Shown here: positions 1 to 64,000 of the stretch, one piece after another | Layout: every line of letters begins with the position of its first letter | How positions within the stretch are numbered: the stretch's first letter is position 1 | IMG/VR virus record: IMGVR_UViG_2713896875_000003 | Location: 1-64,000 of that record | DNA: 64,000 nt | Reading direction: 5' to 3' (one strand) | DNA from: an uncultured virus (IMG/VR IMGVR_UViG_2713896875_000003) | Lineage: Duplodnaviria; Heunggongvirae; Uroviricota; Caudoviricetes | The notes under the pieces: generated by a model | What the model was told of the DNA's origin: nothing | What the model saw: the letters and a program-made list of their open reading frames with translations, nothing else | Database searches by the model: none | Position numbers and translations under genes: made by a program

Positions 1-306
1 ATGACAAAAAAAGTGCAAAATATCTGGCGTAAAGAAATGTTGGCATTGATGAATGAAGACGCAGACTGGTATAGGAATGAAGATACCGAGCGTTTTAAAC
101 GAATACAAGAACTTGCAAAAAAGATAGAAACAGCAAGCACTAGACAATTTTCTTCTCATATTAGCAAGGAAAGATTTGAAGCCTATCAAAGAATGGGCTT
201 ACAGTTTAAAGAGATAGCGGAAGAGTTCCATATAACAACTACAGCGTTACAACAATGGCGTAAAGACAATGGGTATCCCATTTACAACAAAAATAATCGG
301 AAGTGA
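1..306 (+). CDS. Small HTH-like protein upstream of sea1 (OrfY-like)
   Basis: 101 aa; C-terminal [19 protein letters not shown] is HTH-like; position immediately before sea1. Confidence 0.65.
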
Positions 307-316
307 GGAAAATAAA

Positions 317-2992
317 ATGAAAAAGATTGCAAGTACAGGGTTAAGTATTTTAGTCGCAACAGGGGTAGCAGGTATTGGGGGAAATGAAGTACAGGCAGCA
401 GAACAAGCGCAACCAAAAACACCTGAAAATGTTTCTTCAGAACAACCAGCAGTGAAAGCTACACAAACAACGGAGCAAGCCATTACTGAAAAACAGCAAC
501 AAGTAACAGAGAAACAAGCAATTGTCGATCAAAAACAACAAGTCGCTGACACTGCGAAAAAAGAAAAAGACACCATTGATCAATCTGTTAAAGACCAACA
601 AGCAGTGGTCGATCAAAACAAAGACGCATTGGATCAAAGTCAACAAGCAGTGACTGACCAACAAGCAGTTGTAGACGAAGCTAAAAAAGTCGTGGATGAA
701 GCAACACCTTCAGCCATTGAAAAAGCCAAAGACCAAGTGGCTACGGATACACAAGCAGTTGATGACCAACAAAAAGTCGTGGATCAAGCTCAAACAGACG
801 TTAACCAACAACAAGCTGTTGTTGATGAAAAAGCAAAAGAAACGAATGCTGCTAAAGTGCAAAATGAAAAAGATCAACAAGCAGTAACAGCTGCGAAACA
901 AGAACAAGCCAAGCTTGAAGAATTAGCGAAAAATGCGGAAGCGGAAAAAGCAAAGGCAGAAAAAGAACAAGCAGCAAAAGAAGCTGAACTGGCTAACAAA
1001 CAGAAAGAAGAAGCCAAAGCTAAAGATCAAAAAACGAAGGACGATCAAGCAGTCGCAGACCAACAAAGCGTTGTGACAACTAGTCAAGAGAAAGTAGCAG
1101 ACGCAAAAGCAGATACAGCTGCGAAACAGGCAGATTTAACTGCAAAAGAAAATACGTTGAAAGATAAGCAAGCAGCAACAAAGCAAGCGCAGAATACTTT
1201 AGATAGCTCAAAAGAAGAGTTAAAGGGGCATAAAGGACTTAACTTACCTGCTAACTTCACACCTGATTATTACAAAAAATTAACTGAACAAGAAAAGCAA
1301 GCAATGGAAAAAGAAGCATTAGCATTAAATAAAGTTTTTCCTGAAAATCAAGCAGATGCGGCAAAAGCAACGGAAATGATCAATGTCAAAAATCCTACAG
1401 AAAAACAAAAGAAACAAATGAGTGATTATTTTGTTGGTTTATTAAATGACGTTCGCGAAAAACTTGGATTGCAAAAATTAAAAGTGTCCAGTCAAAATAT
1501 AAAATTTGCTTGGGATAATGCGAAGTATACTAATCCTAATGAAATTGGACATGATGAAAACGCAATTAATAAAGCAGCAAAAGAGAATGGTTTTAAAGAG
1601 TATCCAGGGCAAAATTTTTATGAAAATTTAAGTGGCGGATACTTTCAACCAAAAGACGGGAAAATATCAGTACTAGATTTTGAGCGAGCAGCAAGAGAAG
1701 CTTTAGTCGATATGCTGTTTAATGATGGAAGAATGGGTTATGGACATACTGAATCATTGTTACAAGCAGATAAAACAAATACTGCAATTGCTCTTTCAGA
1801 AGAAAATCACGGTTTTTCTTCCGGTAAAATTCATATTATTGGGTACAATCAATCAAGATTGGTAGATCAAAATACTTATGAAGAAGGCACTGCACCAGTC
1901 TTTAAGAGTAAAGAAACCCTTCAAAAAGAAGTAGCAACCAATCAAGAAAAATTAGCTACTGCACAACAAGCAGAATCAGACGCACAACAAGCAAGAAGTG
2001 CAAGTCAGCAAGCCTTAAATACAGCCAAAACAACACAAGCAACAGCAGAAAAAGAACTATCTGTTCATAAAGCGACATTGGCTAATCTTCAAGCAGTTGC
2101 GACTAAGAGTACGACAAACTATGAAGAAAAAGTACGACAAACTGCGGCGGCAGAAACAAGCCTTCAACAAACAAAAGATCAATTGGCAACAATCAATGAG
2201 TTAATTCAGAATCGAGCTGCTGTTTTAGAAAAAGCGAAAACAACCGTTGCGGAAGCACAAGCGATTGAACAAACGTCTGCTAAAGTGCTGAAAGAAAAAC
2301 AAGAAGCCCAAAAAGCAGAAGAAAACACATTGAACAGCTTGAAGGAAGTATTGAATTTAGCAAAAGAAAATTTAAATCAAAAACAAGTTGCGCTTAAAAC
2401 AAGTACACGTTCATTGTCTCGTTTAGAAAATGCTCAACCAACATACGAAAAAGCATTAAACGAGTTAAACAAAGCAGAAGCGGCAGTGGTCCAAGCAAAA
2501 GAAGCCTATGAAAATTCTCTGAAATCATTGGAGGAACTCAAAGAACAACAAGCCGTCGCTACGCTATCTTATACACAAGCACAAGAAGACCTTTCTAATG
2601 CGAAGTTGGAGCTACAGCAGTACCAAGGCGTATTAAGAGACTTAGAAGCACAACAAGCCGAACAGCGCCGACAAGAAGCGTTGCAAGAGCAAGTAGCAAA
2701 AGAGCAACAACGCCTTGAACGAGAAGCAAAACAAAACCAAACGTTAGTAGCAAGTGCTGCTTCAGCAGAAAAAACAACTGGTCTCCAACAGTTATCTTTT
2801 TCTAAACAAAAAGAACAGCCAAAAGCACAAGCATTATCACATTCAGAACTTCGTAAGACGAAACAAGTAGCAAAAGCCCAAGAATCCTTACCACATACAG
2901 GAGAACAACAAAGTATCTGGTTGACTATTTTTGGATTATTCATGGCAGTAGGTGCGATCAGTTTCAAGAACAAAAGACGGAAAAATAGTTAA
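317..2992 (+). CDS. sea1: Surface exclusion protein Sea1/PrgA (Sec10), LPXTG-anchored
   Basis: RBS GAGGA then ATG 317 (MKKIASTGLS signal peptide); coiled coils around a central CAP-like domain (GHD, GHTESLL); LPHTG, TM helix and basic tail. Confidence 0.93.
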   Translation: MKKIASTGLSILVATGVAGIGGNEVQAAEQAQPKTPENVSSEQPAVKATQTTEQAITEKQQQVTEKQAIVDQKQQVADTAKKEKDTIDQSVKDQQAVVDQNKDALDQSQQAVTDQQAVVDEAKKVVDEATPSAIEKAKDQVATDTQAVDDQQKVVDQAQTDVNQQQAVVDEKAKETNAAKVQNEKDQQAVTAAKQEQAKLEELAKNAEAEKAKAEKEQAAKEAELANKQKEEAKAKDQKTKDDQAVADQQSVVTTSQEKVADAKADTAAKQADLTAKENTLKDKQAATKQAQNTLDSSKEELKGHKGLNLPANFTPDYYKKLTEQEKQAMEKEALALNKVFPENQADAAKATEMINVKNPTEKQKKQMSDYFVGLLNDVREKLGLQKLKVSSQNIKFAWDNAKYTNPNEIGHDENAINKAAKENGFKEYPGQNFYENLSGGYFQPKDGKISVLDFERAAREALVDMLFNDGRMGYGHTESLLQADKTNTAIALSEENHGFSSGKIHIIGYNQSRLVDQNTYEEGTAPVFKSKETLQKEVATNQEKLATAQQAESDAQQARSASQQALNTAKTTQATAEKELSVHKATLANLQAVATKSTTNYEEKVRQTAAAETSLQQTKDQLATINELIQNRAAVLEKAKTTVAEAQAIEQTSAKVLKEKQEAQKAEENTLNSLKEVLNLAKENLNQKQVALKTSTRSLSRLENAQPTYEKALNELNKAEAAVVQAKEAYENSLKSLEELKEQQAVATLSYTQAQEDLSNAKLELQQYQGVLRDLEAQQAEQRRQEALQEQVAKEQQRLEREAKQNQTLVASAASAEKTTGLQQLSFSKQKEQPKAQALSHSELRKTKQVAKAQESLPHTGEQQSIWLTIFGLFMAVGAISFKNKRRKNS

Positions 2993-3006
2993 AAGTATAA
3001 TAGGTG

Positions 3007-3031
3007 AGGAGCGAAATTTTCGCTCCTTTTT
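3007..3031 (+). terminator. Intrinsic terminator after sea1
   Basis: AGGAGCGAAATTTTCGCTCCT hairpin plus T-run. Confidence 0.75.
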
Positions 3032-3135
3032 ATTTTAAATACATGACATGAAGGAAGATAAGAGGTAGGTTCGACTCCTACCACGCCAGTAAGTAGTTTT
3101 GCTACGAGAGAAAAAGAATAATAGGAGGAATAACA

Positions 3136-3471
3136 ATGAAAAATTATGATCCAAATATCCGATGGGGCTTGCATACAATCAAAGTAAGTTTCCAACGAGG
3201 TGTATACAAAGGATTTGTTACCTTTGTAAAAAGTGGAAATTGTAAAGGGTTAGACGTATTAGGCATAGACGAAGAAGATTTATATGACATGAAATTTAAA
3301 GAAAATCCAATCAATTTTAGACTACTTGGTGAAGATGATAATGGCGATGAATGGTTCGCAATGACTTTGAAGAATGACAAAAAAGATGAATTGTTAGTTG
3401 AAGATGTGTGGGAAGAGTTAAGTGAGTACATTGTGAGGATTGAAATTATTGATTTTGAGGAGGAAAAATAG
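3136..3471 (+). CDS. Acidic hypothetical protein between sea1 and asa1
   Basis: 111 aa ORF, RBS AGGAGG. Confidence 0.75.
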   Translation: MKNYDPNIRWGLHTIKVSFQRGVYKGFVTFVKSGNCKGLDVLGIDEEDLYDMKFKENPINFRLLGEDDNGDEWFAMTLKNDKKDELLVEDVWEELSEYIVRIEIIDFEEEK

Positions 3472-3500
3472 AGGAGCGAGAAAATACTCGCTCCTCTTTT
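3470..3500. terminator. Intrinsic terminator, possibly bidirectional
   Basis: AGAGGAGCGAG-AAAATA-CTCGCTCCTCT, A-run before and T-run after. Confidence 0.7.
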
Positions 3501-3760
3501 ATATATAGAGAGGCTACCCAGCAATGATAACTAGGTAGCCACAGACATAAAATTACTATTAATCTGGGAATAAATTATTTATACCATGAAAAGGGTTACT
3601 TATCAAGAAAAAATACCAATGAATAGGAGAATGTGGAATGAAATAAAGTAATACATCTATAAAAAAGAGAGGAGGAAAAAGTATGACTTGTGTACGTGCG
3701 CCATGTCGGAGAAATCGTTGTTTGTAAAGGAAAAAAATAAAAAATCGAGGAGAATGATAC

Positions 3761-6700
3761 ATGAAGCAACAAACAGAAGTAAAGAAACGTTTTAAAACAT
3801 ATAAAGCTAAGAAACGCTGGGTAACTGCTCCTATTCTTTTTATAGGTGTGTTAGGAGTTGTAGGATTAGCTACTGATGATGTACAAGCTGCGGAATTAGA
3901 TACGCAACCAGAAACAACCATGGTGCAACCCGATAACCCCGATCCGCAGGTAGGTAGTACAACACCTAAGACAGCAGTAACTGAAGAAGCAACAGTACAA
4001 AAAGACACTACTTCTCAACCGACCAAAGTAGAAGAAGTAGCGCCTGAAAATAAAGGTACTGAACAAAGTTCAGCTACCCCAAATGATACCACAAACGTGC
4101 TACAACCAACAGCAGAAGCAGAAAAATCAGCACAAGAACAACCAGTAGTCAGCCCTGAAACAAACAATGAGCCTCTAGGTCAGCCAACAGAAGTTGCACC
4201 AGCTGAAAATGAAGCCAACAAATCAACGTCCATTCCTAAAGAATTTGAAACACCAGACGTTGACAAAGCAGTTGATGAAGCAAAAAAAGATCCGAACATT
4301 ACCGTTGTTGAAAAACCAGCAGAAGACTTAGGCAACGTTTCTTCTAAAGATTTAGCCGTAAAAGAAAAAGAAGTAGACCAACTACAAAAAGAACAAGCGA
4401 AAAAGATTGCCCAACAAGCAGCTGAATTAAAAGCCAAAAATGAAAAAATTGCCAAAGAAAATGCAGAAATTGCGGCAAAAAACAAAGCGGAAAAAGAGCG
4501 CTACGAGAAAGAAGTCGCTGAATATAACAAACATAAAAATGAAAACGGGTATGTGAAAGAACCTGTTAGTAAAAACCTAGTGTTTGATCAATCGGTTGTG
4601 ACGAAAGACACGAAAATTTCGTCGATTACAGGTGGAAAATTTATCAAAGCAGCTGATTTTAATAAAGTGAATGCAGGGGATTCAAAAGATATCTTTACAA
4701 AATTACGGAAAGATATGGCCGGAAAAGCTACTGGTAACTTCAAGAATTCCTTTATAAAAGAAGTAAATCTTGGGTCTAATGGTGGGTATGCGGTTCTTTT
4801 AGAAAAAAATAAACCCGTGACAGTGACCTACACAGGCCTAAATGCTAGTTATTTAGGACGTAAAATTACAAAAGCGGAATTTGTTTATGAACTTCAGTCC
4901 TCCTCGAGTAAAAGCGGAACGTTGAATGCGGTGTTTTCAAATGATCCGATTATCACAGCTTTTATTGGCACAAGCAGAGCTAACGGTAAGGAGATAAAAA
5001 CACGCTTAACGATTAAGTTCTTTGATGCATCAGGGAAAGAAGTACTACCAGATAAAGCTAGTCCATTTGCGTATGCGCTGTCTTCTTTAAATTCAAGTTT
5101 AACGAATAAAGGCGGCCATGCGGAATTTGTTTCTGATTTTGAGGCGAACAATGCGTTCAAATACATTAATGGCTCATATGTGAAAAAACAAGCGGATGGA
5201 AAATTTTACTCACCGGAAGATATTGACTATGGCACAGGACCTTCTGGATTGAAAAATAGTGATTGGGACGCTGTAGGTCACAAGAATGCGTACTTTGGTT
5301 CAGGTGTAGGTCTAGCCAATGGGCGTATTTCCTTTTCTTTTGGTATGACAACAAAAGGAAAAAGTAATGTGCCTGTATCTAGTGCGCAATGGTTTGCCTT
5401 TAGCACTAACTTAAATGCAAAATCTGTAACACCGAAGAGACAATTTAATAGTCCTAAAGAACCAGTTAAAGCAACCATTGAATTCAACCGCTACAAAGCC
5501 AATGTCGTTCCTGTACTTGTGCCAAATAAAGAAGTCACTGATGGTCAGAAAAATATCAATGATTTAAACGTGAAGCGTGGCGATTCTTTACAATACATTG
5601 TGACAGGAGATACGACAGAACTTGCTAAAGTAGATCCAAAAACAGTAACAAAACAAGGGATTCGAGATACCTTTGATGCAGAAAAAGTGACGATTGATTT
5701 ATCCAAAGTGAAAGTTTATCAAGCAGACGCAAGTCTGAACGAAAAAGACTTAAAAGCTGTTGCTGCAGCGATTAATTCAGGAAAAGCGAAAGACGTGACT
5801 GCTTCTTATGACCTCAATTTAGATCAAAACACCGTCACAGCGATGATGAAAACCAACGCAGACGGCTCTGTTGTTTTAGCAATGGGATATAAATATTTAC
5901 TTGTCTTGCCGTTTGTAGTGAAAAATGTAGAAGGCGATTTTGAAAATACAGCTGTTCAATTAACAAACGATGGTGAAACGGTAACAAATACAGTGATTAA
6001 CCATGTGCCAGGTAGTAATCCTTCCAAAGATGTAAAAGCAGATAAAAACGGTACAGTTGGCAGTGTTTCTCTACATGATAAAGATATTCCGTTACAAACA
6101 AAAATTTATTATGAAGTGAGATCTTCCGAACGTCCAGCCAACTATGGCGGAATTACCGAAGAATGGGGCATGAATGATGTCTTGGACACGACCCATGACC
6201 GATTCACAGGGAAATGGCACGCTATTACGAACTATGATATTCAAATTGGTAAAGAAACCCTTAAAGCAGGTTCAGATATTACAAAATATATTGAATTGAC
6301 AAATAAAGACGGACAAGATCTTACTTTTACGATGAATCAAGCATTATTGGCCGCCTTAAATGAAGGAAGCAATAAAGTAGGTAAACAAGCTTGGTCTGTA
6401 TATCTGGAAGTCGAACGGATCAAAACAGGTGATGTAGAAAACACGCAAACAGAAAACTACAACAAAGAGCTTGTTCGTTCTAATACGGTAGTGACACATA
6501 CGCCTGATGATCCAAAACCAACCAAAGCCGTTCATAACAAGAAAGGGGAAGATATTAACCATGGAAAAGTGGCTCGTGGTGATGTTCTTTCTTATGAAAT
6601 GACTTGGGACTTAAAAGGGTACGATAAAGACTTTGCCTTTGACACAGTCGATCTTGCGACAGGCGTTTCTTTCTTCGATGATTACGATGAAACGAAGGTG

Positions 6701-7678
6701 ACACCAATCAAAGACTTACTTCGTGTCAAAGATTCCAAAGGGGTAGACATTACGAACCAGTTTACAATCTCATGGGACGATGCCAAAGGCACGGTAACGA
6801 TCTTTGCCAAAGACCCACAAGCCTTTATTTTGGCGCATGGTGGGCAAGAATTGCGTGTAACACTCCCTACAAAAGTCAAAGCCAACGTTTTTGGGGATGT
6901 TTATAACTCAGCGGAACAAAATACATTTGGCCAACGAATTAAAACCAATACCGTTGTCAACCATATTCCAAAAGTGAACCCTAAAAAAGACGTGGTTATT
7001 AAAGTCGGTGACAAACAAAGTCAAAATGGTGCTACAATCAAATTAGGGGAGAAATTCTTCTATGAATTTACAAGTAGTGACATTCCTGCAGAATACGCTG
7101 GTGTTGTGGAAGAATGGTCGATTAGCGATAAACTAGACGTCAAACATGATAAATTTAGTGGCCAATGGTCTGTGTTTGCCAATTCTAATTTTGTTTTAGC
7201 AGACGGAACCAAAGTGAATAAAGGGGACGACATTTCGAAACTATTCACGATGACCTTTGACAAAGGGGTAGTTAAAATCACGGCCAGTCAAGCCTTTTTA
7301 GATGCGATGAATCTAAAAGAAAACAAAAACGTTGCACACTCATGGAAAGCGTTCATTGGTGTAGAACGAATTGCGGTAGGAGACGTTTACAACACAATCG
7401 AAGAATCTTTCAATAATGAAACAATCAAGACTAATACGGTTGTGACGCATACGCCAGAAAAACCACAAACGCCACCAGAAAAAACAGTGATTGTACCACC
7501 AGCACCAAAAACACCGCAAGCACCAGTAGAGCCATTAGTGGTAGAAAAGGCAAGTGTAGTGCCAGAATTGCCGCAAACAGGCGAAAAACAAAATGTCTTA
7601 TTAACGGTAGCTGGTAGTTTAGCCGCAATGCTTGGCTTAGCAGGCTTAGAATTTAAACGTAAAAAAGAAACAAAATAA
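3761..7678 (+). CDS. asa1: Aggregation substance (Asa1/Asc10/PrgB family)
   Basis: KxYKxxKxW signal (FKTYKAKKRW), two RGD motifs (KRGDS, ARGDV), LPQTG anchor, 1305 aa. Confidence 0.95.
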   Translation: MKQQTEVKKRFKTYKAKKRWVTAPILFIGVLGVVGLATDDVQAAELDTQPETTMVQPDNPDPQVGSTTPKTAVTEEATVQKDTTSQPTKVEEVAPENKGTEQSSATPNDTTNVLQPTAEAEKSAQEQPVVSPETNNEPLGQPTEVAPAENEANKSTSIPKEFETPDVDKAVDEAKKDPNITVVEKPAEDLGNVSSKDLAVKEKEVDQLQKEQAKKIAQQAAELKAKNEKIAKENAEIAAKNKAEKERYEKEVAEYNKHKNENGYVKEPVSKNLVFDQSVVTKDTKISSITGGKFIKAADFNKVNAGDSKDIFTKLRKDMAGKATGNFKNSFIKEVNLGSNGGYAVLLEKNKPVTVTYTGLNASYLGRKITKAEFVYELQSSSSKSGTLNAVFSNDPIITAFIGTSRANGKEIKTRLTIKFFDASGKEVLPDKASPFAYALSSLNSSLTNKGGHAEFVSDFEANNAFKYINGSYVKKQADGKFYSPEDIDYGTGPSGLKNSDWDAVGHKNAYFGSGVGLANGRISFSFGMTTKGKSNVPVSSAQWFAFSTNLNAKSVTPKRQFNSPKEPVKATIEFNRYKANVVPVLVPNKEVTDGQKNINDLNVKRGDSLQYIVTGDTTELAKVDPKTVTKQGIRDTFDAEKVTIDLSKVKVYQADASLNEKDLKAVAAAINSGKAKDVTASYDLNLDQNTVTAMMKTNADGSVVLAMGYKYLLVLPFVVKNVEGDFENTAVQLTNDGETVTNTVINHVPGSNPSKDVKADKNGTVGSVSLHDKDIPLQTKIYYEVRSSERPANYGGITEEWGMNDVLDTTHDRFTGKWHAITNYDIQIGKETLKAGSDITKYIELTNKDGQDLTFTMNQALLAALNEGSNKVGKQAWSVYLEVERIKTGDVENTQTENYNKELVRSNTVVTHTPDDPKPTKAVHNKKGEDINHGKVARGDVLSYEMTWDLKGYDKDFAFDTVDLATGVSFFDDYDETKVTPIKDLLRVKDSKGVDITNQFTISWDDAKGTVTIFAKDPQAFILAHGGQELRVTLPTKVKANVFGDVYNSAEQNTFGQRIKTNTVVNHIPKVNPKKDVVIKVGDKQSQNGATIKLGEKFFYEFTSSDIPAEYAGVVEEWSISDKLDVKHDKFSGQWSVFANSNFVLADGTKVNKGDDISKLFTMTFDKGVVKITASQAFLDAMNLKENKNVAHSWKAFIGVERIAVGDVYNTIEESFNNETIKTNTVVTHTPEKPQTPPEKTVIVPPAPKTPQAPVEPLVVEKASVVPELPQTGEKQNVLLTVAGSLAAMLGLAGLEFKRKKETK

Positions 7679-7687
7679 TTGAAGACG

Positions 7688-7721
7688 AAAAGAAGGACGA
7701 ACTGATTGTCCTTCTTTTTTT
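7688..7721 (+). terminator. Intrinsic terminator after asa1
   Basis: AAAAGAAGGACGA...TTGTCCTTCTTTT plus T-run. Confidence 0.7.
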
Positions 7722-7739
7722 AGTTATGGAGGGGAAAAA

Positions 7740-8096
7740 TTGGAAGCAGTAGTCGTAGAAAGAGAGGCAAAGGGGATGAAAGAAATTGCCATCCAAGAAA
7801 AAGATTTGACCTTACAGTGGAGAGGAAACACAGGTAAGTTAGTTAAAGTTCGATTGAAAAATACACGTGCAATGGAAATGTGGTACAACAAACAAATTAC
7901 CGAAGAAAACATTCAAGAGATCACCACGTTGAATATTATTAAAAATGGAAAATCTTTGGCATTAGAAGTATATCCAGAAAAAAGTATCTATGTGAAACCA
8001 AATTTAGGCAGAATCAATGTGCCTGTCTTTTTTATCAAAACACCTATTAATAGAGGGATTTTTGAAGAGATCTTCGGCGAAACGTTAAAAGCATAA
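7740..8096 (+). CDS. prgU: PrgU-like PUA-fold regulator of aggregation substance
   Basis: 118 aa directly after prgB/asa1; recognisable MKEIAIQEKDLTLQWRG sequence. Confidence 0.85.
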   Translation: MEAVVVEREAKGMKEIAIQEKDLTLQWRGNTGKLVKVRLKNTRAMEMWYNKQITEENIQEITTLNIIKNGKSLALEVYPEKSIYVKPNLGRINVPVFFIKTPINRGIFEEIFGETLKA

Positions 8097-8117
8097 GTAA
8101 AGGAGAAAGAAAAGCCA

Positions 8118-8471
8118 ATGTATGTATCTTTTATTCTAAGTTGTTTACTTGGATTTTCTGGCTACAGTCTATTAAATAGGCTAAATTCGTTGGAATTTGT
8201 GGATGCTTGGTTAGACAAATAAACACAAAAAATCACACTAAAACGCTGTTTTTATGATACTTCTTTCAAGAAACAAACACTAAAAGAGTTAGAACGAGTG
8301 ATTTTTCGCTTACGGCAACAGATCATGGACGATTCAACTAGTCTTGAATTAGAAGGAAAATACGAAGGAATAAAACGATTCATGTTAGACGTTTTAGAAG
8401 ATGTTTATTGGAAAGAATTAGCAAATATGCCAGAAGACCGACGACACTTAGACGATTGGGATTTCTTTTAA
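8118..8471 (+). pseudogene. Small membrane-anchored protein gene with premature stop
   Basis: RBS AGGAG; ATG 8118; in-frame TAA 8220-8222; same frame stays open to TAA 8469-8471. Confidence 0.7.
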
Positions 8472-8538
8472 AATGGGTTATTGAAAGGAAGCAATAATAA
8501 AAAAAATGATGCCTAACACAAAAATATAGGAGGGAAAA

Positions 8539-8798
8539 ATGATTATTTTATCAGGACTTTTTATTTTAGGATAGGAATAGTTGGAGGTTATCAGCTAGCC
8601 ACGTTACCTAAATTAATTGAAATGAAACAGCACAAAGCAATACAGAACCATTTCAATGTTAAAGGAAATGAGTATACCTATTATCAAGAAGACAGTGAAA
8701 ATTACATTTTATCCTTGGAAGATACAGAATATCGAATTAAATTTTCCAAGAACACCCCGTTAAAAGTGGTATTCACTGAAATTTTAGAACCTATGTAA
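8539..8798 (+). pseudogene. Small membrane-anchored protein gene with frameshift
   Basis: RBS AGGAGG; MIILSGLFILG then stop; a 1-nt shift near 8570 restores IGIVGGYQLATLPK...ILEPM-stop. Confidence 0.7.
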
Positions 8799-8808
8799 GG
8801 GTGAGTTT

Positions 8809-9687
8809 ATGTATATCTCTTTTGATTTAGAAGCAACACAAGCAGAAAAAATAGCTTTACCAGTCCATCAACGATTTTCGCTCGTTCAAGGTCTTTTGTT
8901 ACTTGAACAAGCCAATCAAGAAGTTTTGGCCACAAAACAAGGAGGCACGATAGCCTATTTTTTATATACAGGAAAAGAACAAGAACTACCTATTTTAGAA
9001 GCGGAACTTTTATTACCGGTCAAACAAAAGGATATGTTAGACGTATTGCTTGAACCAGTCACAAATGATCCAACGCTTGATCCAATAGAAGTAAAAAACT
9101 TCTTACAGTTAGTTAATCAATCGTTGCCAAAGAAGCAACGAGCTAAAAGTAACAAAAAAAGTACAGAAAAGAAGGAAACTACTGATACAAAACCAGTGAA
9201 GAAAAAGTTTTTTTTGTCCGTTAGTCTTATCACACTTGTTGGATTGATTCTACTTATGAGTGGTTTTTTATTAGGGAAAACCAATTCTACACCTTACCAA
9301 GAAAAAGAATTAGGGGTAAAAAAAGAACTCAATACCTTAACAGAACAAGTCAATGATCAAAATAAAGTAGAAACATTTACTCGATTCTTTCTAACTAATT
9401 ACTATTCAGGAAAAACAGATGCCAAAACCAGACAAGCAGTTTTAAAAAAGTTTGTAAAAAAAGAAATCTTATCTGATTTTTTATCGGAGAAAAGCCGAGC
9501 GAGAAGTATGTTTCCCTGGGAAGTAAAGAAGAAAGACAAACAATGGACGATAGCGTTCATTGTTGTATTAATCAATGAAAAAGACGAGCAATCGACAAAG
9601 AAAATTACGTTTACAGCTGAAGAAACAAAAGAACAATTGGTCGTAATGGAACGACCGACAGAAGAAGATTTTGAACTTACAAATTAA
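8809..9687 (+). CDS. Bitopic membrane protein of the transfer region
   Basis: 292 aa, one central TM helix. Confidence 0.75.
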   Translation: MYISFDLEATQAEKIALPVHQRFSLVQGLLLLEQANQEVLATKQGGTIAYFLYTGKEQELPILEAELLLPVKQKDMLDVLLEPVTNDPTLDPIEVKNFLQLVNQSLPKKQRAKSNKKSTEKKETTDTKPVKKKFFLSVSLITLVGLILLMSGFLLGKTNSTPYQEKELGVKKELNTLTEQVNDQNKVETFTRFFLTNYYSGKTDAKTRQAVLKKFVKKEILSDFLSEKSRARSMFPWEVKKKDKQWTIAFIVVLINEKDEQSTKKITFTAEETKEQLVVMERPTEEDFELTN

Positions 9688-9706
9688 AATTAAAATGGAG
9701 GAAATA

Positions 9707-10567
9707 ATGATGAAAAAAATTCTTTTTGCTAGTTTATTTAGTGCCACACTACTATTTGGGGGAAGTGAAATTTCTGCTTTTGCACAAGAAATTATCCCTG
9801 ATGATACTACGACACCGCCCATTGAAGTACCAACAGAACCAAGTACACCAGAAAAGCCAACAGATCCAACACCGCCAATTGAGCCACCTGTAGACCCTGT
9901 AGAGCCACCTATTACACCAACGGAGCCAACAGAACCGACAGAGCCGACAACACCAACAGAACCTGAAAAACCAGTAGAGCCAACGGAACCGACAACACCA
10001 ACAGAACCTACAACTCCTACAGAGCCAAGTGAACCAGAACAACCAACGGAGCCAAGTAAACCAGTAGAACCTGAAAAACCAGTTACACCAAGCAAACCAG
10101 CAGAACCCGAAAAACCTGTGACACCAACTAAACCAACAGAACCTGAAAAACCAGTACAACCAGCAGAACCAAGCAAGCCAATCGACGTTGTTGTAACGCC
10201 AACAGGGGAATTAAATCACGCTGGAAATGGTACACAACAGCCAACAGTGCCTATTGAAACAAGTAATTTGGCAGAAATCACACACGTGCCAAGTGTAACA
10301 ACACCTATTACAACTACAGACGGAGAAAACATTGTAGCTGTAGAAAAAGGTGTTCCACTTACACAAACAGCAGAAGGGTTAAAACCTATTCAATCAAGTT
10401 ACAAAGTATTGCCTAGCGGAAATGTAGAAGTAAAAGGTAAGGACGGTAAAATGAAGGTTTTACCATACACAGGTGAAGAAATGAATATCTTTTTATCTGC
10501 CGTAGGCGGTATCTTGTCTGTAGTATCTGGGTTTGTCATCTTTAAAAAACGCAAAGCTAAAGTATAA
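9707..10567 (+). CDS. prgC: PrgC-like LPXTG surface protein with Pro-X-X repeats
   Basis: RBS GGAGG; signal peptide; PTE/PEK/PVE triplet repeats; LPYTG anchor. Confidence 0.88.
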   Translation: MMKKILFASLFSATLLFGGSEISAFAQEIIPDDTTTPPIEVPTEPSTPEKPTDPTPPIEPPVDPVEPPITPTEPTEPTEPTTPTEPEKPVEPTEPTTPTEPTTPTEPSEPEQPTEPSKPVEPEKPVTPSKPAEPEKPVTPTKPTEPEKPVQPAEPSKPIDVVVTPTGELNHAGNGTQQPTVPIETSNLAEITHVPSVTTPITTTDGENIVAVEKGVPLTQTAEGLKPIQSSYKVLPSGNVEVKGKDGKMKVLPYTGEEMNIFLSAVGGILSVVSGFVIFKKRKAKV

Positions 10568-10592
10568 GCTAGCGTATAGATAGGAGCGTACC

Positions 10593-11864
10593 ATGAATAA
10601 GAAAAGAATTGTCTTTGGGCTTCTCTCTTTTTTCTTGCCTATATTTTTAGTCTTTGGAGGCTTACTTTTTTTTCTTTTATTATTAACGAGTACGTCAGAT
10701 ACTTCAAAAAATGATTGTATTCAGCCAAGTATAAATAATCCAACTGATGCGACAGATACACCTAAATCGATCGAACAGTTTGTAAAAAGCCATAAAGATG
10801 CTTACCTTTTATCATGGAAAGCAGGTGGCTTTTTACCGTCTGCTAGTATTTCTCAAACGATGGTAGAAAATGGGTTTAATTTTACTAATCCATCGGGGAC
10901 GTCATTTTGGCAGGCACACAATATGGGCGGTGTTAAAACGTCAAAAAAAGAAGATTTTCCTGTAACTTTAGCAACATTCGGCCAAGATTCTGTTGATATT
11001 TCTGGTACAAAGCCAGGGTCAAACGTCGGTGATGGCACTGGTGGGGCATATACCTGGTTTAAAGACTACAATGCTGGAATTGTTGGAAAAGCAGAATTTA
11101 TGGCACACCAGACACTGTATACAGGTGCTATCAATAATACTGACGGATTAAGTACTTTATCAGCTATTTATTCAGGAGGATGGGCTACAGACCCTACTTA
11201 CCTCATGAAGTTACAGGCCACATACAACAGCTTAGGCAAACAGTTTCAATGGTTGGACCAAGAAGCAATACAGAAATATGGTAATGCACCGTTTAAAAAG
11301 AGCGAACTTGTCCCAAATATTCCCGGAAAATCGCCAATCACAAACGAAAAATCTGGTAAAAATTCTGATTGCGTTGTTACTTCAGATACATCCGATCAAG
11401 TTACAGGACAAAATACTGCCCCATCATTAGAAGTACCAAGTGCTTATAAAGGAAAGTTAACACTTCCGCCTATCGATTCGAATGATTACGCTGGAAATAA
11501 CTATCCTTTTGGACAATGTACGTGGTACGCCTATAATCGTATGGCGCAAATTGGCAAACCAATTGAATGGTTTTCAGGTGATGGCGGAAATGGCGCAGGT
11601 TGGGCTAATTCTGCTCGTGCGAAAGGGTACACAGTAGTAAAAGGAAAACCAAGTGTTGGTTGGGCAGCTAGTATGCAAGGTGGCATAGGAGGTTCTGCAC
11701 CGCCCTATGGGCATGTGGCAGTTGTAGAGTATGTCAATTCTGACGGCAGTATTCTTGTGAGTGAAGCAAATGTTATTAATCAAGGCTCTGGTACGCGTTC
11801 ATGGCGAGTATTAGACAGAGCAACGGTTGAACAAATTGATTTTATTCAAGGAAAGGGAGCGTAG
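10593..11864 (+). CDS. Conjugative peptidoglycan hydrolase (glucosaminidase-like plus CHAP; VirB1 analogue)
   Basis: N-terminal TM; GWATDPTY; CHAP motifs YPFGQCTWY and YGHVAVVE. Confidence 0.88.
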   Translation: MNKKRIVFGLLSFFLPIFLVFGGLLFFLLLLTSTSDTSKNDCIQPSINNPTDATDTPKSIEQFVKSHKDAYLLSWKAGGFLPSASISQTMVENGFNFTNPSGTSFWQAHNMGGVKTSKKEDFPVTLATFGQDSVDISGTKPGSNVGDGTGGAYTWFKDYNAGIVGKAEFMAHQTLYTGAINNTDGLSTLSAIYSGGWATDPTYLMKLQATYNSLGKQFQWLDQEAIQKYGNAPFKKSELVPNIPGKSPITNEKSGKNSDCVVTSDTSDQVTGQNTAPSLEVPSAYKGKLTLPPIDSNDYAGNNYPFGQCTWYAYNRMAQIGKPIEWFSGDGGNGAGWANSARAKGYTVVKGKPSVGWAASMQGGIGGSAPPYGHVAVVEYVNSDGSILVSEANVINQGSGTRSWRVLDRATVEQIDFIQGKGA

Positions 11865-11866
11865 CA

Positions 11867-12484
11867 ATGAGGGAGCGTTTAAAGCAAGCACAACCACTAG
11901 TGATCGTTCTTTTACTTGTTTTACTGACCACTTTAGGAGGCGGTTATTTCAATGAGAAAAAAGAAAATGCACAAATAAAAAATCAAAAAGAGAAAGAGCA
12001 GCAAGTCCTAAAGAAAACTTTAGAAGAAAAAAACGGACAATTGAATGATTTATCGAGAAAAATTGAACAATTATTGGATGAAAAAGAAGATCCTGTTAAT
12101 GAGCCATTAACAAAAGCAGTGAATGCCTTATTTTCACTTGTGTTTGACTATGATTCTAGCAATAAAGAACAAACAGTCGCTAAAAGAAAAGAAAAAGCAA
12201 CTGTTTATGCGACAGAGCAAGGGCTATCCGGGGTATTCCCAAGGGATGCAGATAAAGTTGTTCCTAGTGTTGTGACCGTTTCTCAATTAGATAAGGCACC
12301 TGAAATTTATCGAACCACACAAAAAGATACAGGAAAAGAAAAAACAGCATTGGTCCGGCTAGAATATTCAGTTCGAATCGCAGGAAGCCAAGCGCAACGT
12401 GGAAATTTTATTTATAAGGTAACTTTCAATGAAGAAAGCAAGAAATTTACAACCATTGAGAATTTAGGTGAGGAAAATCAGTAA
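11867..12484 (+). CDS. Membrane-anchored transfer protein
   Basis: 205 aa, N-terminal TM plus coiled coil. Confidence 0.7.
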   Translation: MRERLKQAQPLVIVLLLVLLTTLGGGYFNEKKENAQIKNQKEKEQQVLKKTLEEKNGQLNDLSRKIEQLLDEKEDPVNEPLTKAVNALFSLVFDYDSSNKEQTVAKRKEKATVYATEQGLSGVFPRDADKVVPSVVTVSQLDKAPEIYRTTQKDTGKEKTALVRLEYSVRIAGSQAQRGNFIYKVTFNEESKKFTTIENLGEENQ

Positions 12485-12884
12485 AAAAGTACGAATTACA
12501 ACGCTTATTAGTTTAATGCTTGTTTTAGGGGGGATAAGCCTCTTTTTATTTATGGTAAAACAAAATGAAAAGGCAATGCTCAATCAGGAAAAGGAGCGAG
12601 CGACCGTAGTTTTAGCAGACAATGAAACACGTGTCTTATTTTTTTACAAAGATACGTGTGCTGATTGTCAAAAGGTCTATCCGAAGGTTTACGAAGAGGA
12701 CCAGGGCGAAAACAACATTGTATTTATCAATTTAAATCAACCTAAAAACCGTCACTATATAAAGACCTATACGTTGGAAAAAGTACCAACATTTGTTACA
12801 CCGAAAAGAAGATACGTAGGAACAGATACGAGAAAAATTCAGCAATTAATTGCTGAAAATAACGACGAAAGAAGTGAAGATTAA
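12468..12884 (+). CDS. Membrane-anchored thioredoxin-fold protein
   Basis: FYKDTCADCQK CxxC motif and VPTF cis-Pro motif. Confidence 0.75.
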   Translation: MRKISKKVRITTLISLMLVLGGISLFLFMVKQNEKAMLNQEKERATVVLADNETRVLFFYKDTCADCQKVYPKVYEEDQGENNIVFINLNQPKNRHYIKTYTLEKVPTFVTPKRRYVGTDTRKIQQLIAENNDERSED

Positions 12885-13198
12885 TGCACGAAAATCATGT
12901 GAATGAAACGGAGACAGCCGTAGAAAATACGGAACGTATTGCTAAAAATTATGCTTATGAACGCCCAGCGATTCAAACGGCGCTATTTATCTTATGGCGG
13001 GTGCATAATAAGCAGTATCAAACAGGCGCTCGGATATTTTACGACGAATTAGAAAAGGCCACCAAGACGTCTAAGACCGCTTATAAAGAAGCATTAGCTT
13101 TTTTAGAAGGTGCAGGCATGGTGGTAAACGAGGTTGTCGTAGAAAGTAAAGTCCCCCAATCGTTAATTCAACGTTACGGGATTTTAAAAGATGAGTAA
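12884..13198 (+). CDS. Hypothetical protein
   Basis: 104 aa, translationally coupled (TAATG). Confidence 0.7.
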   Translation: MHENHVNETETAVENTERIAKNYAYERPAIQTALFILWRVHNKQYQTGARIFYDELEKATKTSKTAYKEALAFLEGAGMVVNEVVVESKVPQSLIQRYGILKDE

Positions 13199-14225
13199 CA
13201 AAAAGGCTGTATTCAATCCGCAAGCAGGGAAGCAAGCCCAGAAAGAAAAAGTGAGGAAAGAGACACGTGTTTCTTCATTGGTTCAAATAATCCGAGCAAT
13301 CTTCAGGAAGAAAGAGAAAGAACCAGAAAATTCTCGAACCATTCGTTTTTCGCCACGTTCGGCGAAAAGTATTTACTCAATGGTGTTTTTCCTTTTATTT
13401 TTCTTGATAAGCTTATTTTTATTAATGAGTTTTGGACGATTAAACACGCTTACAAGGCTTGCGATGCAAAAGCAAGTAAATCGTGAGGAAATTATTGAAA
13501 GCGTGAATAAAGGCGTAGCTGCAAGTGATCAATTGAAATATGACGGAATGAAACTTGTGGATCGATTATTTACAGTGTCCTCAAAATTAGAAGGAAAAGA
13601 GTACTGGGAAGCGCAAATAACCCCTTATTTAGCTGCTGGATTGCGTGCAGAAGATTTAGGTCTTGATAAGACAAATGATGACCGCGTTGCACGAAATGTA
13701 CGCTTTATTCGATTAGAAACAGTTGATTATAAAGAATCACTTTACAGCTTGTACTATGATGTCCGTTTTACTGAAGGGAAAGAATGGCGCCAAGTGCAAG
13801 TGATTTTGCCTGTTAGTTATGCAGAAAATGAACTGAAGTTACTTGATAGACCAACGTTAATGAATTTAGCGAAGACAAGTGAGAGTAACAAAGTTGCTTA
13901 TGACGAGCAACGTTTTATACCTAAAGGAAAAGAAGTAAATGAAGAAGAAACAAAAAAACTAACGGAATTTACCAATCGTTTCTTTGAATTATATGTAAAA
14001 AATGATGAAAAGTTAGGACTAATTGCCAATGTAAAAGGACTAGAACATGCGACGCTAGAAAAAGTAGATATTACAAGTCTAAGAGAAACAGGACAAGGGG
14101 TCTATGATGTTCGAGGAACCTACCAATTCAGTTATGAAGGGAAAAGTCCGCTAACGTCTAACTTCTCATTACAAATTGAAGCAACAAAAGATAGTTATTT
14201 TATTAAAAAAATGAATGGAGTGTAA
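13191..14225 (+). CDS. TcpC-like (VirB8-like) conjugation protein
   Basis: 344 aa, one TM followed by an extracellular region; FTNRFFELY motif; position before TcpD/E. Confidence 0.75.
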   Translation: MSNKKAVFNPQAGKQAQKEKVRKETRVSSLVQIIRAIFRKKEKEPENSRTIRFSPRSAKSIYSMVFFLLFFLISLFLLMSFGRLNTLTRLAMQKQVNREEIIESVNKGVAASDQLKYDGMKLVDRLFTVSSKLEGKEYWEAQITPYLAAGLRAEDLGLDKTNDDRVARNVRFIRLETVDYKESLYSLYYDVRFTEGKEWRQVQVILPVSYAENELKLLDRPTLMNLAKTSESNKVAYDEQRFIPKGKEVNEEETKKLTEFTNRFFELYVKNDEKLGLIANVKGLEHATLEKVDITSLRETGQGVYDVRGTYQFSYEGKSPLTSNFSLQIEATKDSYFIKKMNGV

Positions 14226-14229
14226 GAAT

Positions 14230-14490
14230 ATGTTTGATTTATCTGGTTTAGCAAATAATATTTCCTCACAGGTGATTATACTATTGGTGATTTTAGGACT
14301 GGTATCCTTAGTTGTAGCGGTTGCAACACAAGGGGCCGCACGAGGAATTGCGACAGTCTGCTTAATCTTAATTTTAATCGCGTTGGTTTTAGTGTTAAAA
14401 GATGCTGAAAAAATTGGTACCTGGTTGAAAGACTTAATTTTCAAACCAAATGCCGGCTTTATTTTCCCAATAAAAGGTTGGCGATTTTGA
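14230..14490 (+). CDS. TcpD-like small two-TM protein
   Basis: Two hydrophobic helices; RBS GGAG. Confidence 0.6.
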   Translation: MFDLSGLANNISSQVIILLVILGLVSLVVAVATQGAARGIATVCLILILIALVLVLKDAEKIGTWLKDLIFKPNAGFIFPIKGWRF

Positions 14491-14879
14491 TGGAATATAA
14501 TTACACACGAGAATTTAAACAACCTCACAAGATTTACAGTATCAAAGGGGTAGCATTGCCTTTTGCGCCAAACGGCATTCGATTGGAACAAATTTTTGTA
14601 GGTATTGGTATCCTTATTCTCTTATTGATATTCGCGATTATTTCATTTGTCGCTAAAATCAATTTTTTTACCACAATTATTGCTAATTTTTGGTTGATTC
14701 TTATAGTAGGAGTGGGCGTCCTTGTGTGGACGCTCTTTTCTTTAAAATGGGATAATAAGAGCTTTCTTGATTATCTAATTGGTCGAGGAAACTTCTTGTA
14801 TCAAAAGAAAAAAAGATATGAACATGGGCTACTTGTCCAATTCCATAAAGAAAAAGTCCAATACAAAGTTAGAAAATAA
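14490..14879 (+). CDS. TcpE-like (VirB3-like) membrane protein
   Basis: YNYTREFKQPHKIYSIKG N-terminus, two TMs, WDNKSFLDY. Confidence 0.75.
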   Translation: MEYNYTREFKQPHKIYSIKGVALPFAPNGIRLEQIFVGIGILILLLIFAIISFVAKINFFTTIIANFWLILIVGVGVLVWTLFSLKWDNKSFLDYLIGRGNFLYQKKKRYEHGLLVQFHKEKVQYKVRK

Positions 14880-14910
14880 CAGTAAAGTGTTTACAAAGAG
14901 ATTGTGAGGG

Positions 14911-15393
14911 ATGAAGGTGGATAAAAGAATTGAAGCTGTGACAAAATTTTTAGAGTCTTTAGGAACTGTAGAAGATTACACCGAGGATGTAGCTGTTAAG
15001 TATAGAAACTTGATTCTGAAATCGTATGAATTATACGAGAATAAGTATAACGATACTGTTGACGACAGTTTATGTATAGAAGTTTGGTCAAACGGGACTT
15101 ATGTTGTTACAAACGAGGATTTATCTTTTGATTGTGAGAGCGAAGAAGATTTACAAAAGCTAAAAGAATTGTTTGTTAACACGTCATTTTATATAACCAT
15201 TAATGAATTAAATAAAGTAGGTCATAAGGCTACTTTATCCGTCAAAGCTAAAGCAAAAAATTTAAGGGAACTGGGGCAGTTAATTAAAGAATACAGAAGT
15301 TGTAATTGCAAATATTTAAAGGATAAAGTAACCGAAATAATTGGTGATGATGGGCGTGTTTATTTAGATAGGATAAGTGAACGGATGGACTAA
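14911..15393 (+). CDS. Acidic hypothetical protein within the tra operon
   Basis: 160 aa ORF with RBS GAGG. Confidence 0.65.
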   Translation: MKVDKRIEAVTKFLESLGTVEDYTEDVAVKYRNLILKSYELYENKYNDTVDDSLCIEVWSNGTYVVTNEDLSFDCESEEDLQKLKELFVNTSFYITINELNKVGHKATLSVKAKAKNLRELGQLIKEYRSCNCKYLKDKVTEIIGDDGRVYLDRISERMD

Positions 15394-15396
15394 GCA

Positions 15397-15405
15397 TGCT
15401 ATAAT
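15397..15405 (+). promoter_or_regulatory. Extended -10 promoter upstream of ssb
   Basis: TGCTATAAT about 80 nt before the ssb start. Confidence 0.5.
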
Positions 15406-15482
15406 GGTTAGAAACCATAAAGAAGCCTTATTTACAAAAGTAGTAACAAAAAATACAACTACATGAGTAGGAGGTAAATATC

Positions 15483-15941
15483 TTGATTAATAACGTTACA
15501 TTAGTTGGACGATTAACCAAAGACCCAGATTTAAGGTATACGCAAAGTGGAACAGCCGTAGGTCAATTTACGTTGGCCATTAATCGCAACTTTACCAACG
15601 CTAACAATGAAAGGGAAGCAGATTTTATCAACTGTGTTATTTGGCGGAAAGCTGCAGAGTCATTAGCAAATTATGCAACAAAAGGGACTCTGATCGGTTT
15701 AACTGGTCGCATTCAAACAAGAAACTATGAGAATCAACAAGGCCAGCGTATTTATGTAACTGAGGTTGTCACAGAAAGCTTCCAACTATTAGAATCAAGA
15801 GAAGTAAACGAGCAACGAAAAGAACAGGCTACAGGTAAAGCTACGTTTGATAAACAGTCAATGGATAAACCTGATCCTCTGGATCCATTTTCGCCAGAAA
15901 ATAGCATAGTGGATATTTCTGATAATGACCTGCCGTTTTAA
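15483..15941 (+). CDS. ssb: Single-stranded DNA-binding protein
   Basis: [16 protein letters not shown]-fold start, acidic DLPF tail. Confidence 0.95.
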
Positions 15942-15964
15942 TGATTTATAAGTGAATAAACAAC

Positions 15965-15999
15965 AAAGGACGAGTGAACAGATCGCTCGTCTTTTTTTT
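15965..15999 (+). terminator. Intrinsic terminator between ssb and virB4
   Basis: AAAGGACGAGTGA...TCGCTCGTCTTT plus long T-run. Confidence 0.7.
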
Positions 16000-16045
16000 G
16001 TACAAGTGTAAAAAAATAGTGATTGCAAAGAAAGGAGTTGATAAG

Positions 16046-18538
16046 GTGCCATTAAAAAGTAAAGAGCCGCGCTTAGACTTTCCAATTGAAGCCATTACGA
16101 ATAATTTTCTTTTTACAACCTCTAACGACGTGTGGGTAGGTTATAAACTTGCACACCAAGTATTTCCTTTGAATAATTTAGACTTTTTCAAGGAATACAT
16201 AGAGGACGGAAAAGGCGTATTCGAGCAAGACACGTTCGACTACCATTTTATGAATATTCCAGAATACTTTGATCTCGACGAACAGATTGAAGCGACAATC
16301 GATAACCTGGTAAAGGGAAGCTTTGCGGATTTAGGAGAAACCTATTTCCGACAAGCGGGTGATATTCTAAAAGACGAAGTCCAAATGAATAAATATAGTA
16401 CGTATTTGTTCATTCGTTTTACCGCACCTATACAAGTTGCTAATCCTATGGAGTATATAGAATTGTTCAAGGAAGTTGGACGTAAGGCAATCAATGCTTT
16501 AACAGGGGTTCATGTACCAGTTAGCCAACTTTATCGCGCATATCAAGGATTAGAAAACAAGATTTACAAAGACTTATCAAATTTTAAAAATGTGGAACGC
16601 ATGGATCCAAGAACCATAGGTCGATTGTTTTATTATTTCTTTCACCGTGCAAATACCCGTTTACCTGAACGAACGTTACTTCCGGAAGAAATGACGGAGG
16701 GGATTATTGAAAATAACACGGGATATATGACTATTGAACAATTGGATAAAACACATTACCTTGCTTTTTTACCGTTGATCAGTTTGCCAACGAGTATGTT
16801 TGGAAGTGCGATTATACAAAACTTGCAGGATAGTTTGAGTACCACGATTGAAACCCATGTCAAGGTTACATTTCGCCACCCAGATAAAGATAAACGCGAT
16901 GTACACAAACGTCGTAAAAGAATCTATGAACAGGACAAAGAGCAAACACAAGTTGACGGTATTTTAGACGAAGACGAAGTGATTTTATTTGGGGAAGAGC
17001 GCTTGCATGAACTAAGTAAAAAGATACGTAGTAAAGAACGACGATTGTGTCGTATGACGACAACGTTTGTACTTTCAGCCGATAGTAAACAAGCATTAGA
17101 AGAGAAAATAAAAGAACTCGAATTTGTTTTGGACGGTACAGACTACAAGTTGTATCGTCCGCTAGTCGACCAATTAACATTGTTTAATCAGTGTTTAATT
17201 GGCGCTAAGAGTCAATTTAAAAGCTATGAGCATGTTGTTTCAACAGGTTATGTAGCGGACCTTGGAATGGATTTAGAAAAAGAAATTGGTAACCGCTATG
17301 GCATGCCTCTAGGTCGTGTCATAACTGCTAAAAAATTCAAGTCCGTACAACAGGCACTTTCTTTATCAAGCAAAATCGTATGGTTTTTCCCAAACTTGAC
17401 TAAAAAAGCCATAGAAGGCGCACAATATACAAATGGGAATACGCTAATCATTGGCCCACCTGGGTAAGGAAAGTCAGTACTTGTTAAGTACATTTTCTTG
17501 TGGTTAACGTTTTTAGGACAAAAAATACTTTATATTGATCCTAAAAATGAAACCGTCCTTTTTTTCAAACGAGCATTAGATAAGTTCGGACATATTCCAG
17601 AATTTAAAGCTTTGTATCAACGTATTAACTTTATTTCGCTATCAAGTGAAGAAAGGTATCGAGGAATGTTAGATCCATTGCTATTTCTGCCAAGAGAAGA
17701 AGCTATTCAAACCGCACGAAACGTGTTAGAAAATTTTGGTGAAGTTACGACAGACAGTCACACTGCAAGTGATAAGAAGACGCTGATTTTAGATTCTGTC
17801 AATGCGGTGATGAAAGGTAAAGGGAAAAAACACCTAACGAAAGTAATCGAGGTTATTCGCGAAAAAGACCCTAAATTAGCCAATTTAATTTCTGGCCACA
17901 ATGTTGGGTTAGGTAAAATTCTTTTAGGGAACGATTACAGCGAACCTATTCGCTTTGAAAATCAAATCAATGTCTTAGGTACCCAGGGGCTTAAAATCCC
18001 TACACAAGCGGAAATAGACAGCGGACGATTAAACAATGAACAAATCGCAGGCATGTCTATTATGGAAGTTATTATGAAAATGACAACGATCTTCTCTACA
18101 GATAAAACTGAAGATGCTGCGATTATTTTCGATGAAGCGAAAGGATTTGAAGACACGGCCCAAGGACGTTTTCTAATTGAAGGAAGTTTACGTCAAGGAC
18201 GTGCGAACATGACCGATATATACCTTGTCACACAAGCGTTTATGGATTATGATAAAGAAGATAAAAAAGAACTATTGTCTTATAAATTTGCGTTCCGGCC
18301 AAACCAAAAAGAAGCACAGAAAAAAGTTTTAGAATTTTTTGGTATGGATACGAACCCAGCAAATATTCAGTTAATTAATGAACTAAAATCAGGGACTTGT
18401 TTATTCCAAGACCATCGAGGGCGTAGCCAGCCTATTGCAATTGATGTTTTATTCGATAGTTGGTTAATGGCCGTTTCGTCTACTAATAAAGAGGATGAAG
18501 CTACTCAAATGGCGTTGGCAATGGAACAAGGATCATAA
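16046..18538 (+). pseudogene. VirB4/TcpF-like conjugation ATPase interrupted by a nonsense codon
   Basis: GTG 16046 with RBS AGGAG; Walker A reads GPPG-TAA(17465-17467)-GKS; same frame continues through Walker B IIFDEA to 18538. Confidence 0.9.
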
Positions 18539-18554
18539 AAAAGGAGAAGTGAGC

Positions 18555-18899
18555 ATGAAAAAAGTACTACCTTTTATTGCCTTAGTCGGCTTGTTATTGT
18601 TGTCAGGTTGTGGAACAGATATGAAAAAGATATTAACTTCCGATGGTGGTAAATGGGAAGGGACGGGTTTTGGTGTGTCAACTCAATTCACTTTTTATAA
18701 AGATGGAGAAGTTAGTTTATTAGAGTCTGGATCAAGCTATAGCGGAACATACAGTTACAACGATAAGGAAGAAAAATTGACTATTGATATAAGTAACATA
18801 GGCAAAAACATTTTTTCTGATGTAAAAGAAAAGAATGGGAAAATAACTGCTAAGTATGGGAAAAACAAAATATCTCTTGAAAAAGTCAAAGAAAAATAA
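18555..18899 (+). CDS. Small lipoprotein (possible entry exclusion)
   Basis: Lipobox LLSGC; RBS AGGAG; lies between virB4 and virB6. Confidence 0.75.
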   Translation: MKKVLPFIALVGLLLLSGCGTDMKKILTSDGGKWEGTGFGVSTQFTFYKDGEVSLLESGSSYSGTYSYNDKEEKLTIDISNIGKNIFSDVKEKNGKITAKYGKNKISLEKVKEK

Positions 18900-18910
18900 G
18901 AGGTGATACC

Positions 18911-21256
18911 TTGAACAAGAAATTATTAATTAAAACAGCCTTACTGTTTCTAGTAGGCTGTTTTTTTGTTGTTACACAAACTACATCTGTTAATGCAGCA
19001 CCTAAACCTGATGAAAATAAAGTTATTGTTACAGAGCCGACTACTAATGTAGATACAATTTATGATACTTACAAAGATAATGCTTTTGAGTTAATGACTA
19101 AGGAAAAAGAGAAAGAATCTGTAACGGGTTTTAATGAAGCTATCACTAATGCTTCTGCGACAATAAAGACTTTTGTTTGGTCAATGGTAAAAGGACTCGG
19201 AGAGTTTAATGCAGTTATGGTAAAAACACTATTTAGTATGGATATTATAACTGCTATTAAGCAACCGATTATGAACCTAACGTCTAGCATAGCAACTAAT
19301 ATGTTGGGCATTGCAGGAACGATTGGTATTGCCTTTGTCTTTGTTATTTTAGGTGTAAAATTTATTGGACAACAACGATACAAACGGTTTTTTGGTATTT
19401 TTTTAATGACGATTCTTATTTTTACAGGTCTTTCCGTCCTAAAAGATGCCAACACATCCAATTCTTTGTTTGATATGATGTTTAGTGTAGATAAAGAAGT
19501 TGAGACCGCATTTGTGAATATTAATCCGGTCTTAGGTGATGTTAGTGTACCAATGACAGAGAAAGGGAAAGATAAGAACGGAAATGAAGTAGAGCAAAAA
19601 TTATCTGCAGATCAACGAGCAAAAAGTGCAGGAAATTTAATTGCTTCACGTGTTTTTTACACCAATGTGTATGAACCTTACTTGCTCATGAACTACGGAA
19701 CAAGTGATGTTAATAAAATCCGTAAGAAAACAGTGAAGTATAAAGACAAAGAATATGATCGAATCAACTTATTGTTAGACAACGATATGAATAGCGAAGA
19801 AAATGATAAGTTAATGGAAGAAGTTGTAAATTACGAAAGTAAAGACTTAAAGAACCGATCAATTATGTATTATAACAACTGGACCAATACTTTTTATGGT
19901 TTGTTTTACCTGATAGTTAACTTCATTCAAACAGTGGTGTATTTTCTGCTAAGTTTCTTACGATTAATTATTGCTGTCATTCAATTGTTCCTATTGCCGT
20001 TGTTACCGTTATTGTTGTTCGCAGGACTCTTTTTAACTGAAACCAACGTCTTTGCGAATTACTTTAAAACCTTTGGCATGACTATTTTTATGAAGGGAAT
20101 GGTTGGTTTTGCGACTATTTTCTTTGCAAGTTTCTTATCACTAGGGTTTCAATTAAGCAATCAGACAGAGAACGTGTGGCAGAAGATATTAACGATACTT
20201 ATTTATCTTCTTACACCGCTTGGCTTGTATGTCTTCCGGAAATTCTTTGCTAATCTTGTCACGGGACGTGTTTCACTTTCTGATGGTGTCGGGTTTATCG
20301 GAAATCCTTTTGGCACAGAAGCTAATATGCGTAGAGCGGCAAAAGAACAAAAACAAGAGAATAAGGAGCGCAGGAAACAGGCACAAGAAGAACGTAAAGC
20401 AGCTATTAAAAAACGTCAAGAAGAAGCAAGGAAACATGGTAAAGCAGAAACTGGCTTAAAACAACGACCATTAAATAAAGAACAAGAAAAACGTAGTGCG
20501 CTACGCCGTGAGTTGAAGCCAAGGCCTCAACATAAAGCGCCAAATGCTATCGAAAAAGCACAAGAAGGATTAAGACAAGCGCACGAAAAAGGACGTATGC
20601 AAGAACAGAAATCTGAAGAACAACTCAAACGGCAGCAACATGAATCAGCTCGTCAAAAAGAATATGAAAAAGATCGATTGAAAAAACAGGAATCACTTAA
20701 AAAAATTAATGATCAAAGCGACGAATCAACCAATTTAACAGCTTTAAGAAATCAAAATCGGCGTACTGGACAGCGAAGTAAAAAACGCGAAACAGGTCAT
20801 CAAACACTTATGAAACGACAAGGAGAAAAAGTACTTCAACCAACAAATAAACCAAAAGATATGAAAAAACAAGTGGTTGCTCGTAGTCCAAGACGAACAG
20901 GACAACCAACGACTCGTCAAAATATCCAACCAAAAGTAGCGGCCCAAATGGTCAAACGAAGTGGTGGAACGTTGGGAAGTAATCCTGCCTATCGACGTCC
21001 AGAAGTACGTAAAAAAATGGATCAAGTGAAGCAAGTAACGCAAGTTGATGTACCTCAAACGCATTCTACACCACAACGTGTACAACCCAAGGTAAATGAG
21101 CCAATCACACGTATGAATAGACATAATACGCCAATAATTAAGAAAGAAAAGAGAACTAAACAATCACCAGTTGTTCGCAGAGAACGCAAGAAACCTGGTA
21201 CACAGAAGATAACAAACAAACCTAAAGGAGTGAGACAACCTCGTGCAAGGAAATAA
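18911..21256 (+). CDS. VirB6/TcpH-like polytopic membrane protein with basic C-terminal tail
   Basis: Signal peptide, multiple TMs, long K/R/Q-rich tail. Confidence 0.8.
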   Translation: MNKKLLIKTALLFLVGCFFVVTQTTSVNAAPKPDENKVIVTEPTTNVDTIYDTYKDNAFELMTKEKEKESVTGFNEAITNASATIKTFVWSMVKGLGEFNAVMVKTLFSMDIITAIKQPIMNLTSSIATNMLGIAGTIGIAFVFVILGVKFIGQQRYKRFFGIFLMTILIFTGLSVLKDANTSNSLFDMMFSVDKEVETAFVNINPVLGDVSVPMTEKGKDKNGNEVEQKLSADQRAKSAGNLIASRVFYTNVYEPYLLMNYGTSDVNKIRKKTVKYKDKEYDRINLLLDNDMNSEENDKLMEEVVNYESKDLKNRSIMYYNNWTNTFYGLFYLIVNFIQTVVYFLLSFLRLIIAVIQLFLLPLLPLLLFAGLFLTETNVFANYFKTFGMTIFMKGMVGFATIFFASFLSLGFQLSNQTENVWQKILTILIYLLTPLGLYVFRKFFANLVTGRVSLSDGVGFIGNPFGTEANMRRAAKEQKQENKERRKQAQEERKAAIKKRQEEARKHGKAETGLKQRPLNKEQEKRSALRRELKPRPQHKAPNAIEKAQEGLRQAHEKGRMQEQKSEEQLKRQQHESARQKEYEKDRLKKQESLKKINDQSDESTNLTALRNQNRRTGQRSKKRETGHQTLMKRQGEKVLQPTNKPKDMKKQVVARSPRRTGQPTTRQNIQPKVAAQMVKRSGGTLGSNPAYRRPEVRKKMDQVKQVTQVDVPQTHSTPQRVQPKVNEPITRMNRHNTPIIKKEKRTKQSPVVRRERKKPGTQKITNKPKGVRQPRARK

Positions 21257-21257
21257 T

Positions 21258-23501
21258 ATGTTTAACAATGGCTTGCTACAACCAAAGAAACCGCCAATAG
21301 GGCAAGAACAACAAAAAATGACTCGCTACCACCAACTCCGACTAGTCTTTGGATTAGTCGGAGTTCTTTTATATCCTTTTGCGATTTTAGGTAGTATTCC
21401 ATTACTAATTGGTCTAGCGGTTGATAAAAGAGACAAGGCTGCAAATGTATTTGATATGGATTATGAGAGTTTTTTGAAACGAAATAGTATTGTCTTTCTT
21501 AGTTTTTCAGCTGTGTTATTTGTAATAAATGTTTTTGCATTTATCCTCTGGATTCCCAGAGGGTATCTGTCTGCGTATCTTCTTTTCCCCTTAAATCTTC
21601 TTCATACAGCACTTCGTTTTAATTGGGAGACAATAGTCGCTTTGCTTATTGGATCAAGTGGAATGGGGGCCATTTTTTTGGCATTTTCTTCATTTGTGGC
21701 AAAACGAAAAGTTATTTCAAAGGAAGACGAACGGAAGAAAGTGACGGAATCTAAAGAATACAAAAATAGGCAAAAAAATAAATTTGAAGAGTCACAACGC
21801 TTTACTGATGAACAAGAAAAAGAATACCAAGAAGCAGTAGAAAGTGTTGATATTGACAAGTATAAAGAACTATCCAACCAATTATTACTTGGTATGAGTG
21901 AGTTCGGGTTGTCATATATTATGAACTTTTCAGAGTTCAATCAACACGCCCTTATTCCCGCAACCACTGGTTCAGGGAAAACAACGTTACTTCAATTACT
22001 CGTCCAACACGCAGTCAAATTTAATTTTCCGGTGATATTGATTGATGGAAAAGGCGCTCGAGATACATTAGAAAGTATGCGAGAAATTGCCAAATTTTAT
22101 GACAAAGAAGTGCATGCTTTTACGGATGATGGCGATATGAGGTACAACCCAGTAGAGCATGGAAATGACATATCTATTCGGGATAAGTTAGTGTCTTTAG
22201 CCGAAACAGAAAGTGTCTTTTATTCAGGCGCAGCGAAAGCTCTTTTGCAAGTAACAATTCAATTGTTAGACGAGTTTAAAGGAGCCAAGGTTACTTTATC
22301 TGGAGACACTCGTACGACAGAAACCGTTGAACGAAGTCTACCATTTGTTCAACGATTTTTACTTCCGAGAAATGTTTTACACTTATTTGCGGATGCGATT
22401 TTACCAAACAATCCCAAACTATTTGAGATTGAAGTAGAAAAGAAAATACAAAAACCTAAGAAAAAATCAGTGAAAGAAGGAAGCGAGATACTGCCTGATT
22501 CAGACCTTGATAAAGAAGAAAAAGAGGAAGATTCACAAATTAAGAACAGTAAATTTAGAAACATTTCCCAACTAGGAATAGCACAAAAAGAAACGGAAAC
22601 GATTGTCCTTAATCCAGAAACATTAGATTTAGACTCGTACTATTTATTACTAAAACGAAACCTAAGATATTTGCCAACAGACAAAGAAACAGGAGAAAAT
22701 ATCAAACAAAAATTGTTCGAACGATTATTTATTCGTTATGAACATAAAGATTCACCGTTTTATTTGTATGCCACATCAGAAGCATTACAGACAAACATTA
22801 ACATGTTATTAGACAGTGAGTTAGGAAAATTATTTGATACTAAAAACGCAAAAAATGTTCTCGATGTGCAAGAAATTGTCAATCAACGAAAGTTAGTTTA
22901 CGTATCGTTCAATGGATTGATTTACAAAGAATATATCCGCACTTTAGCGCAAATGTTAGTCGGAGACGTAAATTATTTTGCTTCTGAAATGTATCGAAAA
23001 AATGTGAAACGTGAAGTCCTTGTGATTTTTGATGAACCTGCTTCTTATCTAAATGAAACGTTTATTGATATGGTAAATAAAGGAAGGGGTGCAGGTGTTT
23101 ACGGTATTTTTACTCCTCAAACGATGGCAGATATTGCAAAATTAGGCGATAAATTAATGGAACAACTTGTCGGAAATGTGAATACTTTGTTCATTGGAAA
23201 GACCAACGAAAAAGGTGAAGCCGAGTATTGGAGTGAAACAATGGGAACGTACCAAGACATTGATGTAACTTCAGTTACGGAACAAGAAGATGGTTATTCA
23301 GATGTTGGAAAATCTGATTGGTCAGGAGATAGAGGAACCAAACGTAATGTAGATCGCTTCAAAATTAATCCAAACAAGATAAAAGAATTGCGTACAGGGG
23401 AGTTTATTATTTATCGTACAGCAGAAAATGTAAACCTTCCACCACAGAAAGTTTACGTGCGAAACGCATTAAATTGGCTTAAAAATAATAGTAAGATTTA
23501 G
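21258..23501 (+). CDS. traW: Type IV coupling protein (TraW/VirD4-like)
   Basis: N-terminal TMs, Walker A ATTGSGKT, LIDGKG, Walker B VIFDE. Confidence 0.88.
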   Translation: MFNNGLLQPKKPPIGQEQQKMTRYHQLRLVFGLVGVLLYPFAILGSIPLLIGLAVDKRDKAANVFDMDYESFLKRNSIVFLSFSAVLFVINVFAFILWIPRGYLSAYLLFPLNLLHTALRFNWETIVALLIGSSGMGAIFLAFSSFVAKRKVISKEDERKKVTESKEYKNRQKNKFEESQRFTDEQEKEYQEAVESVDIDKYKELSNQLLLGMSEFGLSYIMNFSEFNQHALIPATTGSGKTTLLQLLVQHAVKFNFPVILIDGKGARDTLESMREIAKFYDKEVHAFTDDGDMRYNPVEHGNDISIRDKLVSLAETESVFYSGAAKALLQVTIQLLDEFKGAKVTLSGDTRTTETVERSLPFVQRFLLPRNVLHLFADAILPNNPKLFEIEVEKKIQKPKKKSVKEGSEILPDSDLDKEEKEEDSQIKNSKFRNISQLGIAQKETETIVLNPETLDLDSYYLLLKRNLRYLPTDKETGENIKQKLFERLFIRYEHKDSPFYLYATSEALQTNINMLLDSELGKLFDTKNAKNVLDVQEIVNQRKLVYVSFNGLIYKEYIRTLAQMLVGDVNYFASEMYRKNVKREVLVIFDEPASYLNETFIDMVNKGRGAGVYGIFTPQTMADIAKLGDKLMEQLVGNVNTLFIGKTNEKGEAEYWSETMGTYQDIDVTSVTEQEDGYSDVGKSDWSGDRGTKRNVDRFKINPNKIKELRTGEFIIYRTAENVNLPPQKVYVRNALNWLKNNSKI

Positions 23502-23521
23502 AAGAAATAGCAAATGAAAAA

Positions 23522-23760
23522 CGAGAGTAGCCATAGAGTAAGCGTAGAGTAAGTATAGAGTAGGTATAGAATAAAAAATCTAGGAGAGCGGTCCTCGGCG
23601 CTTGGTATAAAAGGCTTTCTCCGCCTGCAAAATTCCTGACCATTTTCGCTCAACGTGGGTTAAAACCCCCATTAAGCGAAAATGGTCAGGAATTTTGCAA
23701 CTACGAAAAAAATACCAAGCGCCGAGGACAAACAGAATAGAGTAAAAAATAGAATGAGTA
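23522..23760. other. Origin of transfer (pAD1 oriT2-like)
   Basis: About 140-bp inverted repeat 23591-23729 (perfect 25-bp inner arms 23626-23650/23675-23699) next to tandem TAGAGTA-type direct repeats, between coupling protein and relaxase. Confidence 0.8.
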
Positions 23761-24021
23761 AGGTGATAGAAGTAATAAAAATTAAAGAAAAAAGTTCAAA
23801 AGATAAAGTTCAAAAGATTAACAACTACCCCTTGCGATAGACGCCCCTTCACCAAACCTTGAAGGGACTATCGCCCAAAGCAACAACCTCCTAAATCCTC
23901 CACCAAAACTTGGAGGACTTAAAATCTGAAAAAGAATTTCTACACGTTGTTCCGAAACTCTTTTTCAATGAAACAAATAGGCTTTGCCTATTTGTACTTT
24001 TTATAGAAATGCGGTGATATT

Positions 24022-24807
24022 TTGAAACCATTACTATATAACTATTACATTGATTACACTAAGAAAGATAAAACAAGGCTAATTATTTTATGTCTACTCC
24101 ATGAATTAAGAGTTATCTCAGTTCAACAATTAATTGACTTTTTCCAAATTGAACGGTTATCAGCAGAAAGCACAGTTTATAAGCACTTAAATTTATTAAA
24201 AACAGATGGATTAATTGCCCGATCAAAAAATGGAATGCACACGTTCTATTACCTAACAAAAGAAGGGCATAATTACATTGGTGGGTACTACACCTTGCCA
24301 AAAGTTCCTGAATACAATTTACAACACCACTTACAAATTAATGATTATCTGATAAAAATGTTGGAACTTTGTAATAACCACCCGCACCTTAAAGCGGTAG
24401 TATCAGAGCGTCGCAAAGTATATGAAGTAAAGGACGAGAAGAAAAATCAAAAAGGCGTAAAATACTTTGTTCCTGACTTCATTTTTATGTTTTTGGATAG
24501 TATTGGACGAGAAGTAGAGTGGCAATTTGAAATAGAATTAACACTAAAGACAAAACGACGTTATAGTCAGGGTGTGTTTCCAAAATACATTAAACATTTA
24601 AAAAATTATGAAGATGCACGCTTAATTTATGTAACACCTAGTTCAATCATTAAAGAAGAACTTGATATGTTTAAAGAATATTTTATTGACAAAGAAGGGG
24701 ACGAGTACAAAGAAGTGTTTGATCGATTGCATGTTTTTTCAGCTGAAGAATTTGAAAGTGAACTGAAACGATTACTAGAAAAAGATAAATTCATTAATTG
24801 GGAGTGA
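24022..24807 (+). CDS. traX: MOBC-family relaxase (TraX-like, replication-relaxation family)
   Basis: wHTH N-terminus (YYLTKEG), HHLQIND, PD...EIELTLK restriction-fold motif; adjacent to oriT. Confidence 0.85.
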   Translation: MKPLLYNYYIDYTKKDKTRLIILCLLHELRVISVQQLIDFFQIERLSAESTVYKHLNLLKTDGLIARSKNGMHTFYYLTKEGHNYIGGYYTLPKVPEYNLQHHLQINDYLIKMLELCNNHPHLKAVVSERRKVYEVKDEKKNQKGVKYFVPDFIFMFLDSIGREVEWQFEIELTLKTKRRYSQGVFPKYIKHLKNYEDARLIYVTPSSIIKEELDMFKEYFIDKEGDEYKEVFDRLHVFSAEEFESELKRLLEKDKFINWE

Positions 24808-24812
24808 GTTTC

Positions 24813-25301
24813 ATGAGAAGAATAGAGAAAGAATTCAACAAGAAGCTAGCCAGTTACGAAAGAGAGTTAAAAAAATTAGGATGTCTGGATGATGAAACAG
24901 GACTTATTCCCATAAGCAAAAGACGATGGCATGTCATTTGGTGGCAACCTGTTACACTTGCAAAAACAATCGTGAGATCTTTTCGATTAACGCTAGATAA
25001 TGAAAATTTATGTATTTTAGGAGATGTAGAAATCACTATTTATCATGATGGAACATATGGTATTTCTAAAGAAGCTGTCCCAATTTTTATTAATGACTTA
25101 TTGTCTTTAAAAAAGTTAATTACTATTTTCTATGGAACACCTTTTAACTTAAATTTTGAAAAAATTCGCTGCGTTAATTTTAACAGGTATTGTGTCACTA
25201 TTCCTGAAATTTATGTCGATAAATTTGAAGTATTAATAAACTACTTGATAATTTTAAGTAGCTGCTTACATGAAGTAAAAAAGCACGTAGAATATGATTA
25301 A
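24813..25301 (+). CDS. Hypothetical protein
   Basis: ORF with RBS GGAG. Confidence 0.6.
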   Translation: MRRIEKEFNKKLASYERELKKLGCLDDETGLIPISKRRWHVIWWQPVTLAKTIVRSFRLTLDNENLCILGDVEITIYHDGTYGISKEAVPIFINDLLSLKKLITIFYGTPFNLNFEKIRCVNFNRYCVTIPEIYVDKFEVLINYLIILSSCLHEVKKHVEYD

Positions 25302-25518
25302 CAAGCTTTTCTTCTTTCAGAAGAACACCAATAGATTGGTTGAGTTCGCATACGCTCACCTAAGAGAGGAAAAGAACGAAGTCAAGCTTCGTTCTTTTTT
25401 CTACGTCGGAGAACCGACGTAGTGATTCAGACGCAAAAACCATGCGTCTGAATCAGGACCGTTTTTAGGAAGGGCTAGTGTGTTTGATTTATCAGTTCTC
25501 ACAGCCGTGTAATTTCTA

Positions 25519-25678
25519 AGATTCCCTNNTCGTNTATCAGTCACTCGGCGAGTATAACCTAAAACATGTTCTGTCGGAGGTCAAGGGCAAGTGGCATCGG
25601 CAAGCCGACCCTTGNCCTCCGACAGAACATGTTTTCTAGTCGGTTATGCCGAACGACCGATATACGAAAAGGGAATCT
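25519..25678. repeat. Long inverted repeat (Frpo/sso-like hairpin 1)
   Basis: 27-bp inner arms 25561-25587/25609-25635 plus outer arms. Confidence 0.85.
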
Positions 25679-25892
25679 AACCAGAATTTCCTCTCTGATC
25701 TTTGAAAACTGAAAAGCGAAATCAAACAAACAGGCCTTCGTCTAAAAACGAGCCTAATCAAACCTTAGGGGTTGCACCCCTAACACCTGGCGCCTCACTC
25801 CCTCAACCGAAAAGGTTGGTTGGAAAGGCGTTGACCAAAAAATAGCTATCTATTGGTTGTTTGAAAATAAAAATTGAAAGAAGGAAAGCAAA

Positions 25893-26159
25893 ATGCTAAC
25901 AACAAAAGAAAAAAACAGATTAAAAAAAATGGTAGAAGGAAACAAAACGTTTCATTATTCTTATGTCGATAGACTTAGACAAGATGTAAGATATTACGTT
26001 AATCAATGTGAATCAGCTGTTAAAGCTAGAGAAAGCATGGAAATCTTAGAATTTATCTACAGTCTATTTTCTGATAAAGAGTTACCAGAATGGTACACAG
26101 AAGCCGACCTTGAAAATGATAAAAAATCAATTGAAAAATTGGAACGCTGGGCAGCTTAG
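25893..26159 (+). CDS. Hypothetical protein
   Basis: 88 aa, RBS AAGGA. Confidence 0.7.
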   Translation: MLTTKEKNRLKKMVEGNKTFHYSYVDRLRQDVRYYVNQCESAVKARESMEILEFIYSLFSDKELPEWYTEADLENDKKSIEKLERWAA

Positions 26160-26191
26160 CTGCTCAGCAACAATCAGAAAGGGCGATTAAC

Positions 26192-26692
26192 ATGAAATTT
26201 ATCAAAGATGTAACGACATTAGAAGAATTGAAACGCGTATATAAAAAGCTAGCTTTAAAGTACCACCCAGACATGGGCGGTACTGATAAAGAAATGGCGC
26301 AAATAAATAACGAGTATGAAGCGTTGTTCGATAAGCTTAAAAATACACACAAAAATAAAGAAGGTGAGTACTACCAAAAAGAAACGACAGAAACACCGCA
26401 AGAATGGCAAGAAATCATACACAAGTTGTTAACGCTAAAAATGGAAAATGTTTCAATTGAAGTGATAGGCGCATTCTTATGGGTATCAGGGAACACCAAG
26501 CCTTATAAAGAAGAGTTAAAAGCTTTAAATATGAAATGGAGTAACAACAAAAAGTCCTGGTATTTAGCCCCCGATGGATATAAAAAACGCAGTAAGAAAA
26601 AATACAATATGAGCGATATTCGCAATATGTATGGTTCGCAGGTAGTTAAAGAAGAACAAGCCAAACAAAAGACATTAACAGCAACAGCCTAA
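26192..26692 (+). CDS. J-domain (DnaJ-like) protein
   Basis: YKKLALKYHPD...MAQINNEYE J-domain. Confidence 0.85.
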   Translation: MKFIKDVTTLEELKRVYKKLALKYHPDMGGTDKEMAQINNEYEALFDKLKNTHKNKEGEYYQKETTETPQEWQEIIHKLLTLKMENVSIEVIGAFLWVSGNTKPYKEELKALNMKWSNNKKSWYLAPDGYKKRSKKKYNMSDIRNMYGSQVVKEEQAKQKTLTATA

Positions 26693-26704
26693 GGAGGAAG
26701 TAAA

Positions 26705-26953
26705 ATGGAACAACGACGCCCAGTTATTCACACATTAAAAATTGAAACCGAGTTTTTCAAGGCAGTAAAAGAACGGCGAAAAACATTTGAGATAAGAAAG
26801 AACGATCGTAATTTTCAAGTAGGGGATATTTTAATTCTCGAAGAATATATGAATGGCATGTATTTAGATGATGAATGCGAAGCGGAAGTTATTTATATAA
26901 CGGATTATGCACAACGTGAAGGTTATGTGGTGCTAGGAATTGAATTACATTAG
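26705..26953 (+). CDS. DUF3850/ASCH-PUA-like protein
   Basis: HTLKI...KTFEIRKNDRNFQVGD motif. Confidence 0.8.
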   Translation: MEQRRPVIHTLKIETEFFKAVKERRKTFEIRKNDRNFQVGDILILEEYMNGMYLDDECEAEVIYITDYAQREGYVVLGIELH

Positions 26954-27028
26954 TAAAAAATTAGATTATACGTCCAAAGAGGTTTTACCTCTTTGGACGA
27001 CCAAATAAAAAGAAAGAAGGAATCAAGA

Positions 27029-27445
27029 ATGATTAAAACAAGTGCAGTAGGAAGATTAACAAAAAGTTCAGAACTAAGAGTAACGTCAACAGGGAAGGCC
27101 GTTGCCAATTTTGCATTAGCTTGCAAAAGAGAAAGACTTGATAAAGAAGGGAATGCCCAAACGACTTTTATTCAATGTGTAATCTGGGGGAAACCTGCAG
27201 AGGTGTTAGCAAAATATACGCAAAAAGGTTCATTAATTGCAGTAAATGGTGAATTGCAATCACGTTCTTATGATGATCAACAAGGACAAACGCATTATGT
27301 TACAGAATTAGTCGTATCAGGCTTTGAATTTTTAGAATCAAAAGAAACTGTACAAAATAGAGAACAAAAACAACAAATGCCAGAAATGGCGAACGCCGAA
27401 CCATTTTATGGTATGGATGATATGGAACCGCCAGTTTATCAATAA
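27029..27445 (+). CDS. ssb: Second single-stranded DNA-binding protein
   Basis: AVGRLTK, FIQCVIWGK, GELQSRSY OB-fold motifs. Confidence 0.88.
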   Translation: MIKTSAVGRLTKSSELRVTSTGKAVANFALACKRERLDKEGNAQTTFIQCVIWGKPAEVLAKYTQKGSLIAVNGELQSRSYDDQQGQTHYVTELVVSGFEFLESKETVQNREQKQQMPEMANAEPFYGMDDMEPPVYQ

Positions 27446-27468
27446 GATTTATCTGAAGGAGGGAGGAT

Positions 27469-28053
27469 ATGAAAAAGTTAATCGGTAAAAAGTGGCTGCT
27501 GCTTACAGCAGTAGCCACTTTTTTATTATCAGGATGCGCAAGTCTTGAACAAAAAGCACAGAATAGTGTAAAAGAAGTTACTGGAAATTTTACTCAAACT
27601 ATTTCAAACGATCAACGTATACCAGCTGACTTTGTACGACACGTAGACGGTGACACAACGGTTTTGAGGATTGACGGAAAAGAACGAAAGGTTCGCTTTT
27701 TATTAATTGACACACCCGAGACGGTCAAACCAAACACAAAAGTTCAGCCCTATGGTTTAGAAGCTAGCAAACGCACAAAAGAGCTTTTGTCTACTGCTTC
27801 AGAAATTACGTTTGAATATGATGAGGGCGATAAAACAGATTGTTACGGGCGAGCGTTGGGCTACATATTCGTAGATGGAACATTACTACAAAAAACGCTT
27901 GTAAGTGAAGGGTTAGCACGTGTGGCCTATGTAAAAGAGCCTAACACTAAGTATTTGGAAGAACTAGAGCAAGCCCAAGAACAAGCTAAAAGTGAATCAC
28001 TCGGAATCTGGAGTATACCAGGTTATGTGACAGGAAGGGGATTTCAGCCATGA
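27469..28053 (+). CDS. Thermonuclease (SNase-fold) lipoprotein
   Basis: Lipobox LLSGC; VDGDT, VRFLLIDTPET, YGRALGY, GLARV. Confidence 0.9.
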   Translation: MKKLIGKKWLLLTAVATFLLSGCASLEQKAQNSVKEVTGNFTQTISNDQRIPADFVRHVDGDTTVLRIDGKERKVRFLLIDTPETVKPNTKVQPYGLEASKRTKELLSTASEITFEYDEGDKTDCYGRALGYIFVDGTLLQKTLVSEGLARVAYVKEPNTKYLEELEQAQEQAKSESLGIWSIPGYVTGRGFQP

Positions 28054-28372
28054 AACAAACAGAACAAGGGAATTTTGAAGAGTTTTGTTGGTACTTATAT
28101 GAACCCAAAATTGTTACACCGAAGGAATGTACCAAACATATCATAATAGAGAAATCGTAAAGAAGTTTTCACAGATACGGAAAGAAAAAATACCAGGTGT
28201 ACACCTGGCTGCCAATAAAATAGAAACGCACAGAAAACCTATATAAAATAGGCTTTCTGTGCGTTTTATGATATAATAATGAAGTAGAAAAGTTATGACG
28301 GTGGCTATCCAATCCGAAAGTGAGGTGGTGCGTATGAGTGTACTTCCAAAATCCAAAGAAAGGAGAAGCCTT

Positions 28373-28474
28373 TTGTCTGCATTAGAAACAATTCAGCTGA
28401 TATTAAGCTTTGGCATGTTTACCATTGCGTTGATTAAGTTGATTGTGGAATTGCTAAAAAACGACAAAAAATAA
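28373..28474 (+). CDS. Type I toxin (TxpA/holin-like), 33 aa
   Basis: RBS AAGGAG, TTG start; MSALETIQLILSFGMFTIALIKLIVELLKNDKK; alternative in-frame ATG at 28334. Confidence 0.8.
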   Translation: MSALETIQLILSFGMFTIALIKLIVELLKNDKK

Positions 28475-28585
28475 CCGTTCATTAACTTTGGCGAGTTAAA
28501 CGGTTATTTTTTAACTATAAACAAATGCCACCGTCTTAAACGGTTCTACACTAGAGAGTTGTGTTAGCGCACAGCTCTCTTTTCG
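28466..28585 (-). ncRNA. RatA-like antisense antitoxin RNA
   Basis: Minus-strand extended -10 TGCTATACT near 28590-28600; bidirectional terminator 28466-28512 overlapping the toxin 3' end. Confidence 0.6.
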
Positions 28586-28684
28586 TTTATAGTATAGCAT
28601 ATTCTAAAAAAAAATACTACTAAACGACCAGGGCGCAACGATCTATACAGACGTGCGCCTTTTTTAGTTCGGGAAAAGGGAATG

Positions 28685-29235
28685 AATCCGTTGTTCCGCG
28701 GCGGTGCGGTAGCCCTTGCTCCAAAACCAACGGATTAACTGCTGCACTCAACACGAGTCAATTAAACGTTCTCTACCCATTCGTTCCGATTGGGGAACGT
28801 TTCCTTTTCCTACTCGTTCCTCGCTTAACGGAAAAGTCCATTGACACGAGTTGTTCCTTGTGGGATCACAAGGAAGCGTTCCGCAGTGATTAACATTTCT
28901 AGTAGGTATTTCATACCTACTAGAAAACAAAGTCAAGGGCGTTCCGGTCAAAAATCCCTTTTCTGATGTCAGAACAGTGTCACGCGACCTTTTTCGTTTT
29001 CAGGACGTTCATTTTGCAGTGTGTAACGTGCTGCTCACTGTTTGCTACAGTACCACAGCCAGTCGAAAAAACAAGGGTATATAAACGAGCAAGCTCGCCC
29101 TTGTTTTTTCTTTATGTCTATGGTCCTTCCACGGCACAGCGAGCGACACGAACACACTGGCGAAAATGAACAACCTAAACAAAAACGAAAAAGGGGGTAG
29201 ACTACACCGTTTGACGAAAAGGAATTTTTGACCGT
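28685..29235. repeat. Structured intergenic repeat copy A (contains Frpo-like hairpin 2)
   Basis: 28685-28880 is about 90% identical, ungapped, to 32116-32311; followed by a long fold-back ~28945-29235. Confidence 0.85.
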
Positions 29236-29308
29236 CCAGCTTCACTTCCTCAAACGCCTAACAAAAATGGTTGTTCAAAACCCAAAAAACTGAAAGGAGG
29301 TGGTTAAA

Positions 29309-29494
29309 ATGAATGAGACACAATTAAAACTTGACCTAGAAAAGGCACAACTGGAATACCAAAAATTAAGCCAAGCAATCAATGAAAATGATACTGTCAC
29401 GCTGTTATTAAATTATGGTTGTTTAAAAAATGCCAATGACCGTTTAAACCAACTATCATTTTTGTTGAACCATATTGAATGGGAGGACGTGTAA
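29309..29494 (+). CDS. Hypothetical protein
   Basis: RBS AGGAGG; 61 aa from ATG 29309. Confidence 0.65.
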   Translation: MNETQLKLDLEKAQLEYQKLSQAINENDTVTLLLNYGCLKNANDRLNQLSFLLNHIEWEDV

Positions 29495-29496
29495 GA

Positions 29497-29670
29497 ATGG
29501 CTGAAAAAAAGAAAAAATACTGTGTGACAATTGTTGAAACCTTAGAGGTAGCTGTATATGTTTATGCAGAAAGCGAAGAACAAGCACATGAATTAGTTTC
29601 TAACATGTATTACGACCAAGAAATAATCTTAACAGAAGAAAATCACGAAACAACAGAATTTATCATTTAA
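29497..29670 (+). CDS. DpnD/PcfM-like protein
   Basis: YCVTIVETL...AESEEQA...YYDQEIIL pattern. Confidence 0.7.
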   Translation: MAEKKKKYCVTIVETLEVAVYVYAESEEQAHELVSNMYYDQEIILTEENHETTEFII

Positions 29671-29732
29671 AACAACGAAAGAGGTGAAAAAGATATTTTA
29701 GAGGTATTGAATTATATCCACGAAAAAAGCAC

Positions 29733-29795
29733 AAAAAAAGAAACCTTTTGCCACTAACAAAAGATTTCTAAAACGTTATGCATGTTTAATACTGT
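29733..29795 (-). ncRNA. Candidate antisense sRNA 1
   Basis: Minus-strand TTGTCA-17-TATACT (29830-29802) and intrinsic terminator 29733-29769. Confidence 0.5.
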
Positions 29796-29893
29796 AAAAC
29801 AAGTATAACGTATCTCATGACCTTTGACAAGTGAATTTGCCCCAACCTCTTATTCATAAGAGGTTGGGCTAACAAAAGAAACGAGGGAACGTT

Positions 29894-30673
29894 ATGGACT
29901 TTCAAAATATACAAACTGTAAAAGAATTGACACACGCACTCAAACAATACAATCAAAATCTAGCAACCACTATTTTTGACGACACACAAGGTTATATCAG
30001 TGTAGCTTTTAGAAAATAAAGCATTGAAAGAAACGGAAAAAACTTCCAGTTTTTGTGTTTCTATCCTAATTATAAAGTAGCCCTTTATCCAGTCGAGACG
30101 TTACTTTCTTACCTTGAAAAGCTACCAGAACAAGCCACCATTGCGATTAAAGACCCAGACGGTAACTATTCGTCTCTTTATCTAACAATTGATGAAACGA
30201 TAGATAAAGGAACTAAATACAAGTGGCTAGTAATTAGCGATAAACTTTCTTATGAGCGCTTTTTCCTAACAAGCACATTGACTGCACAAGAACAAGCACT
30301 TGAAAAAATGCTAAAAGAACTAGAAACCGAGCATGACAACACGGTCGAATATATCCACAATTGGCTATGCAAACAAAATGATGAATCTCTTTTTCAAGGT
30401 ATTCTAAAGGAAGATAGAACCATAAAAGGCTCTGTCACGTATTGCATGGGAAAAGCCCAAGAACAAGCCGAAAAACGACCAAATGCTATGGTAATGGTCA
30501 CAGACGAGGTGGCATTTAGTTGGATAAAGGAATATTTCATACTTGAAAAACTACCCGAAATGAAAGCAATCGGTAAGGTAGTGACGACTGCCAAAAAGAA
30601 ACCGAGCAAAAAAGAAGAGTCTAAACCTCAAAGAAAAGAGGTGGACGAACAAGTAAAATTGTTCGAGTTGTAA
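29894..30673 (+). pseudogene. PcfK-like (AcrIIA9-related) gene with premature stop
   Basis: RBS GAGGG, ATG 29894, TAA 30017-30019, same frame continues; C-terminal IHNWLC...KTIKGSVTYC-like...DEVAFSWIKEYF PcfK-like domain. Confidence 0.7.
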
Positions 30674-32016
30674 TGAGTATTGATAAAAAAATACAAAAAC
30701 CATTAACCCCACCGAAAGCCTTTTTTGATTGGTGTACGTCACAAATACCTACGTATCAATGGAAAAACAAAAAGGAAACAATTCTTGCGAGTTCTCGCAA
30801 GAATTGCCCTACTATCAAAAAGCGATTAACTAAGAGATCGAAGCTCTCTTATCCTACAAAATTTTATTCATTCGGTGTTATCCTTGTCAGTAAAAGGCGA
30901 ATAGAAATTCAATCCCACTGTTATTGGCAAACAATAAAAGACGGTAAAGAAACGCTTATCTATGAACATTCAAATCTTGAACGTTTTTCAAAGGATACCC
31001 ACCTTAAAGCCCATTGCCGTAATGGTTACTGGTATGAGGGGTTGATGTCAAATTATGGTTTTATGAGTAGTGCTTATACAAATACGGTATTTTATCCAAA
31101 TAACTGGCAAGAAAAACTAACCACTGTATCGGAGTTAAAGTACTTACAGTTACCTGAAATAGAGCGCCATGAACTGGCACATATTTATAAATACCGAAAC
31201 GAAATCGAATTTTTACAAAAGATAGGCGCAACAACTCTTGCGAATGAAATCATTTTTGACGACTATCGCAACGTTTTTGGACTGTATTTTCATAAAGCAG
31301 ATATGAGAGTAATTACTAAGAAATGGCTAAAAGCGAATAAGCAAAAATTAAAAACAAGCAATCCAACCTTTCATGAATTCATGTTAGAAAAAACGTTAAA
31401 AGAACGAAATGCGCCTATGATAAACGAAATAGAAAAGTACGTACATTATTCGCAAATCAAGCAATTACCGAAAGAGGTGAATTTAACCAAGTTTCAAAAA
31501 TGGTTTATGCGAAAAGGGGAACGTTTTGACTACTATATGGACTACTTACACATGCTAGAAGAGTTGAACACCCCACTTAATAACGATAGTGTATTGTATC
31601 CAGAAAACTTACAAGTAGCTCACGATAACGCTATGAACACGCTAAACCTTTTGAAAAGTGAGATTGAAGAAAAGCAGTATCAAGAACGGAAAAACCAAAT
31701 TAAAGCGTTAGAAGCTGAAATTGACGACTTGCTTTTTCTCACACCACATTCATTACAAGAAATCATTCAAGAAGGAAGTATTCTACGCCATTGTGTGGGC
31801 AGTCAACATTATATCGAACGACATACACAAGGAAAAACAACGATTGTTTTTATCCGAAGAAAAGAAAAGCCAGATATGCCTTACTTCACATTAGAATATC
31901 GAAATCAACAGGTTATACAAATACAAGGAAAATGTAACCGTCAGGAAGTACCAGAAAAGATAAAACAAGCAGTTGAACGTTGGAAACAAGTCGCTCATAC
32001 AGCCATACCTTCCTAA
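30673..32016 (+). CDS. PcfJ-like protein
   Basis: YYMDYLHM, LYPENLQVAHD, EGSILRHCVG, PYFTLEY motifs. Confidence 0.85.
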   Translation: MSIDKKIQKPLTPPKAFFDWCTSQIPTYQWKNKKETILASSRKNCPTIKKRLTKRSKLSYPTKFYSFGVILVSKRRIEIQSHCYWQTIKDGKETLIYEHSNLERFSKDTHLKAHCRNGYWYEGLMSNYGFMSSAYTNTVFYPNNWQEKLTTVSELKYLQLPEIERHELAHIYKYRNEIEFLQKIGATTLANEIIFDDYRNVFGLYFHKADMRVITKKWLKANKQKLKTSNPTFHEFMLEKTLKERNAPMINEIEKYVHYSQIKQLPKEVNLTKFQKWFMRKGERFDYYMDYLHMLEELNTPLNNDSVLYPENLQVAHDNAMNTLNLLKSEIEEKQYQERKNQIKALEAEIDDLLFLTPHSLQEIIQEGSILRHCVGSQHYIERHTQGKTTIVFIRRKEKPDMPYFTLEYRNQQVIQIQGKCNRQEVPEKIKQAVERWKQVAHTAIPS

Positions 32017-32115
32017 ACAAACGAAAACAAGCGGTAGAGAAAAGAGGTAAAGATTAAACGTTAGGAATGCTAAGAAAAGAGTTTTCTTAGCATTCCTAAC
32101 CGAAATCTAGGACAA

Positions 32116-32620
32116 AATCCATTGTTCCGCGGCGGTGCAGTCGCCCTTGCTCCAAAACCAATGGATTTTCTGCTGCACTCAACACGAGTCAATTAAACGT
32201 TCTATTCCCATTCGTGCCGACTGGGGAACGTTTCCTTTTCCTACTCGTTCCTCGTTTAACGGAAAAGGACATTGACACGAGTTGTTCCTTGTGAGACCAC
32301 AAGGAAGCGTTTCACAGATTAAAGTTTTTTCTGAAGCAGTTTCACTGCTACAGAAAAAAGGCGTTGGTTCTATGGCATTTTTCTGTCACTCGTCCTCTTA
32401 TTGCGGTTATCATTTCTTCAGTGAGCCGGCCTTGTGTACTTGCGAATCATACAACAGCCAGTCGAAAACACAAGGGTAAAATGCACGAGCAAGCTCGCCC
32501 TTGTGTTTTCTTTGTGTCTGATGTCTGTTCTCTGCGCACCCAAAACCTCAAACTCACTGAAGAAATGGATCATAACAGCAAACAAAGAAAGGAGAGGACC
32601 ACAGAAAAATACCGAACCAA
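32116..32620. repeat. Structured intergenic repeat copy B (contains Frpo-like hairpin 3)
   Basis: Paralogue of 28685-29235 with compensatory changes. Confidence 0.85.
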
Positions 32621-32705
32621 CGAAGTTCAAAAGAAGCACCCCTTCCTAAATCTTCAAAAAAAATGAGTTTTGAAAAAAATAAAAAACAGAAAGAGGCGAG
32701 TAAAA

Positions 32706-33434
32706 ATGACTAGACTTGAACAAGCACAAGGAAAATTGCAACGACTAAAAAGAGAAAGCGAAGAAATGCACCACTTAATCAGGGCGGAACATGACCGTAT
32801 CCCTTTTGGACAGCCTAACATTATTGGCCGTGGGGACATTTATAAGAAAGTAAATGGCTATCATGATCGAGCAATTAAATTACTGAAGGAACAAGAAAAA
32901 CAAGAAAAAAGAGTGGAAATGCTGGAAAAGGTAGAAGATTTTAAGGAAAAAAACGAGCTAATTAAAGACGTTCATGTGGTCGGTAAATCAAGTTATGCGA
33001 CGGTTGGCGCAAAAACAAGCGTCAATAACATTGACTACTTTAAAAATGAACTAAAAGAGCTTGAAAAAGCCAACGAGAAAGCAAAGGCTTATAACAAGAC
33101 GAAGCCTGCCATTAAGGCGAGAACCTACGGCGCAGCAATCACGAAACTAAAAAATAAAATTGCGACCCTGGAACAAATGAAAGAAGCGGATGAAAATAAG
33201 GTGATGAGTGAGAAAACAAAAGAACTGATAGAAAGCGGTGCAGTAACACAATGGAAGAAAAAGCCGATATTCTATTTCGTTAAAGGGTTGCGAAAAGTAG
33301 CACTAGAAATTGACGAAAATGGAGATTTCTTCATTTCTAACTATTATCCGGCTTGTACAGATGCAGATAAGGAATTTATTAATAAGTTATTAGATCCTGC
33401 AGCTGAAAGCACAAAAAAAGAAACCTTTTGCTGA
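32706..33434 (+). CDS. Coiled-coil hypothetical protein (IPFGQP motif reminiscent of DUF3560)
   Basis: RBS GAGG, ATG 32706; family call is weak. Confidence 0.65.
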   Translation: MTRLEQAQGKLQRLKRESEEMHHLIRAEHDRIPFGQPNIIGRGDIYKKVNGYHDRAIKLLKEQEKQEKRVEMLEKVEDFKEKNELIKDVHVVGKSSYATVGAKTSVNNIDYFKNELKELEKANEKAKAYNKTKPAIKARTYGAAITKLKNKIATLEQMKEADENKVMSEKTKELIESGAVTQWKKKPIFYFVKGLRKVALEIDENGDFFISNYYPACTDADKEFINKLLDPAAESTKKETFC

Positions 33435-33472
33435 AGACAAAAGATTTCTAGGACGTTAACTATTTATAGTCA
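33413..33472 (-). ncRNA. Candidate antisense sRNA 2
   Basis: Minus-strand TTGAAT-17-TATACT (33507-33479); terminator stem identical to sRNA 1. Confidence 0.5.
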
Positions 33473-33620
33473 TGAATAAGTATAGCGTTCCTTAGAAAAA
33501 TATTCAATGGGTTCCTGCCATAACGATGGAGTTATGGCAAGGATTCATTGCAACTCATAGAATAGAACAATTATCTAACAGTAACGAATTAAAAAAAATA
33601 TTGCTTTTGGAGGAATACAA

Positions 33621-34055
33621 ATGAGAAGATTAAGTAATACGACAATGGCCAACGAAACTCTAAAAAAAGAAGCATGGTATAGAATGATGCTTACCGACCT
33701 ATCAAGTTCTGTCATTGATGAGTTCATGGAAACAGGGAAATGCCATTACACCAGCAATTACTTTCAAGGTGAAAATATTTTAGTCACTGAAGAAATAGAG
33801 GAAATCATAAAGACGGCCGAAAAGAAGTATGGCTTCCTGGTGTACTATGTAACTGAAAATAAAACAGCGGATGGCCAGAGATTTTTATCATTATTCTACG
33901 TTGGACGCGATACTAGTGATTGGCTTTACTGTCACAGGGATTTAGAATCTTATAGGCAATATGTGTATGTAGTTAATACGACGAACCCTGCATTTTCAGA
34001 ATTTGGAATGATTCAATTTGATCCAATACTAGGCAGTCTTTTACGAACTGCATAG
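33621..34055 (+). CDS. Hypothetical protein
   Basis: 144 aa, RBS GGAGG. Confidence 0.7.
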   Translation: MRRLSNTTMANETLKKEAWYRMMLTDLSSSVIDEFMETGKCHYTSNYFQGENILVTEEIEEIIKTAEKKYGFLVYYVTENKTADGQRFLSLFYVGRDTSDWLYCHRDLESYRQYVYVVNTTNPAFSEFGMIQFDPILGSLLRTA

Positions 34056-34153
34056 ATAAAAAAAATATATTTTATGGTATCAGTTGGGCTTTTTGGCCCA
34101 GCTGAAGCCTAACGTAAGGAATTATAAGAAAGGTGGGAAATGAGTATGGAAAT

Positions 34154-34299
34154 ACGGGTACGACACGTTTCCCTATAAATGTATAAACATGAAATGGGAG
34201 AATTTATCCTTCTGGATAAATGATAACGGGTACGACACGTTTCCCTATAAATGTATAAACATGAAATGGGAGAATTTATCCTTCTGGATAAATGATAAC
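34154..34299 (+). repeat. Exact tandem duplication (72-bp period) of the intron 5' end
   Basis: 34154-34225 = 34226-34297. Confidence 0.95.
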
Positions 34300-36949
34300 T
34301 AATAGTTCGATAGTTGGAATGAAAGCCGTCATGTTGGCTGAAACAACTAGTCTGATACTCCTACATGCGTGAAATTTTAACAGAAATTCCAGGTATGAAG
34401 TTAGGTGAAGTCGGCTGAACAATGCCTAAGTGAAATGTACAGTTCATAAGGCAGAGGATAGGTCGGGACGCTATAAACTATCTATGGTGAGAATGTTTCC
34501 AGCGAGAAACTGACGAACTTGCGAATGTACGGATCTATAGTCCGACGTTTATCGAAAGAAAACGGCTTACGTTATGTAAGGAATATTACCGAAGAGTAAG
34601 AGTCTGTGTTATGAAATTCGGGATAGTTAACAATGAAACTATAAATATTCAGGTCCACAGTAAGCACCTAAGGGTAGATATGCAAAGCTAGAACTATTGG
34701 AACGTGGAAAGCGAGAAACACTTATGCCAAACGACTGTTATCGGAGTGTTGAATATAAGATTTTACAAATCGAAATTTCTTAATTCTCGTGAGAGTAGGG
34801 GCACAGTACTGATGAAGCGTGTAATGAACGTGGAGGGATAGCCCCAAGACTTGTTCTTTGAAAAATGAATACTGCTAAATGAAACTCACAGGGTCTGGTA
34901 AGAGGATGGGACTATTTAGAATAGGAGAAGTAACCATCGGTGAGTACTGAATTAAGATATTATGAGTATTACAATATGCAAGAAACTTTTGATTGGTTAT
35001 ATCAAAGAAGTTTAGAGAATCGAACAAAGGGAATCAATTTGTTCGATATTATTATATCAGAACGAAATATATTGTTAGCCTACAGAATAATTAAATCAAA
35101 CACGGGCTCAAAAACAGCTGGTGTAGATAATCAAACAATCTCAGATTATAAAATGAAGAATAAGGCTCAGTTTATTCGAGAAATTCGAGAGAGTTTAGTT
35201 GATTACAAGCCAGAAATGGTTAGAAGGGTTGAAATTCCCAAACCCAATGGAAAAACAAGGCCTTTAGGAATACCCACAATGAGAGATAGGTTGATTCAAC
35301 AAATGTTTAAACAAGTGCTTGAACCTATTTGTGAAGCACAATTTTACAAACACTCTTATGGATTTCGACAAAACCGCTCGACAGAACATGCAATTGCTAG
35401 GTGTAACTTTGTTGCCTACGCTTGTAAATGTCATTATGTGGTTGATGTAGATATAGAAGGATTCTTTGACAATGTTAGTCATTCAAAAATGATTAAACAA
35501 CTGTATACCATTGGTGTAAAGGACAGACGTGTACTGGCGATTATCTCTAAAATGCTAAAAGCTCCCATTAAAGGAATTGGCTCTCTAGATAAAGGAACAC
35601 CACAAGGTGCGATTTTATCTCCCTTATTATCTAATGTAGTATTAAATGATTTAGATTGGTGGATTGCTAATCAATGGGAAACGTTTCAAAGCAGATACCC
35701 TTATAAAGATAATGCGTATATGTATAGTGCTCTAAAGAAAACCAAATTAAAAGAAATGCATATCGTTAGATATGCGGACGACTTCAAGATTTTTACAAAT
35801 ACTCCAAAATCAGCAATCAAAATATTTCATGCTGTTAAAGGATATTTGAGAAATCAACTTTCACTAGATATTTCAAAAGAAAAATCAAAAATAACGAATT
35901 TGAGGAAACGATACTCAGAATTTCTAGGCTTTGAGATAAAAGTTGAAAAGCAAAGAAAAGGGAAATATGTTTCTATCTCCAGAGTATCTAGAAAAGCCAA
36001 AAAGAAAATAAAGAAAGACGTCCGTCAAAGAGTAAAACGAATTCAACGTTATCCGACATTTGAAAATATCAAAAACTACAATTTATTTGTCAAAGGAATT
36101 CAAAATTATTATCAAAAAGCAACTAGAGTAAATCTAGACTTTTCAGATATATATTACTCTTGTTTGCCAGCCCTATTCAATCGTTTAAAATTTATTGGGA
36201 AATATGAAATACCTAGAAGTCCACCTTTGGTGTACAAGAAAATTTACAGTTTGAACCATCGAACTTTTCGAGTAAATGGAGAGTACCTTTATCCAATTGA
36301 ATGTATTAAATGGGATAAAGCATGGCCATTTAGATCAACAGTAAATAATTACACCGAACAAGGAAGACTAGAGCGTATCAAAATGTTAAAACCAAAAATA
36401 GGCTCAGAATTGATAAAAATGGGTCAAAAGTATTCAGAAAATCAATCTATTGAATTTCTGGATAATAAACTCTCTCGTTACTCTATGCAAAATGGTAAGT
36501 GTGCTGTTACAGGAGAATTTCTAACCTCTGAGATAGCACACGGACACCATATAGTACCTAAGAAGCAAGGAGGAACTGATGATTATCAAAATATAGTCAT
36601 AGTTCACGAGTGGATTCATAAATTAATCCATGCCAAAACAAAGCAAACGATTGAAGAATATTTCAATGTGCTTCAGTTAAATGAAAAGCAATTGAAGAAA
36701 CTCAACAAATATCGAAAAGAATGTAATTTAGCAGAAATTCATTTGAAGTAAAGAAGAAGTTGGAACGCCGTATGCGGTGAAAGTTGCATGTACGGTGTGG
36801 AGCAGGGGAAAAGCCGGAGAGCGAACTATTATCATTAGCTAAGGTAATAGACAATCAAAGGCTTACCTATTGCTATGGGGGAAAAGCCGGAGAGCGAACT
36901 ATTATCATTAGCTAAGGTAATAGACAATCAAAGGCTTACCTATTGCTAT
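34158..36949 (+). mobile_element. Group II intron (probably bacterial class B)
   Basis: 5' end GTACGACACGTTT; domain V ACGCCGTATGCGGTGAAAGTTGCATGTACGGTGT near 36765-36798; 3' end CTTACCTATTGCTAT; internal RT ORF. Confidence 0.92.
34940..36751 (+). CDS. ltrA: Intron-encoded reverse transcriptase/maturase/HNH endonuclease
   Basis: RPLGIP, SYGFR, GTPQG, RYADD; C-terminal HHIVPKKQGG...HKLIH HNH. Confidence 0.95.
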   Translation: MSTELRYYEYYNMQETFDWLYQRSLENRTKGINLFDIIISERNILLAYRIIKSNTGSKTAGVDNQTISDYKMKNKAQFIREIRESLVDYKPEMVRRVEIPKPNGKTRPLGIPTMRDRLIQQMFKQVLEPICEAQFYKHSYGFRQNRSTEHAIARCNFVAYACKCHYVVDVDIEGFFDNVSHSKMIKQLYTIGVKDRRVLAIISKMLKAPIKGIGSLDKGTPQGAILSPLLSNVVLNDLDWWIANQWETFQSRYPYKDNAYMYSALKKTKLKEMHIVRYADDFKIFTNTPKSAIKIFHAVKGYLRNQLSLDISKEKSKITNLRKRYSEFLGFEIKVEKQRKGKYVSISRVSRKAKKKIKKDVRQRVKRIQRYPTFENIKNYNLFVKGIQNYYQKATRVNLDFSDIYYSCLPALFNRLKFIGKYEIPRSPPLVYKKIYSLNHRTFRVNGEYLYPIECIKWDKAWPFRSTVNNYTEQGRLERIKMLKPKIGSELIKMGQKYSENQSIEFLDNKLSRYSMQNGKCAVTGEFLTSEIAHGHHIVPKKQGGTDDYQNIVIVHEWIHKLIHAKTKQTIEEYFNVLQLNEKQLKKLNKYRKECNLAEIHLK

Positions 36950-36950
36950 G
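36805..36950 (+). repeat. Exact tandem duplication (73 bp) of the intron 3' end
   Basis: 36805-36877 = 36878-36950. Confidence 0.95.
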
Positions 36951-37083
36951 CGTGATTTACGGCTTAAATAACGGACGTATCCAAACCATAGAACAGAACG
37001 CCGAGCAAGGGCAAATTGTCGCAAAATATGACCGATTATATTTTGCTAATTCTATTCAATCGATTGTTATTCCACCAAAATAA
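36950..37083 (+). pseudogene. 3' exon: C-terminal fragment of a tail-associated CHAP amidase gene
   Basis: Reads (G)VIYGLNNGRIQTIEQNAEQGQIV...IPPK-stop; EQN CHAP motif; sits just before bppU-like gene; 5' part absent. Confidence 0.7.
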
Positions 37084-37101
37084 CGAAAGGAGGATTTTTC
37101 A

Positions 37102-37983
37102 ATGGTTAAATGGCAAGCAACGCTAAGTACAACTGAACCTTACAATTACATTGGGATTCAGAATGTACGACAAGGAAATCGAAACACAGAAGTCTTAGAA
37201 GCCATACTAGTTGAAAATGCTTTGCCACTTGATTTAACAGGTTGCGAAGTTTTTTTTGAATCGGTTATTGATAATAAATATCCGATTCAACGTTCAGCAA
37301 AAATTGTGAATGCCAAAAAAGGGATTATTCAGTATACCTTTGATGAATATTCTATGCAGTCGTTACACAGACAAGAAGCATATTTCAGTATTCATAAAGG
37401 TGATAACCTGATTGGTGCAACGCAAAACTTTTCTTACTTTGTAGTGAATGCTGCTTCGAAAACAGAAGGTGAAATGGGTTCTTATTGGCAGTCCATTGAA
37501 GATTTAATCGCGGACATGAACGCTTTTATCAACGAAAATAAGGGTGATTTTACTGATTGGATGAATGCTAGAAAAGAAGAGTTCGAAGCGTGGCGAGATG
37601 CGCAAAAAACAGATTTCACTTCATGGTTCGAATCAATCAAAGATATTTTAAAAACGATTGATCCTGGCGGTACGATGTTAGCCGAGCTAATGGATGCACG
37701 TGTAGACATTCAAGGAGTGCGCCATAATTCAATTTCTGAACGTTTATTGGCAGATATGGAATATTTGTATCAGAAATTAGAGAAACGCTTATATACGTTA
37801 GAATATGGCGAAATAAGTGACTTGATTATTTTACAAGATGATGCTTTTTCACTGAATCATGAAACAGAAATTGTTGGAACAGTTGATTATCCTGCGATCG
37901 ATGGGGCATTGGTTATCGCAACAGTTGATGATACAAAACAGAACGCTTATGTGTTTGAAAAAGTGGGTGAAATAAGTGGTTAA
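37102..37983 (+). CDS. Baseplate upper protein BppU-like
   Basis: VRQGNRNTE...DLTG...KGIIQYTF N-terminal domain; ELMDAR motif. Confidence 0.75.
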   Translation: MVKWQATLSTTEPYNYIGIQNVRQGNRNTEVLEAILVENALPLDLTGCEVFFESVIDNKYPIQRSAKIVNAKKGIIQYTFDEYSMQSLHRQEAYFSIHKGDNLIGATQNFSYFVVNAASKTEGEMGSYWQSIEDLIADMNAFINENKGDFTDWMNARKEEFEAWRDAQKTDFTSWFESIKDILKTIDPGGTMLAELMDARVDIQGVRHNSISERLLADMEYLYQKLEKRLYTLEYGEISDLIILQDDAFSLNHETEIVGTVDYPAIDGALVIATVDDTKQNAYVFEKVGEISG

Positions 37984-38572
37984 AGCAAAACGAATGATGG
38001 AAACCGATGAAAATGGCGTGGAACGTCAGTTTTATCCTATTACACATGCATCCGCTGTTCGAGGATTAGAAAAAATTATTGCGGGTCAATCAAAAGTATT
38101 ATCTGTTAATGGATATACTGGGGCAGTAATTATCACTAAAGCAGATCTAGGCTTAGAAAATGCTCTGACAGAACTTCCTTATGCGACAGAAGAAACAGAC
38201 GGTATTATCACTGCTGAAATGTTTCAACGGTTGTCAAATGGCGAGGGAGGCGTGTACATTCTTCCAATCGCTACCGCAGATGAACTGGGCGGAATAAAGG
38301 TTGGCCAACTGTTAGAAATTACAGAAGACGGAACGTTGTCTGCGGTAAAGCAAACAGATCAAAATTTCACCACTGAACTAAAATCGAAACTGGAAGAGTT
38401 GAAAGGTTATACTGCTGGAGCGAATATTTCTATTTCAGAAGATGGTGTTATTTCAGCAACTGGTGGTGGCGATGGCGGCGGAGTGAATCAACAATATGTT
38501 GACCAAAAAGTTCAAGAAGCCATTGACAGAATACCTGATATTACGTTTGAGAGAGTAGGGGAAGTTGAATGA
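37976..38572 (+). CDS. Tail-fibre-like protein
   Basis: VLSVNGYTG, LPIATADELGGIKVG fibre motifs. Confidence 0.7.
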   Translation: MVKAKRMMETDENGVERQFYPITHASAVRGLEKIIAGQSKVLSVNGYTGAVIITKADLGLENALTELPYATEETDGIITAEMFQRLSNGEGGVYILPIATADELGGIKVGQLLEITEDGTLSAVKQTDQNFTTELKSKLEELKGYTAGANISISEDGVISATGGGDGGGVNQQYVDQKVQEAIDRIPDITFERVGEVE

Positions 38573-38856
38573 CAGATATTGTTAAAGTAAAACAAGGAGG
38601 AACACAGGTATTTCCTCAAACACATTGGAATGCTGTGGAAGGGAAACCAGAAGTATTGAAAGGTGAAAAGGGAGACCCAGGTCCACAAGGTCCAAAAGGA
38701 GATAAAGGAGACGTTGGTCCGCAAGGTCCAGCAGGGCAAAATGCAACAACGACAGACGTTGCAACCTCAATGAAAAATGGCTTGATGTCTAAAGAAGATA
38801 AAACAAAGCTAGATGGATTGCCAGCAATTACATTTGAAAAGGTAGGAGAAGTGTAA
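38569..38856 (+). CDS. Short collagen-like fibre protein
   Basis: GXY run (GEKGDPGPQGPKGDKG); GLMSKEDKTKLDG. Confidence 0.75.
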   Translation: MTDIVKVKQGGTQVFPQTHWNAVEGKPEVLKGEKGDPGPQGPKGDKGDVGPQGPAGQNATTTDVATSMKNGLMSKEDKTKLDGLPAITFEKVGEV

Positions 38857-39326
38857 TGACAACAGATATTGTTCAATTAAAAGAAAAAGGAAAACCAGTC
38901 TATCTTAAAACACATACTGCCGCAATTGATGGGCTTGAATCGTATCCAACTAAAGTAGATACGGATAAAGCGTATTTAAAGGTACCGACAATAGATGAGT
39001 TATGGTCTGGTGGTTGGTTTATGAATGGTTCGCAAACAGTAACACCTAAGAAAAAACTTAGTGAGTGTGCAAATGGGTGGTTACTAGTTTTTACAAATGC
39101 GGAAAACGATGCTTCAACAAAAACAGAATTCCAATATTTATTTATACACAAACGACATGTAAAAAAATATAGCGCAACAGGTATTGTTTTTCCAACAGCA
39201 AATTACAATGGCACAAAAACAGGAGTGAAGTATCTTTACGTTAGAGATACTAATATAAAAGGGAATGATTTGAATGGTAACGCTGCGAACAAATTCAAAA
39301 TCTTGATAGAAATTTATGAATGGTAG
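38856..39326 (+). CDS. Putative receptor-binding fibre tip protein
   Basis: LWSGGWFM...TPKKKLSECANGWLLVF domain; last gene of the fibre series. Confidence 0.6.
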   Translation: MTTDIVQLKEKGKPVYLKTHTAAIDGLESYPTKVDTDKAYLKVPTIDELWSGGWFMNGSQTVTPKKKLSECANGWLLVFTNAENDASTKTEFQYLFIHKRHVKKYSATGIVFPTANYNGTKTGVKYLYVRDTNIKGNDLNGNAANKFKILIEIYEW

Positions 39327-39339
39327 GAGGAAAGAGAAC

Positions 39340-39660
39340 ATGAAAATTTGGATTGTAAACAAAGAAGGATTTTTAGAGGGCTATTCGTTAATCCAACAAC
39401 CTGATTTATTGGAGATTGAAGTAGAAAAAGAACCAACAGATTTCTTTAATTATCGCTGGGACGGAACAAGCTTAATATACGATCCTGACAATGTGCCAGA
39501 ACCAGAGCCAACACCACCTACGGAATTAGAACTTTTACAAAAGCAAAATGCGGAATTAATGAAGCAAGTTTCTCAGCAGAATCAAGTTATTCAACAAACA
39601 CAAAGAATGACTGCCGAATTGATGAAACAAGTCGCTGAACTTACGAAAGGAGCGGAATAA
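39340..39660 (+). CDS. Phage tail-associated hypothetical protein (XkdW-like position)
   Basis: RBS AGGAGG; PEPEPTPPTELELLQ then coiled coil. Confidence 0.6.
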   Translation: MKIWIVNKEGFLEGYSLIQQPDLLEIEVEKEPTDFFNYRWDGTSLIYDPDNVPEPEPTPPTELELLQKQNAELMKQVSQQNQVIQQTQRMTAELMKQVAELTKGAE

Positions 39661-39661
39661 G

Positions 39662-39817
39662 ATGAAAACGAATGCTTTTCCAGGTTTCGATAATATTAAA
39701 CAGTTGTATGATTGGAATTGTTATACAAAACAAGATTTAGTAGATTACGTGAATATGAATTGCTTAACAAAAGAAGAATACACAAAAATTTGTGGAGAAC
39801 CGTTTAGCGAAAGCTAA
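39662..39817 (+). CDS. XkdX-like protein, 51 aa
   Basis: Not in ORF track; IKQLYDWNCYTK...LTKEEYTKICGE. Confidence 0.75.
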   Translation: MKTNAFPGFDNIKQLYDWNCYTKQDLVDYVNMNCLTKEEYTKICGEPFSES

Positions 39818-39851
39818 GCGGTTTTTCTTGTAAGTAGAAAGTAGGTGCAGG

Positions 39852-40073
39852 ATGAACTTAACAGTAGAACAATGGTTAGCAGTGATTACATTCTTAGGCG
39901 GAATTATTTTCGCATTAATGAAATTTTATCATGTCTTTTCTCAATTAGAAGATAGCATGAAAGAACTAAAGGAAGCTGTTGAACGTTTAAATAACCATGA
40001 AATACGCATTAGCCGATTGGAAGAGCAAAATAAAACCCTCTTTAGAGGGATTGGAGGAAATAAAAATGATTAA
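39852..40073 (+). CDS. Small membrane lysis-cassette protein (XhlA-like)
   Basis: N-terminal TM, HEIRISRLEE. Confidence 0.6.
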   Translation: MNLTVEQWLAVITFLGGIIFALMKFYHVFSQLEDSMKELKEAVERLNNHEIRISRLEEQNKTLFRGIGGNKND

Positions 40074-40299
40074 TTGGAAATCAAGAATAAAGAACAAACA
40101 ATTTTGGCTTTCGATTATTCCAGCAGTTCTATTATTAATTCAAGTAGTAGCAGTTCCTTTTGGATATAAATTTCAAATTGAAATGATTAATAAGCAACTG
40201 TTAGATGTTGTTAATGCATTATTTGTTGTGCTAACTATTCTAGGTATTGTGACAGATCCCACAACACCTGGATTATCAGATAGGAAAGGAGATAAATAA
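40066..40299 (+). CDS. Holin (phiLC3 family)
   Basis: MINWKSRIKNKQFW...GIVTDPTTPGLSD. Confidence 0.9.
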   Translation: MINWKSRIKNKQFWLSIIPAVLLLIQVVAVPFGYKFQIEMINKQLLDVVNALFVVLTILGIVTDPTTPGLSDRKGDK

Positions 40300-41541
40300 A
40301 TGAAAAAGAAACTATTGGCAACGTTACTGGTAGTCTTATTTTTTGTATCACCAATTAGCACATTTGCTGCAAAAGGAGACCAAGGCGTTGATTTGTCTAT
40401 TTGGAATGGGTATCAAGCAACATTTGGTTATGCACATGATAAATTCTCAATTTCACAAATTGGTGGGCAAAACAACTATGGGATTTATGATCAAGTTACT
40501 TATTCTAGTCAAGTAGCTAGTACGATTGCTCAAGGTAAACGAGCGCATACGTATGTATGGTGGCAAAACGTCCTTACCTACGAAAATGCAAAGCAAGTAT
40601 TAGATTACTTTTTACCTAAAGTTCAAACACCAAAGGGATCAATTGTCGCCTTAGATGCGGAAGACGGCGTTCAATCGACGGATGTAACGCTATGGGCGTT
40701 AGACTATATCAAAGAGGCTGGATATACACCGATGCTTTACGGATACAAAGGGTATCTTACTTCATCTTATGATTTATCACGAATTGCAAAGAAGTATCAA
40801 TTATGGATGGCAGAATATCCAGATTATGAAGTGACACCTTATCCAAATTACAATTATTTTCCTTCATTTGAAAATATCGGTATTTTTCAGTTCACGTCAA
40901 CCTACGTTGCAGGAGGGCTAGATGGTAACATTGATTTAACAGGTATTACTGATAATGGTTATACAAAGAATAACCAACCAGCAACAAACACACCAGCTAT
41001 TGAGGAAGGTAAAGAAGTAGAAAATACGCCAAGTTCCGATGTTAAAGTGGGCGACACTGTTAAAGTGAAATTTAGTGTTGATGCTTGGGCAACTGGCGAA
41101 GCTATTCCGCAATGGGTAAAAGGAAACAGCTATAAAGTGCAAGAAGTAACTGAGAGCAGAGTATTGCTTGAAGGTATCTTGTCATGGATCAGCAAAGGCG
41201 ATATTGAATTATTGCCAGATGCAGCAACAGTTCCTGATAAGCAACCAGAAGCAACACACGTAGTACAATACGGCGAAACATTATCAAGTATTGCTTACCA
41301 ATACGGAACAGATTATCAAACGTTGGCGGCATTAAATGGATTGGCTAATCCAAATCTAATTTATCCTGGCCAAGTTTTGAAAGTAAATGGATCAGCAGTA
41401 AGCAACGTTTACACAGTTCAATACGGTGATAATTTATCAAGTATTGCAGCCAAACTCGGCACTACTTATCAAGCCTTAGCTGCATTAAACGGATTAGCAA
41501 ATCCTAACTTGATTTATCCTGGTCAAACATTGAATTATTAA
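40300..41541 (+). CDS. Endolysin, GH25 muramidase with two LysM domains and a signal peptide
   Basis: GVDLS, ALDAED, QFTS...LDGN; two LysM repeats (NPNLIYPGQ). Confidence 0.92.
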
Positions 41542-41550
41542 GAAATAAGC

Positions 41551-41590
41551 AAATCCCTACTTCTCACTGTGAGAGGTAGGGATTTTTTAT
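41551..41590 (+). terminator. Terminator after endolysin
   Basis: AAATCCCTACTTCTCAC..GTGAGAGGTAGGGATTT plus T-run. Confidence 0.8.
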
Positions 41591-41599
41591 TTATTCGGT

Positions 41600-41870
41600 A
41601 TATTTTACATGTCTATTCGCTTGCCTTTTTTTATTTTTTGATGTAGATTTTATCTTGTTGTTATAGTCTATTTTGCTAATTTGAATTAAAATGATATTAC
41701 GCAAACCCTTGTGAGTTCTAGTCTGTCTAAATATGGTGTTGTAGAAAAATTACACCGTGAAACTAAATAATTTAGTTAGACAGAGCCTAGAATCCTTGCT
41801 TTATAAGGGTTCTAGGCTCTTTTTTTGTTGTTAGGAATTTACTGATTTAGTTATTGATGTAGATTTGCTA
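41600..41870. other. attP region; core probably TTACACCGTGAAACTAAATAA (41750-41770)
   Basis: Between lysin and int 3' end; core translates LHRETK-stop (L33 C-terminus); GATGTAGATTT repeats near 41640 and 41856. Confidence 0.75.
41783..41826. terminator. Terminator downstream of att core, convergent with int
   Basis: GAGCCTAGAATCCTT...AAGGGTTCTAGGCTC plus T-run. Confidence 0.8.
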
Positions 41871-41872
41871 TT

Positions 41873-43054
41873 TTAAAAATTTACATAGCTACTGAAAGCA
41901 TCTGTTGCTTCTTTAGTAACTTCATCAGAAACATGAGTGTAAGTATCCATAGTTATTTGTAAAGAAGAATGTCCTAAACGTTCTTGGATTATTTTAGACC
42001 TAACATTATCTGATTCGAATAATAATGTTGCGTGTGTATGCCGAAAACCATGACAACCAATAGAATGTAAGTTAGCTTTTTCTGCCAATCTTTTGGAACG
42101 TTGGTAAATGTCTTGACTTCGGAACATGGTACCATCAATTTTTGTAAAAATAAGTTGTGTTTTAAACCCACCTTTTTTCATTAAAGCCTCACGCTGTCTA
42201 AGTTTCCATTTTTTTAAGATATAAGCAGTCTTGTTATCAAAAGAAATTTTACGAATAGAATTGGAAGTTTTAGGATCGTTTATAGTCAATCCATTTGTAC
42301 TGATAGCAGTAGTTTTATTTATATTAACTACCTGCTTTTTTAAATCAATATCATTCCAATTCAATGCTAAAGCTTCACCAACACGTATACCAGTAAAAGA
42401 AAGTAAGCGAAAAATAGCACAGTCTAAGTCAGCATAGTATTTTAGAACTAAACTTTCTTCTTTGGCTTGATTGGCAATGCTATCAGCTGTATTTAAGAAA
42501 TGTTCCAGTTCGTCTTTTGTATAGAACTTTCTTTTTGTATTCTTTTCTATTTTCTTTAGCGAACTAGGCTTAGTTATTTTCTTAAATGGGTTTGAATCTA
42601 TTATTTCTAAACCAACAGCATAGTCACAAACACGAGAAGCATAACTCAAAAGTACTTTTCCCATTTCATTCTTTTTATACCATTCATTAACAGATTTTTG
42701 CACGGTCTTGACTGTTAAACGCTCAAGTCGCATTTTCCCGAATGTGGGTAAAATGTGTTTTTTCATACGTCGTTCAGTAGCTATAAATGTGGATTCCCTA
42801 ACTGTTTTTTTGTATTCGTCCAACCACATATAATAAACTTCTTCAAAAGTGGTTAAATGAGTATGCTCGTTAGCTAGATTTCCATTATCAAAATCTAATT
42901 TTTTTTGATTAAGCTTGAGCTGTGCTTCTTTTTTTGTATTACAGTTTCTGATAGTGACATTAATTTGTTTTCCAGTTAAATAATCTACGCCTAAATAGGC
43001 AGTTACTTTCCAGTATTTTTTCCCTTTTTTTGTATATTGTTTAAAAGTTGCCAT
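41873..43054 (-). CDS. int: Tyrosine integrase
   Basis: TGIRVGEALAL, PKT, HGFRHTHA, RLGH, YTH catalytic motifs. Confidence 0.96.
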   Translation of the reverse strand: MATFKQYTKKGKKYWKVTAYLGVDYLTGKQINVTIRNCNTKKEAQLKLNQKKLDFDNGNLANEHTHLTTFEEVYYMWLDEYKKTVRESTFIATERRMKKHILPTFGKMRLERLTVKTVQKSVNEWYKKNEMGKVLLSYASRVCDYAVGLEIIDSNPFKKITKPSSLKKIEKNTKRKFYTKDELEHFLNTADSIANQAKEESLVLKYYADLDCAIFRLLSFTGIRVGEALALNWNDIDLKKQVVNINKTTAISTNGLTINDPKTSNSIRKISFDNKTAYILKKWKLRQREALMKKGGFKTQLIFTKIDGTMFRSQDIYQRSKRLAEKANLHSIGCHGFRHTHATLLFESDNVRSKIIQERLGHSSLQITMDTYTHVSDEVTKEATDAFSSYVNF

Positions 43055-43239
43055 TGCTTATCCTTTCCACTTGGGCAAGCGAATAGAAGGAATGACAAAT
43101 TTCTAGCACCTCCTTATTAAATTTTAAAGCCCCTAGCATGAATCGAACACGCTTAGACTCGCCAGAGAGGGGGATTTATAGAAGAAATTATGCTATAATT
43201 GGCCTATGAAGAGGTCATCCAATTGTAAAGGGGTTTTCT

Positions 43240-43887
43240 ATGATGGTTATTGAATACTTAAATATTTTTGCAGTACTTATACAATCTACTGCTACAGGAT
43301 ATTTTACCTATTTCTTAATTAAGAGTAATGACTTGTTAGTTTTATCAAATGCACAAAAAGAAGAAAAAATAGCAGTAGTATCAATATTGTCAGCCATTAA
43401 TTTAGCTGTATTTTTGTTAGCTCAAAGTATCATTTCTTACAATTTGTCGAATATGGAACCGTACATCCAACAAATTGCGGCTGCAATACTATCATTTGTA
43501 TTAGTATTAGTAATTGGGTTGTTCGTTTTACCTAAAGCAATTTTATCTTTTTTTTCTTGGATAAATAAACTTAGAAAAAAGAAGGGTAAGCTAGAATTTA
43601 CACATAGAGCAATTAGAGATACTGCGTTGGATAATTCTTATCATCAATACATCTATGTTTTTGATTTTGCAAACAACTATATCGCTTCTGGCTATTTAAA
43701 TGTTTATCAATATAATACGGATGAATACAATGAGTTACTATTATATGCACCAAAAGAACCTGAAAAAAGACGAACTGTCGAAGCAGTTGAAATTCTATTT
43801 AAAAATAATGATATAAATATTTTGATTGATTATGAGAAAAAAGTGAAATTGTATATAGTGCCTATGGACGAGGCTGTGGGCGAGTAG
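43240..43887 (+). CDS. Accessory three-TM membrane protein (moron-like)
   Basis: Own extended -10 TGCTATAAT near 43190; opposite strand to neighbours. Confidence 0.75.
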   Translation: MMVIEYLNIFAVLIQSTATGYFTYFLIKSNDLLVLSNAQKEEKIAVVSILSAINLAVFLLAQSIISYNLSNMEPYIQQIAAAILSFVLVLVIGLFVLPKAILSFFSWINKLRKKKGKLEFTHRAIRDTALDNSYHQYIYVFDFANNYIASGYLNVYQYNTDEYNELLLYAPKEPEKRRTVEAVEILFKNNDINILIDYEKKVKLYIVPMDEAVGE

Positions 43888-43960
43888 GTGGCGGAGGAGG
43901 TGCTCCTTTGCCACCATTTCTTTTTTCTCCATAATCGGGCATTGTTCTAGTAGTTGGCAT
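43862..43960 (-). CDS. Proline-rich micropeptide, 32 aa
   Basis: RBS AGAAAGGA; MPTTRTMPDYGEKRNGGKGAPPPPPTRPQPRP-stop; not in ORF track. Confidence 0.55.
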   Translation of the reverse strand: MPTTRTMPDYGEKRNGGKGAPPPPPTRPQPRP

Positions 43961-43980
43961 TTTTAATATTCCTTTCTAAT

Positions 43981-44745
43981 TTATTTAATTCGTAGTGGTT
44001 GACCAGGATAAAAAACAGAGTTGTCAATGCCTGGATTTAATGATAATAGTTGTTCTAAGGTTAAGCCATTTCTTTCAGCTACTTGTCGAGCTCCTTCACC
44101 GCTTCGTACTTTGTCATATACAGGTTGTTCAGATTCAGAGCTTTGAGGTTGTTCAATTACTGAAGATGATTGAGTAGATGGCAATGGTTGTTGTGATGTA
44201 GAAATTTCCGTGTCAACAGCAGCTAATTCGGTGTACAGGTCTGTTAACTTATTTGCTTCAGCAGTATAAACATCTGTTAGTTTATTTGCCCAAGATTCAT
44301 ATAATGAATAGTCGTCTTTATTAGAAAGTTGTATGTTTGCCATTTCCGAAATTCCAGTATTTGAAATATCTGCTAATTTTCCTATTTTAGAGTTTAAAAC
44401 CTCAGCTAATGCTGAAACATTGCCTTTTATAGGTTCTCCTTCATTTCGCAGTTCTTCAATCAATATAGGTGTAGTTGTAGTCAACTTTTGAGTATAAGTC
44501 TCTAAAATTTGGGAATAGGTAGACCCGCCTAATTCTTTTTGTGTTGTTTCATCTGTTTGTGTACTTGAATAATGTATAGTTGATGACTCACTACTTGAGC
44601 TATTAATTTTTTTAGAATCAGAAATATCTTTCTTTTCAGATGTAATTGAGGTAGAACTTGAGTTTTGCTTTGAAACCTGTTTAGTTTCGTTAGAACAAGC
44701 AGTAAGCAGTAATAATGATAAACCTAAAGTAACAATTTTTTTCAT
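43981..44745 (-). CDS. Phage lipoprotein with C-terminal LysM (possible superinfection exclusion)
   Basis: Lipobox LTAC, Ser-rich linker, LysM (LNPGI...YPGQPLRI); lysogeny-module position. Confidence 0.75.
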   Translation of the reverse strand: MKKIVTLGLSLLLLTACSNETKQVSKQNSSSTSITSEKKDISDSKKINSSSSESSTIHYSSTQTDETTQKELGGSTYSQILETYTQKLTTTTPILIEELRNEGEPIKGNVSALAEVLNSKIGKLADISNTGISEMANIQLSNKDDYSLYESWANKLTDVYTAEANKLTDLYTELAAVDTEISTSQQPLPSTQSSSVIEQPQSSESEQPVYDKVRSGEGARQVAERNGLTLEQLLSLNPGIDNSVFYPGQPLRIK

Positions 44746-44833
44746 TTTTAAATTAATCCTCATTTCTGTTATAATATGCTTGTCAGTAAATCTCTAAATG
44801 AGGTTTAAGTCCGTGTTCCCAGCACGGACTTTT

Positions 44834-45178
44834 TTATTTCAAATAAACTTCTTGTCCCATTTTTAAGTTGTAATGAGCTATAACATTTGAGTAATTGTAT
44901 TGTCCTTCATATTTTTCGATTAAGCTTCTAAACATATATTGTTCTGCTTCGGATTCCATCTTAGAACGGAAAACAGGAATTTTATACAATTCCATTATAT
45001 CCACATGGTCTTTTACATGCTTTAACTCGTGATATATTGCTTCTTCTTGTTCTGATGGTGTTAAATTTTGATTTACAAATATGATACCGTAGGTAGGGTC
45101 GAAACATGCGCGTTTGTTCAAAGTAGTAAAAACTAACTCCACATTATATTCTTCTACCAACTCTTTGATACTTTTCAT
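44834..45178 (-). CDS. ImmA/IrrE-family metallopeptidase
   Basis: HELKH plus ESEA; adjacent to repressor. Confidence 0.88.
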   Translation of the reverse strand: MKSIKELVEEYNVELVFTTLNKRACFDPTYGIIFVNQNLTPSEQEEAIYHELKHVKDHVDIMELYKIPVFRSKMESEAEQYMFRSLIEKYEGQYNYSNVIAHYNLKMGQEVYLK

Positions 45179-45196
45179 ATAAGCACAACCTTTGAC

Positions 45197-45520
45197 TTAT
45201 TTCCCGAATCTACCCTTTAAATATGCACGAATAACTTCTCTGTCATGATCATCAAGTGGTTCACCGTCAAAACTCATGACGTTATCCAGTACATCATCTA
45301 AATCATCAGATTGCTTTGATTTATTAGAAACTTCACGACCTAATAAATAATCTGTTGAAACTCCAAAATAATTTGCAACAGCTTCTAATTTATCAATAGA
45401 AGGTTTACTTTTTTTCCAAGCGTATAATGAATTTCGACTGAAATTTAACTTTTCTTCAAGTTCGACAATAGATATTTTCTGACTATCTGCTAATTTTTTT
45501 ACTCTATCAAATACAGTCAT
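45197..45520 (-). CDS. CI/ImmR-like XRE repressor
   Basis: HTH_3 (SIVELEEKLNFSRNSLYAW...VSTDYLLG); RBS GGAGG. Confidence 0.9.
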   Translation of the reverse strand: MTVFDRVKKLADSQKISIVELEEKLNFSRNSLYAWKKSKPSIDKLEAVANYFGVSTDYLLGREVSNKSKQSDDLDDVLDNVMSFDGEPLDDHDREVIRAYLKGRFGK

Positions 45521-45550
45521 ATCAAGCTTTCCTCCGTAAGCTTCGGAAAT

Positions 45551-45800
45551 TTCTATAAAAAAATGTAGAAAATCATTTGACATCTACAAAACTTTTTAAT
45601 ATACTATGTCCGTAAGCTAAATTATTAGCTAATAAGTTCGCAAATAAAACCAAGAAACAAACTAAAAAATCGTTGGGGAACGGTAAAAAGTGTTGTTTTA
45701 CTAGGCTTAAAAAGTCTTATTTAGCTATGCACCTATTCTACAAAACATTATAGAATAAGTCAATAAATTTTATAAAATTAGCTAATTTTTTAGCTTACAA
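45551..45800 (+). promoter_or_regulatory. Lysis/lysogeny switch: lytic promoter and operators
   Basis: TTGACA(45577)-17-TATACT(45600); palindromes TTCTATAAAAAAATGTAGAA (45551) and TTCTACAAAACATTATAGAA (~45736). Confidence 0.75.
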
Positions 45801-45826
45801 ATTAGAGATGAAAGGGAGTGAAGGGA

Positions 45827-45988
45827 ATGGATTTGATTGTGACAGAACTAAACGAAGGGGAAAAATACTCAAATTTAAGCAAAGCTGAATTGGTTAGTTT
45901 ACTTATGGAAATTATTGATGAATCAGTTATCCACGTTGAAGTTAAAAAAAACCCGTCTAACAAAACAACGGGTTCAAACAATGATTAA
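45827..45988 (+). CDS. Hypothetical protein, 53 aa
   Basis: RBS GGGAG; first ORF after the lytic promoter; not in ORF track. Confidence 0.5.
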   Translation: MDLIVTELNEGEKYSNLSKAELVSLLMEIIDESVIHVEVKKNPSNKTTGSNND

Positions 45989-46263
45989 AAAGTTCTAGAT
46001 TCGCTTTTTAGCCACGCGATGGCACCCTTGGCTAGATTCCTAGAAGCCCAGTGTTCTTTTGTTTGAATCACAAACAACGAATCACTTGAATCGATTTCTG
46101 TTTTTAATTTATCTCGAATTTCAGATGCACTTAAAGATGAATCTACTAACCAGAATGAATCAAATCTTTTTGAATAAGCTCCAAGTGATTTAATTTTTTC
46201 ATTCAGAGCATCATAATCTTGATTTGGTTTTTTCAAATCATAGGTAATAGCGTAAACACTCAT
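45985..46263 (-). CDS. Stand-alone Cas2/VapD-like small protein
   Basis: YAITYDL first strand, LG, S-x-W pattern; 92 aa; RBS AAGGTGG. Confidence 0.6.
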   Translation of the reverse strand: MSVYAITYDLKKPNQDYDALNEKIKSLGAYSKRFDSFWLVDSSLSASEIRDKLKTEIDSSDSLFVIQTKEHWASRNLAKGAIAWLKSESRTF

Positions 46264-46347
46264 AATATTTCACCACCTTATCAGTTATTTCAGCAGACCA
46301 CTTGCTGATAAGGAAAGTATATCAAAAAAAGAAAGTGAGGTAATTAA

Positions 46348-46524
46348 ATGTCACAAGATTTAGCTATCGAAGTAAGAGCAGCACTAATTCGTGCAGGGAA
46401 AAACCAATCTTGGTTAGCGAAACAATTAGGGATTTCAAGTCCGTACTTATCAGATATTCTTCATGGTCGTAGACGTTCAGAAGAGCAAGTTCGGAATATC
46501 AAAAAAATATTAGATATTAGATAG
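46348..46524 (+). CDS. Cro-like HTH protein, 58 aa
   Basis: NQSWLAKQLGISSPYLSDILHGRR; RBS GAGG; not in ORF track. Confidence 0.85.
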   Translation: MSQDLAIEVRAALIRAGKNQSWLAKQLGISSPYLSDILHGRRRSEEQVRNIKKILDIR

Positions 46525-46539
46525 GAGGTATAGGTAAAA

Positions 46540-46809
46540 GTGGAAGTGATTTTAACTCCAGAAAATGAAGCTTCTCTAAGAGATTTTGTACATGGAATTA
46601 TTGTAGATGAAATAGAAAAAGTACGAAGAGATACGGCAGTTGATAAGCGAGTCTTAAATCAAACAGAGATTGCAAAATATTTCAATGTATCCACAACAAC
46701 AATAAGGGAATGGGAGAAGCTAGGTCTTCCACATGGATCAGTAAGTAAGCAAGGGAAGTTCTACGACAAAGAAGAGTGTCGCAGATGGCTTCTATCACAA
46801 AAAAGATAA
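46540..46809 (+). CDS. Excisionase-like HTH protein
   Basis: LNQTEIAKYFNVSTTTIREWEKLGLP winged HTH. Confidence 0.65.
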   Translation: MEVILTPENEASLRDFVHGIIVDEIEKVRRDTAVDKRVLNQTEIAKYFNVSTTTIREWEKLGLPHGSVSKQGKFYDKEECRRWLLSQKR

Positions 46810-46843
46810 ATCTTGGGCAAGCGAAATTTAGGGAGGAAATAAT

Positions 46844-47014
46844 ATGAAAAAAATATATCACTTAAGACGTATAGCGGCACTGTTGGTTGTGTTCGGACTA
46901 GGTCTATTGGTAGGTGGAAATATTGGACCATTAATCCAAAACATTTATATAGCGGTTTTTATCATTTGGCTTTTAATTTATGATTTAGCGCTTGAAGATC
47001 GCGAGGTGAAGTAA
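46844..47014 (+). CDS. Small membrane protein, 56 aa
   Basis: RBS GGAGG, two hydrophobic segments; not in ORF track. Confidence 0.6.
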   Translation: MKKIYHLRRIAALLVVFGLGLLVGGNIGPLIQNIYIAVFIIWLLIYDLALEDREVK

Positions 47015-47407
47015 ATGAATGTATTCGACGTAATAGGAATAGTCGCAATTCCAGTAGCTATCTTGTGTTTTCATAATTGGATAATTGGTGAGCGATTAAG
47101 TGAAGCTGAAAATCGAATAAATAGTTTAACCATTCAACAAATGAACTCACGACAAATATTTAAAGATAGTAGGACAGGCGCTTTGTTACACCAAATGAAA
47201 GGAGAAAAAACTATGTTAACAGCTAATGAAGCTTTTTTAGTACGTGAAGCAGTACGAGAAAAGATTGAAACGTTAAGAGATGCAGTACGTCACGAAAGTG
47301 CAAAGCATCCGACAATGCAAGACCTCCGCACGCTAAAGCATTTTCAAGCAGAACTAGAGCGTTACGAAGCTGCTTATCAAAAAATGCTCAATGAAGTGGG
47401 GTGTTAG
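47015..47407 (+). CDS. Hypothetical protein (possible fusion of two small genes)
   Basis: Internal RBS AAGGAG plus in-frame ATG near 47213. Confidence 0.55.
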   Translation: MNVFDVIGIVAIPVAILCFHNWIIGERLSEAENRINSLTIQQMNSRQIFKDSRTGALLHQMKGEKTMLTANEAFLVREAVREKIETLRDAVRHESAKHPTMQDLRTLKHFQAELERYEAAYQKMLNEVGC

Positions 47408-47410
47408 TTG

Positions 47411-47641
47411 ATGGATGAAAATAAAAAGTATGTAGCATTTGTTGAGGATGGAATAGTTTTAAAAAGAGGTAGCGATATTTGCATACTTAGAGACACTACA
47501 AGTACAAATGCATTTATGCTTTCTGAAAAGGTAGCCAATCATTTAAGAACTAGTGGTGATAAGTATGAAATTTATCAGTTGGTTCCAATCAATAAAGGGG
47601 ATATGGAGGTATTAGGTGATGGCGAAAAAATGGACTCCTGA
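47411..47641 (+). CDS. Hypothetical phage protein
   Basis: ORF in early operon. Confidence 0.55.
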   Translation: MDENKKYVAFVEDGIVLKRGSDICILRDTTSTNAFMLSEKVANHLRTSGDKYEIYQLVPINKGDMEVLGDGEKMDS

Positions 47642-48275
47642 GGAGGAAAAATTACTTATTGCAAATGTTAAGTATGATCACAGAGGGTTTGTTTGTAACT
47701 ATCATGAATTAGAAAAGTTAATTAATCGTAATAAAAAGACTATTTATAACAAAGTTGTATGTATGCGAAAAGAAGGACATCTTTTCGAAGTTTATTGGGA
47801 TGATCCAATAAATCCTCCTGCGGCATCTTATAGTTGCATAGAAGATAAACGTATTATTTCTATGTATAAATCAGGCTGCCCGATTGCTGTTATTGCGCAA
47901 GAATTAAACCGAACAGAAGCAGCTATTACAACTAGAATGACACGTTTATTTAAAGATGGCCTTTTAAAACCAATACGACACCGTCCTTATACAACAGAAG
48001 ATATTAAGTTGTTGATAACAGAAATTAAGTTTGACGAGAACGGTTACGTTAAAAATGCGGATTATTTAGCAAATATGTTGAATAGAACAAAAAGTCAACT
48101 GCTTACTAAAATATGTGAATTGCGAAAAAAGGGTGTTATTAATACAATGCCTGATAAAAGTAAAGTAAATAAAAATTGGCATGATGCGATGAAGAAACAG
48201 ATAGATATATCTTATCAGTTGTATGTAGCAAAACAAAAAGAGCCTACCTCGTCCGCCAACGAAGTAAGCCATTAA
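47619..48275 (+). CDS. Protein with three Myb/HTH-like repeats
   Basis: WTPEEEKLL, YSCIEDKRI, YTTEDIKLL repeats each followed by an NR-T/N helix. Confidence 0.65.
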   Translation: MAKKWTPEEEKLLIANVKYDHRGFVCNYHELEKLINRNKKTIYNKVVCMRKEGHLFEVYWDDPINPPAASYSCIEDKRIISMYKSGCPIAVIAQELNRTEAAITTRMTRLFKDGLLKPIRHRPYTTEDIKLLITEIKFDENGYVKNADYLANMLNRTKSQLLTKICELRKKGVINTMPDKSKVNKNWHDAMKKQIDISYQLYVAKQKEPTSSANEVSH

Positions 48276-48306
48276 ATAAATATTCTGTACAAAGGAAGTG
48301 TAACAC

Positions 48307-48588
48307 ATGGAAAAAGAATTTGTCATTAAAATTGGAAAACTTTATATCAAAAGAAGTTACCAAGGGAATAACCGTGAGTATCTAGGCTTTGAGTTTACCA
48401 GCGACGTAAACGAGGCAAAACGTTTTTACGAAGATGAACCTGTTACAACTGTAAAAAATGAACGATACGACAGAAGATCTGTTCAAGTTGTTAGCTCTAA
48501 CGGATTAGAGTACGCCAATTTTGTAGCAGAACAATTAGGTGGTCAAGTTTACGAAGTACAAACAACGATTAAGTTGTTAAAGGTTTAG
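48307..48588 (+). CDS. Hypothetical phage protein
   Basis: 93 aa ORF with RBS. Confidence 0.6.
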   Translation: MEKEFVIKIGKLYIKRSYQGNNREYLGFEFTSDVNEAKRFYEDEPVTTVKNERYDRRSVQVVSSNGLEYANFVAEQLGGQVYEVQTTIKLLKV

Positions 48589-48601
48589 GAGGAGAAAGTT
48601 G

Positions 48602-48817
48602 ATGAGTAATAGAAAGATAATCCTTCCTGACTTTTTAACATCGAAGCAAAAAGAGCAGATATTAAAAGCATATAAATGGGGAAAACCAATCATTGTGAAA
48701 GGTCCGCAGGGGCCTACGGGAAAAACAACACTTGTTAATTGTCTTAGAAAACAGGGAATTCAAGCATTTGAAGCGTGGGAATGTTTAACCATAACGTTAA
48801 ATGATTTTATTGAATGA
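48602..48817 (+). CDS. Small P-loop-like protein
   Basis: GPQGPTGKT. Confidence 0.55.
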   Translation: MSNRKIILPDFLTSKQKEQILKAYKWGKPIIVKGPQGPTGKTTLVNCLRKQGIQAFEAWECLTITLNDFIE

Positions 48818-49107
48818 GTGGACCAGAAAAGAAAGTTGAAAACCAGATAAAAAAATATCTCGATTCTTTAGGTGCCTATTATTTGAAAGTGCATGGTTCT
48901 ATGTATCAACCAGCAGGAACACCTGATGTCTTGGCTTGTGTTAACGGTTATTTTGTTGCTATTGAGGTAAAGCGGCCAAGCGGTGGGGTTGTCAGTGCAT
49001 TACAAAAAAGCAAGCTGAAAAGAATCGAACAAGCAGGAGGGATAAGTATTGTCGCAAGAAGTGTGGACGATGTATCCACAATGCTCAAGCAAAGAAATGT
49101 TATATGA
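48814..49107 (+). CDS. VRR-NUC nuclease
   Basis: EKKVE, GTPD, IEVKR, Q motif. Confidence 0.88.
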   Translation: MSGPEKKVENQIKKYLDSLGAYYLKVHGSMYQPAGTPDVLACVNGYFVAIEVKRPSGGVVSALQKSKLKRIEQAGGISIVARSVDDVSTMLKQRNVI

Positions 49108-50293
49108 CTTTCAAAAGAAAATAATTGATTCAATCGATGCCAATTATCTATTAGCAATGGATACAGGAACAGGAAAAACAATCACAGCTATTCATCAATA
49201 TTTGAAATATGGACGTGGTGAACCAATTTTAATTGTTGCACCTCCGCAGAAAATCAAAGAAGGCGGCTGGCGAAGAGATATACAGGCCGTGTGTGATTTC
49301 TACAAGATTGAAATTTCATTTACTGAATTAAGTTATGGGAAATTAACGGATAGTTACAAACTGTATAAAGGTTGGTTTGTCATTTTTGACGAAGCACATT
49401 ATATCAAAAATTCAACTTCACAACGTGGTAAAGCAGCTGCAAAACTAACAAAACAATCCAGTCATTTTCTTCTTTTAACAGCAACGCCAGCTAGTAATGG
49501 CTGGGAAGATACGTACAACTATTTCATCATGTTTGGTTATTTCAAATCAAAAAAAGAAATGAATGATCAGCATGCACAATGGGGGACGATGTATCTTGGT
49601 ACACGACGAGTACCTAAGATTGAAGGATGGCTTCATGAAGAAAAATTGTATTCAAAATATGATTCTTTCACTATCTCAATATCAAAAGATGAAGCATTAG
49701 ACTTGCCACCATTGATTTTTGAAGATGTGAAATTCAAAAAGAGTAACGAGTATATGACTGTGGCCAAAGATAGGGTACTAGGTGATGAAGAATACGACAC
49801 GCCATCTAAATTGGCTCATGGGTTGAGATACTATGCGAACCAAAAGGATAAATTAGACTATGCCCAAATGCTTTGTGAAGGTACAGAAAACAACATCATT
49901 ATCTTTTATTACTATCAAAAAGAAATTGAAGCATTGAAGGAAAAAATTAAAAATAAAACATTTTTTGAAGTAAACGGAAAGCATTCAAATTTACCGCCTA
50001 AGCAGTCTTGGAAATCATTGAAGAATAGTGTCACTTTTGTCCAATATATGGCTGGTAGCGCAGGAATTGAACTTCAATACGCGAATACAGTTATTTTCTA
50101 TACACCAACTTATTCTTATCAAGATTACAGTCAAGCGCTGGGGCGAGCTTATCGTAATGGCCAAACTAAGAAAGTAACGGTTTATCGTTTTATAACGCAA
50201 CAGACAATTGAGCAAGCCGTTTACCAAGCCTTAGAAAACAAAGAAGATTTTTCAGAAGAATTGTATATGACTACAAGAATGGGGAGTGAGTAG
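49097..50293 (+). CDS. SNF2-like SF2 helicase
   Basis: DTGTGKT, DEAH, TATP, QALGRAYRNGQ. Confidence 0.9.
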   Translation: MLYDFQKKIIDSIDANYLLAMDTGTGKTITAIHQYLKYGRGEPILIVAPPQKIKEGGWRRDIQAVCDFYKIEISFTELSYGKLTDSYKLYKGWFVIFDEAHYIKNSTSQRGKAAAKLTKQSSHFLLLTATPASNGWEDTYNYFIMFGYFKSKKEMNDQHAQWGTMYLGTRRVPKIEGWLHEEKLYSKYDSFTISISKDEALDLPPLIFEDVKFKKSNEYMTVAKDRVLGDEEYDTPSKLAHGLRYYANQKDKLDYAQMLCEGTENNIIIFYYYQKEIEALKEKIKNKTFFEVNGKHSNLPPKQSWKSLKNSVTFVQYMAGSAGIELQYANTVIFYTPTYSYQDYSQALGRAYRNGQTKKVTVYRFITQQTIEQAVYQALENKEDFSEELYMTTRMGSE

Positions 50294-50296
50294 GGG

Positions 50297-50557
50297 ATGA
50301 GTAAAATGAGTTATGTAAATTATAAAAACTGTGTAAAAGAAGTAACGGATAAAAACGGTAAAGTAATTAAATATCATGACGTTGTTAGAACGTCACGAGG
50401 TGAAATTTTATTAGTAGGATTTGGAGTAAATCACCATCATAAAACAAAAGGTTTGAATGCCTTTAATAATTTTATTGGTGCTCATGATTGGTTAGATGTT
50501 TACCCAGATGGAGAATTGGAAATTTTAGGAAATGTTGATTTTGTTGAGGAGGAATAG
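50297..50557 (+). CDS. YopX-like small protein
   Basis: DKNGKVI..DVV and LEILGN motifs. Confidence 0.55.
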   Translation: MSKMSYVNYKNCVKEVTDKNGKVIKYHDVVRTSRGEILLVGFGVNHHHKTKGLNAFNNFIGAHDWLDVYPDGELEILGNVDFVEEE

Positions 50558-50558
50558 C

Positions 50559-51470
50559 ATGTTTGGTGTGCAGAAACAAGATAAAAATGTAACTGAAAAA
50601 CGTACACAATATGTCGGCGGTTCAGACGTACCAGTTATTCTTGGTCTTTCAAAATATAAAACACAATTTGAATTGGCCAAAGAAAAAGCTGGCATTGTAG
50701 TACCAGAACAAATTAGCAATCCGTATATAAACTTTGGTAACAAAATGGAGCCAGCTATACGTGAATACATTAATACTATGAATAGCTTAAATTTTCATCC
50801 AGAAACATTTATAGATAAGGATGACTATATTCGTTCAAATGTTGATGGTATTGATAACGAAAATGAAATTTTATTAGAGATTAAAACTCATGGAACAAAA
50901 CCAACAGTTGCCGTATATGAAGCCCAAATGCAGCTTTATTTTCATCAAACAGGTTGTGACTATGGCTGGTTGGCCATGTATCAAAGACCAACAGATTTTG
51001 ATTTAGAATTTGATTCTTCATTATTGAAAATTAAAGAAATTGAACGCGATGAAGGACAAATTGAAAAGATTCTGGATGCAATCGAAACTTTTTGGATCCG
51101 TGTGGAATATTTAAAAGAAAAACCTGATATGACTGAAACTGAATATTATTCTGTCGGGAATGATGTAAATAAATTAGTTGCACGTGTAGAACGCTTTGAA
51201 CTTGAAATGTTGGACTTTAACAAGAAAGTTAAGCAATTAAAAGAACAACAAAAAGAGTTCCGCGAACTTCTTTACAAAAAAATGGAAGAACAAGATATCA
51301 AAAAGATTGATACAGGTGACATTGTGATTACTCGTATTCTACCAACCACTCGTAAATCTGTAGATAGTACGAAACTAAAAAAAGAACAACCTGATATTTA
51401 CAATAAGTATTTAAAAGAGTCGCCTGTTAAAGGTTCCATAAAAATTACAGAAAGCAAAGGGGAAAAATAA
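50559..51470 (+). CDS. YqaJ/lambda-exonuclease-family recombination nuclease
   Basis: VGGSD, FGNKME, SNVDG, LEIKT, QMQLY. Confidence 0.9.
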   Translation: MFGVQKQDKNVTEKRTQYVGGSDVPVILGLSKYKTQFELAKEKAGIVVPEQISNPYINFGNKMEPAIREYINTMNSLNFHPETFIDKDDYIRSNVDGIDNENEILLEIKTHGTKPTVAVYEAQMQLYFHQTGCDYGWLAMYQRPTDFDLEFDSSLLKIKEIERDEGQIEKILDAIETFWIRVEYLKEKPDMTETEYYSVGNDVNKLVARVERFELEMLDFNKKVKQLKEQQKEFRELLYKKMEEQDIKKIDTGDIVITRILPTTRKSVDSTKLKKEQPDIYNKYLKESPVKGSIKITESKGEK

Positions 51471-51471
51471 C

Positions 51472-51690
51472 ATGATTAGAAAATTACAAAATACACGAAA
51501 ATTTTATGCTACTACACGGAAAGAAGCCGAAGAAGAAATTCAAAAAATTATTGATGAAACCGAAGGATCAGTGATTAAACAAAACATTGTTTCTAAAAAC
51601 CATAAAGATTTTGGTGATTACTATGAAGCACAAGTGACCGAAGAATTTGCACGTAGCAAAGAAATCGTTGAAGGAGGATTTTTAGCATGA
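51472..51690 (+). CDS. Hypothetical phage protein
   Basis: 72 aa ORF. Confidence 0.6.
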   Translation: MIRKLQNTRKFYATTRKEAEEEIQKIIDETEGSVIKQNIVSKNHKDFGDYYEAQVTEEFARSKEIVEGGFLA

Positions 51691-51887
51691 GTATTTTAAA
51701 AGTTGGTCAAACAGTAAAGTTAATTTCAAAACTTGATAAGGGCTTAGATGCTGAAGTAGGAGATATTGGTGAGATTAAGGAACTTACAACTGATCCTGAA
51801 TATTCAGTGAATGTCTATTGGTTTGAGCGTGAGGAAATTGAAGCAGTTCATCCTAGTGAAATTGCTATTTTTAAGGAGGAAAAATAA
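51687..51887 (+). CDS. Hypothetical phage protein
   Basis: 66 aa, RBS GGAGG. Confidence 0.6.
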   Translation: MSILKVGQTVKLISKLDKGLDAEVGDIGEIKELTTDPEYSVNVYWFEREEIEAVHPSEIAIFKEEK

Positions 51888-51889
51888 AT

Positions 51890-52807
51890 ATGAGTATTCT
51901 ACCAGAAAATAAACCACAAACACCAAAAGATACACCACGTAATTATTTTATCTGGGGTCCTACTATGGGCGGAAAATCTTTTCTAGCTTCACAATTTCCA
52001 AACCCAGTCATTTTTAACACTGATGGAAATGCAGAAGCAAACACTGTGCCATCCGTTCAGCTTAGAAATATTAAAGATTCAAACGGAAAGATTAAACGTT
52101 CAGTGATTGATCAGCTAGATAAATTAATCACTGCACTACAGACTGAAAAACACACTTACGAAACAGTGGTTCTTGATGTAATTGACGATATTGTAGTAAT
52201 GATTGAGCAATATATCTGTGATAAGGAAGACGTTGAAACTTTGGGTGATATTCCTTACGGAAAAGGGTATGCAGCATTTACTAACATTTTTCAACAGCTG
52301 GTCATTGAATTGAAATCATTACCAATGAATGTTATCTACATTTCAAGAAATGCGACAAAACTTGAAGGGACTACAGAAATTGAGATTCCCTCATTGAAAG
52401 AAAAACATCAAAATATTGTAAATGGTAATTGTGACTTATCTATTCAATGTAAAAAAGTTGGAAAGAATTATATTCGAGTAGCAAAAGCACGTCGCAAAGA
52501 CTATATGCGTGATCAAGTTGATGATGACACCATTCTAGGAATTTTAGATACTATCACTGGAGTTTTTGGACGAACAGCAAAAACAACGAAGAAAAAGCAA
52601 GATGAAATCGTTAAGCAATTAGAGCAAAACGAAGATATCTTGAAATCAGTAGAAGATACACCCAGTGAAAAAGCAACTGATGAAGTTAGTGAAACTAAGC
52701 CAACTAAACAAAAGGCAAAAGCGACAGCACCAGTTAATCAAGCGGCATCTAAAGTGGAACCAGCAAAAACAGCGAGTGTTCAACGCCGTATCAAACCAAA
52801 AATTTAA
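51890..52807 (+). CDS. Sak4-like (AAA_24) ssDNA-annealing ATPase
   Basis: GPTMGGKS, TVVLD, YGKGY; lies between exonuclease and SSB-like gene. Confidence 0.8.
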   Translation: MSILPENKPQTPKDTPRNYFIWGPTMGGKSFLASQFPNPVIFNTDGNAEANTVPSVQLRNIKDSNGKIKRSVIDQLDKLITALQTEKHTYETVVLDVIDDIVVMIEQYICDKEDVETLGDIPYGKGYAAFTNIFQQLVIELKSLPMNVIYISRNATKLEGTTEIEIPSLKEKHQNIVNGNCDLSIQCKKVGKNYIRVAKARRKDYMRDQVDDDTILGILDTITGVFGRTAKTTKKKQDEIVKQLEQNEDILKSVEDTPSEKATDEVSETKPTKQKAKATAPVNQAASKVEPAKTASVQRRIKPKI

Positions 52808-52857
52808 AAGACAACAAAAAAATAAAACTAAAAATATATTGAAAAGAGGAATTTAAT

Positions 52858-53370
52858 ATGGGATTAAAAGATTTAGCAAGTGAAGTATTGGCAGGATTCG
52901 ATCCAAAAACAGACAATCCAAATGCAGGAGATTTTGATGGACTTCCTGATGGTGAATATGATGTAACGTTGGAAAATGTAGAGCATAAAATTTTCAATAG
53001 TGGTTGGGAAGCTTTGTCTTTTGCGAATGAAGTTACTATTGGTGAAGCTGCAGGGCGAAAGGAATTTATTAACTTAGGTTTTGATGAAAACGCAGTGCCG
53101 TCTTTTGTATTAAATAAAAACATTAAATTAGTAGGGAAACTGGCAAGCGTTGTTGGTTTGCAATTGACTGATGATGATTGGGAAGATGAAGAAACACTTG
53201 CCGCAGCTTTTCAAGATGTAATCGGTAGTCAATATATTTTAGTGATTACCTCATCACCAAATAAAAAAGACCCATCAAAACCATATAAAAATTATGATTT
53301 TGTTGCGTATGAAGATGAATCAGAAGCCGATGATGTGTCTGTTATTTCTGATGAAGAAATTCCATTTTAA
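52858..53370 (+). CDS. DUF669-like phage SSB
   Basis: LPDGEYDV, acidic EEIPF tail. Confidence 0.75.
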   Translation: MGLKDLASEVLAGFDPKTDNPNAGDFDGLPDGEYDVTLENVEHKIFNSGWEALSFANEVTIGEAAGRKEFINLGFDENAVPSFVLNKNIKLVGKLASVVGLQLTDDDWEDEETLAAAFQDVIGSQYILVITSSPNKKDPSKPYKNYDFVAYEDESEADDVSVISDEEIPF

Positions 53371-53393
53371 AAATTAAGAAAGGGGCTTGGCCA

Positions 53394-54956
53394 ATGTTTA
53401 CTTTTTATTGGTTGTACCAAAACAAAAATGATTGGCTAGCAGTTTTCAAAACAGATAACACGTATACTATCGCAAATGACAGAGAGAGCCTAACACAGGC
53501 TCTTTCATCTGTCACTTATCTTGTTAGCTATGGTAATCATCGTGGAATAGATAAATTTTTGGCCAAAATTTTAACTGATGGAAAAAGTTCATTTTTACAA
53601 AAACAACTTTGTATTGATTTAAGCCAAGAAGCCAGAAATTGCACTATTGAAGAAATAGCGTTTAATTTACGTATGGATATTTCAGCGCAAACGTTAGAAG
53701 AATTTTGCAAGAAGCGAATTGACGTATGCGAAAAGATTTTTGAAGAACGTGAAGAATATTTAGAAACAAAATTCGAGATAGTGAAAGAATTTGATTTATC
53801 ACCGCGATCTGTGACAAAAACACGTGCAAATTTAGCTGCAGAAATTTTACAAGCTAAGAAAATGCCGAAGCGCCCCAATATTTTATTTTTTGATATTGAT
53901 AAAAATGTACCTAAGAACGAACTACCTGACCGCGTGTTAAATTTCTATGAATCAATAAAAAATAATTATAAGAATACGCTAGAGGAAAAACTCAAAACGG
54001 AAAAGTTCAAAATGACATTAGCAGGGTTAACGCATATCTACGGTTTTGGTGGGTTGCATGCAGCAAAAGAAAAATACAAAGGAAAAGGACATTTTTTACT
54101 TATAGATGTGAAGCAGTTCTTTCCAACTATTATTTTGAATAATAATTTTCTAAGTAGAAGTATAAAAAATCCTAGTGCTTTTTCTGATTTGTACGATAAA
54201 AAGGTTCAGACAGAAAAACTAACTTACAAGACGTTAATTAACGCAGTGAATGGCTCAATGAATAATCCTTATTCAGCTATGTATGATCCACAAAAGTTTT
54301 TTTCAGTAACAGTTAGTGGTCAATTAATCATTACGCATTTGATTTTGGTTTTGGAACACTTTGTTGAAGAATTAATTCAAACTAACACTGACGGCATTCT
54401 TGTAAAGATAAATCCAATCATGGAGCCACTGATTCGGGATTTATTAAATCGTTGGTGTGAACAATTACATGTGAATGTGTCTGTAACATCAATAAAACAG
54501 GTATGGCAAAAAGCGGTTAATGATTATGTGTTCCAAACAACTGATGGTGATTTTATTCGTAAAGGAATATTTGCGCCACCTACTTATTTATCTAATAATA
54601 TGCCAATCGTAAGTGCTGGTGTGTTTGCAAATGTAGTTGCTAACATCAAACCACAAGATTTTGTTATCCAGCAATTCAAAAATGGCGACATTGAAGATTT
54701 TTATTATATTGGTAAATTACAAGGCGATTTTGAACACATCGAACAAAGAGTAAATCAAACGTACAAACGAATGAATAATACTGTGTGTGGAATTGCAACC
54801 ACGAACAAAAAATACGGTGGTGTTTTTCAAGTAAAAAAAGACTTACATTCAAAACTACCAGGTTCGCCAGATAAATTTTTATCTTCAAGTATAGCTACAA
54901 AAAAAGATATTGATGTTCAGTGGTATATTAACCAAATTGAAAAAAATATTTTCTAA
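53394..54956 (+). CDS. Divergent family-B-like DNA polymerase
   Basis: GFGGLH, DVKQFFP (motif A), KTLINAVNG (motif B), QTNTDG (motif C). Confidence 0.75.
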   Translation: MFTFYWLYQNKNDWLAVFKTDNTYTIANDRESLTQALSSVTYLVSYGNHRGIDKFLAKILTDGKSSFLQKQLCIDLSQEARNCTIEEIAFNLRMDISAQTLEEFCKKRIDVCEKIFEEREEYLETKFEIVKEFDLSPRSVTKTRANLAAEILQAKKMPKRPNILFFDIDKNVPKNELPDRVLNFYESIKNNYKNTLEEKLKTEKFKMTLAGLTHIYGFGGLHAAKEKYKGKGHFLLIDVKQFFPTIILNNNFLSRSIKNPSAFSDLYDKKVQTEKLTYKTLINAVNGSMNNPYSAMYDPQKFFSVTVSGQLIITHLILVLEHFVEELIQTNTDGILVKINPIMEPLIRDLLNRWCEQLHVNVSVTSIKQVWQKAVNDYVFQTTDGDFIRKGIFAPPTYLSNNMPIVSAGVFANVVANIKPQDFVIQQFKNGDIEDFYYIGKLQGDFEHIEQRVNQTYKRMNNTVCGIATTNKKYGGVFQVKKDLHSKLPGSPDKFLSSSIATKKDIDVQWYINQIEKNIF

Positions 54957-54974
54957 GGCAGGTGAAAAAATAGT

Positions 54975-56828
54975 GTGTTAAATTTTATAAAATTAAGCCC
55001 AGGCGAGAAAAAGCCAGACCAAAAAAGTTTGGATGATTTCTATACTGATTTATCAAAATTAGATAACGCAGCTATTTTGTTAAACAAAGAAACAGTTGTT
55101 GTTGATTTTGATGAGTTCCCAGAAATTGGCCGTAAAATATTAGAAAAATATCCAACTATGGCTTTTGAAACCAAACGTGGTATTCACCTTTACTATAAAC
55201 GACCTGTCCAAATCAATGGCCATAAAATTTTATTAAAAAACTGGACCAAGAAATTAACGGTTTCAGGTGCACTAGTTGATTACAAAACAGGCAATAAATC
55301 AACAGCAACAATTAAACAAAATGGCCAACTTAGAAAAATGCATGGCACATTTGAAATGTTTGATGATCTGCCTACTTTGCCACTCGAATTATTGCCAGTG
55401 AAAGTTAAAAATGTACTTGCTGGCATGAAAGAAGGAGCAAGAAACAGTTCGCTCTATTCTCATTTGATGACAGTTCGTGAAATGTACGAACTTGATTACG
55501 ATACATTAATGAAAATAGCTGAATTTATTAATAATGATGTCTATGCAGAATCACTGCCAGCTACTGATATTCATGCATTGGTTAATTCGGTGAATGAGAA
55601 AGAAATTCGCGAACAGTTATATCTTGATCCAAAAGACATGATCATAACGAGTGAAGCATTGGCCCAAGAGTTCCAAGTGAAGTTTTTCAATGGTTCAATT
55701 TTCCACAAGGAAGATAATTACTGGATTAATGACCGAAACAAACTATTAAGACAAATAGATAATCGCATAAAACTACTACCAGCGAAATGGAAACAAATTT
55801 TAGACTTGTTACCAGTCAAAGGTGAATTGATTGAAGCTGCAGATTTCCCAATCCAGTTTCGTAATGATTTCATGTTGGACGGTGCCGAAATTATACCAAT
55901 GTCAACTAGAGAATTTACGCCTTTCTTTTTAGATGTTGATTACGATCCAGATGCATATGATAAAACAGTTGATGAATTTCTGGACTTTCTTGTTTCAGAT
56001 AAGAAAGATTTACGTTTAATTGTTGAAGAGTTGCTTGGTCATATTTTAATGACTGCAGGTTTTCCGCATAAAGTATTTTTCTTGGTTGGCTCATCTGGAG
56101 CAAACGGAAAATCAACTTTTTTAGAAATGCTCAATTCATTTATTGGTGATTTAGGTTTAAATCTGGCATTAGAACAATTCAACGACCAAACGTCGGTGAT
56201 GGAATTAGAAGGTAAGCTTGTAAACATCGGAGATGATATTGATGCAGGCTATATGGAAAAATCAATGAATTTTAAAACATTGGCATCAGGAAATACCATC
56301 ATGGTTAGGCCAATTTATTCGAAGCCATATAAATTAAAGAATAAAGCAACGTTAATTTTCACAGCAAACGAAATGCCAACGTTTAAAGATAAATCAGGTG
56401 GGATTGCTCGTCGTGTAGTAATTATTCCATGCGATAACAAAGTAAAAAAAGCAGATCCAAAAATTGATGAAAAATTATCTTCAGATAATGCAAAATCATA
56501 TTTATTGAATATCGCTTTAAATGCAATGGAGCGGATTATTAACAATGGTGGCCAACTTTCTTCTTCCGAAACCGTAGCGAAAGTCACAGAAGAATATTTT
56601 GTTGAAAGTGATTCTATTTTAACGTTTATTCATCAATGTGGGATTGACGAGAATATGACAACAAAAGGTGTTTATGATGAATACTTGAAAACATGTGAAG
56701 AATCTGGAAGTAAGCCATATACACAAACGAAATTTACGCAACGTCTTAAATCTTTGGGCTATGAGAAAGCACAACGAAGAATGATGGGAAAAAAATATTA
56801 CTATTATAAATTTAATGAAATAGAGTAA
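54975..56828 (+). CDS. Primase-polymerase/PriCT/D5-type SF3 helicase
   Basis: VDFD and GIHLYY AEP motifs, EGARN, GANGKST, IFTANEMP. Confidence 0.9.
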   Translation: MLNFIKLSPGEKKPDQKSLDDFYTDLSKLDNAAILLNKETVVVDFDEFPEIGRKILEKYPTMAFETKRGIHLYYKRPVQINGHKILLKNWTKKLTVSGALVDYKTGNKSTATIKQNGQLRKMHGTFEMFDDLPTLPLELLPVKVKNVLAGMKEGARNSSLYSHLMTVREMYELDYDTLMKIAEFINNDVYAESLPATDIHALVNSVNEKEIREQLYLDPKDMIITSEALAQEFQVKFFNGSIFHKEDNYWINDRNKLLRQIDNRIKLLPAKWKQILDLLPVKGELIEAADFPIQFRNDFMLDGAEIIPMSTREFTPFFLDVDYDPDAYDKTVDEFLDFLVSDKKDLRLIVEELLGHILMTAGFPHKVFFLVGSSGANGKSTFLEMLNSFIGDLGLNLALEQFNDQTSVMELEGKLVNIGDDIDAGYMEKSMNFKTLASGNTIMVRPIYSKPYKLKNKATLIFTANEMPTFKDKSGGIARRVVIIPCDNKVKKADPKIDEKLSSDNAKSYLLNIALNAMERIINNGGQLSSSETVAKVTEEYFVESDSILTFIHQCGIDENMTTKGVYDEYLKTCEESGSKPYTQTKFTQRLKSLGYEKAQRRMMGKKYYYYKFNEIE

Positions 56829-57112
56829 AAGCCCTACTTTTCGTAAAAAGCCCCACTTTGTCCCTACTTTTTTTACAAAAGTAGGGCTCGTGAAAACCAT
56901 TGGTGTTATTGGTTTTATATACTATTGTCCCTACTATCCCTACTTTTTTTTATTACTTAAAGAAAAAAAGAAGAATAATAGTATATATATTATATATAAG
57001 ATAATCAAAAAAAGTGAGGCTTCTGGGGCTTGCAAGCTAAAACCATTGAGAGAGTAAGGTTTTGCATGTCCCTACTTTTAAAATAAAAGTGGGGACAAAG
57101 TAGGGACAGCCA
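56829..57112. repeat. Putative phage replication origin (iteron cluster)
   Basis: Many CCCTACTTT/CCCCACTTT copies in both orientations around an AT-rich core, directly after primase-helicase. Confidence 0.7.
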
Positions 57113-57138
57113 CACTTTTTAGAATAAGGGGTGAGAAG

Positions 57139-57558
57139 TTGAAAGACGAAACAAAAAAGAAAAAATATTTTCTTAAACGTTATCGAAACTATCTTACAAG
57201 GATCAATCGATTAGAAGAGCAGCTTGTTTCTGTAAATGAACGTTTGGTAGGTTTACAGTCAAAAGTAATGTCTGATATGCCTAGTGGAGGTTTACCAATA
57301 ACAAAAGATGATTTATTGGAAAAGAAAGAAGAGCTACAGCATAGAATTGATACTTTAACAAACACATCTAAAAAAGTCAGACGAGAAATTTTAGATTGTA
57401 TTGATACGCTTGATGATTTTCGCTTTGCTGAAATACTTGAAGCATATTTTATTGAAATAAAAACACTAGAAGAAATTGCGGAAGAGAAGCATTATTCAAT
57501 AAGACATTGTGGTTTTCTATATGCTAAAGCTTTAGAAACAATCAATGTTGATGAGTAA
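57139..57558 (+). CDS. ArpU/RinA-like late transcriptional activator
   Basis: SDMPSGG, C-terminal HTH (TLEEIAEEKHYS); precedes packaging genes. Confidence 0.8.
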   Translation: MKDETKKKKYFLKRYRNYLTRINRLEEQLVSVNERLVGLQSKVMSDMPSGGLPITKDDLLEKKEELQHRIDTLTNTSKKVRREILDCIDTLDDFRFAEILEAYFIEIKTLEEIAEEKHYSIRHCGFLYAKALETINVDE

Positions 57559-57660
57559 AACACTTCATTTTTATAGCATTTTTAGTTCATTTTGATAACA
57601 CTTTTATCTCATGTTTATATCTAAAAAAATGAGGTACTATGATATTGTCAAAAAATATCA

Positions 57661-57695
57661 AAGACGGCAGCTATTCGTTTAGTTGTCGTCTTTTC
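57661..57695 (+). terminator. Hairpin/terminator before late operon
   Basis: AAGACGGCAGCTA...TAGTTGTCGTCTTTT. Confidence 0.6.
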
Positions 57696-57715
57696 ATTTT
57701 GAAAGGAGATAAACA

Positions 57716-58123
57716 ATGCGTGTATTAATTAGAAGTTCAGCATCTGGTTCAGAGTATTGGGATACCGAAGAAAAAAGAAATGTGTTTGTTCCTAAAGGCC
57801 AAGAACCAGATTTTGAAGTTACTGAAAATCCCGAATCAATGCTAAGTAAAGAAGCTGATTTATATGTTAGTGGTTTACCAATCACTGTAGGAAATGAAAC
57901 GGTTGATACTGATGGAATTAAAGGTGAACGATTATTAACAACTGCAACTGCAAGTGCTGATGATGAAGAACAAGATGAACTTGTTCCGTCTGATGAATCT
58001 GTTGTATTAGAAGAAATGAATGTAAAAGAATTGCGTGAATATGCAAAACGAAAAGGTATTGAGATTCCAAGTGCTGCACGTGCAAAAGGTGACATTCTCA
58101 ATATTATTAAAAAATCTGAATAA
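57716..58123 (+). CDS. Hypothetical protein with C-terminal Rho-N/HeH-like motif
   Basis: LEEMNVKELREYAKRKGI. Confidence 0.65.
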   Translation: MRVLIRSSASGSEYWDTEEKRNVFVPKGQEPDFEVTENPESMLSKEADLYVSGLPITVGNETVDTDGIKGERLLTTATASADDEEQDELVPSDESVVLEEMNVKELREYAKRKGIEIPSAARAKGDILNIIKKSE

Positions 58124-58500
58124 TGCGTTATTGTCAGTTTGAAGGTTGCTCTAATACAACAGAAAAAGGGGCTTATTGTTCCGAACATGCTAGGGAGTCT
58201 AGAAAAAAGAAAAAGCCAAGCAATGTTTATCATCATGACAACAAATCATTTTATCGAACAAAAGCATGGCAAGATGTCGCTGACTTTGTCTATGAAAGAG
58301 AAAACGGTTGTTGTCAAAGGTGTGGTCGTTTTGTGTTTGGAAGGCAAGCACATCGGCATCATATAATACCAATCAAGAAGAACGAAATGCTCAAACTTGA
58401 TCCAAACAATATTCGTTTGTTGTGTCCGAAGTGTCATGTGATTGAAGAAAATGAAGTAGATGAGAAAAAAGTTTTTCCATCTTATTTTAGGAGGAAGTAA
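58123..58500 (+). CDS. Packaging-associated HNH endonuclease
   Basis: CQRC, HHIIP, NIRLLCPKCH; upstream of terminase. Confidence 0.9.
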   Translation: MRYCQFEGCSNTTEKGAYCSEHARESRKKKKPSNVYHHDNKSFYRTKAWQDVADFVYERENGCCQRCGRFVFGRQAHRHHIIPIKKNEMLKLDPNNIRLLCPKCHVIEENEVDEKKVFPSYFRRK

Positions 58501-58636
58501 ATATTAAACAGCAGTTAACAAAGCATTGGTGTATCAATCCTAAATGTAAATGGGAAATAAAAACACACAAATTGTTGGAAGGTTTAAAATGTCCGAAATG
58601 TAATTATCCAACTCAATTAAAAATTTAAAAAAATGA

Positions 58637-58725
58637 AGCCCCCCTATCAAATTTGATTCAAAATTTTTGTCGGGGGATAGGGTAGGGGGCAGTCACGCGT
58701 GTCGTTAGGTCAAAAATTTTAAAAA
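58637..58725. other. Probable cos region
   Basis: GC-rich CCCCCC...GGGGGATAGGGTAGGGGGC tract between HNH and terS, flanked by CAAAATTTT-type repeats. Confidence 0.5.
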
Positions 58726-58747
58726 TAAAAGGGGGGTGTATAAAAAA

Positions 58748-59200
58748 ATGACCACAAAAGCGCAACGCAAAGCGATTATTGATGAAAAAGTTAATCACGA
58801 AAAAGCGCGAATTTTAGAAATTATGCGCAAGTCTGATTTATACACTATTACTCTTGATCCATTAATTGAATCATACTTGGATATTTTTGAAGTTTACCAA
58901 TACAAATACATGCTGTGGAAAGAAAAAGGATTTCCCGAAACCCAAAAAACAACAAATAAGGCTGGAGCTACTAACAATAGCAAGCATCCATTAGCGCAAC
59001 AAGTCGAAGTTTGGGCCGATAAAAAAATGAAAGCATTGGATTTATTAGGATTGACCAATAAGTCAAAAACAGGCAGACAAATTACTGGTGGTTCAACAGC
59101 TAGAGCAGATGAAGAAATGAAACGGCCAGAAGAAAAGCCTGTAGATGAATTGGCAGAACATCGGAAAAAATGGCGTAAAAAGGCAGGGAATGAAACATGA
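58748..59200 (+). CDS. Terminase small subunit (P27-like)
   Basis: TNKAGATN..KHP, LGLT. Confidence 0.88.
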   Translation: MTTKAQRKAIIDEKVNHEKARILEIMRKSDLYTITLDPLIESYLDIFEVYQYKYMLWKEKGFPETQKTTNKAGATNNSKHPLAQQVEVWADKKMKALDLLGLTNKSKTGRQITGGSTARADEEMKRPEEKPVDELAEHRKKWRKKAGNET

Positions 59201-60924
59201 TTGAACCTGGTGTAAATTATGCTGATTTATTTGCGAAAGAAGTTCGAAAACATCCTAAGAAATATCCGAAAACGGTTCGTTTAGCAATAGATCGTTGGTA
59301 TCGATGGAAGAAACGAAAAGATATTTGGTTTGATGTCGATCGTGCAAATGAAATGATGGACTGGGTAGAATCTTTTATTGTTCATACAAAAGGCGATATG
59401 GTAGGTAAACCATTTCTTTTGGAGCCATGGGAAAAATTCATTTATTCTTGGATTTATGGCTGGGTAAAAGAAAATGAAAAAGGGCAAGTAGTCCGTGTTA
59501 CTCGTGAGGCATACGTACAAATACCAAAGAAAAATGGGAAAACACTAATAGCGGTAGGTGCGTTGGGGTATGCGATGTATGGCGAAGGTGCCTTATCTGT
59601 CGATTGCTATGCATGTGCTTCCGATTTTGCCCAAGCGCAATATGCTGCTAAGCCTTTTGCAGCTACTATCCTAAATAATCCAGTGCTATTAGATGGGACT
59701 AAAATATTTAAAGGTCCAAAAGGCACCGTTTCAAGTATTACGTATGACTATTTATATGGAGATATGGCTTATACAAATAAGTTTATTGTTCAGACAAAAA
59801 ACATTGATAACATAGAAGGTTCCAATCCATATTTTGTTTTAAATGATGAGCTGCATAAACAAGAGAAAATGGAGCAGTACGATAACTTTAAATCTGCACA
59901 AATTTCATTGCCACAACCGTTAATGTTTAATATTTCTACAGCTGGTAAAGGAAGTAGTTCGGTTGGTATTCGTGTTTATAAAGAAGCAAAAGAAGTCTTG
60001 AAGCGTGATGATAATGATTCAAACTTTGTTTTGATTTATGAACCAAATAAAGGATACGATTGGACAGATAAAAAAGTTTGGGAAATGTGCAATCCTAACT
60101 GGGGAATATCTGTTGATTTGTCTGCTTTAGAATCAGCCTTTAAAACTGCGCAACGTTCCGCTCACTCGAAAGCTGAATTTTTAACGAAGCATTTAGATGT
60201 GTTTGTGAATGGTGCAGATAATTTTTTTGAACAAGATCAAGTGGAACCGTGTTTGGTTCCCACAAATGAATTAGGAAACTTAAGTGGTGAGCCATGTTGG
60301 ATTGGTTTGGACTTATCTAAAAGCCGAGATTTAACTTGCGTATCATTAAATTTTCCTACATGGGATGCCGAAGGAAAAGCGATACTCAAAGTAAAACAAT
60401 TATATTTTATTCCTAGTGAAAATATTGATTTTCGAGAAAAGGAAGATAATGTGCCGTATTCTGAATTAGCAGAACAAGGATTTGTTGAATTTTGCGATGG
60501 TAAGTTAATTGATCAAGAACAAATATTTCATTTTATTGAAGATTGCATGGATTTTTATGATGTTCAACAAGTCAATTATGATCCAGCGATGAGTGACCGA
60601 TTAGTTGAAAAATTGGAAAATTTAGGCTTGGAATGTGTGCAAGTTGATCAGTACGCAAGAGTATTGAACTCACCGCTTGAAGATGCCGAGCGATTATTTT
60701 ATGAGCAAAGGATTATGTTTGATAATCCTTTATTTTTGTATTGCGCTTTAAATGTGGTTGTCAAAATGGATTTTCAAGGCCGTAAAGTACCAAGTAAAAA
60801 TCAGTCAAAGAGAAAGATCGATGGATTTGTTGCTTTCCTTTGTGCGCATAAGGAAACAATGGATCAAATGATTGATGTCAACGAAGATGATATGGATGAA
60901 TATTTAGATTCTATCTATCGATAA
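59197..60924 (+). CDS. Terminase large subunit
   Basis: PKKNGKT, DELH, ISTAG, GLDLS, KIDGFVA. Confidence 0.95.
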   Translation: MIEPGVNYADLFAKEVRKHPKKYPKTVRLAIDRWYRWKKRKDIWFDVDRANEMMDWVESFIVHTKGDMVGKPFLLEPWEKFIYSWIYGWVKENEKGQVVRVTREAYVQIPKKNGKTLIAVGALGYAMYGEGALSVDCYACASDFAQAQYAAKPFAATILNNPVLLDGTKIFKGPKGTVSSITYDYLYGDMAYTNKFIVQTKNIDNIEGSNPYFVLNDELHKQEKMEQYDNFKSAQISLPQPLMFNISTAGKGSSSVGIRVYKEAKEVLKRDDNDSNFVLIYEPNKGYDWTDKKVWEMCNPNWGISVDLSALESAFKTAQRSAHSKAEFLTKHLDVFVNGADNFFEQDQVEPCLVPTNELGNLSGEPCWIGLDLSKSRDLTCVSLNFPTWDAEGKAILKVKQLYFIPSENIDFREKEDNVPYSELAEQGFVEFCDGKLIDQEQIFHFIEDCMDFYDVQQVNYDPAMSDRLVEKLENLGLECVQVDQYARVLNSPLEDAERLFYEQRIMFDNPLFLYCALNVVVKMDFQGRKVPSKNQSKRKIDGFVAFLCAHKETMDQMIDVNEDDMDEYLDSIYR

Positions 60925-60942
60925 TAGAAAGGCAGTGAGATT

Positions 60943-62169
60943 TTGAAGCTAAGAGATAGACTTTCAAATGCTGTATATGGATTTTTGGAAAAGCGTGGCT
61001 GGATTGAAGATATTTATGGCAATGTAACAAGATATTCACAACGTTTTGTTAACGATTCTTCTATTATGGAATCGTCTGATGTTTATGAATTGGTGCAAGA
61101 TATTTCTAATCAAGTTGCACTAGCAGAGCCAGTAGTAATTGGCCCTGATGGCGAAGAAGTCAAAAACCATTTCTTGCTAAACATATTGAAAAATCCTAAT
61201 GATTATTTAACTGGTTTTGAATTTGCAAAGCTTGAAACAAATACATTGTTAATCAATGGAGAAGCTTTTCCTATTACAGATAATGACCAGTTACATTTAG
61301 GATATGGTGTTCAAACGAAATTAGATGGTCGTTTGATTGAAAAATTTTCAATGAATGGCCAACCAATACCAGGGAGTATGATTCGTCATATAAAAAATAT
61401 TGGTGTGGATTCATTAAAAGGTGCTGGAATTATTGATCTTGCGAAAAGCACGCTAGAAGGTGTTTTAAGTGCTGAAAAGGTTTTGACAGAAAAATATAAG
61501 AAAGGCGGCTTGCTCGCTTTCTTGTTAAAGCTGGATGCGCATATCAATCCAAATAACAGCGCTCAACAAAAGATAGTAAAAGCTATTTTAAATCAGTTGG
61601 AAGAAACGCAAGATAATGATAGTCATTCAGTTAAAATGATTCCTTTGGGCAAAGGATACTCAATTGATACTTTAAAAAGCCCAATTGATGATGCAGCTAT
61701 TCTTAATTATTTGGGTGTTTACAAAAAAGACCTAGGAAAATTTTTAGGAATAGATGTAAATACTTATCAAGCATTAATGAGAACAGATATTGAAAAAGCA
61801 ATGATGTATCTGCACAACAAAGCAATTAAACCAATATTAAAAAATAAGAGCGAGCATTACTCGGCTCTTTTTTTTGTGCCTAATTCTGGTTATCGAGTGG
61901 AATGGAAAATTAATATTTTGGACTTTGTACCTTATTCCACCAAAACAAATATTGGGTACAACATTGTTCGAACTGGTATTACCAGTCCTGATAATGTGGC
62001 AGAAATGCTTGGTTTTCCTAGACAAAATACTAAAGCAACACAAGCCGTCTATATTTCAAATGATTTAACGGAAATCGGCAAAAAGAATGCTACCGATAAC
62101 TCATTGACAACAGAGGATGACTTGAAGGGAGGTGGTAAGAATGAAGAAACAGGAAATTCGGACATTTGA
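60943..62169 (+). CDS. HK97-type portal protein
   Basis: LKNPN, LLINGEAF; position after terL. Confidence 0.88.
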   Translation: MKLRDRLSNAVYGFLEKRGWIEDIYGNVTRYSQRFVNDSSIMESSDVYELVQDISNQVALAEPVVIGPDGEEVKNHFLLNILKNPNDYLTGFEFAKLETNTLLINGEAFPITDNDQLHLGYGVQTKLDGRLIEKFSMNGQPIPGSMIRHIKNIGVDSLKGAGIIDLAKSTLEGVLSAEKVLTEKYKKGGLLAFLLKLDAHINPNNSAQQKIVKAILNQLEETQDNDSHSVKMIPLGKGYSIDTLKSPIDDAAILNYLGVYKKDLGKFLGIDVNTYQALMRTDIEKAMMYLHNKAIKPILKNKSEHYSALFFVPNSGYRVEWKINILDFVPYSTKTNIGYNIVRTGITSPDNVAEMLGFPRQNTKATQAVYISNDLTEIGKKNATDNSLTTEDDLKGGGKNEETGNSDI

Positions 62170-62713
62170 CATCACAAACCTTAAAACAAGAAGCGAAGAA
62201 GATAGTCAAACACAGATTGTTACTGGCTATGCGGCGGTGTTTAATAGTCCAACAGAATTATGGGAAGGCCTAAATGAAGTGATTAAGCCTGGAGCTTTCA
62301 GTCGTGCTTTGTCAAATTCTGATGTTCGTTGTTTATTCGATCATGACTGGGGCAAAGTATTAGGGCGCACAAGAAGTGGAACTTTGAAACTTGAAGAAGA
62401 TGATAAGGGACTACGATTTGAAGTGGAGTTGCCCAATACAACCATTGCCAATGACTTGATTCAATCAATGTCACGTGGGGACATTAATCAGTGTAGCTTT
62501 GGTTTTTATCCAACGGAAGAAACTTGGGATTATAGTTCAGACCCAGTTTTAAGAACTATCCATGAAGTCGAATTGTATGAAGTTTCTATTGTTTCTTTGC
62601 CTGCTTACGAAGATACAGAAGCAGCACTAGCAAGAAACAAACAAGAAATGAAGCAGGATATTAAAACTAGAAAAAAATTAATTGAAAAAATTAAAACAGC
62701 GCTTCAAGCGTAG
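62141..62713 (+). CDS. HK97-type prohead protease
   Basis: GYAAVFN, LFDHD, CSFGF, EVSIVSLPAY. Confidence 0.92.
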   Translation: MKKQEIRTFDITNLKTRSEEDSQTQIVTGYAAVFNSPTELWEGLNEVIKPGAFSRALSNSDVRCLFDHDWGKVLGRTRSGTLKLEEDDKGLRFEVELPNTTIANDLIQSMSRGDINQCSFGFYPTEETWDYSSDPVLRTIHEVELYEVSIVSLPAYEDTEAALARNKQEMKQDIKTRKKLIEKIKTALQA

Positions 62714-62725
62714 GAGGAATTTATT

Positions 62726-64000
62726 ATGAACAAAGAATTATTGCGTCAATTACAAGCTCGTCACGAGAAACGATTAAGTGATTTACAAGGCAAAATTGAA
62801 TCTGGAGAAGTGCGTGAAGCAGATTTAGATTCAGTTAATGAAGAAATTGATGGTTTAATCGATGAATTAAAAGCCATTAAAGCTGAATCAGGGGATGATA
62901 ATTCAGAATCTGGTGACGGTAAAGGCGATGATGGAACCGCTAAATCCGATAATACTGATGATGAAAATAAAGAAGATCGTGAAAAAGATACGAACGAAAA
63001 TAACAATGATAAAAACGAAGAAAATCGTGGCGGCATGATTAGTCAAGAACAGCGTGATGGCTTGTTACGCACAATTCATGAAGGAATGGAGGCTAGAAAT
63101 GCGATGTCTAATGAACAACGTGAAAAACAAATTCGTAAAGCATTTGCCGATTTCGTTGTTGGTAATATTTCAGAAAGTGAAGCACGTTCATTAGGTATTG
63201 AAACAGGCAATGGTTCAGTGACAGTACCAGAAGTGATTGCATCCGAAGTGATTTCTTATGCTCAAGAAGAAAACTTATTGCGTAAATACGGAACGGTGAT
63301 TCGCACGGCTGGCGATGTGAAGTATCCAATTCTTGTGAAAAAAGCAGAGGCTAATGTAAACAAAAAAGAACGTACGACAGATATTACTGAAACAGCGATT
63401 CAATTTGATGAAATTTTACTTGATCCAGCAGAATTTGATGCATTGGCAACTGTAACGAAAAAACTATTAAAAATGTCTGGTGTGCCAGTAGAAGATATTG
63501 TTGTAGAAGAATTGAAAAAAGCATATGTTCGCAAAGAAATTAATTATATGTTTAATGGCGACGATGCAGGAAATGAAAACCCAGGAGCTTTAGCTAAAAA
63601 AGCTGTTGCATTTGAAAAACCTGTAGATTTAACAGCTGCAGGTGCTGGTCAAAAATTATATGATGCATTGATTGAATTTAAAAATACACCAGTAACAGAA
63701 GTAATGAAAAAAGGGCGTTTTATTATTAATCGTGCAGCTTTAACTGCTATTGAAAAAATGAAAACAGATGATGGATTCCCATTGTTACGACCATTCACGC
63801 AAGCAGAAGGTGGTATTGGTTATCAATTGGTTGGTTATCCAGTTGATTGGACCGATGCAGCAGATAAAAAAGGTGAACCAGATACACCAGTATTATATTT
63901 TGGTGATTTTTCTGCTTTCAAAATTCAAGAAGTTATTGGAGCGTTAGAAATTCAAAAATTGGTTGAAAAATTCTCTGGAAAAAATCAAGTTGGTTTCCAA
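62726..64000 (+). CDS. Major capsid protein (HK97 fold), truncated by window end
   Basis: RBS AGGAGG, ATG 62726; coiled-coil delta domain, NGSVTVPE, GYPV, LYFGDFS; open to window end. Confidence 0.9.
   Translation, partial: MNKELLRQLQARHEKRLSDLQGKIESGEVREADLDSVNEEIDGLIDELKAIKAESGDDNSESGDGKGDDGTAKSDNTDDENKEDREKDTNENNNDKNEENRGGMISQEQRDGLLRTIHEGMEARNAMSNEQREKQIRKAFADFVVGNISESEARSLGIETGNGSVTVPEVIASEVISYAQEENLLRKYGTVIRTAGDVKYPILVKKAEANVNKKERTTDITETAIQFDEILLDPAEFDALATVTKKLLKMSGVPVEDIVVEELKKAYVRKEINYMFNGDDAGNENPGALAKKAVAFEKPVDLTAAGAGQKLYDALIEFKNTPVTEVMKKGRFIINRAALTAIEKMKTDDGFPLLRPFTQAEGGIGYQLVGYPVDWTDAADKKGEPDTPVLYFGDFSAFKIQEVIGALEIQKLVEKFSGKNQVGFQ

Follow-up and report, generated by a model that had tools for sequence, protein, structure and literature searches.

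The strand of action of three plasmid hairpins

Three similar hairpins follow the relaxase gene of an enterococcal plasmid, each at the head of a gene cluster, and they raise the question of whether they might serve as promoters in single-stranded DNA. The original prediction was that folding of the minus strand builds a promoter that feeds the plus-strand genes. The window (the whole 64-kb stretch of DNA that was analysed) belongs to an E. faecalis pheromone plasmid of the pAD1 type with a MOBC relaxase, which bears out the assumption made about its origin. The relaxase matches the Pfam family Replic_Relax with an E-value of 1.4e-4, below Pfam's cut-off, and is typed as MOBC in an annotated relative. 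An oriT-like region separates the coupling-protein gene (21243-23501) from the relaxase gene (24022-24807); it consists of five 11-bp direct repeats (23525-23579) and an inverted repeat of roughly 140 bp (23591-23729). In the available part of a review, the TraX binding site of pAD1 is described as 5 direct repeats located 70-120 bp from nic.

A scan of the window for CAAGGG-N10-30-CCCTTG yields 3 matches, all on the plus strand, compared with 0.01 expected from shuffled sequence (at least 3 matches in 0 of 100 shuffles). The hairpins are at the places predicted (Table 1). They also share the predicted apex around a GCAA-centred mini-stem: CAAGGG, 8-9 unpaired bases, a mini-hairpin of 4-5 bp around CAAG whose stem is TCGGC/GCCGA or CGAGC/GCTCG, and CCCTTG. 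The lengths originally given were too short, as each hairpin really spans 140-160 nt. This length had been overlooked, as had the 470-nt repeated unit described below and the spread of the elements past pheromone plasmids. When 86-nt stretches were folded as DNA, hp2 and hp3 surpassed their shuffles on both strands, and the minus strand was the more stable (hp2: -18.1 versus -14.4 kcal/mol, z -5.3 and -4.0; hp3: -17.9 versus -16.4 kcal/mol, z -3.9 and -3.6). Because hp1 contains N letters (25528-29, 25534 and 25616), most of its analysis used L001, a plasmid with 96% identity.

Table 1. Features of the hairpin region, in window coordinates
Feature	Position	Strand	Description or basis
oriT-like region	23525..23729	.	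sequence; repeats D3, I1, I12
hp1	25519..25678	-	160-nt bulged hairpin; inverted repeats I2 + I3, model R1, L001 folds
hp1 apex	25582-25614
hp1 hexamers	-35 25584-25579; -10 25561-25556	-	TTGACC, 17 nt, TAGGTT
Cluster after hp1	25893-28053	+	LPD11-like / DnaJ-domain / DUF3850 / SSB / thermonuclease; Pfam
Enterococcus-1 (RF02973) copy 1	28738..28887	-	cmscan 157.2 bits, E 8.5e-34
hp2	about 29019..29157	-	bulged hairpin; model R1, fold z, consensus structure and pair counts
hp2 apex	29072-29103
hp2 hexamers	-35 29074-29069; -10 29052-29047	-	TTGTTT, 16 nt, TACTGT
Cluster after hp2	29300-32016	+	64-aa ORF / PcfM / PcfK-like (AcrIIA9 family) / PcfJ; Pfam, gene names
Enterococcus-1 (RF02973) copy 2	32169..32318	-	cmscan 155.2 bits
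hp3	about 32415..32563	-	bulged hairpin; model R1, folds, alignment with hp2
hp3 apex	32471-32503
hp3 hexamers	-35 32473-32468; -10 32451-32446	-	TTGTGT, 16 nt, TATGAT
Cluster after hp3	32670-33434 (254-aa ORF)		254-aa ORF, then further genes

A covarying family with a preferred strand

The hairpins are members of a widespread, undescribed family of Gram-positive fold-back elements. A covariance model of the apex, with seeds chosen by eye from a pattern scan in which CAAGGG and CCCTTG were fixed, detects members in 25 of 151 Lactobacillales genomes and 29 of 151 Clostridia genomes. No Rfam family was matched by hp1-3 (cmscan, E up to 1), and model R1 found nothing above 17 bits in pE194, pUB110 and pTA1060, which we take to be the prototypes of ssoA, ssoU and ssoT.

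Compensatory changes are present at 9 of 16 apex pairs among the 19 seed sequences. A 47-pair structure is 88.4% paired in 10 enterococcal-type copies, compared with 79.3% in shuffles (0 of 500 reach the observed value) and 30-47% in slid controls, and 22 of the 47 pairs are changed on both sides. The family is by no means confined to pheromone plasmids.

We use the term T-sense for the strand complementary to the downstream genes, which is the minus strand in the window. Model R1 scores hp1 at 55.8 bits on the minus strand versus 26.2 on the plus strand, hp2 at 74.4 bits on the minus strand, and hp3 at 78.9 versus 17.4 bits, so that the ranges are 56-79 bits (minus) and 17-26 bits (plus). Of 61 unique hits, 43 are more stable on the T-sense strand and 16 on the other, with 2 ties; G:T pairs in these hits number 121 versus 49. 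On a fixed consensus, 8 sequences give 24 G:U versus 4 A:C cells, and 10 sequences give 33 versus 17. The fold is conserved by compensatory changes, and it favours the strand that the downstream genes use as their template.

Promoter-like geometry and a proposed mechanism

As predicted, TTGNNN and TAnnnT separated by 16 or 17 nt occur on the minus strand only. The opposite arms of hp1-3 have no TAnnnT at 16-18 nt, but carry TCTAGT, GTCCTT and TCTGTT there, and the three intergenic units contain no sigma-70-like plus-strand site with at least 9 of 12 matches. The extended -10 of hp2 is TGTGG. All 10 enterococcal-type copies have a 16-nt spacer, nine have TG at -15/-14, eight have TRTG and nine have TAnnnT. 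The T at -12 is paired in all ten, and -11 is outside every consensus helix. The stem of these copies, paired as far as -12 and unpaired from -11 on, resembles a pre-melted sigma-A promoter. Over the family as a whole, the -10 is a weak signal: of 61 hits, 19 have TAnnnT at 16-18 nt on the T-sense arm and 8 on the opposite arm, mean promoter scores are 4.81 (T-sense) and 4.70 (opposite) for the 53 hits scored on both arms, and in one Clostridial subgroup the opposite arm carries the better promoter.

Initiation of RNA synthesis on single-stranded DNA is the most likely function of the family, and we would put at about even the chance that the hairpins are promoters or priming sites recognised by RNA polymerase on such DNA. 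The elements would act when the T-sense strand (here, the minus strand) is single-stranded and folds into a bulged hairpin of 140-160 nt. Its upper stem would rebuild a duplex -35 (TTGNNN beside the apex), a spacer of 16-17 nt and an extended -10 (TRTG). Pairing would continue through -12, give way to an opening of ~10 nt from -11 and resume in a lower stem of roughly 20 bp, and because of this bubble the DNA would resemble a sigma-A promoter that is already melted. RNA polymerase could then start on the 5' arm and exit the hairpin into the plus-sense genes, which are those for SSB and nuclease, for AcrIIA9/PcfJ, and the third cluster. The resulting RNA might be an mRNA, a primer for complementary-strand synthesis, or both, and F Frpo and the sso of rolling-circle plasmids are precedents for message and/or primer RNAs. 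If this is true, the plasmid could activate protective genes, or be copied, as soon as it has been transferred. The predicted minus-strand promoter gains partial support from covariation, template-strand bias, geometry and the Inc18 and rolling-circle contexts described below, whereas we infer its dependence on single-stranded DNA and its use by RNA polymerase.

Enterococcus-1 RNAs and the double-stranded alternative

The 470-nt repeated unit to which hp2 and hp3 each belong also contains an Enterococcus-1 RNA. The two copies of this RNA are 92% identical (direct repeat D1). Copy 1, inside the repeated unit at 28685-29210, lies ~160 nt past the hp2 -10 in the minus-strand direction, and copy 2 is placed likewise relative to hp3. 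Enterococcus-1 resembles hp2 and hp3 in its strand, repeated unit and plasmids, but it is a separate 150-nt multi-stem element.

The minus-strand hexamers might therefore be an ordinary sigma-A promoter of double-stranded DNA, which points leftward to Enterococcus-1 on the same strand and would yield a noncoding RNA containing it (at hp2 and hp3). The upstream inverted repeat would then be a terminator or insulator, with either the GC mini-hairpin and T-rich tail or the A-tract/T-tract outer stem as the terminator. A terminator scan does flag the mini-hairpin and T-rich tail on the minus strand (29100-29087 and 32500-32487), and Clostridial hairpins lie 26-176 nt past same-sense genes. Also, an RNA-library contig at 28626-28836 has a depth of ~2180 versus 13-21 for its neighbours, although the two runs available as contigs reveal neither strand nor transcript ends. 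This contig ends at 28836 and the next contig, which bears the hairpin, has a depth of 13.5, so the abundant RNA does not visibly start at the hairpin. Two raw-read RNA runs placed 0 and 4 reads on the window. We consider a duplex promoter unlikely, since it needs neither a covarying complementary arm of 60-70 nt nor a bubble exactly at -11. Moreover, none of the three hexamer pairs reaches 9 of 12 matches, which is weak for duplex DNA, a minus-sense RNA started there would omit the 5' arm and apex, and Enterococcus-1 is absent downstream of hp1 and of the Inc18 copy.

Many Clostridial copies are situated 26-49 nt after same-sense transposase genes, inside the IS element. For these copies, a role at the 3' end of an RNA is equally plausible.

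Contexts in other replicons and the transferred strand

In the window, an Inc18 plasmid, pCF10 and L161, hairpins immediately precede establishment or anti-defence operons and lie in their template sense. The Inc18 plasmid, pEFS36_2, has a MOBQ nick motif on its minus strand (14359-14369); the consensus of this motif, as of the pC194-type motif, is published. The T-sense strand of its hairpin is also the minus strand (12184-12248), and the intervening hypothetical, DnaJ and hypothetical genes are transcribed toward oriT. For both motifs, the strand taken to carry the nick is our assumption. The Inc18 hairpin is on the nick-motif strand and, on this assumption, 2.1 kb into the leading region. 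The hairpin, dso nick motif and Rep_1 gene of a pC194-type rolling-circle plasmid (L155) are on one strand, and the hairpin is about 155-220 nt upstream of the dso, in the position of a single-strand origin. T-sense is the rep or mob sense in all four small Rep/Mob plasmids (L155, L157, L158 and L159). In pCF10, the hairpin and the Acr/PcfJ cluster retain their mutual orientation, but the module as a whole is flipped with respect to the relaxase gene and therefore has no template strand in common with the ssb cluster.

The occurrence of hairpins in non-conjugative settings (small rolling-circle plasmids and IS elements) and the strand specificity of the fold are consistent with a function in vegetative theta replication that is unrelated to conjugation. 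The hairpins would be single-strand initiation signals that serve the lagging-strand template as primosome or primer sites, for which ssiA of pAMbeta1 is a precedent. We regard this as very improbable, given the repeated location upstream of establishment and anti-defence operons in the template sense, and a promoter-like geometry that suggests RNA polymerase rather than PriA.

For single-stranded promoters to act during transfer, the strand that enters is critical: transfer of the plus strand would bring in DNA that lacks the T-sense fold. We infer that this MOBC plasmid transfers its minus strand. The hairpins would then be within the last 2-9 kb to enter, and the clusters would arrive last, not first; the last-entering location is the classical place for an sso. 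Alternatively, the plus (coding) strand might be transferred, with the post-relaxase region as the true leading region. The hairpins could then be plus-strand priming sites (with short primers ending at the apex mini-terminator), leaders that, in the manner of EGeRS1 of pLS20, keep read-through out of the establishment operons, or protein-binding sites. SSB, Acr and toxin-antitoxin genes right after the oriT and relaxase gene are leading-region-like content. Plus-strand hp2 and hp3 are A-tract/GC/T-tract stems followed by T-rich sequence, and units B and C are 470-nt repeats of raised G+C content (0.41-0.48 versus about 0.35 plasmid-wide). According to the accessible text on pLS20 (PMC8708921), the strand that it transfers is not the template of the establishment genes, and its long, repeated and GC-rich upstream regions have no promoter that is constitutively active and stop read-through in one of the two orientations. 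The portion of PMC4595007 available places sso1 of ICEBs1 directly after the relaxase gene. Nevertheless, transfer of the plus strand seems quite improbable to us, as the fold is biased toward the minus strand, the arms of the plus strand have no -10, the favoured strand of the Inc18 hairpin is the nick-motif strand, and hp1 has no T-tract.

Comparison with known systems

The Frpo/ssi elements of IncF and IncI1 leading regions are single-stranded DNA promoters of classes 1-3 in the available text of PMC11541004 and PMC12672017. As described there, they are long imperfect hairpins in the template strand of early genes, with a duplex -35 and spacer and a mismatched -10, and several copies per plasmid precede ssb and anti-defence genes and yield an RNA that is message or primer. 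The apex of the present family (mini-hairpin, TTCATTTTA-like bulge and CCCTTG) is absent from those descriptions of the three classes. MOBC elements were omitted from a 2024 leading-region survey, according to the part of it available. The present family also differs in its Gram-positive hosts and TRTG extended -10, and the copies here follow the relaxase gene rather than precede oriT. Compared by description, the resemblance to F Frpo is one of mechanism, not family.

In well-studied ssos, RNA polymerase recognises a hairpin and makes a primer. The L155 member of our family is found just upstream of a dso on the nick-motif strand, as an sso might be, and hp1 has the 9-mer TTATGCCGA in common with the RSB core of pE194. 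However, this RSB-like 9-mer is on the strand opposite to the rep sense, and the hairpin apex lacks CS-6. The ssos of rolling-circle plasmids and sso1 of ICEBs1, as far as the available text of PMC4595007 describes them, are likewise strand- and orientation-specific hairpins of a displaced strand.

EGeRS1 sequences of pLS20-family plasmids, compared by description from the accessible part of PMC8708921, are repeated, GC-enriched regions of several hundred bp that are rich in inverted repeats, lie directly upstream of several establishment operons and have no recognisable constitutive promoter. Because the transferred strand of pLS20 is the non-template strand, its authors rejected the idea of a single-stranded promoter in that text.

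Hairpins and gene order in the window

The hairpins hp1, hp2 and hp3 were originally predicted to head the gene clusters that follow the relaxase gene in this pAD1-type pheromone plasmid of Enterococcus faecalis. Their apex pattern occurs exactly three times in the window, at the predicted places, where 0.01 occurrences are expected. The positions held, but the hairpins are longer than claimed, hp2 and hp3 each spanning ~140-150 nt. These two sit inside a repeated 470-nt unit (units B and C), in which the Enterococcus-1 element (Rfam RF02973) lies on the same strand as the -10 of the hairpin. An Rfam search at E up to 1 matched no family to hp1, hp2 or hp3.

A coding explanation of the apex, drawn from the AAGGG-N4-ATG of hp3, was rejected because the ATG is absent from hp2 and from many relatives. 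For intrinsic terminators, the criterion is a GC-rich short stem with a loop of 3-8 nt and a T-run. A terminator scan picked out nothing except the minus-strand 5-bp mini-hairpin and the T-rich tail behind it. In hp2 and hp3 the outer stems do have A and T tracts, but these enclose an interior of 19-20 nt, and hp1 has no T-run.

Several other features accompany the hairpins. hp1 holds four N, one of them at the right-arm -35 position. All three leaders share a conserved GCTTCACTTCCTCAAAC-like box 40-90 nt ahead of start codons. Because CACTTCCT is complementary to AGGAGGTG, the ribosome-binding site of unit B, it may mask that site. At the ends of two gene blocks is a direct repeat of 74 nt (77% identical), within which AGAAATCTTTTGT...AAAAGGTTTCT forms a terminator-like hairpin on the minus strand, with a T-run after it. 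The Rfam RNAs rli28 and RatA are convergent between the nuclease cluster and unit B, and look like a type I toxin-antitoxin RNA pair; relatives carry a type II RelB/YafQ pair in this place. The third cluster is followed by a group II intron.

The 10-kb interval 24000-34000 matches 819 plasmid records, 800 of which are from Enterococcus. Pfam matches of window ORFs agree with the gene order of an annotated relative, NZ_CP136343.1, which is typed MOBC. Although a conjugative plasmid, the IMG/VR record is classed by its source collection as a provirus. In an oriT-like region, a ~140-bp inverted repeat has five GAGTARNNATA-like direct repeats of 11 bp beside it, at lower coordinates. This arrangement fits a review, in which the direct repeats bound by TraX of pAD1 are placed 70-120 bp "downstream" of nic.

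Coordinates and order of features in the window and in related elements
Feature	Record	Position	Strand	Remark
oriT-like region	window	23525-23729		between coupling-protein gene and MOBC relaxase gene
Direct repeats	window	23525-23579
Inverted repeat	window	23591-23729
hp1	window	25519-25678		apex 25582-25614; N at 25528-25529, 25534, 25616
hp2	window			apex 29072-29103
hp3	window			apex 32471-32503
470-nt repeated unit	window	28685-29210; 32116-32600		contains hp2; hp3
Enterococcus-1, copy 1	window	28738-28887	-	157 bits; ~160 nt beyond hp2 -10
Enterococcus-1, copy 2	window	32169-32318	-	155 bits; ~160 nt beyond hp3 -10
GCTTCACTTCCTCAAAC-like box	window	~29239-29256; 32626-32645; 25790-25806
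74-nt repeat	window	29726-29799; 33406-33479
rli28	window	28262-28443	+
RatA	window	28505-28594	-
Group II intron	window	34294-36876	+	D1-D4 34294-34477, domain V/VI 36763-36876 (Rfam); ORF of 603 aa, 34940-36751
9-mer of hp1 right arm	window	25645-25653	+	identical 9-mer at pE194 643
Gene order 1	NZ_CP136343.1		+	type IV secretion genes and coupling protein, then gap
Gene order 2	NZ_CP136343.1		+	"replication-relaxation" relaxase, 167-aa ORF
Gene order 3	NZ_CP136343.1		+	hypothetical, DnaJ-domain, DUF3850, SSB, thermonuclease
Gene order 4	NZ_CP136343.1		+	toxin-antitoxin locus
Gene order 5	NZ_CP136343.1		+	PcfM, AcrIIA9-family protein, PcfJ, then more genes
Zeta toxin, then hairpin	pEFS36_2	12184-12248 (hairpin)	- (T-sense)
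Genes after hairpin	pEFS36_2		+	hypothetical, DnaJ-domain, hypothetical; then two minus-strand genes
MOBQ oriT motif	pEFS36_2	14359-14369	-	then MobQ relaxase and tra genes
Hairpin	L155	1565-1501	-
pC194-type nick motif	L155	1346	-
Rep_1 gene	L155	1144-44	-
Hairpin	pCF10	9697-9761	+	ahead of PcfM/AcrIIA9/PcfJ cluster
Inverted module	pCF10	5874-10002		hairpin and cluster
IS copies	Clostridia			L173, L199, L200 (genome G195); L171, L172, L177, L185

A covariance model and the spread of the family

When one genome per species was scanned for the pattern, at least 122 stretches came up, many of which are chance matches or an unrelated repeat. From these we chose by eye the 18 full-apex sequences used to build a covariance model of the apex (R1), a selection that biases its seeds toward fixed CAAGGG and CCCTTG. 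In the window, R1 finds only the three copies, scoring 56-79 bits on the minus strand versus 17-26 bits on the plus strand. The apex was expected to be conserved in related plasmids, and R1 does recover it in relatives that include pCF10, an Inc18 plasmid, Lactobacillales and Clostridia. At E up to 1e-4, matches are present in 25 of the 151 Lactobacillales genomes sampled and in 29 of the 151 from Clostridia, and 90 matches collapse to 61 distinct sequences.

We use T-sense for the strand complementary to the downstream genes, which in the window is the minus strand. In this sense the consensus reads GTCAAGGG-CG-(3-6 bp covarying mini-hairpin)-CG-TTCATTTTA-CCCTTGAC. One copy has a compensatory change within the "invariant" stem (CAAGAC/GTCTTG).

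Covariation and strand preference

Double changes are seen in 9 of 16 apex pairs in a 19-sequence alignment of the seeds. A longer consensus of 47 pairs was examined in 10 enterococcal-type copies, including hp2, hp3 and copies from Inc18, pCF10 and Vagococcus. It is 88.4% paired, as against 79.3% in column shuffles and 30-47% when slid; no shuffle in 500 reaches the observed value, a count that is not a probability because the 10 sequences are related. Both sides have changed in 22 of these pairs, including 11 of the 20 in the lower stem.

When each strand is folded, T-sense is the more stable in 43 of the 61 sequences, its complement is so in 16, and the two are equal in 2. There are 121 G:T pairs in T-sense versus 49 on the opposite strand. 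Counted on the fixed consensus, G:U cells outnumber A:C cells by 24 to 4 (8 sequences) and 33 to 17 (10 sequences). R1 chooses its strand mainly by the asymmetric apex, though some selection in favour of G:U among the 17 modelled pairs is possible. The hairpin fold favours T-sense, the strand on which the promoters were predicted to form.

Promoter geometry

Minus-strand hexamers of the form TTGNNN-16/17-TAnnnT are present on the 3' arm of all three window copies, and the right arms lack a -10, both as proposed. The three intergenic units contain no plus-strand sigma-70-like site scoring 9/12 or more. The proposed conservation of -35/-10 spacing extends to relatives: the spacer is 16 nt in all 10 enterococcal-type copies. 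On the T-sense 3' arm of these copies, TTGNNN is found in nine (the exception, L170, reads TTTTGT), TG at -15/-14 in nine, TRTG in eight and TAnnnT in nine.

A helix spans -17 to -12 in the consensus structure, and its -12 A-U pair is intact in 10/10. From -11 there follows an internal loop of ~10 nt and then a 20-bp lower stem. The same plan, with the -11 A unpaired, is found in hp1 and four small-plasmid copies. As modelled, this geometry is that of an open promoter complex. Features expected of an Frpo-like element are present: one arm has a -35 and a -10 spaced as for sigma-70, the other would serve as template toward the downstream genes, and the -10 is imperfectly paired or open.

Across all 61 hits, the T-sense arm does not have a clearly stronger -10 than the opposite arm, and one Clostridial subgroup has its better promoter on the other arm. 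For this reason, the promoter claim rests on the enterococcal-type and rolling-circle subgroups.

Contexts in other plasmids and IS elements

In the Inc18 plasmid pEFS36_2, a hairpin lies between a zeta toxin gene and a MOBQ transfer region. If the MOBQ motif as written corresponds to the nicked strand, as we assume, the strand carrying this hairpin would be the one transferred, the hairpin would lie 2.1 kb inside the leading region, and its downstream genes would run toward oriT, as they do in F. The consensus of the MOBQ oriT motif has been published.

In L155, a pC194-type rolling-circle plasmid, the hairpin is ~155-220 nt upstream of the double-strand origin (dso), the strand of the nick motif having been calibrated on pUB110. 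T-sense corresponds to the sense of rep or mob in all four small plasmids (L155, L157, L158 and L159). These hairpins, which are relatives and not window copies, match a single-strand origin (sso) in both position and strand.

The pheromone plasmid pCF10 has one hairpin, and its ssb cluster has no second one ahead of it. Together with its gene cluster, the hairpin points the opposite way to the relaxase and ssb clusters. It lies beside Tn925 (a Tn916-like insertion), with the internal orientation of the module kept. Because the module is inverted relative to the relaxase gene, a single template strand fits poorly.

Many Clostridial copies are found inside IS elements, 26-49 nt after transposase genes and in the same sense. 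The transposases are of two types, rve-like with 450 aa and IS6-like. Genome G195 has 12 copies of a 1.75-kb IS element, in which TTGACG-17-TAGAAT lies after the hairpin and points toward the end of the IS. Other Clostridial copies come after ldh, murC or recombinase genes. A role in the 3' ends of RNAs is possible for the Clostridial copies.

Transferred strand and RNA data

The term "downstream" in this review is ambiguous, but would fit a nick on the minus strand of the window plasmid. Were the minus strand transferred, the last 9, 5.5 and 2 kb to enter would contain hp3, hp2 and hp1, respectively. These would be ideal positions from which to prime second-strand synthesis across the entire plasmid, and messages could still be made for genes that had already entered. 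A 2024 survey of leading regions saw no leading-region enrichment for MOBC and dropped this class; minus-strand transfer, if true, would explain both. For pLS20, the plus (coding) strand is reported to be the one transferred (PMC8708921). If the plus strand is the one transferred, the T-sense fold would not be on the incoming DNA.

Two raw-read RNA runs carrying the species label gave 0 and 4 reads on the stretch. In contigs from two RNA libraries (95-97% identity), which lack strand or end information, the hairpins are contiguous with downstream genes at a depth of 13-46. An unstranded contig at 28626-28836 reaches a depth of ~2180, versus 13-21 in its neighbours, and the contigs break inside the repeated Enterococcus-1 element. 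These data neither favour nor oppose any reading of the hairpins. Possible roles for Enterococcus-1 are an abundant small RNA and a second ssDNA module.

Interpretation and significance

The mechanism of the original prediction, in which folding of the single strand creates a promoter, is the best-supported reading, and we give it an even chance of being correct. A broader proposal is that the family forms one unnamed class of ssDNA promoter and origin recognized by RNA polymerase, common to several kinds of mobile element. This proposal is tentative and somewhat more doubtful. Three features would mark the class out: a TTGAC box in duplex form with the covarying mini-hairpin as its cap, a conserved bulge resembling TTCATTTTA, and a stem already open at -11. 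Such an element would act as the sso of rolling-circle plasmids, would head operons for SSB, anti-CRISPR and other establishment functions in Inc18 and pheromone-responsive conjugative plasmids, and would also reside in some IS elements, across Bacillota and beyond. For pheromone plasmids of the MOBC type, this would put establishment and anti-defence genes at the trailing end of the strand that is transferred; there, one element would both prime second-strand synthesis and express these genes. Trailing-end placement, if true, would explain why anti-defence genes showed no MOBC enrichment in the 2024 survey.

To our knowledge, transcription from incoming ssDNA has been proven experimentally only for enterobacterial IncF and IncI plasmids. 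MOBC, MOBT and MOBP2 elements were dropped from a large leading-region survey. Because the hairpin family heads enterococcal SSB and anti-CRISPR clusters and sits at the rolling-circle sso position, it is a concrete and testable candidate for the switch that turns on establishment and anti-defence genes in Gram-positive conjugative plasmids. The modelled family could also serve as a marker for establishment regulons in Bacillota, and it joins two literatures that are usually separate, on single-strand origins and on Frpo-type promoters.

Comparison with known systems

We take pE194, pUB110 and pTA1060 to carry the prototypes of ssoA, ssoU and ssoT, respectively. Identity with ssoA was rejected, as the best R1 match in pE194 (16.6 bits) is at the rep/ermC terminator and not at palA. 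Identity with ssoU and ssoT was likewise rejected, with best R1 matches, filters off, of 10.6 bits in pUB110 and 12.9 bits in pTA1060. ssoA has CS-6 (TAGCGT/A) in its terminal loop, whereas the apex loops of the hairpins are CTTG or variable.

The 9-mer TTATGCCGA in the right arm of hp1 also occurs in pE194, where it is presumably the RSB core of palA/ssoA. L155 and L158 have CTTATGCCGACGAAAAG at the place equivalent to TTATGCCGA of hp1. In these two plasmids, and in contrast to pE194, the RSB-like 9-mer and rep are on opposite strands. This core is all that ssoA and the family have in common, and it is on the other strand. Like sso elements in general, L155 (a relative, not a window copy) has a strand-specific hairpin of the displaced strand upstream of the dso.

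The sso of ICEBs1 follows the relaxase gene (PMC4595007), IncF and IncI plasmids have documented ssDNA promoters (PMC11541004; PMC12672017), and the pLS20 family has unexplained EGeRS1 regions (PMC8708921). We found no account of such hairpins in enterococcal or Inc18 plasmids in the literature within reach, which left out most subscription journals and older sso work (ssoW). We would class the family as a new structural variant among ssDNA-promoter and single-strand-origin hairpins, and not as a member of the Frpo family.

Follow-up and report, generated by a model that had tools for sequence, protein, structure and literature searches.

Does a mobile intron join a whole phage genome to a conjugative plasmid, or were plasmid and phage set side by side during assembly? 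The question is raised by a 64,000-nt stretch (the window) of the IMG/VR record IMGVR_UViG_2713896875_000003, which in full is 72,393 nt long, carries ambiguous N's indicative of draft quality, and is classed as a provirus excised from a longer contig. A sequence-only reading had proposed that recombination between two copies of a group II intron fused a phage circle to a plasmid. All of the features that it named are in the sequence, and most likely the apparent fusion via the intron represents two separate DNA circles stitched together by assembly software.

Plasmid, intron and phage in the record

Features of the window, with positions, strand, identity and basis of the assignment.
1..34157, + strand: segment of a pheromone-responsive (pCF10/rep9-type) E. 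faecalis conjugative plasmid (plasmid identity, NCBIfam, Pfam)
34140..34157, + strand: plasmid 5' exon, first 18 nt (MSMEIR) of a 113-codon ORF of unknown function (intron-less alleles)
34154-34225/34226-34297, + strand: exact tandem duplication, 2 x 72 nt (repeat comparison)
34230..36876, + strand: group II intron, single-copy form, 2,647 nt (Rfam RF02004, RF00029)
34940..36751, + strand: intron-encoded protein, 603 aa, reverse transcriptase (RT) and C-terminal HNH endonuclease (Pfam)
36805-36877/36878-36950, + strand: exact tandem duplication, 2 x 73 nt (repeat comparison)
36950..37083, + strand: phage 3' exon, last 44 codons and stop of a tail-associated lysin (CHAP domain) gene (SEsuP-1 comparison)
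37102..41541, + strand: phage baseplate and lysis module (Pfam, NCBIfam, 97% identity to SEsuP-1)
39997-40299, + strand: holin (NCBIfam holin_phiLC3)
40300-41541, + strand: endolysin, GH25 and LysM (Pfam Glyco_hydro_25, LysM)
41542..41872, no strand: intact attP region, 331-nt spacer (sequence and other runs)
41873..43054, - strand: phage tyrosine integrase (Pfam Phage_integrase, Phage_int_SAM_3, Arm-DNA-bind_4)
43055..64000, + strand: remaining phage in the window (Pfam, NCBIfam)

Complete E. faecalis plasmids match positions 30000-34153 at 97% identity over 100% of the length, with the best match carrying a name in rep9b, and identity to plasmids ends at 34158. The plasmid segment encodes PrgA-type surface exclusion, an aggregation substance, a CHAP/glucosaminidase hydrolase, TcpC-like and TcpF-like T4SS proteins, a coupling protein, SSBs, a nuclease, and PcfJ. 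The NCBIfam equivalog Agg_substance scored 2837 bits (cut-off 1500), the SEC10/PgrA domain was also matched, and Pfam identified TpcC, CHAP, TraG-D_C, and PcfJ. Aggregation substance and surface exclusion thus lie beside T4SS and coupling proteins, as in pheromone plasmids of the pCF10/pAD1 type. The ORF start at 34140-34157 reads ATGAGTATGGAAATACGG, with the intron entering after ...TATGGAAATACGG. In intron-less plasmids such as NZ_CP124917.1, an annotated 113-codon CDS begins with this same sequence, and the empty site runs uninterrupted as ATGAGTATGGAAATACGG/GAATTAACC, where the slash marks the insertion point.

On the other side of the intron, a phage gene ends. Phage SEsuP-1 has an uninterrupted homologue of this gene, with a CHAP domain at residues 798-903, and the intron-less SEsuP-1 site, ...TATGGTCACACGG/GCGTGATTTACGG, is identical in context to the phage 3' exon. 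The insertion interrupts the tail-lysin gene at its CHAP-domain codons (YGHTG). As the sequence-only reading held, the two exons come from different genes, the start of a plasmid ORF and the end of a phage tail CHAP gene; joined in silico, they encode only MSMEIRA followed by a stop. The tail-gene 5' exon, ...CATATGGTCACACGG, followed by GTACGACACG..., is found at record positions 72364/72365, beyond the window, and the record stops 29 nt into the intron after that junction, at the stop codon of a called ORF. When the two phage exons, which come from opposite ends, were joined in silico, they gave an open 931-aa frame whose last 60 residues are those of the SEsuP-1 protein. The record therefore has one 5' exon-intron junction for the plasmid and another for the phage; plasmid and phage each carry an identical copy of the intron, which makes two copies at the least.

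The module at 37102..41541 holds a BppU-type baseplate protein (Pfam BppU_N), small ORFs, the holin, and the endolysin. Across the tail-end, baseplate, and lysis genes the phage is 97% identical to SEsuP-1, a temperate Enterococcus siphovirus whose tail-lysin site is empty whereas the present phage carries the intron there; the endolysin is 84% identical to that of phiFL3A/B (phiFL3-type). Past the integrase, 43055..64000 encodes a repressor region, replication genes (SNF2-type helicase, exonuclease, P4-type primase), terminase, portal, prohead protease, and the start of the capsid, and the phage continues beyond the window to the tail-gene 5' exon at record position 72364. Temperate and complete, the phage measures 35,415 nt, or 38,062 nt when the intron is counted.

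Lysin and integrase (40300-43054) have no host DNA between them. The gene order is that of a circle (attP), and the point at which the circle is opened is within the tail gene, both in agreement with the sequence-only reading. The attP region comprises the lysin terminator (~41550-41585), a 161-nt phage-specific spacer, and a core at ~41750-41798 that starts with a copy of the last 21 nt of a gene that we take, from its C-terminus, to be rpmG (L33). The resemblance of the attachment core to the rpmG 3' end, also recognized from the window alone, is in TTACACCGTGAAACTAAATAA (LHRETK stop) from 41750. In other runs ...TGCCCACGTGAAAGAAAAGTTACT precedes the same core; in X2 and X21 the host sequence before 41750 extends the reading frame upstream, and in X1 the sequence diverges past 41798.

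A mobile intron with several insertion sites

As written in the record, the intron spans 34158-36949, lengthened by the two duplications. Group II introns have the consensus ends 5' GUGYG and 3' AY; this one begins with GTACG (A at position 3 where the consensus has G) and ends in ...GCTAT. Rfam RF02004 (group II D1-D4) matched 34294-34477 with 118.8 bits (gathering 34.5), and RF00029 (DV/DVI) matched 36763-36876 with 59.4 bits (gathering 40). The ORF at 34940-36751, which matches RVT_1 (3.3e-37) and HNH (4.4e-06), places an RT/endonuclease inside domain IV; it has no Pfam match to the maturase domain (GIIM) at E<=1e-4. Its exact protein sequence occurs on 9 contigs elsewhere, and named members of its cluster are annotated as group II intron reverse transcriptase/maturase.

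The intron resembles the Ll.LtrB-type mobile group II introns (ltrA), which reside in Lactococcus and Enterococcus conjugative elements. Like these, it is an ORF-containing bacterial group II intron with RT and HNH on a conjugative plasmid of Firmicutes, inserted precisely at a sequence-defined site for which empty sites exist. It differs in its 5' end (GTACG versus GTGCG), is only 73-77% identical in DNA to the ltrA-annotated introns on E. faecalis plasmids, and its sites are not in a relaxase gene but at codons for the CHAP His motif, in phage tail lysins and T4SS hydrolases, and at a look-alike site in a small plasmid ORF.

Uninterrupted alleles of the same sites indicate precise insertion. 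Empty alleles are known for the phage site (SEsuP-1 and contigs of runs X2 and X3, where the tail gene is intron-less), for the plasmid site (NZ_CP124917.1), and for the T4SS hydrolase site (NZ_CP138650.1); in LR962543.1 the homologue of the plasmid gene is interrupted at that very position by a 95% relative of the intron. These empty sites and this relative show both insertions, in the plasmid gene and in the phage tail gene, to be real. The hexamer CTGTGT at intron nt 375 is a candidate EBS1, as the sole hexamer in the first 900 nt that pairs 6/6 with both ACACGG and ATACGG. It also pairs with ATATGG of LR962543.1 and, at X2 and X21, where the site reads ATACTG, with all but one base; EBS2 candidates were ambiguous by EBS/IBS pairing. 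The insertion sites share TATGG..AYACKG/G, a motif partly derived from the site in the window, where it occurs once against 0.01 expected. Near-identical copies in distinct contexts (plasmid, phage A, the plasmid of a second IMG/VR record, G001, X2/X3, and X21) argue for recent intron mobility.

Tandem duplications mark the intron borders

Each 72-nt copy at the 5' border consists of ACGG plus the first 68 nt of the intron, and each 73-nt copy at the 3' border consists of the last 72 nt of the intron plus G. These are the exon bases that the two sites share: ACGG ends both the plasmid and phage 5' exons, G begins both 3' exons, and the next bases differ. The duplicated units are accordingly bounded at the shared bases of the plasmid site AAATACGG/GAATT and the phage site CACACGG/GCGTG. 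Since the bounds are the ACGG...G common to both contexts, they present the picture of a collapsed repeat node with two entries and two exits. Besides the two at the intron ends, the 72,393-nt record contains no exact tandem duplication of period 40-199, so that no such joint signature lies within the intron. Overlaps of contig ends were thus kept as exact tandem duplications only at the repeat borders, and these borders fall where the flanks of the copies diverge.

We conclude that 34154..34297 is a scaffold joint between a plasmid contig and an intron contig, and that 36805..36950 is one between the intron contig and a phage contig. The sequence-only reading had itself cautioned that the 72/73 duplications looked like assembly overlaps, a caveat borne out here, as both joints look like untrimmed contig ends set side by side. 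In chimeric scaffolds, contig ends overlapping by about k-1 are set next to one another. As in chimeric scaffolds formed via a collapsed multi-copy repeat, duplications of contig-end length flank a repeat longer than the library insert, with borders where the flanks of the copies diverge and, in a sister record, an N between the copies. Two things differ: the repeat is a self-splicing-type intron present in both phage and plasmid, so that the chimera imitates a plausible recombination product, and the overlaps at the two joints are unequal by one base. This inequality (72 vs 73 here, 75 vs 74 in G001) is not explained by a single k-mer size and counts against an assembly artefact.

Within IMG/VR, the intron occurs in just one further record, the sister record G001. 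The phage there is the same (99.99-100% over 30 kb), and in the same two places the record has overlaps of 75 and 74 nt with one N separating the copies, which indicates contig ends set side by side. In G001 the intron connects the phage 5' exon with a 3' exon from a different element, the lysozyme/CHAP gene of a MOBP conjugative plasmid, followed by MobL relaxase, DUF3991, SSB, and nuclease. Mismatched exons thus occur at such joints in both (2/2) IMG/VR records with this intron. G001 is 100% identical from 41873 onward and ends there; one of its contig ends reads, we presume, like adapter sequence. Elsewhere, the intron is found as a single copy. In X2 and X3 it is present once, unduplicated and undisplaced (34229-36877), inside 101-kb and 38-kb contigs, and in another assembly a member of the intron-protein cluster is on a 2,649-nt contig that is the intron alone, as expected for a collapsed repeat.

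Two circles or one cointegrate

We put the probability that the plasmid-phage bridge is a scaffolding artefact, with both intron insertions real, at roughly 0.7. On this reading, a mobile group II intron encoding an RT and HNH protein would have been present in the sample in two or more identical copies. A pheromone-responsive plasmid would have carried one of them, inserted behind codon 6 of a small ORF, and a temperate phage, mostly in circular attP form, would have carried the other in its tail-lysin gene, among the CHAP-domain codons. A short-read assembler would have merged the copies into one 2.65-kb contig bounded at ACGG ... G. A scaffolder that uses each contig once would then have ordered plasmid contig, intron contig, and phage contig, leaving the ~72-nt end overlaps untrimmed as two exact tandem duplications. 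Because the phage contig would be a circle cut open at the intron, its far end would be the phage 5' exon leading into intron sequence. Exactly this order is what such a scaffolder would make of two circles with a single collapsed repeat contig in common. We infer the type of assembler and scaffolder, as well as the phage being free rather than joined to the plasmid. Because lysin, attP, and integrase follow one another with no joint signature, attL/attR forms were absent or rare in the source. For an isolate, a scaffolding artefact therefore needs mostly free circular or replicating phage DNA, an extra assumption that a cointegrate avoids.

An unlikely alternative is that the join is real: homologous recombination between the plasmid and phage intron copies (2.65 kb of identity) would have put the circular phage into the plasmid, in the order plasmid 5' exon, intron, phage, intron, plasmid 3' exon, with the duplications arising from assembly collapse of the two copies. 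Both copies are real and identical over the entire collapsed contig, without an internal joint. The one point that favours a cointegrate is attP itself, which is intact and whose core is uninterrupted by a contig break, as would be natural for a phage kept in a plasmid and not at rpmG. Three of its four junctions are in the record (plasmid 5' exon-intron, intron-phage 3' exon, and phage 5' exon-intron), but the same four junction types are expected from two separate replicons, such that the observed junctions do not discriminate and leave a cointegrate neither supported nor refuted. The fourth, intron-plasmid 3' exon, would lie outside the trimmed record; of the reciprocal junction that the sequence-only reading had suggested looking for, the tail-gene 5' exon-intron half is present at 72364/72365, and the plasmid 3' exon is absent from the record. 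Across the 2.6-kb intron, nothing in the record ties the flank on the plasmid side to that on the phage side, both joins being scaffold joints, so the proposed oriT-bearing plasmid::phage cointegrate is unsupported. The 31-mer of the plasmid 5' exon-intron junction was in 0 records of viral_contigs, metagenome_contigs, and genome_contigs, PLSDB held no plasmid with this intron at >=99% beside this plasmid gene, and no contig bridging either joint was among the contig pieces listed for four runs. A cointegrate would also separate the tail gene from its last 44 codons, leaving the phage defective until recombined out. G001 offers a second phage-plasmid juxtaposition at the same intron, but were it real too, a rare event would have had to happen twice independently, the second time in a phage that seems to be integrated, given that the G001 record stops at the integrase.

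Still less probable is a source in which the join is again artefactual but plasmid and phage came from a mixed culture, enrichment, or metagenome containing phage particles and plasmid-bearing cells, or from a tandem or multi-copy prophage with its attL/attR branches pruned. The best-matching run, X1, contains 0.89 of the words, in strongly fragmented form (145,350 short contigs, the longest 2,823 nt). Its coverage of all 30 bins of 33000-43500, its matches both at 99+% and at 95-99%, and its short contigs suggest a mixture, and it has loose ends on the attB/attL side before 41750 and the host-right side after 41798, beside contigs continuing as attP. This bears on the source sample only if X1 is that source, and the IMG/VR provirus class, cut from a longer contig, tells nothing of sample type. 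A tandem prophage should moreover branch at the att core and leave a joint signature; none is seen there.

Replicons are known to fuse through dispersed copies of mobile elements, as in IS or intron cointegrates and Hfr formation. The present case is similar in that plasmid and phage share 2.65 kb of identical mobile DNA and the record has the order that such an event would give. A literature search found no printed case of a phage-plasmid cointegrate formed through group II intron copies; in the portion of PMC8765060 consulted, an intron serves only to mark a plasmid lineage and is not what gives rise to the cointegrates of that plasmid. If the cointegrate were nonetheless true, the phage would be carried, and could transfer, within a conjugative plasmid with its attP and integrase intact.

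Plasmid and phage parts of the record

IMG/VR classes the 72,393-nt record, of which the window is bases 1–64000, as a provirus, that is, as a piece cut from a longer contig. Its two parts carry the following features.

1–34157: pheromone-responsive E. faecalis plasmid, from plasmid matches and domain hits
40300–41541: phage endolysin gene, preceded by baseplate and holin genes
331 nt: spacer between the lysin and integrase genes
41873–43054, minus strand: integrase gene, followed by early genes, terminase, portal, protease and capsid

Positions 30000–34153 match complete plasmids such as NZ_CP124917.1 (p1_EfsC17_rep9b) over their full length at 97% identity. The plasmid part encodes an aggregation substance (NCBIfam equivalog, 2837 bits vs a cut-off of 1500), a SEC10/PrgA surface-exclusion protein, a CHAP/glucosaminidase hydrolase, TcpC- and TcpF-like T4SS proteins, a coupling protein and PcfJ. 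Plasmid identity ends at 34158, 18 nt inside a 113-codon ORF that is uninterrupted in NZ_CP124917.1, where the site reads ATGAGTATGGAAATACGG/GAATTAACC (here and below a slash marks the insertion point or junction).

Several other observations concern this part. The TcpF/PrgJ-like T4SS ATPase is broken into two adjacent ORFs (15974–18538; profile positions 228–442 and 490–803), a frameshift, stop or sequencing error in an essential transfer gene. The four ambiguous bases of the record (NN, N, N) fall within about 90 nt at 25528–25615, adjoining an inverted repeat (..ctgtcggaggtcaagggca.. / ..cctccgacagaacatg..). The consensus here is of low quality, in an assembly that is itself a draft, and the spot may be close to the region of the transfer origin. 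At 28262–28887 and 32169–32318 lie several RNAs: two copies of the Enterococcus-1 RNA (157 and 155 bits) sit inside a 202-nt direct repeat, 92% identical, and the plasmid also carries an rli28-like RNA and a RatA-type antitoxin RNA, the region of the latter having an 87.5% match in the plasmid part of a second IMG/VR record, G001, described below.

The sequence 3' of the intron, GCGTGATTTACGG..., is the final 44 codons of a phage tail gene. The intron-less tail gene of phage SEsuP-1 reads ...CATATGGTCACACGG/GCGTGATTTACGG at the site and has its CHAP domain at residues 798–903, so the insertion lands in the YGHTG codons. Past the window the phage goes on through tail genes and reaches ...CATATGGTCACACGG/GTACGACACG... 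at 72364/72365 of the record. This is the tail-gene 5' exon–intron junction, part of the reciprocal junction that the sequence-only reading had asked for, found in a search that covered the last 8.4 kb of the record. A further 29 nt bring the record to its end, at the stop codon of an ORF reading into the intron. The phage exons from opposite ends of the segment join in frame to give a 931-aa protein whose last 60 residues are those of the SEsuP-1 protein, and the plasmid exon joined to the phage exon gives MSMEIRA-stop only.

The phage thus has the attP arrangement, and no host sequence separates its lysin and integrase genes; every other element of what the sequence-only reading had observed likewise held in the sequence. 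A 161-nt phage-specific spacer lies past the lysin terminator, and from 41750 the sequence reads TTACACCGTGAAACTAAATAA (LHRETK-stop), followed by a hairpin. In two of the sequencing runs compared with the window, X2 and X21, ...AAATATTGCCCACGTGAAAGAAAAGTTACT stands ahead of the stretch that begins at 41750 and continues its reading frame, and a third, X1, diverges after 41798. The att core is therefore at about 41750–41798, the 3' end of a small host gene. From its C-terminus we take this gene to be that of ribosomal protein L33 (rpmG), whose 3' end is reportedly an integration site of streptococcal ICEs.

The intron and its insertion sites

Rfam models place the intron RNA at 34294–34477 (D1–D4, 118.8 bits) and 36763–36876 (DV/DVI, 59.4 bits), the 603-aa ORF has RVT_1 and HNH domains, and the 5' end is GTACG. 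The element is in kind an ordinary ORF-containing bacterial group II intron, and by analogy may work as the Ll.LtrB-type introns of conjugative elements do. The ltrA-annotated introns on Enterococcus plasmids are only 73–77% identical to it in DNA sequence, and the window intron differs from them in starting with GTACG and in using different sites.

Both insertions, in the plasmid and in the phage, are real. The two sites have TATGG at -13 to -9 and A.ACGG/G at -6 to +1 in common, and differ in reading frame. Within the window the motif TATGGNNAYACKGG has a single occurrence, at the plasmid site, vs 0.01 expected, a partly circular comparison in that the pattern was drawn partly from that site. 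The plasmid insertion has independent support from LR962543.1, a 240-kb conjugative plasmid whose homologous gene has, at the corresponding position, a relative of the intron with 95% identity (junction ATGAGTATGGAAATATGG/GTAAGAC; flank 86% identical). A chance chimera at the plasmid junction was rejected on two grounds, the match of the plasmid site to the phage site and this relative. The plasmid's own CHAP/glucosaminidase hydrolase gene (10593–11864) has no intron and lacks TATGGNNAYACKGG, whose sole occurrence in the window is at 34145.

The relative in LR962543.1 (about 191300–192850; 6300–7850 of the stretch L013) has a 182-nt internal deletion and breaks off at the YADD codons of its RT (..TATGCGGACGAC), where a second, different group II intron starts (Rfam RF01999, 112.7 bits), a twintron-like nesting. 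The plasmid 3' exon was not found in the next 12 kb.

Reads and contigs of other runs yielded further 5' exons, ..TATGGGCATACTG (X2) and ..TATGGACATACTG (X21), and two further 3' exons in raw reads of X21 (454 and 1,091 reads), all in CHAP-type contexts. X21 contains the intron in multi-copy contexts. In X2 and X3 it lies in single copy, as 34229–36877, within contigs of 101 kb and 38 kb, and the phage tail genes of these runs are intron-less. In one assembly a 2,649-nt contig carrying a member of the intron-protein cluster is the intron alone. This intron lineage targets catalytic-His codons of CHAP peptidoglycan hydrolase genes, in phage tails and in plasmid T4SS operons, and it also enters a look-alike site in a small plasmid ORF. 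CTGTGT at intron nt 375 is the sole hexamer in the first 900 nt that pairs with ACACGG, ATACGG and ATATGG (G-U counted), with one mismatch to ATACTG, and is a candidate EBS1 from sequence pairing; candidates for EBS2 are ambiguous.

Relatives of the intron-encoded protein occur at five IMG/VR loci: G001, three whose proteins are 59% identical and whose introns occupy unrelated sites (..AAAATCGTTATTT/GYGCG), and one fragment only. None informs the case of the plasmid–phage join. A similarity search for phages with the intron returned only a 128-nt piece of VEsP-1 (MZ333456.2 16917–17044; 3501–3628 of the stretch L005). It is 100% identical to the intron 5' end, is preceded by GG, and lies at a different tail-gene position, about 190 nt upstream of the usual site. 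It splits the gene, annotated accordingly in two parts ('tail protein' and 'putative peptidase'), and may be what remains of an intron or the product of an assembly collapse. The titles and listings searched gave no account of the intron in tail genes of Enterococcus phages.

A second record joins the same phage to another plasmid

Searching with the 31-mer across the phage 5' exon–intron junction identified one other record, G001 (IMGVR_UViG_2671180668_000006; 49,052 nt). Over the span between the integrase and the tail-gene 5' exon its phage is the same, with 99.99–100% identity over 30 kb; an alignment break shows about 200 nt of the window (47286–47487) to be missing from this otherwise identical phage. 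On its reverse strand, at 30279–36400 (see also 11000–15960 of the stretch L008), the phage tail-gene 5' exon leads into the intron and then into the 3' exon of a T4SS lysozyme/CHAP gene, which belongs to a different, MOBP-type conjugative plasmid. Downstream lie genes for a MobL relaxase, DUF3991/Toprim, SSB and a nuclease, and NZ_CP138650.1 has the empty site of the lysozyme/CHAP gene, CATATGGTCATACCG/GTGTGGTAGC. The stored 'provirus' is a phage–plasmid composite. Its end coincides exactly with the integrase gene, which is what an integrated prophage would give.

Both intron borders in the window are scaffold joints

Exact tandem duplications with periods of 40–199 occur only twice in the whole record, at 34154–34225/34226–34297 (72 nt) and 36805–36877/36878–36950 (73 nt). 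The 72-nt unit is ACGG plus the first 68 intron nt, and ACGG is exactly the suffix common to the plasmid 5' exon (..AAATACGG) and the phage 5' exon (..CACACGG). The 73-nt unit is the last 72 intron nt plus G, the sole prefix common to the plasmid 3' exon (GAATT..) and the phage 3' exon (GCGTG..). Precisely these borders would arise if one plasmid-borne and one phage-borne copy of the intron had collapsed into one repeat, and precisely such duplications if contigs overlapping by about k-1 were placed end to end untrimmed. In G001 the overlaps at these two places are 75 and 74 nt long and the copies are separated by a single N, which settles that both duplications are scaffold joints. The caveat in the sequence-only reading, that such duplications look like overlap scaffolding across a collapsed multicopy intron, was therefore right. 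The artefact model leaves the one-base difference between the overlaps (72 vs 73; 75 vs 74) without an explanation. A biological origin of the duplications was rejected because they take in some exon sequence (4 nt in one, 1 nt in the other), because their lengths are not the same in the two records of this phage, and because one of these records has an N between the copies.

At another N joint of G001 (reverse strand, about 46050–46146), about 98 nt of the left contig overlap the right one, after which the left contig closes with 17 nt resembling sequencing-adapter read-through, presumably library adapter sequence. This joint suggests a short-insert library with overlapping contigs placed side by side.

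Weighing the plasmid–phage bridge

The 31-mer across the plasmid 5' exon–intron junction had no exact match in viral_contigs, metagenome_contigs or genome_contigs, and the 27-mer at the intron 3' end matched exactly only G001 in viral_contigs and nothing in genome_contigs or metagenome_contigs. No run was complete for the words of 33600–37400; the best, X1, reached 0.89 and was highly fragmented, with depths that are sums over many short contigs and are not usable as copy numbers. X1 has the phage 5' exon before 34154. Among the contig pieces listed for the runs, none crossed either joint and none showed a 72/73-nt skip, which says nothing against either model.

The source must have contained two or more 5' junctions (one in the plasmid, one in the phage) and two or more 3' contexts, and so two or more full intron copies. 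Two separate intron-bearing circles and a cointegrate contain the same four junctions, so junction content cannot decide between them, and because both joins are scaffold joints the record provides no linkage across the 2.65 kb. The cointegrate that headed the sequence-only reading is most likely an assembly artefact, to which we assign a probability of about 0.7. A scaffolder using each contig once could not close a circle. Given contigs running from plasmid 3' exon to plasmid 5' exon, the intron, and from phage 3' exon to phage 5' exon, it would produce plasmid–intron–phage and halt at the phage 5' exon, and the record has this predicted order. The artefact model would require that most of the phage DNA be free, circular or replicating, or that the sample be a mixture.

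A real join is unlikely. Identical intron copies in a phage tail gene and a conjugative plasmid would be portable homology through which a circular phage recombined into the pheromone plasmid; the phage would then be kept and conjugated with attP and integrase intact, leaving by reverse recombination, and G001 would be a second such event. The phage contig passes lysin–attP–integrase without a joint signature, so attL and attR are absent or rare in the source, and a cointegrate accounts for this at once. However, both of its joins are scaffold joints, and the mismatched join in G001 would need a second independent fixed recombination. Mismatched joins in two of two records are better read as the behaviour of a scaffolder at a collapsed repeat, two such recombinations being less likely. 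Other artefactual scenarios, a mixed sample or a pruned tandem prophage, seem improbable. No phage–plasmid cointegrate made through intron copies was found described in the titles and listings searched, and in the part of PMC8765060 consulted the intron is merely a plasmid lineage marker.

Implications

If the bridge were real, whole temperate phages could travel between cells on a conjugative plasmid by way of a self-splicing intron. A real join in G001 would mean that a plasmid had recombined into a chromosomal prophage, and the two together would make the CHAP-homing intron a recurrent phage–plasmid bridge in E. faecalis. On the artefact reading, which we favor, the message is one of caution: a multi-copy intron common to phage and plasmids makes draft assemblies yield convincing phage–plasmid hybrids, which are then kept in virus catalogues as 72-kb "proviruses", and this concerns both IMG/VR records in which the intron occurs. 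What stands as solid biology is modest, though useful: through this intron, phages and plasmids of one host come to share 2.6 kb of identical DNA.
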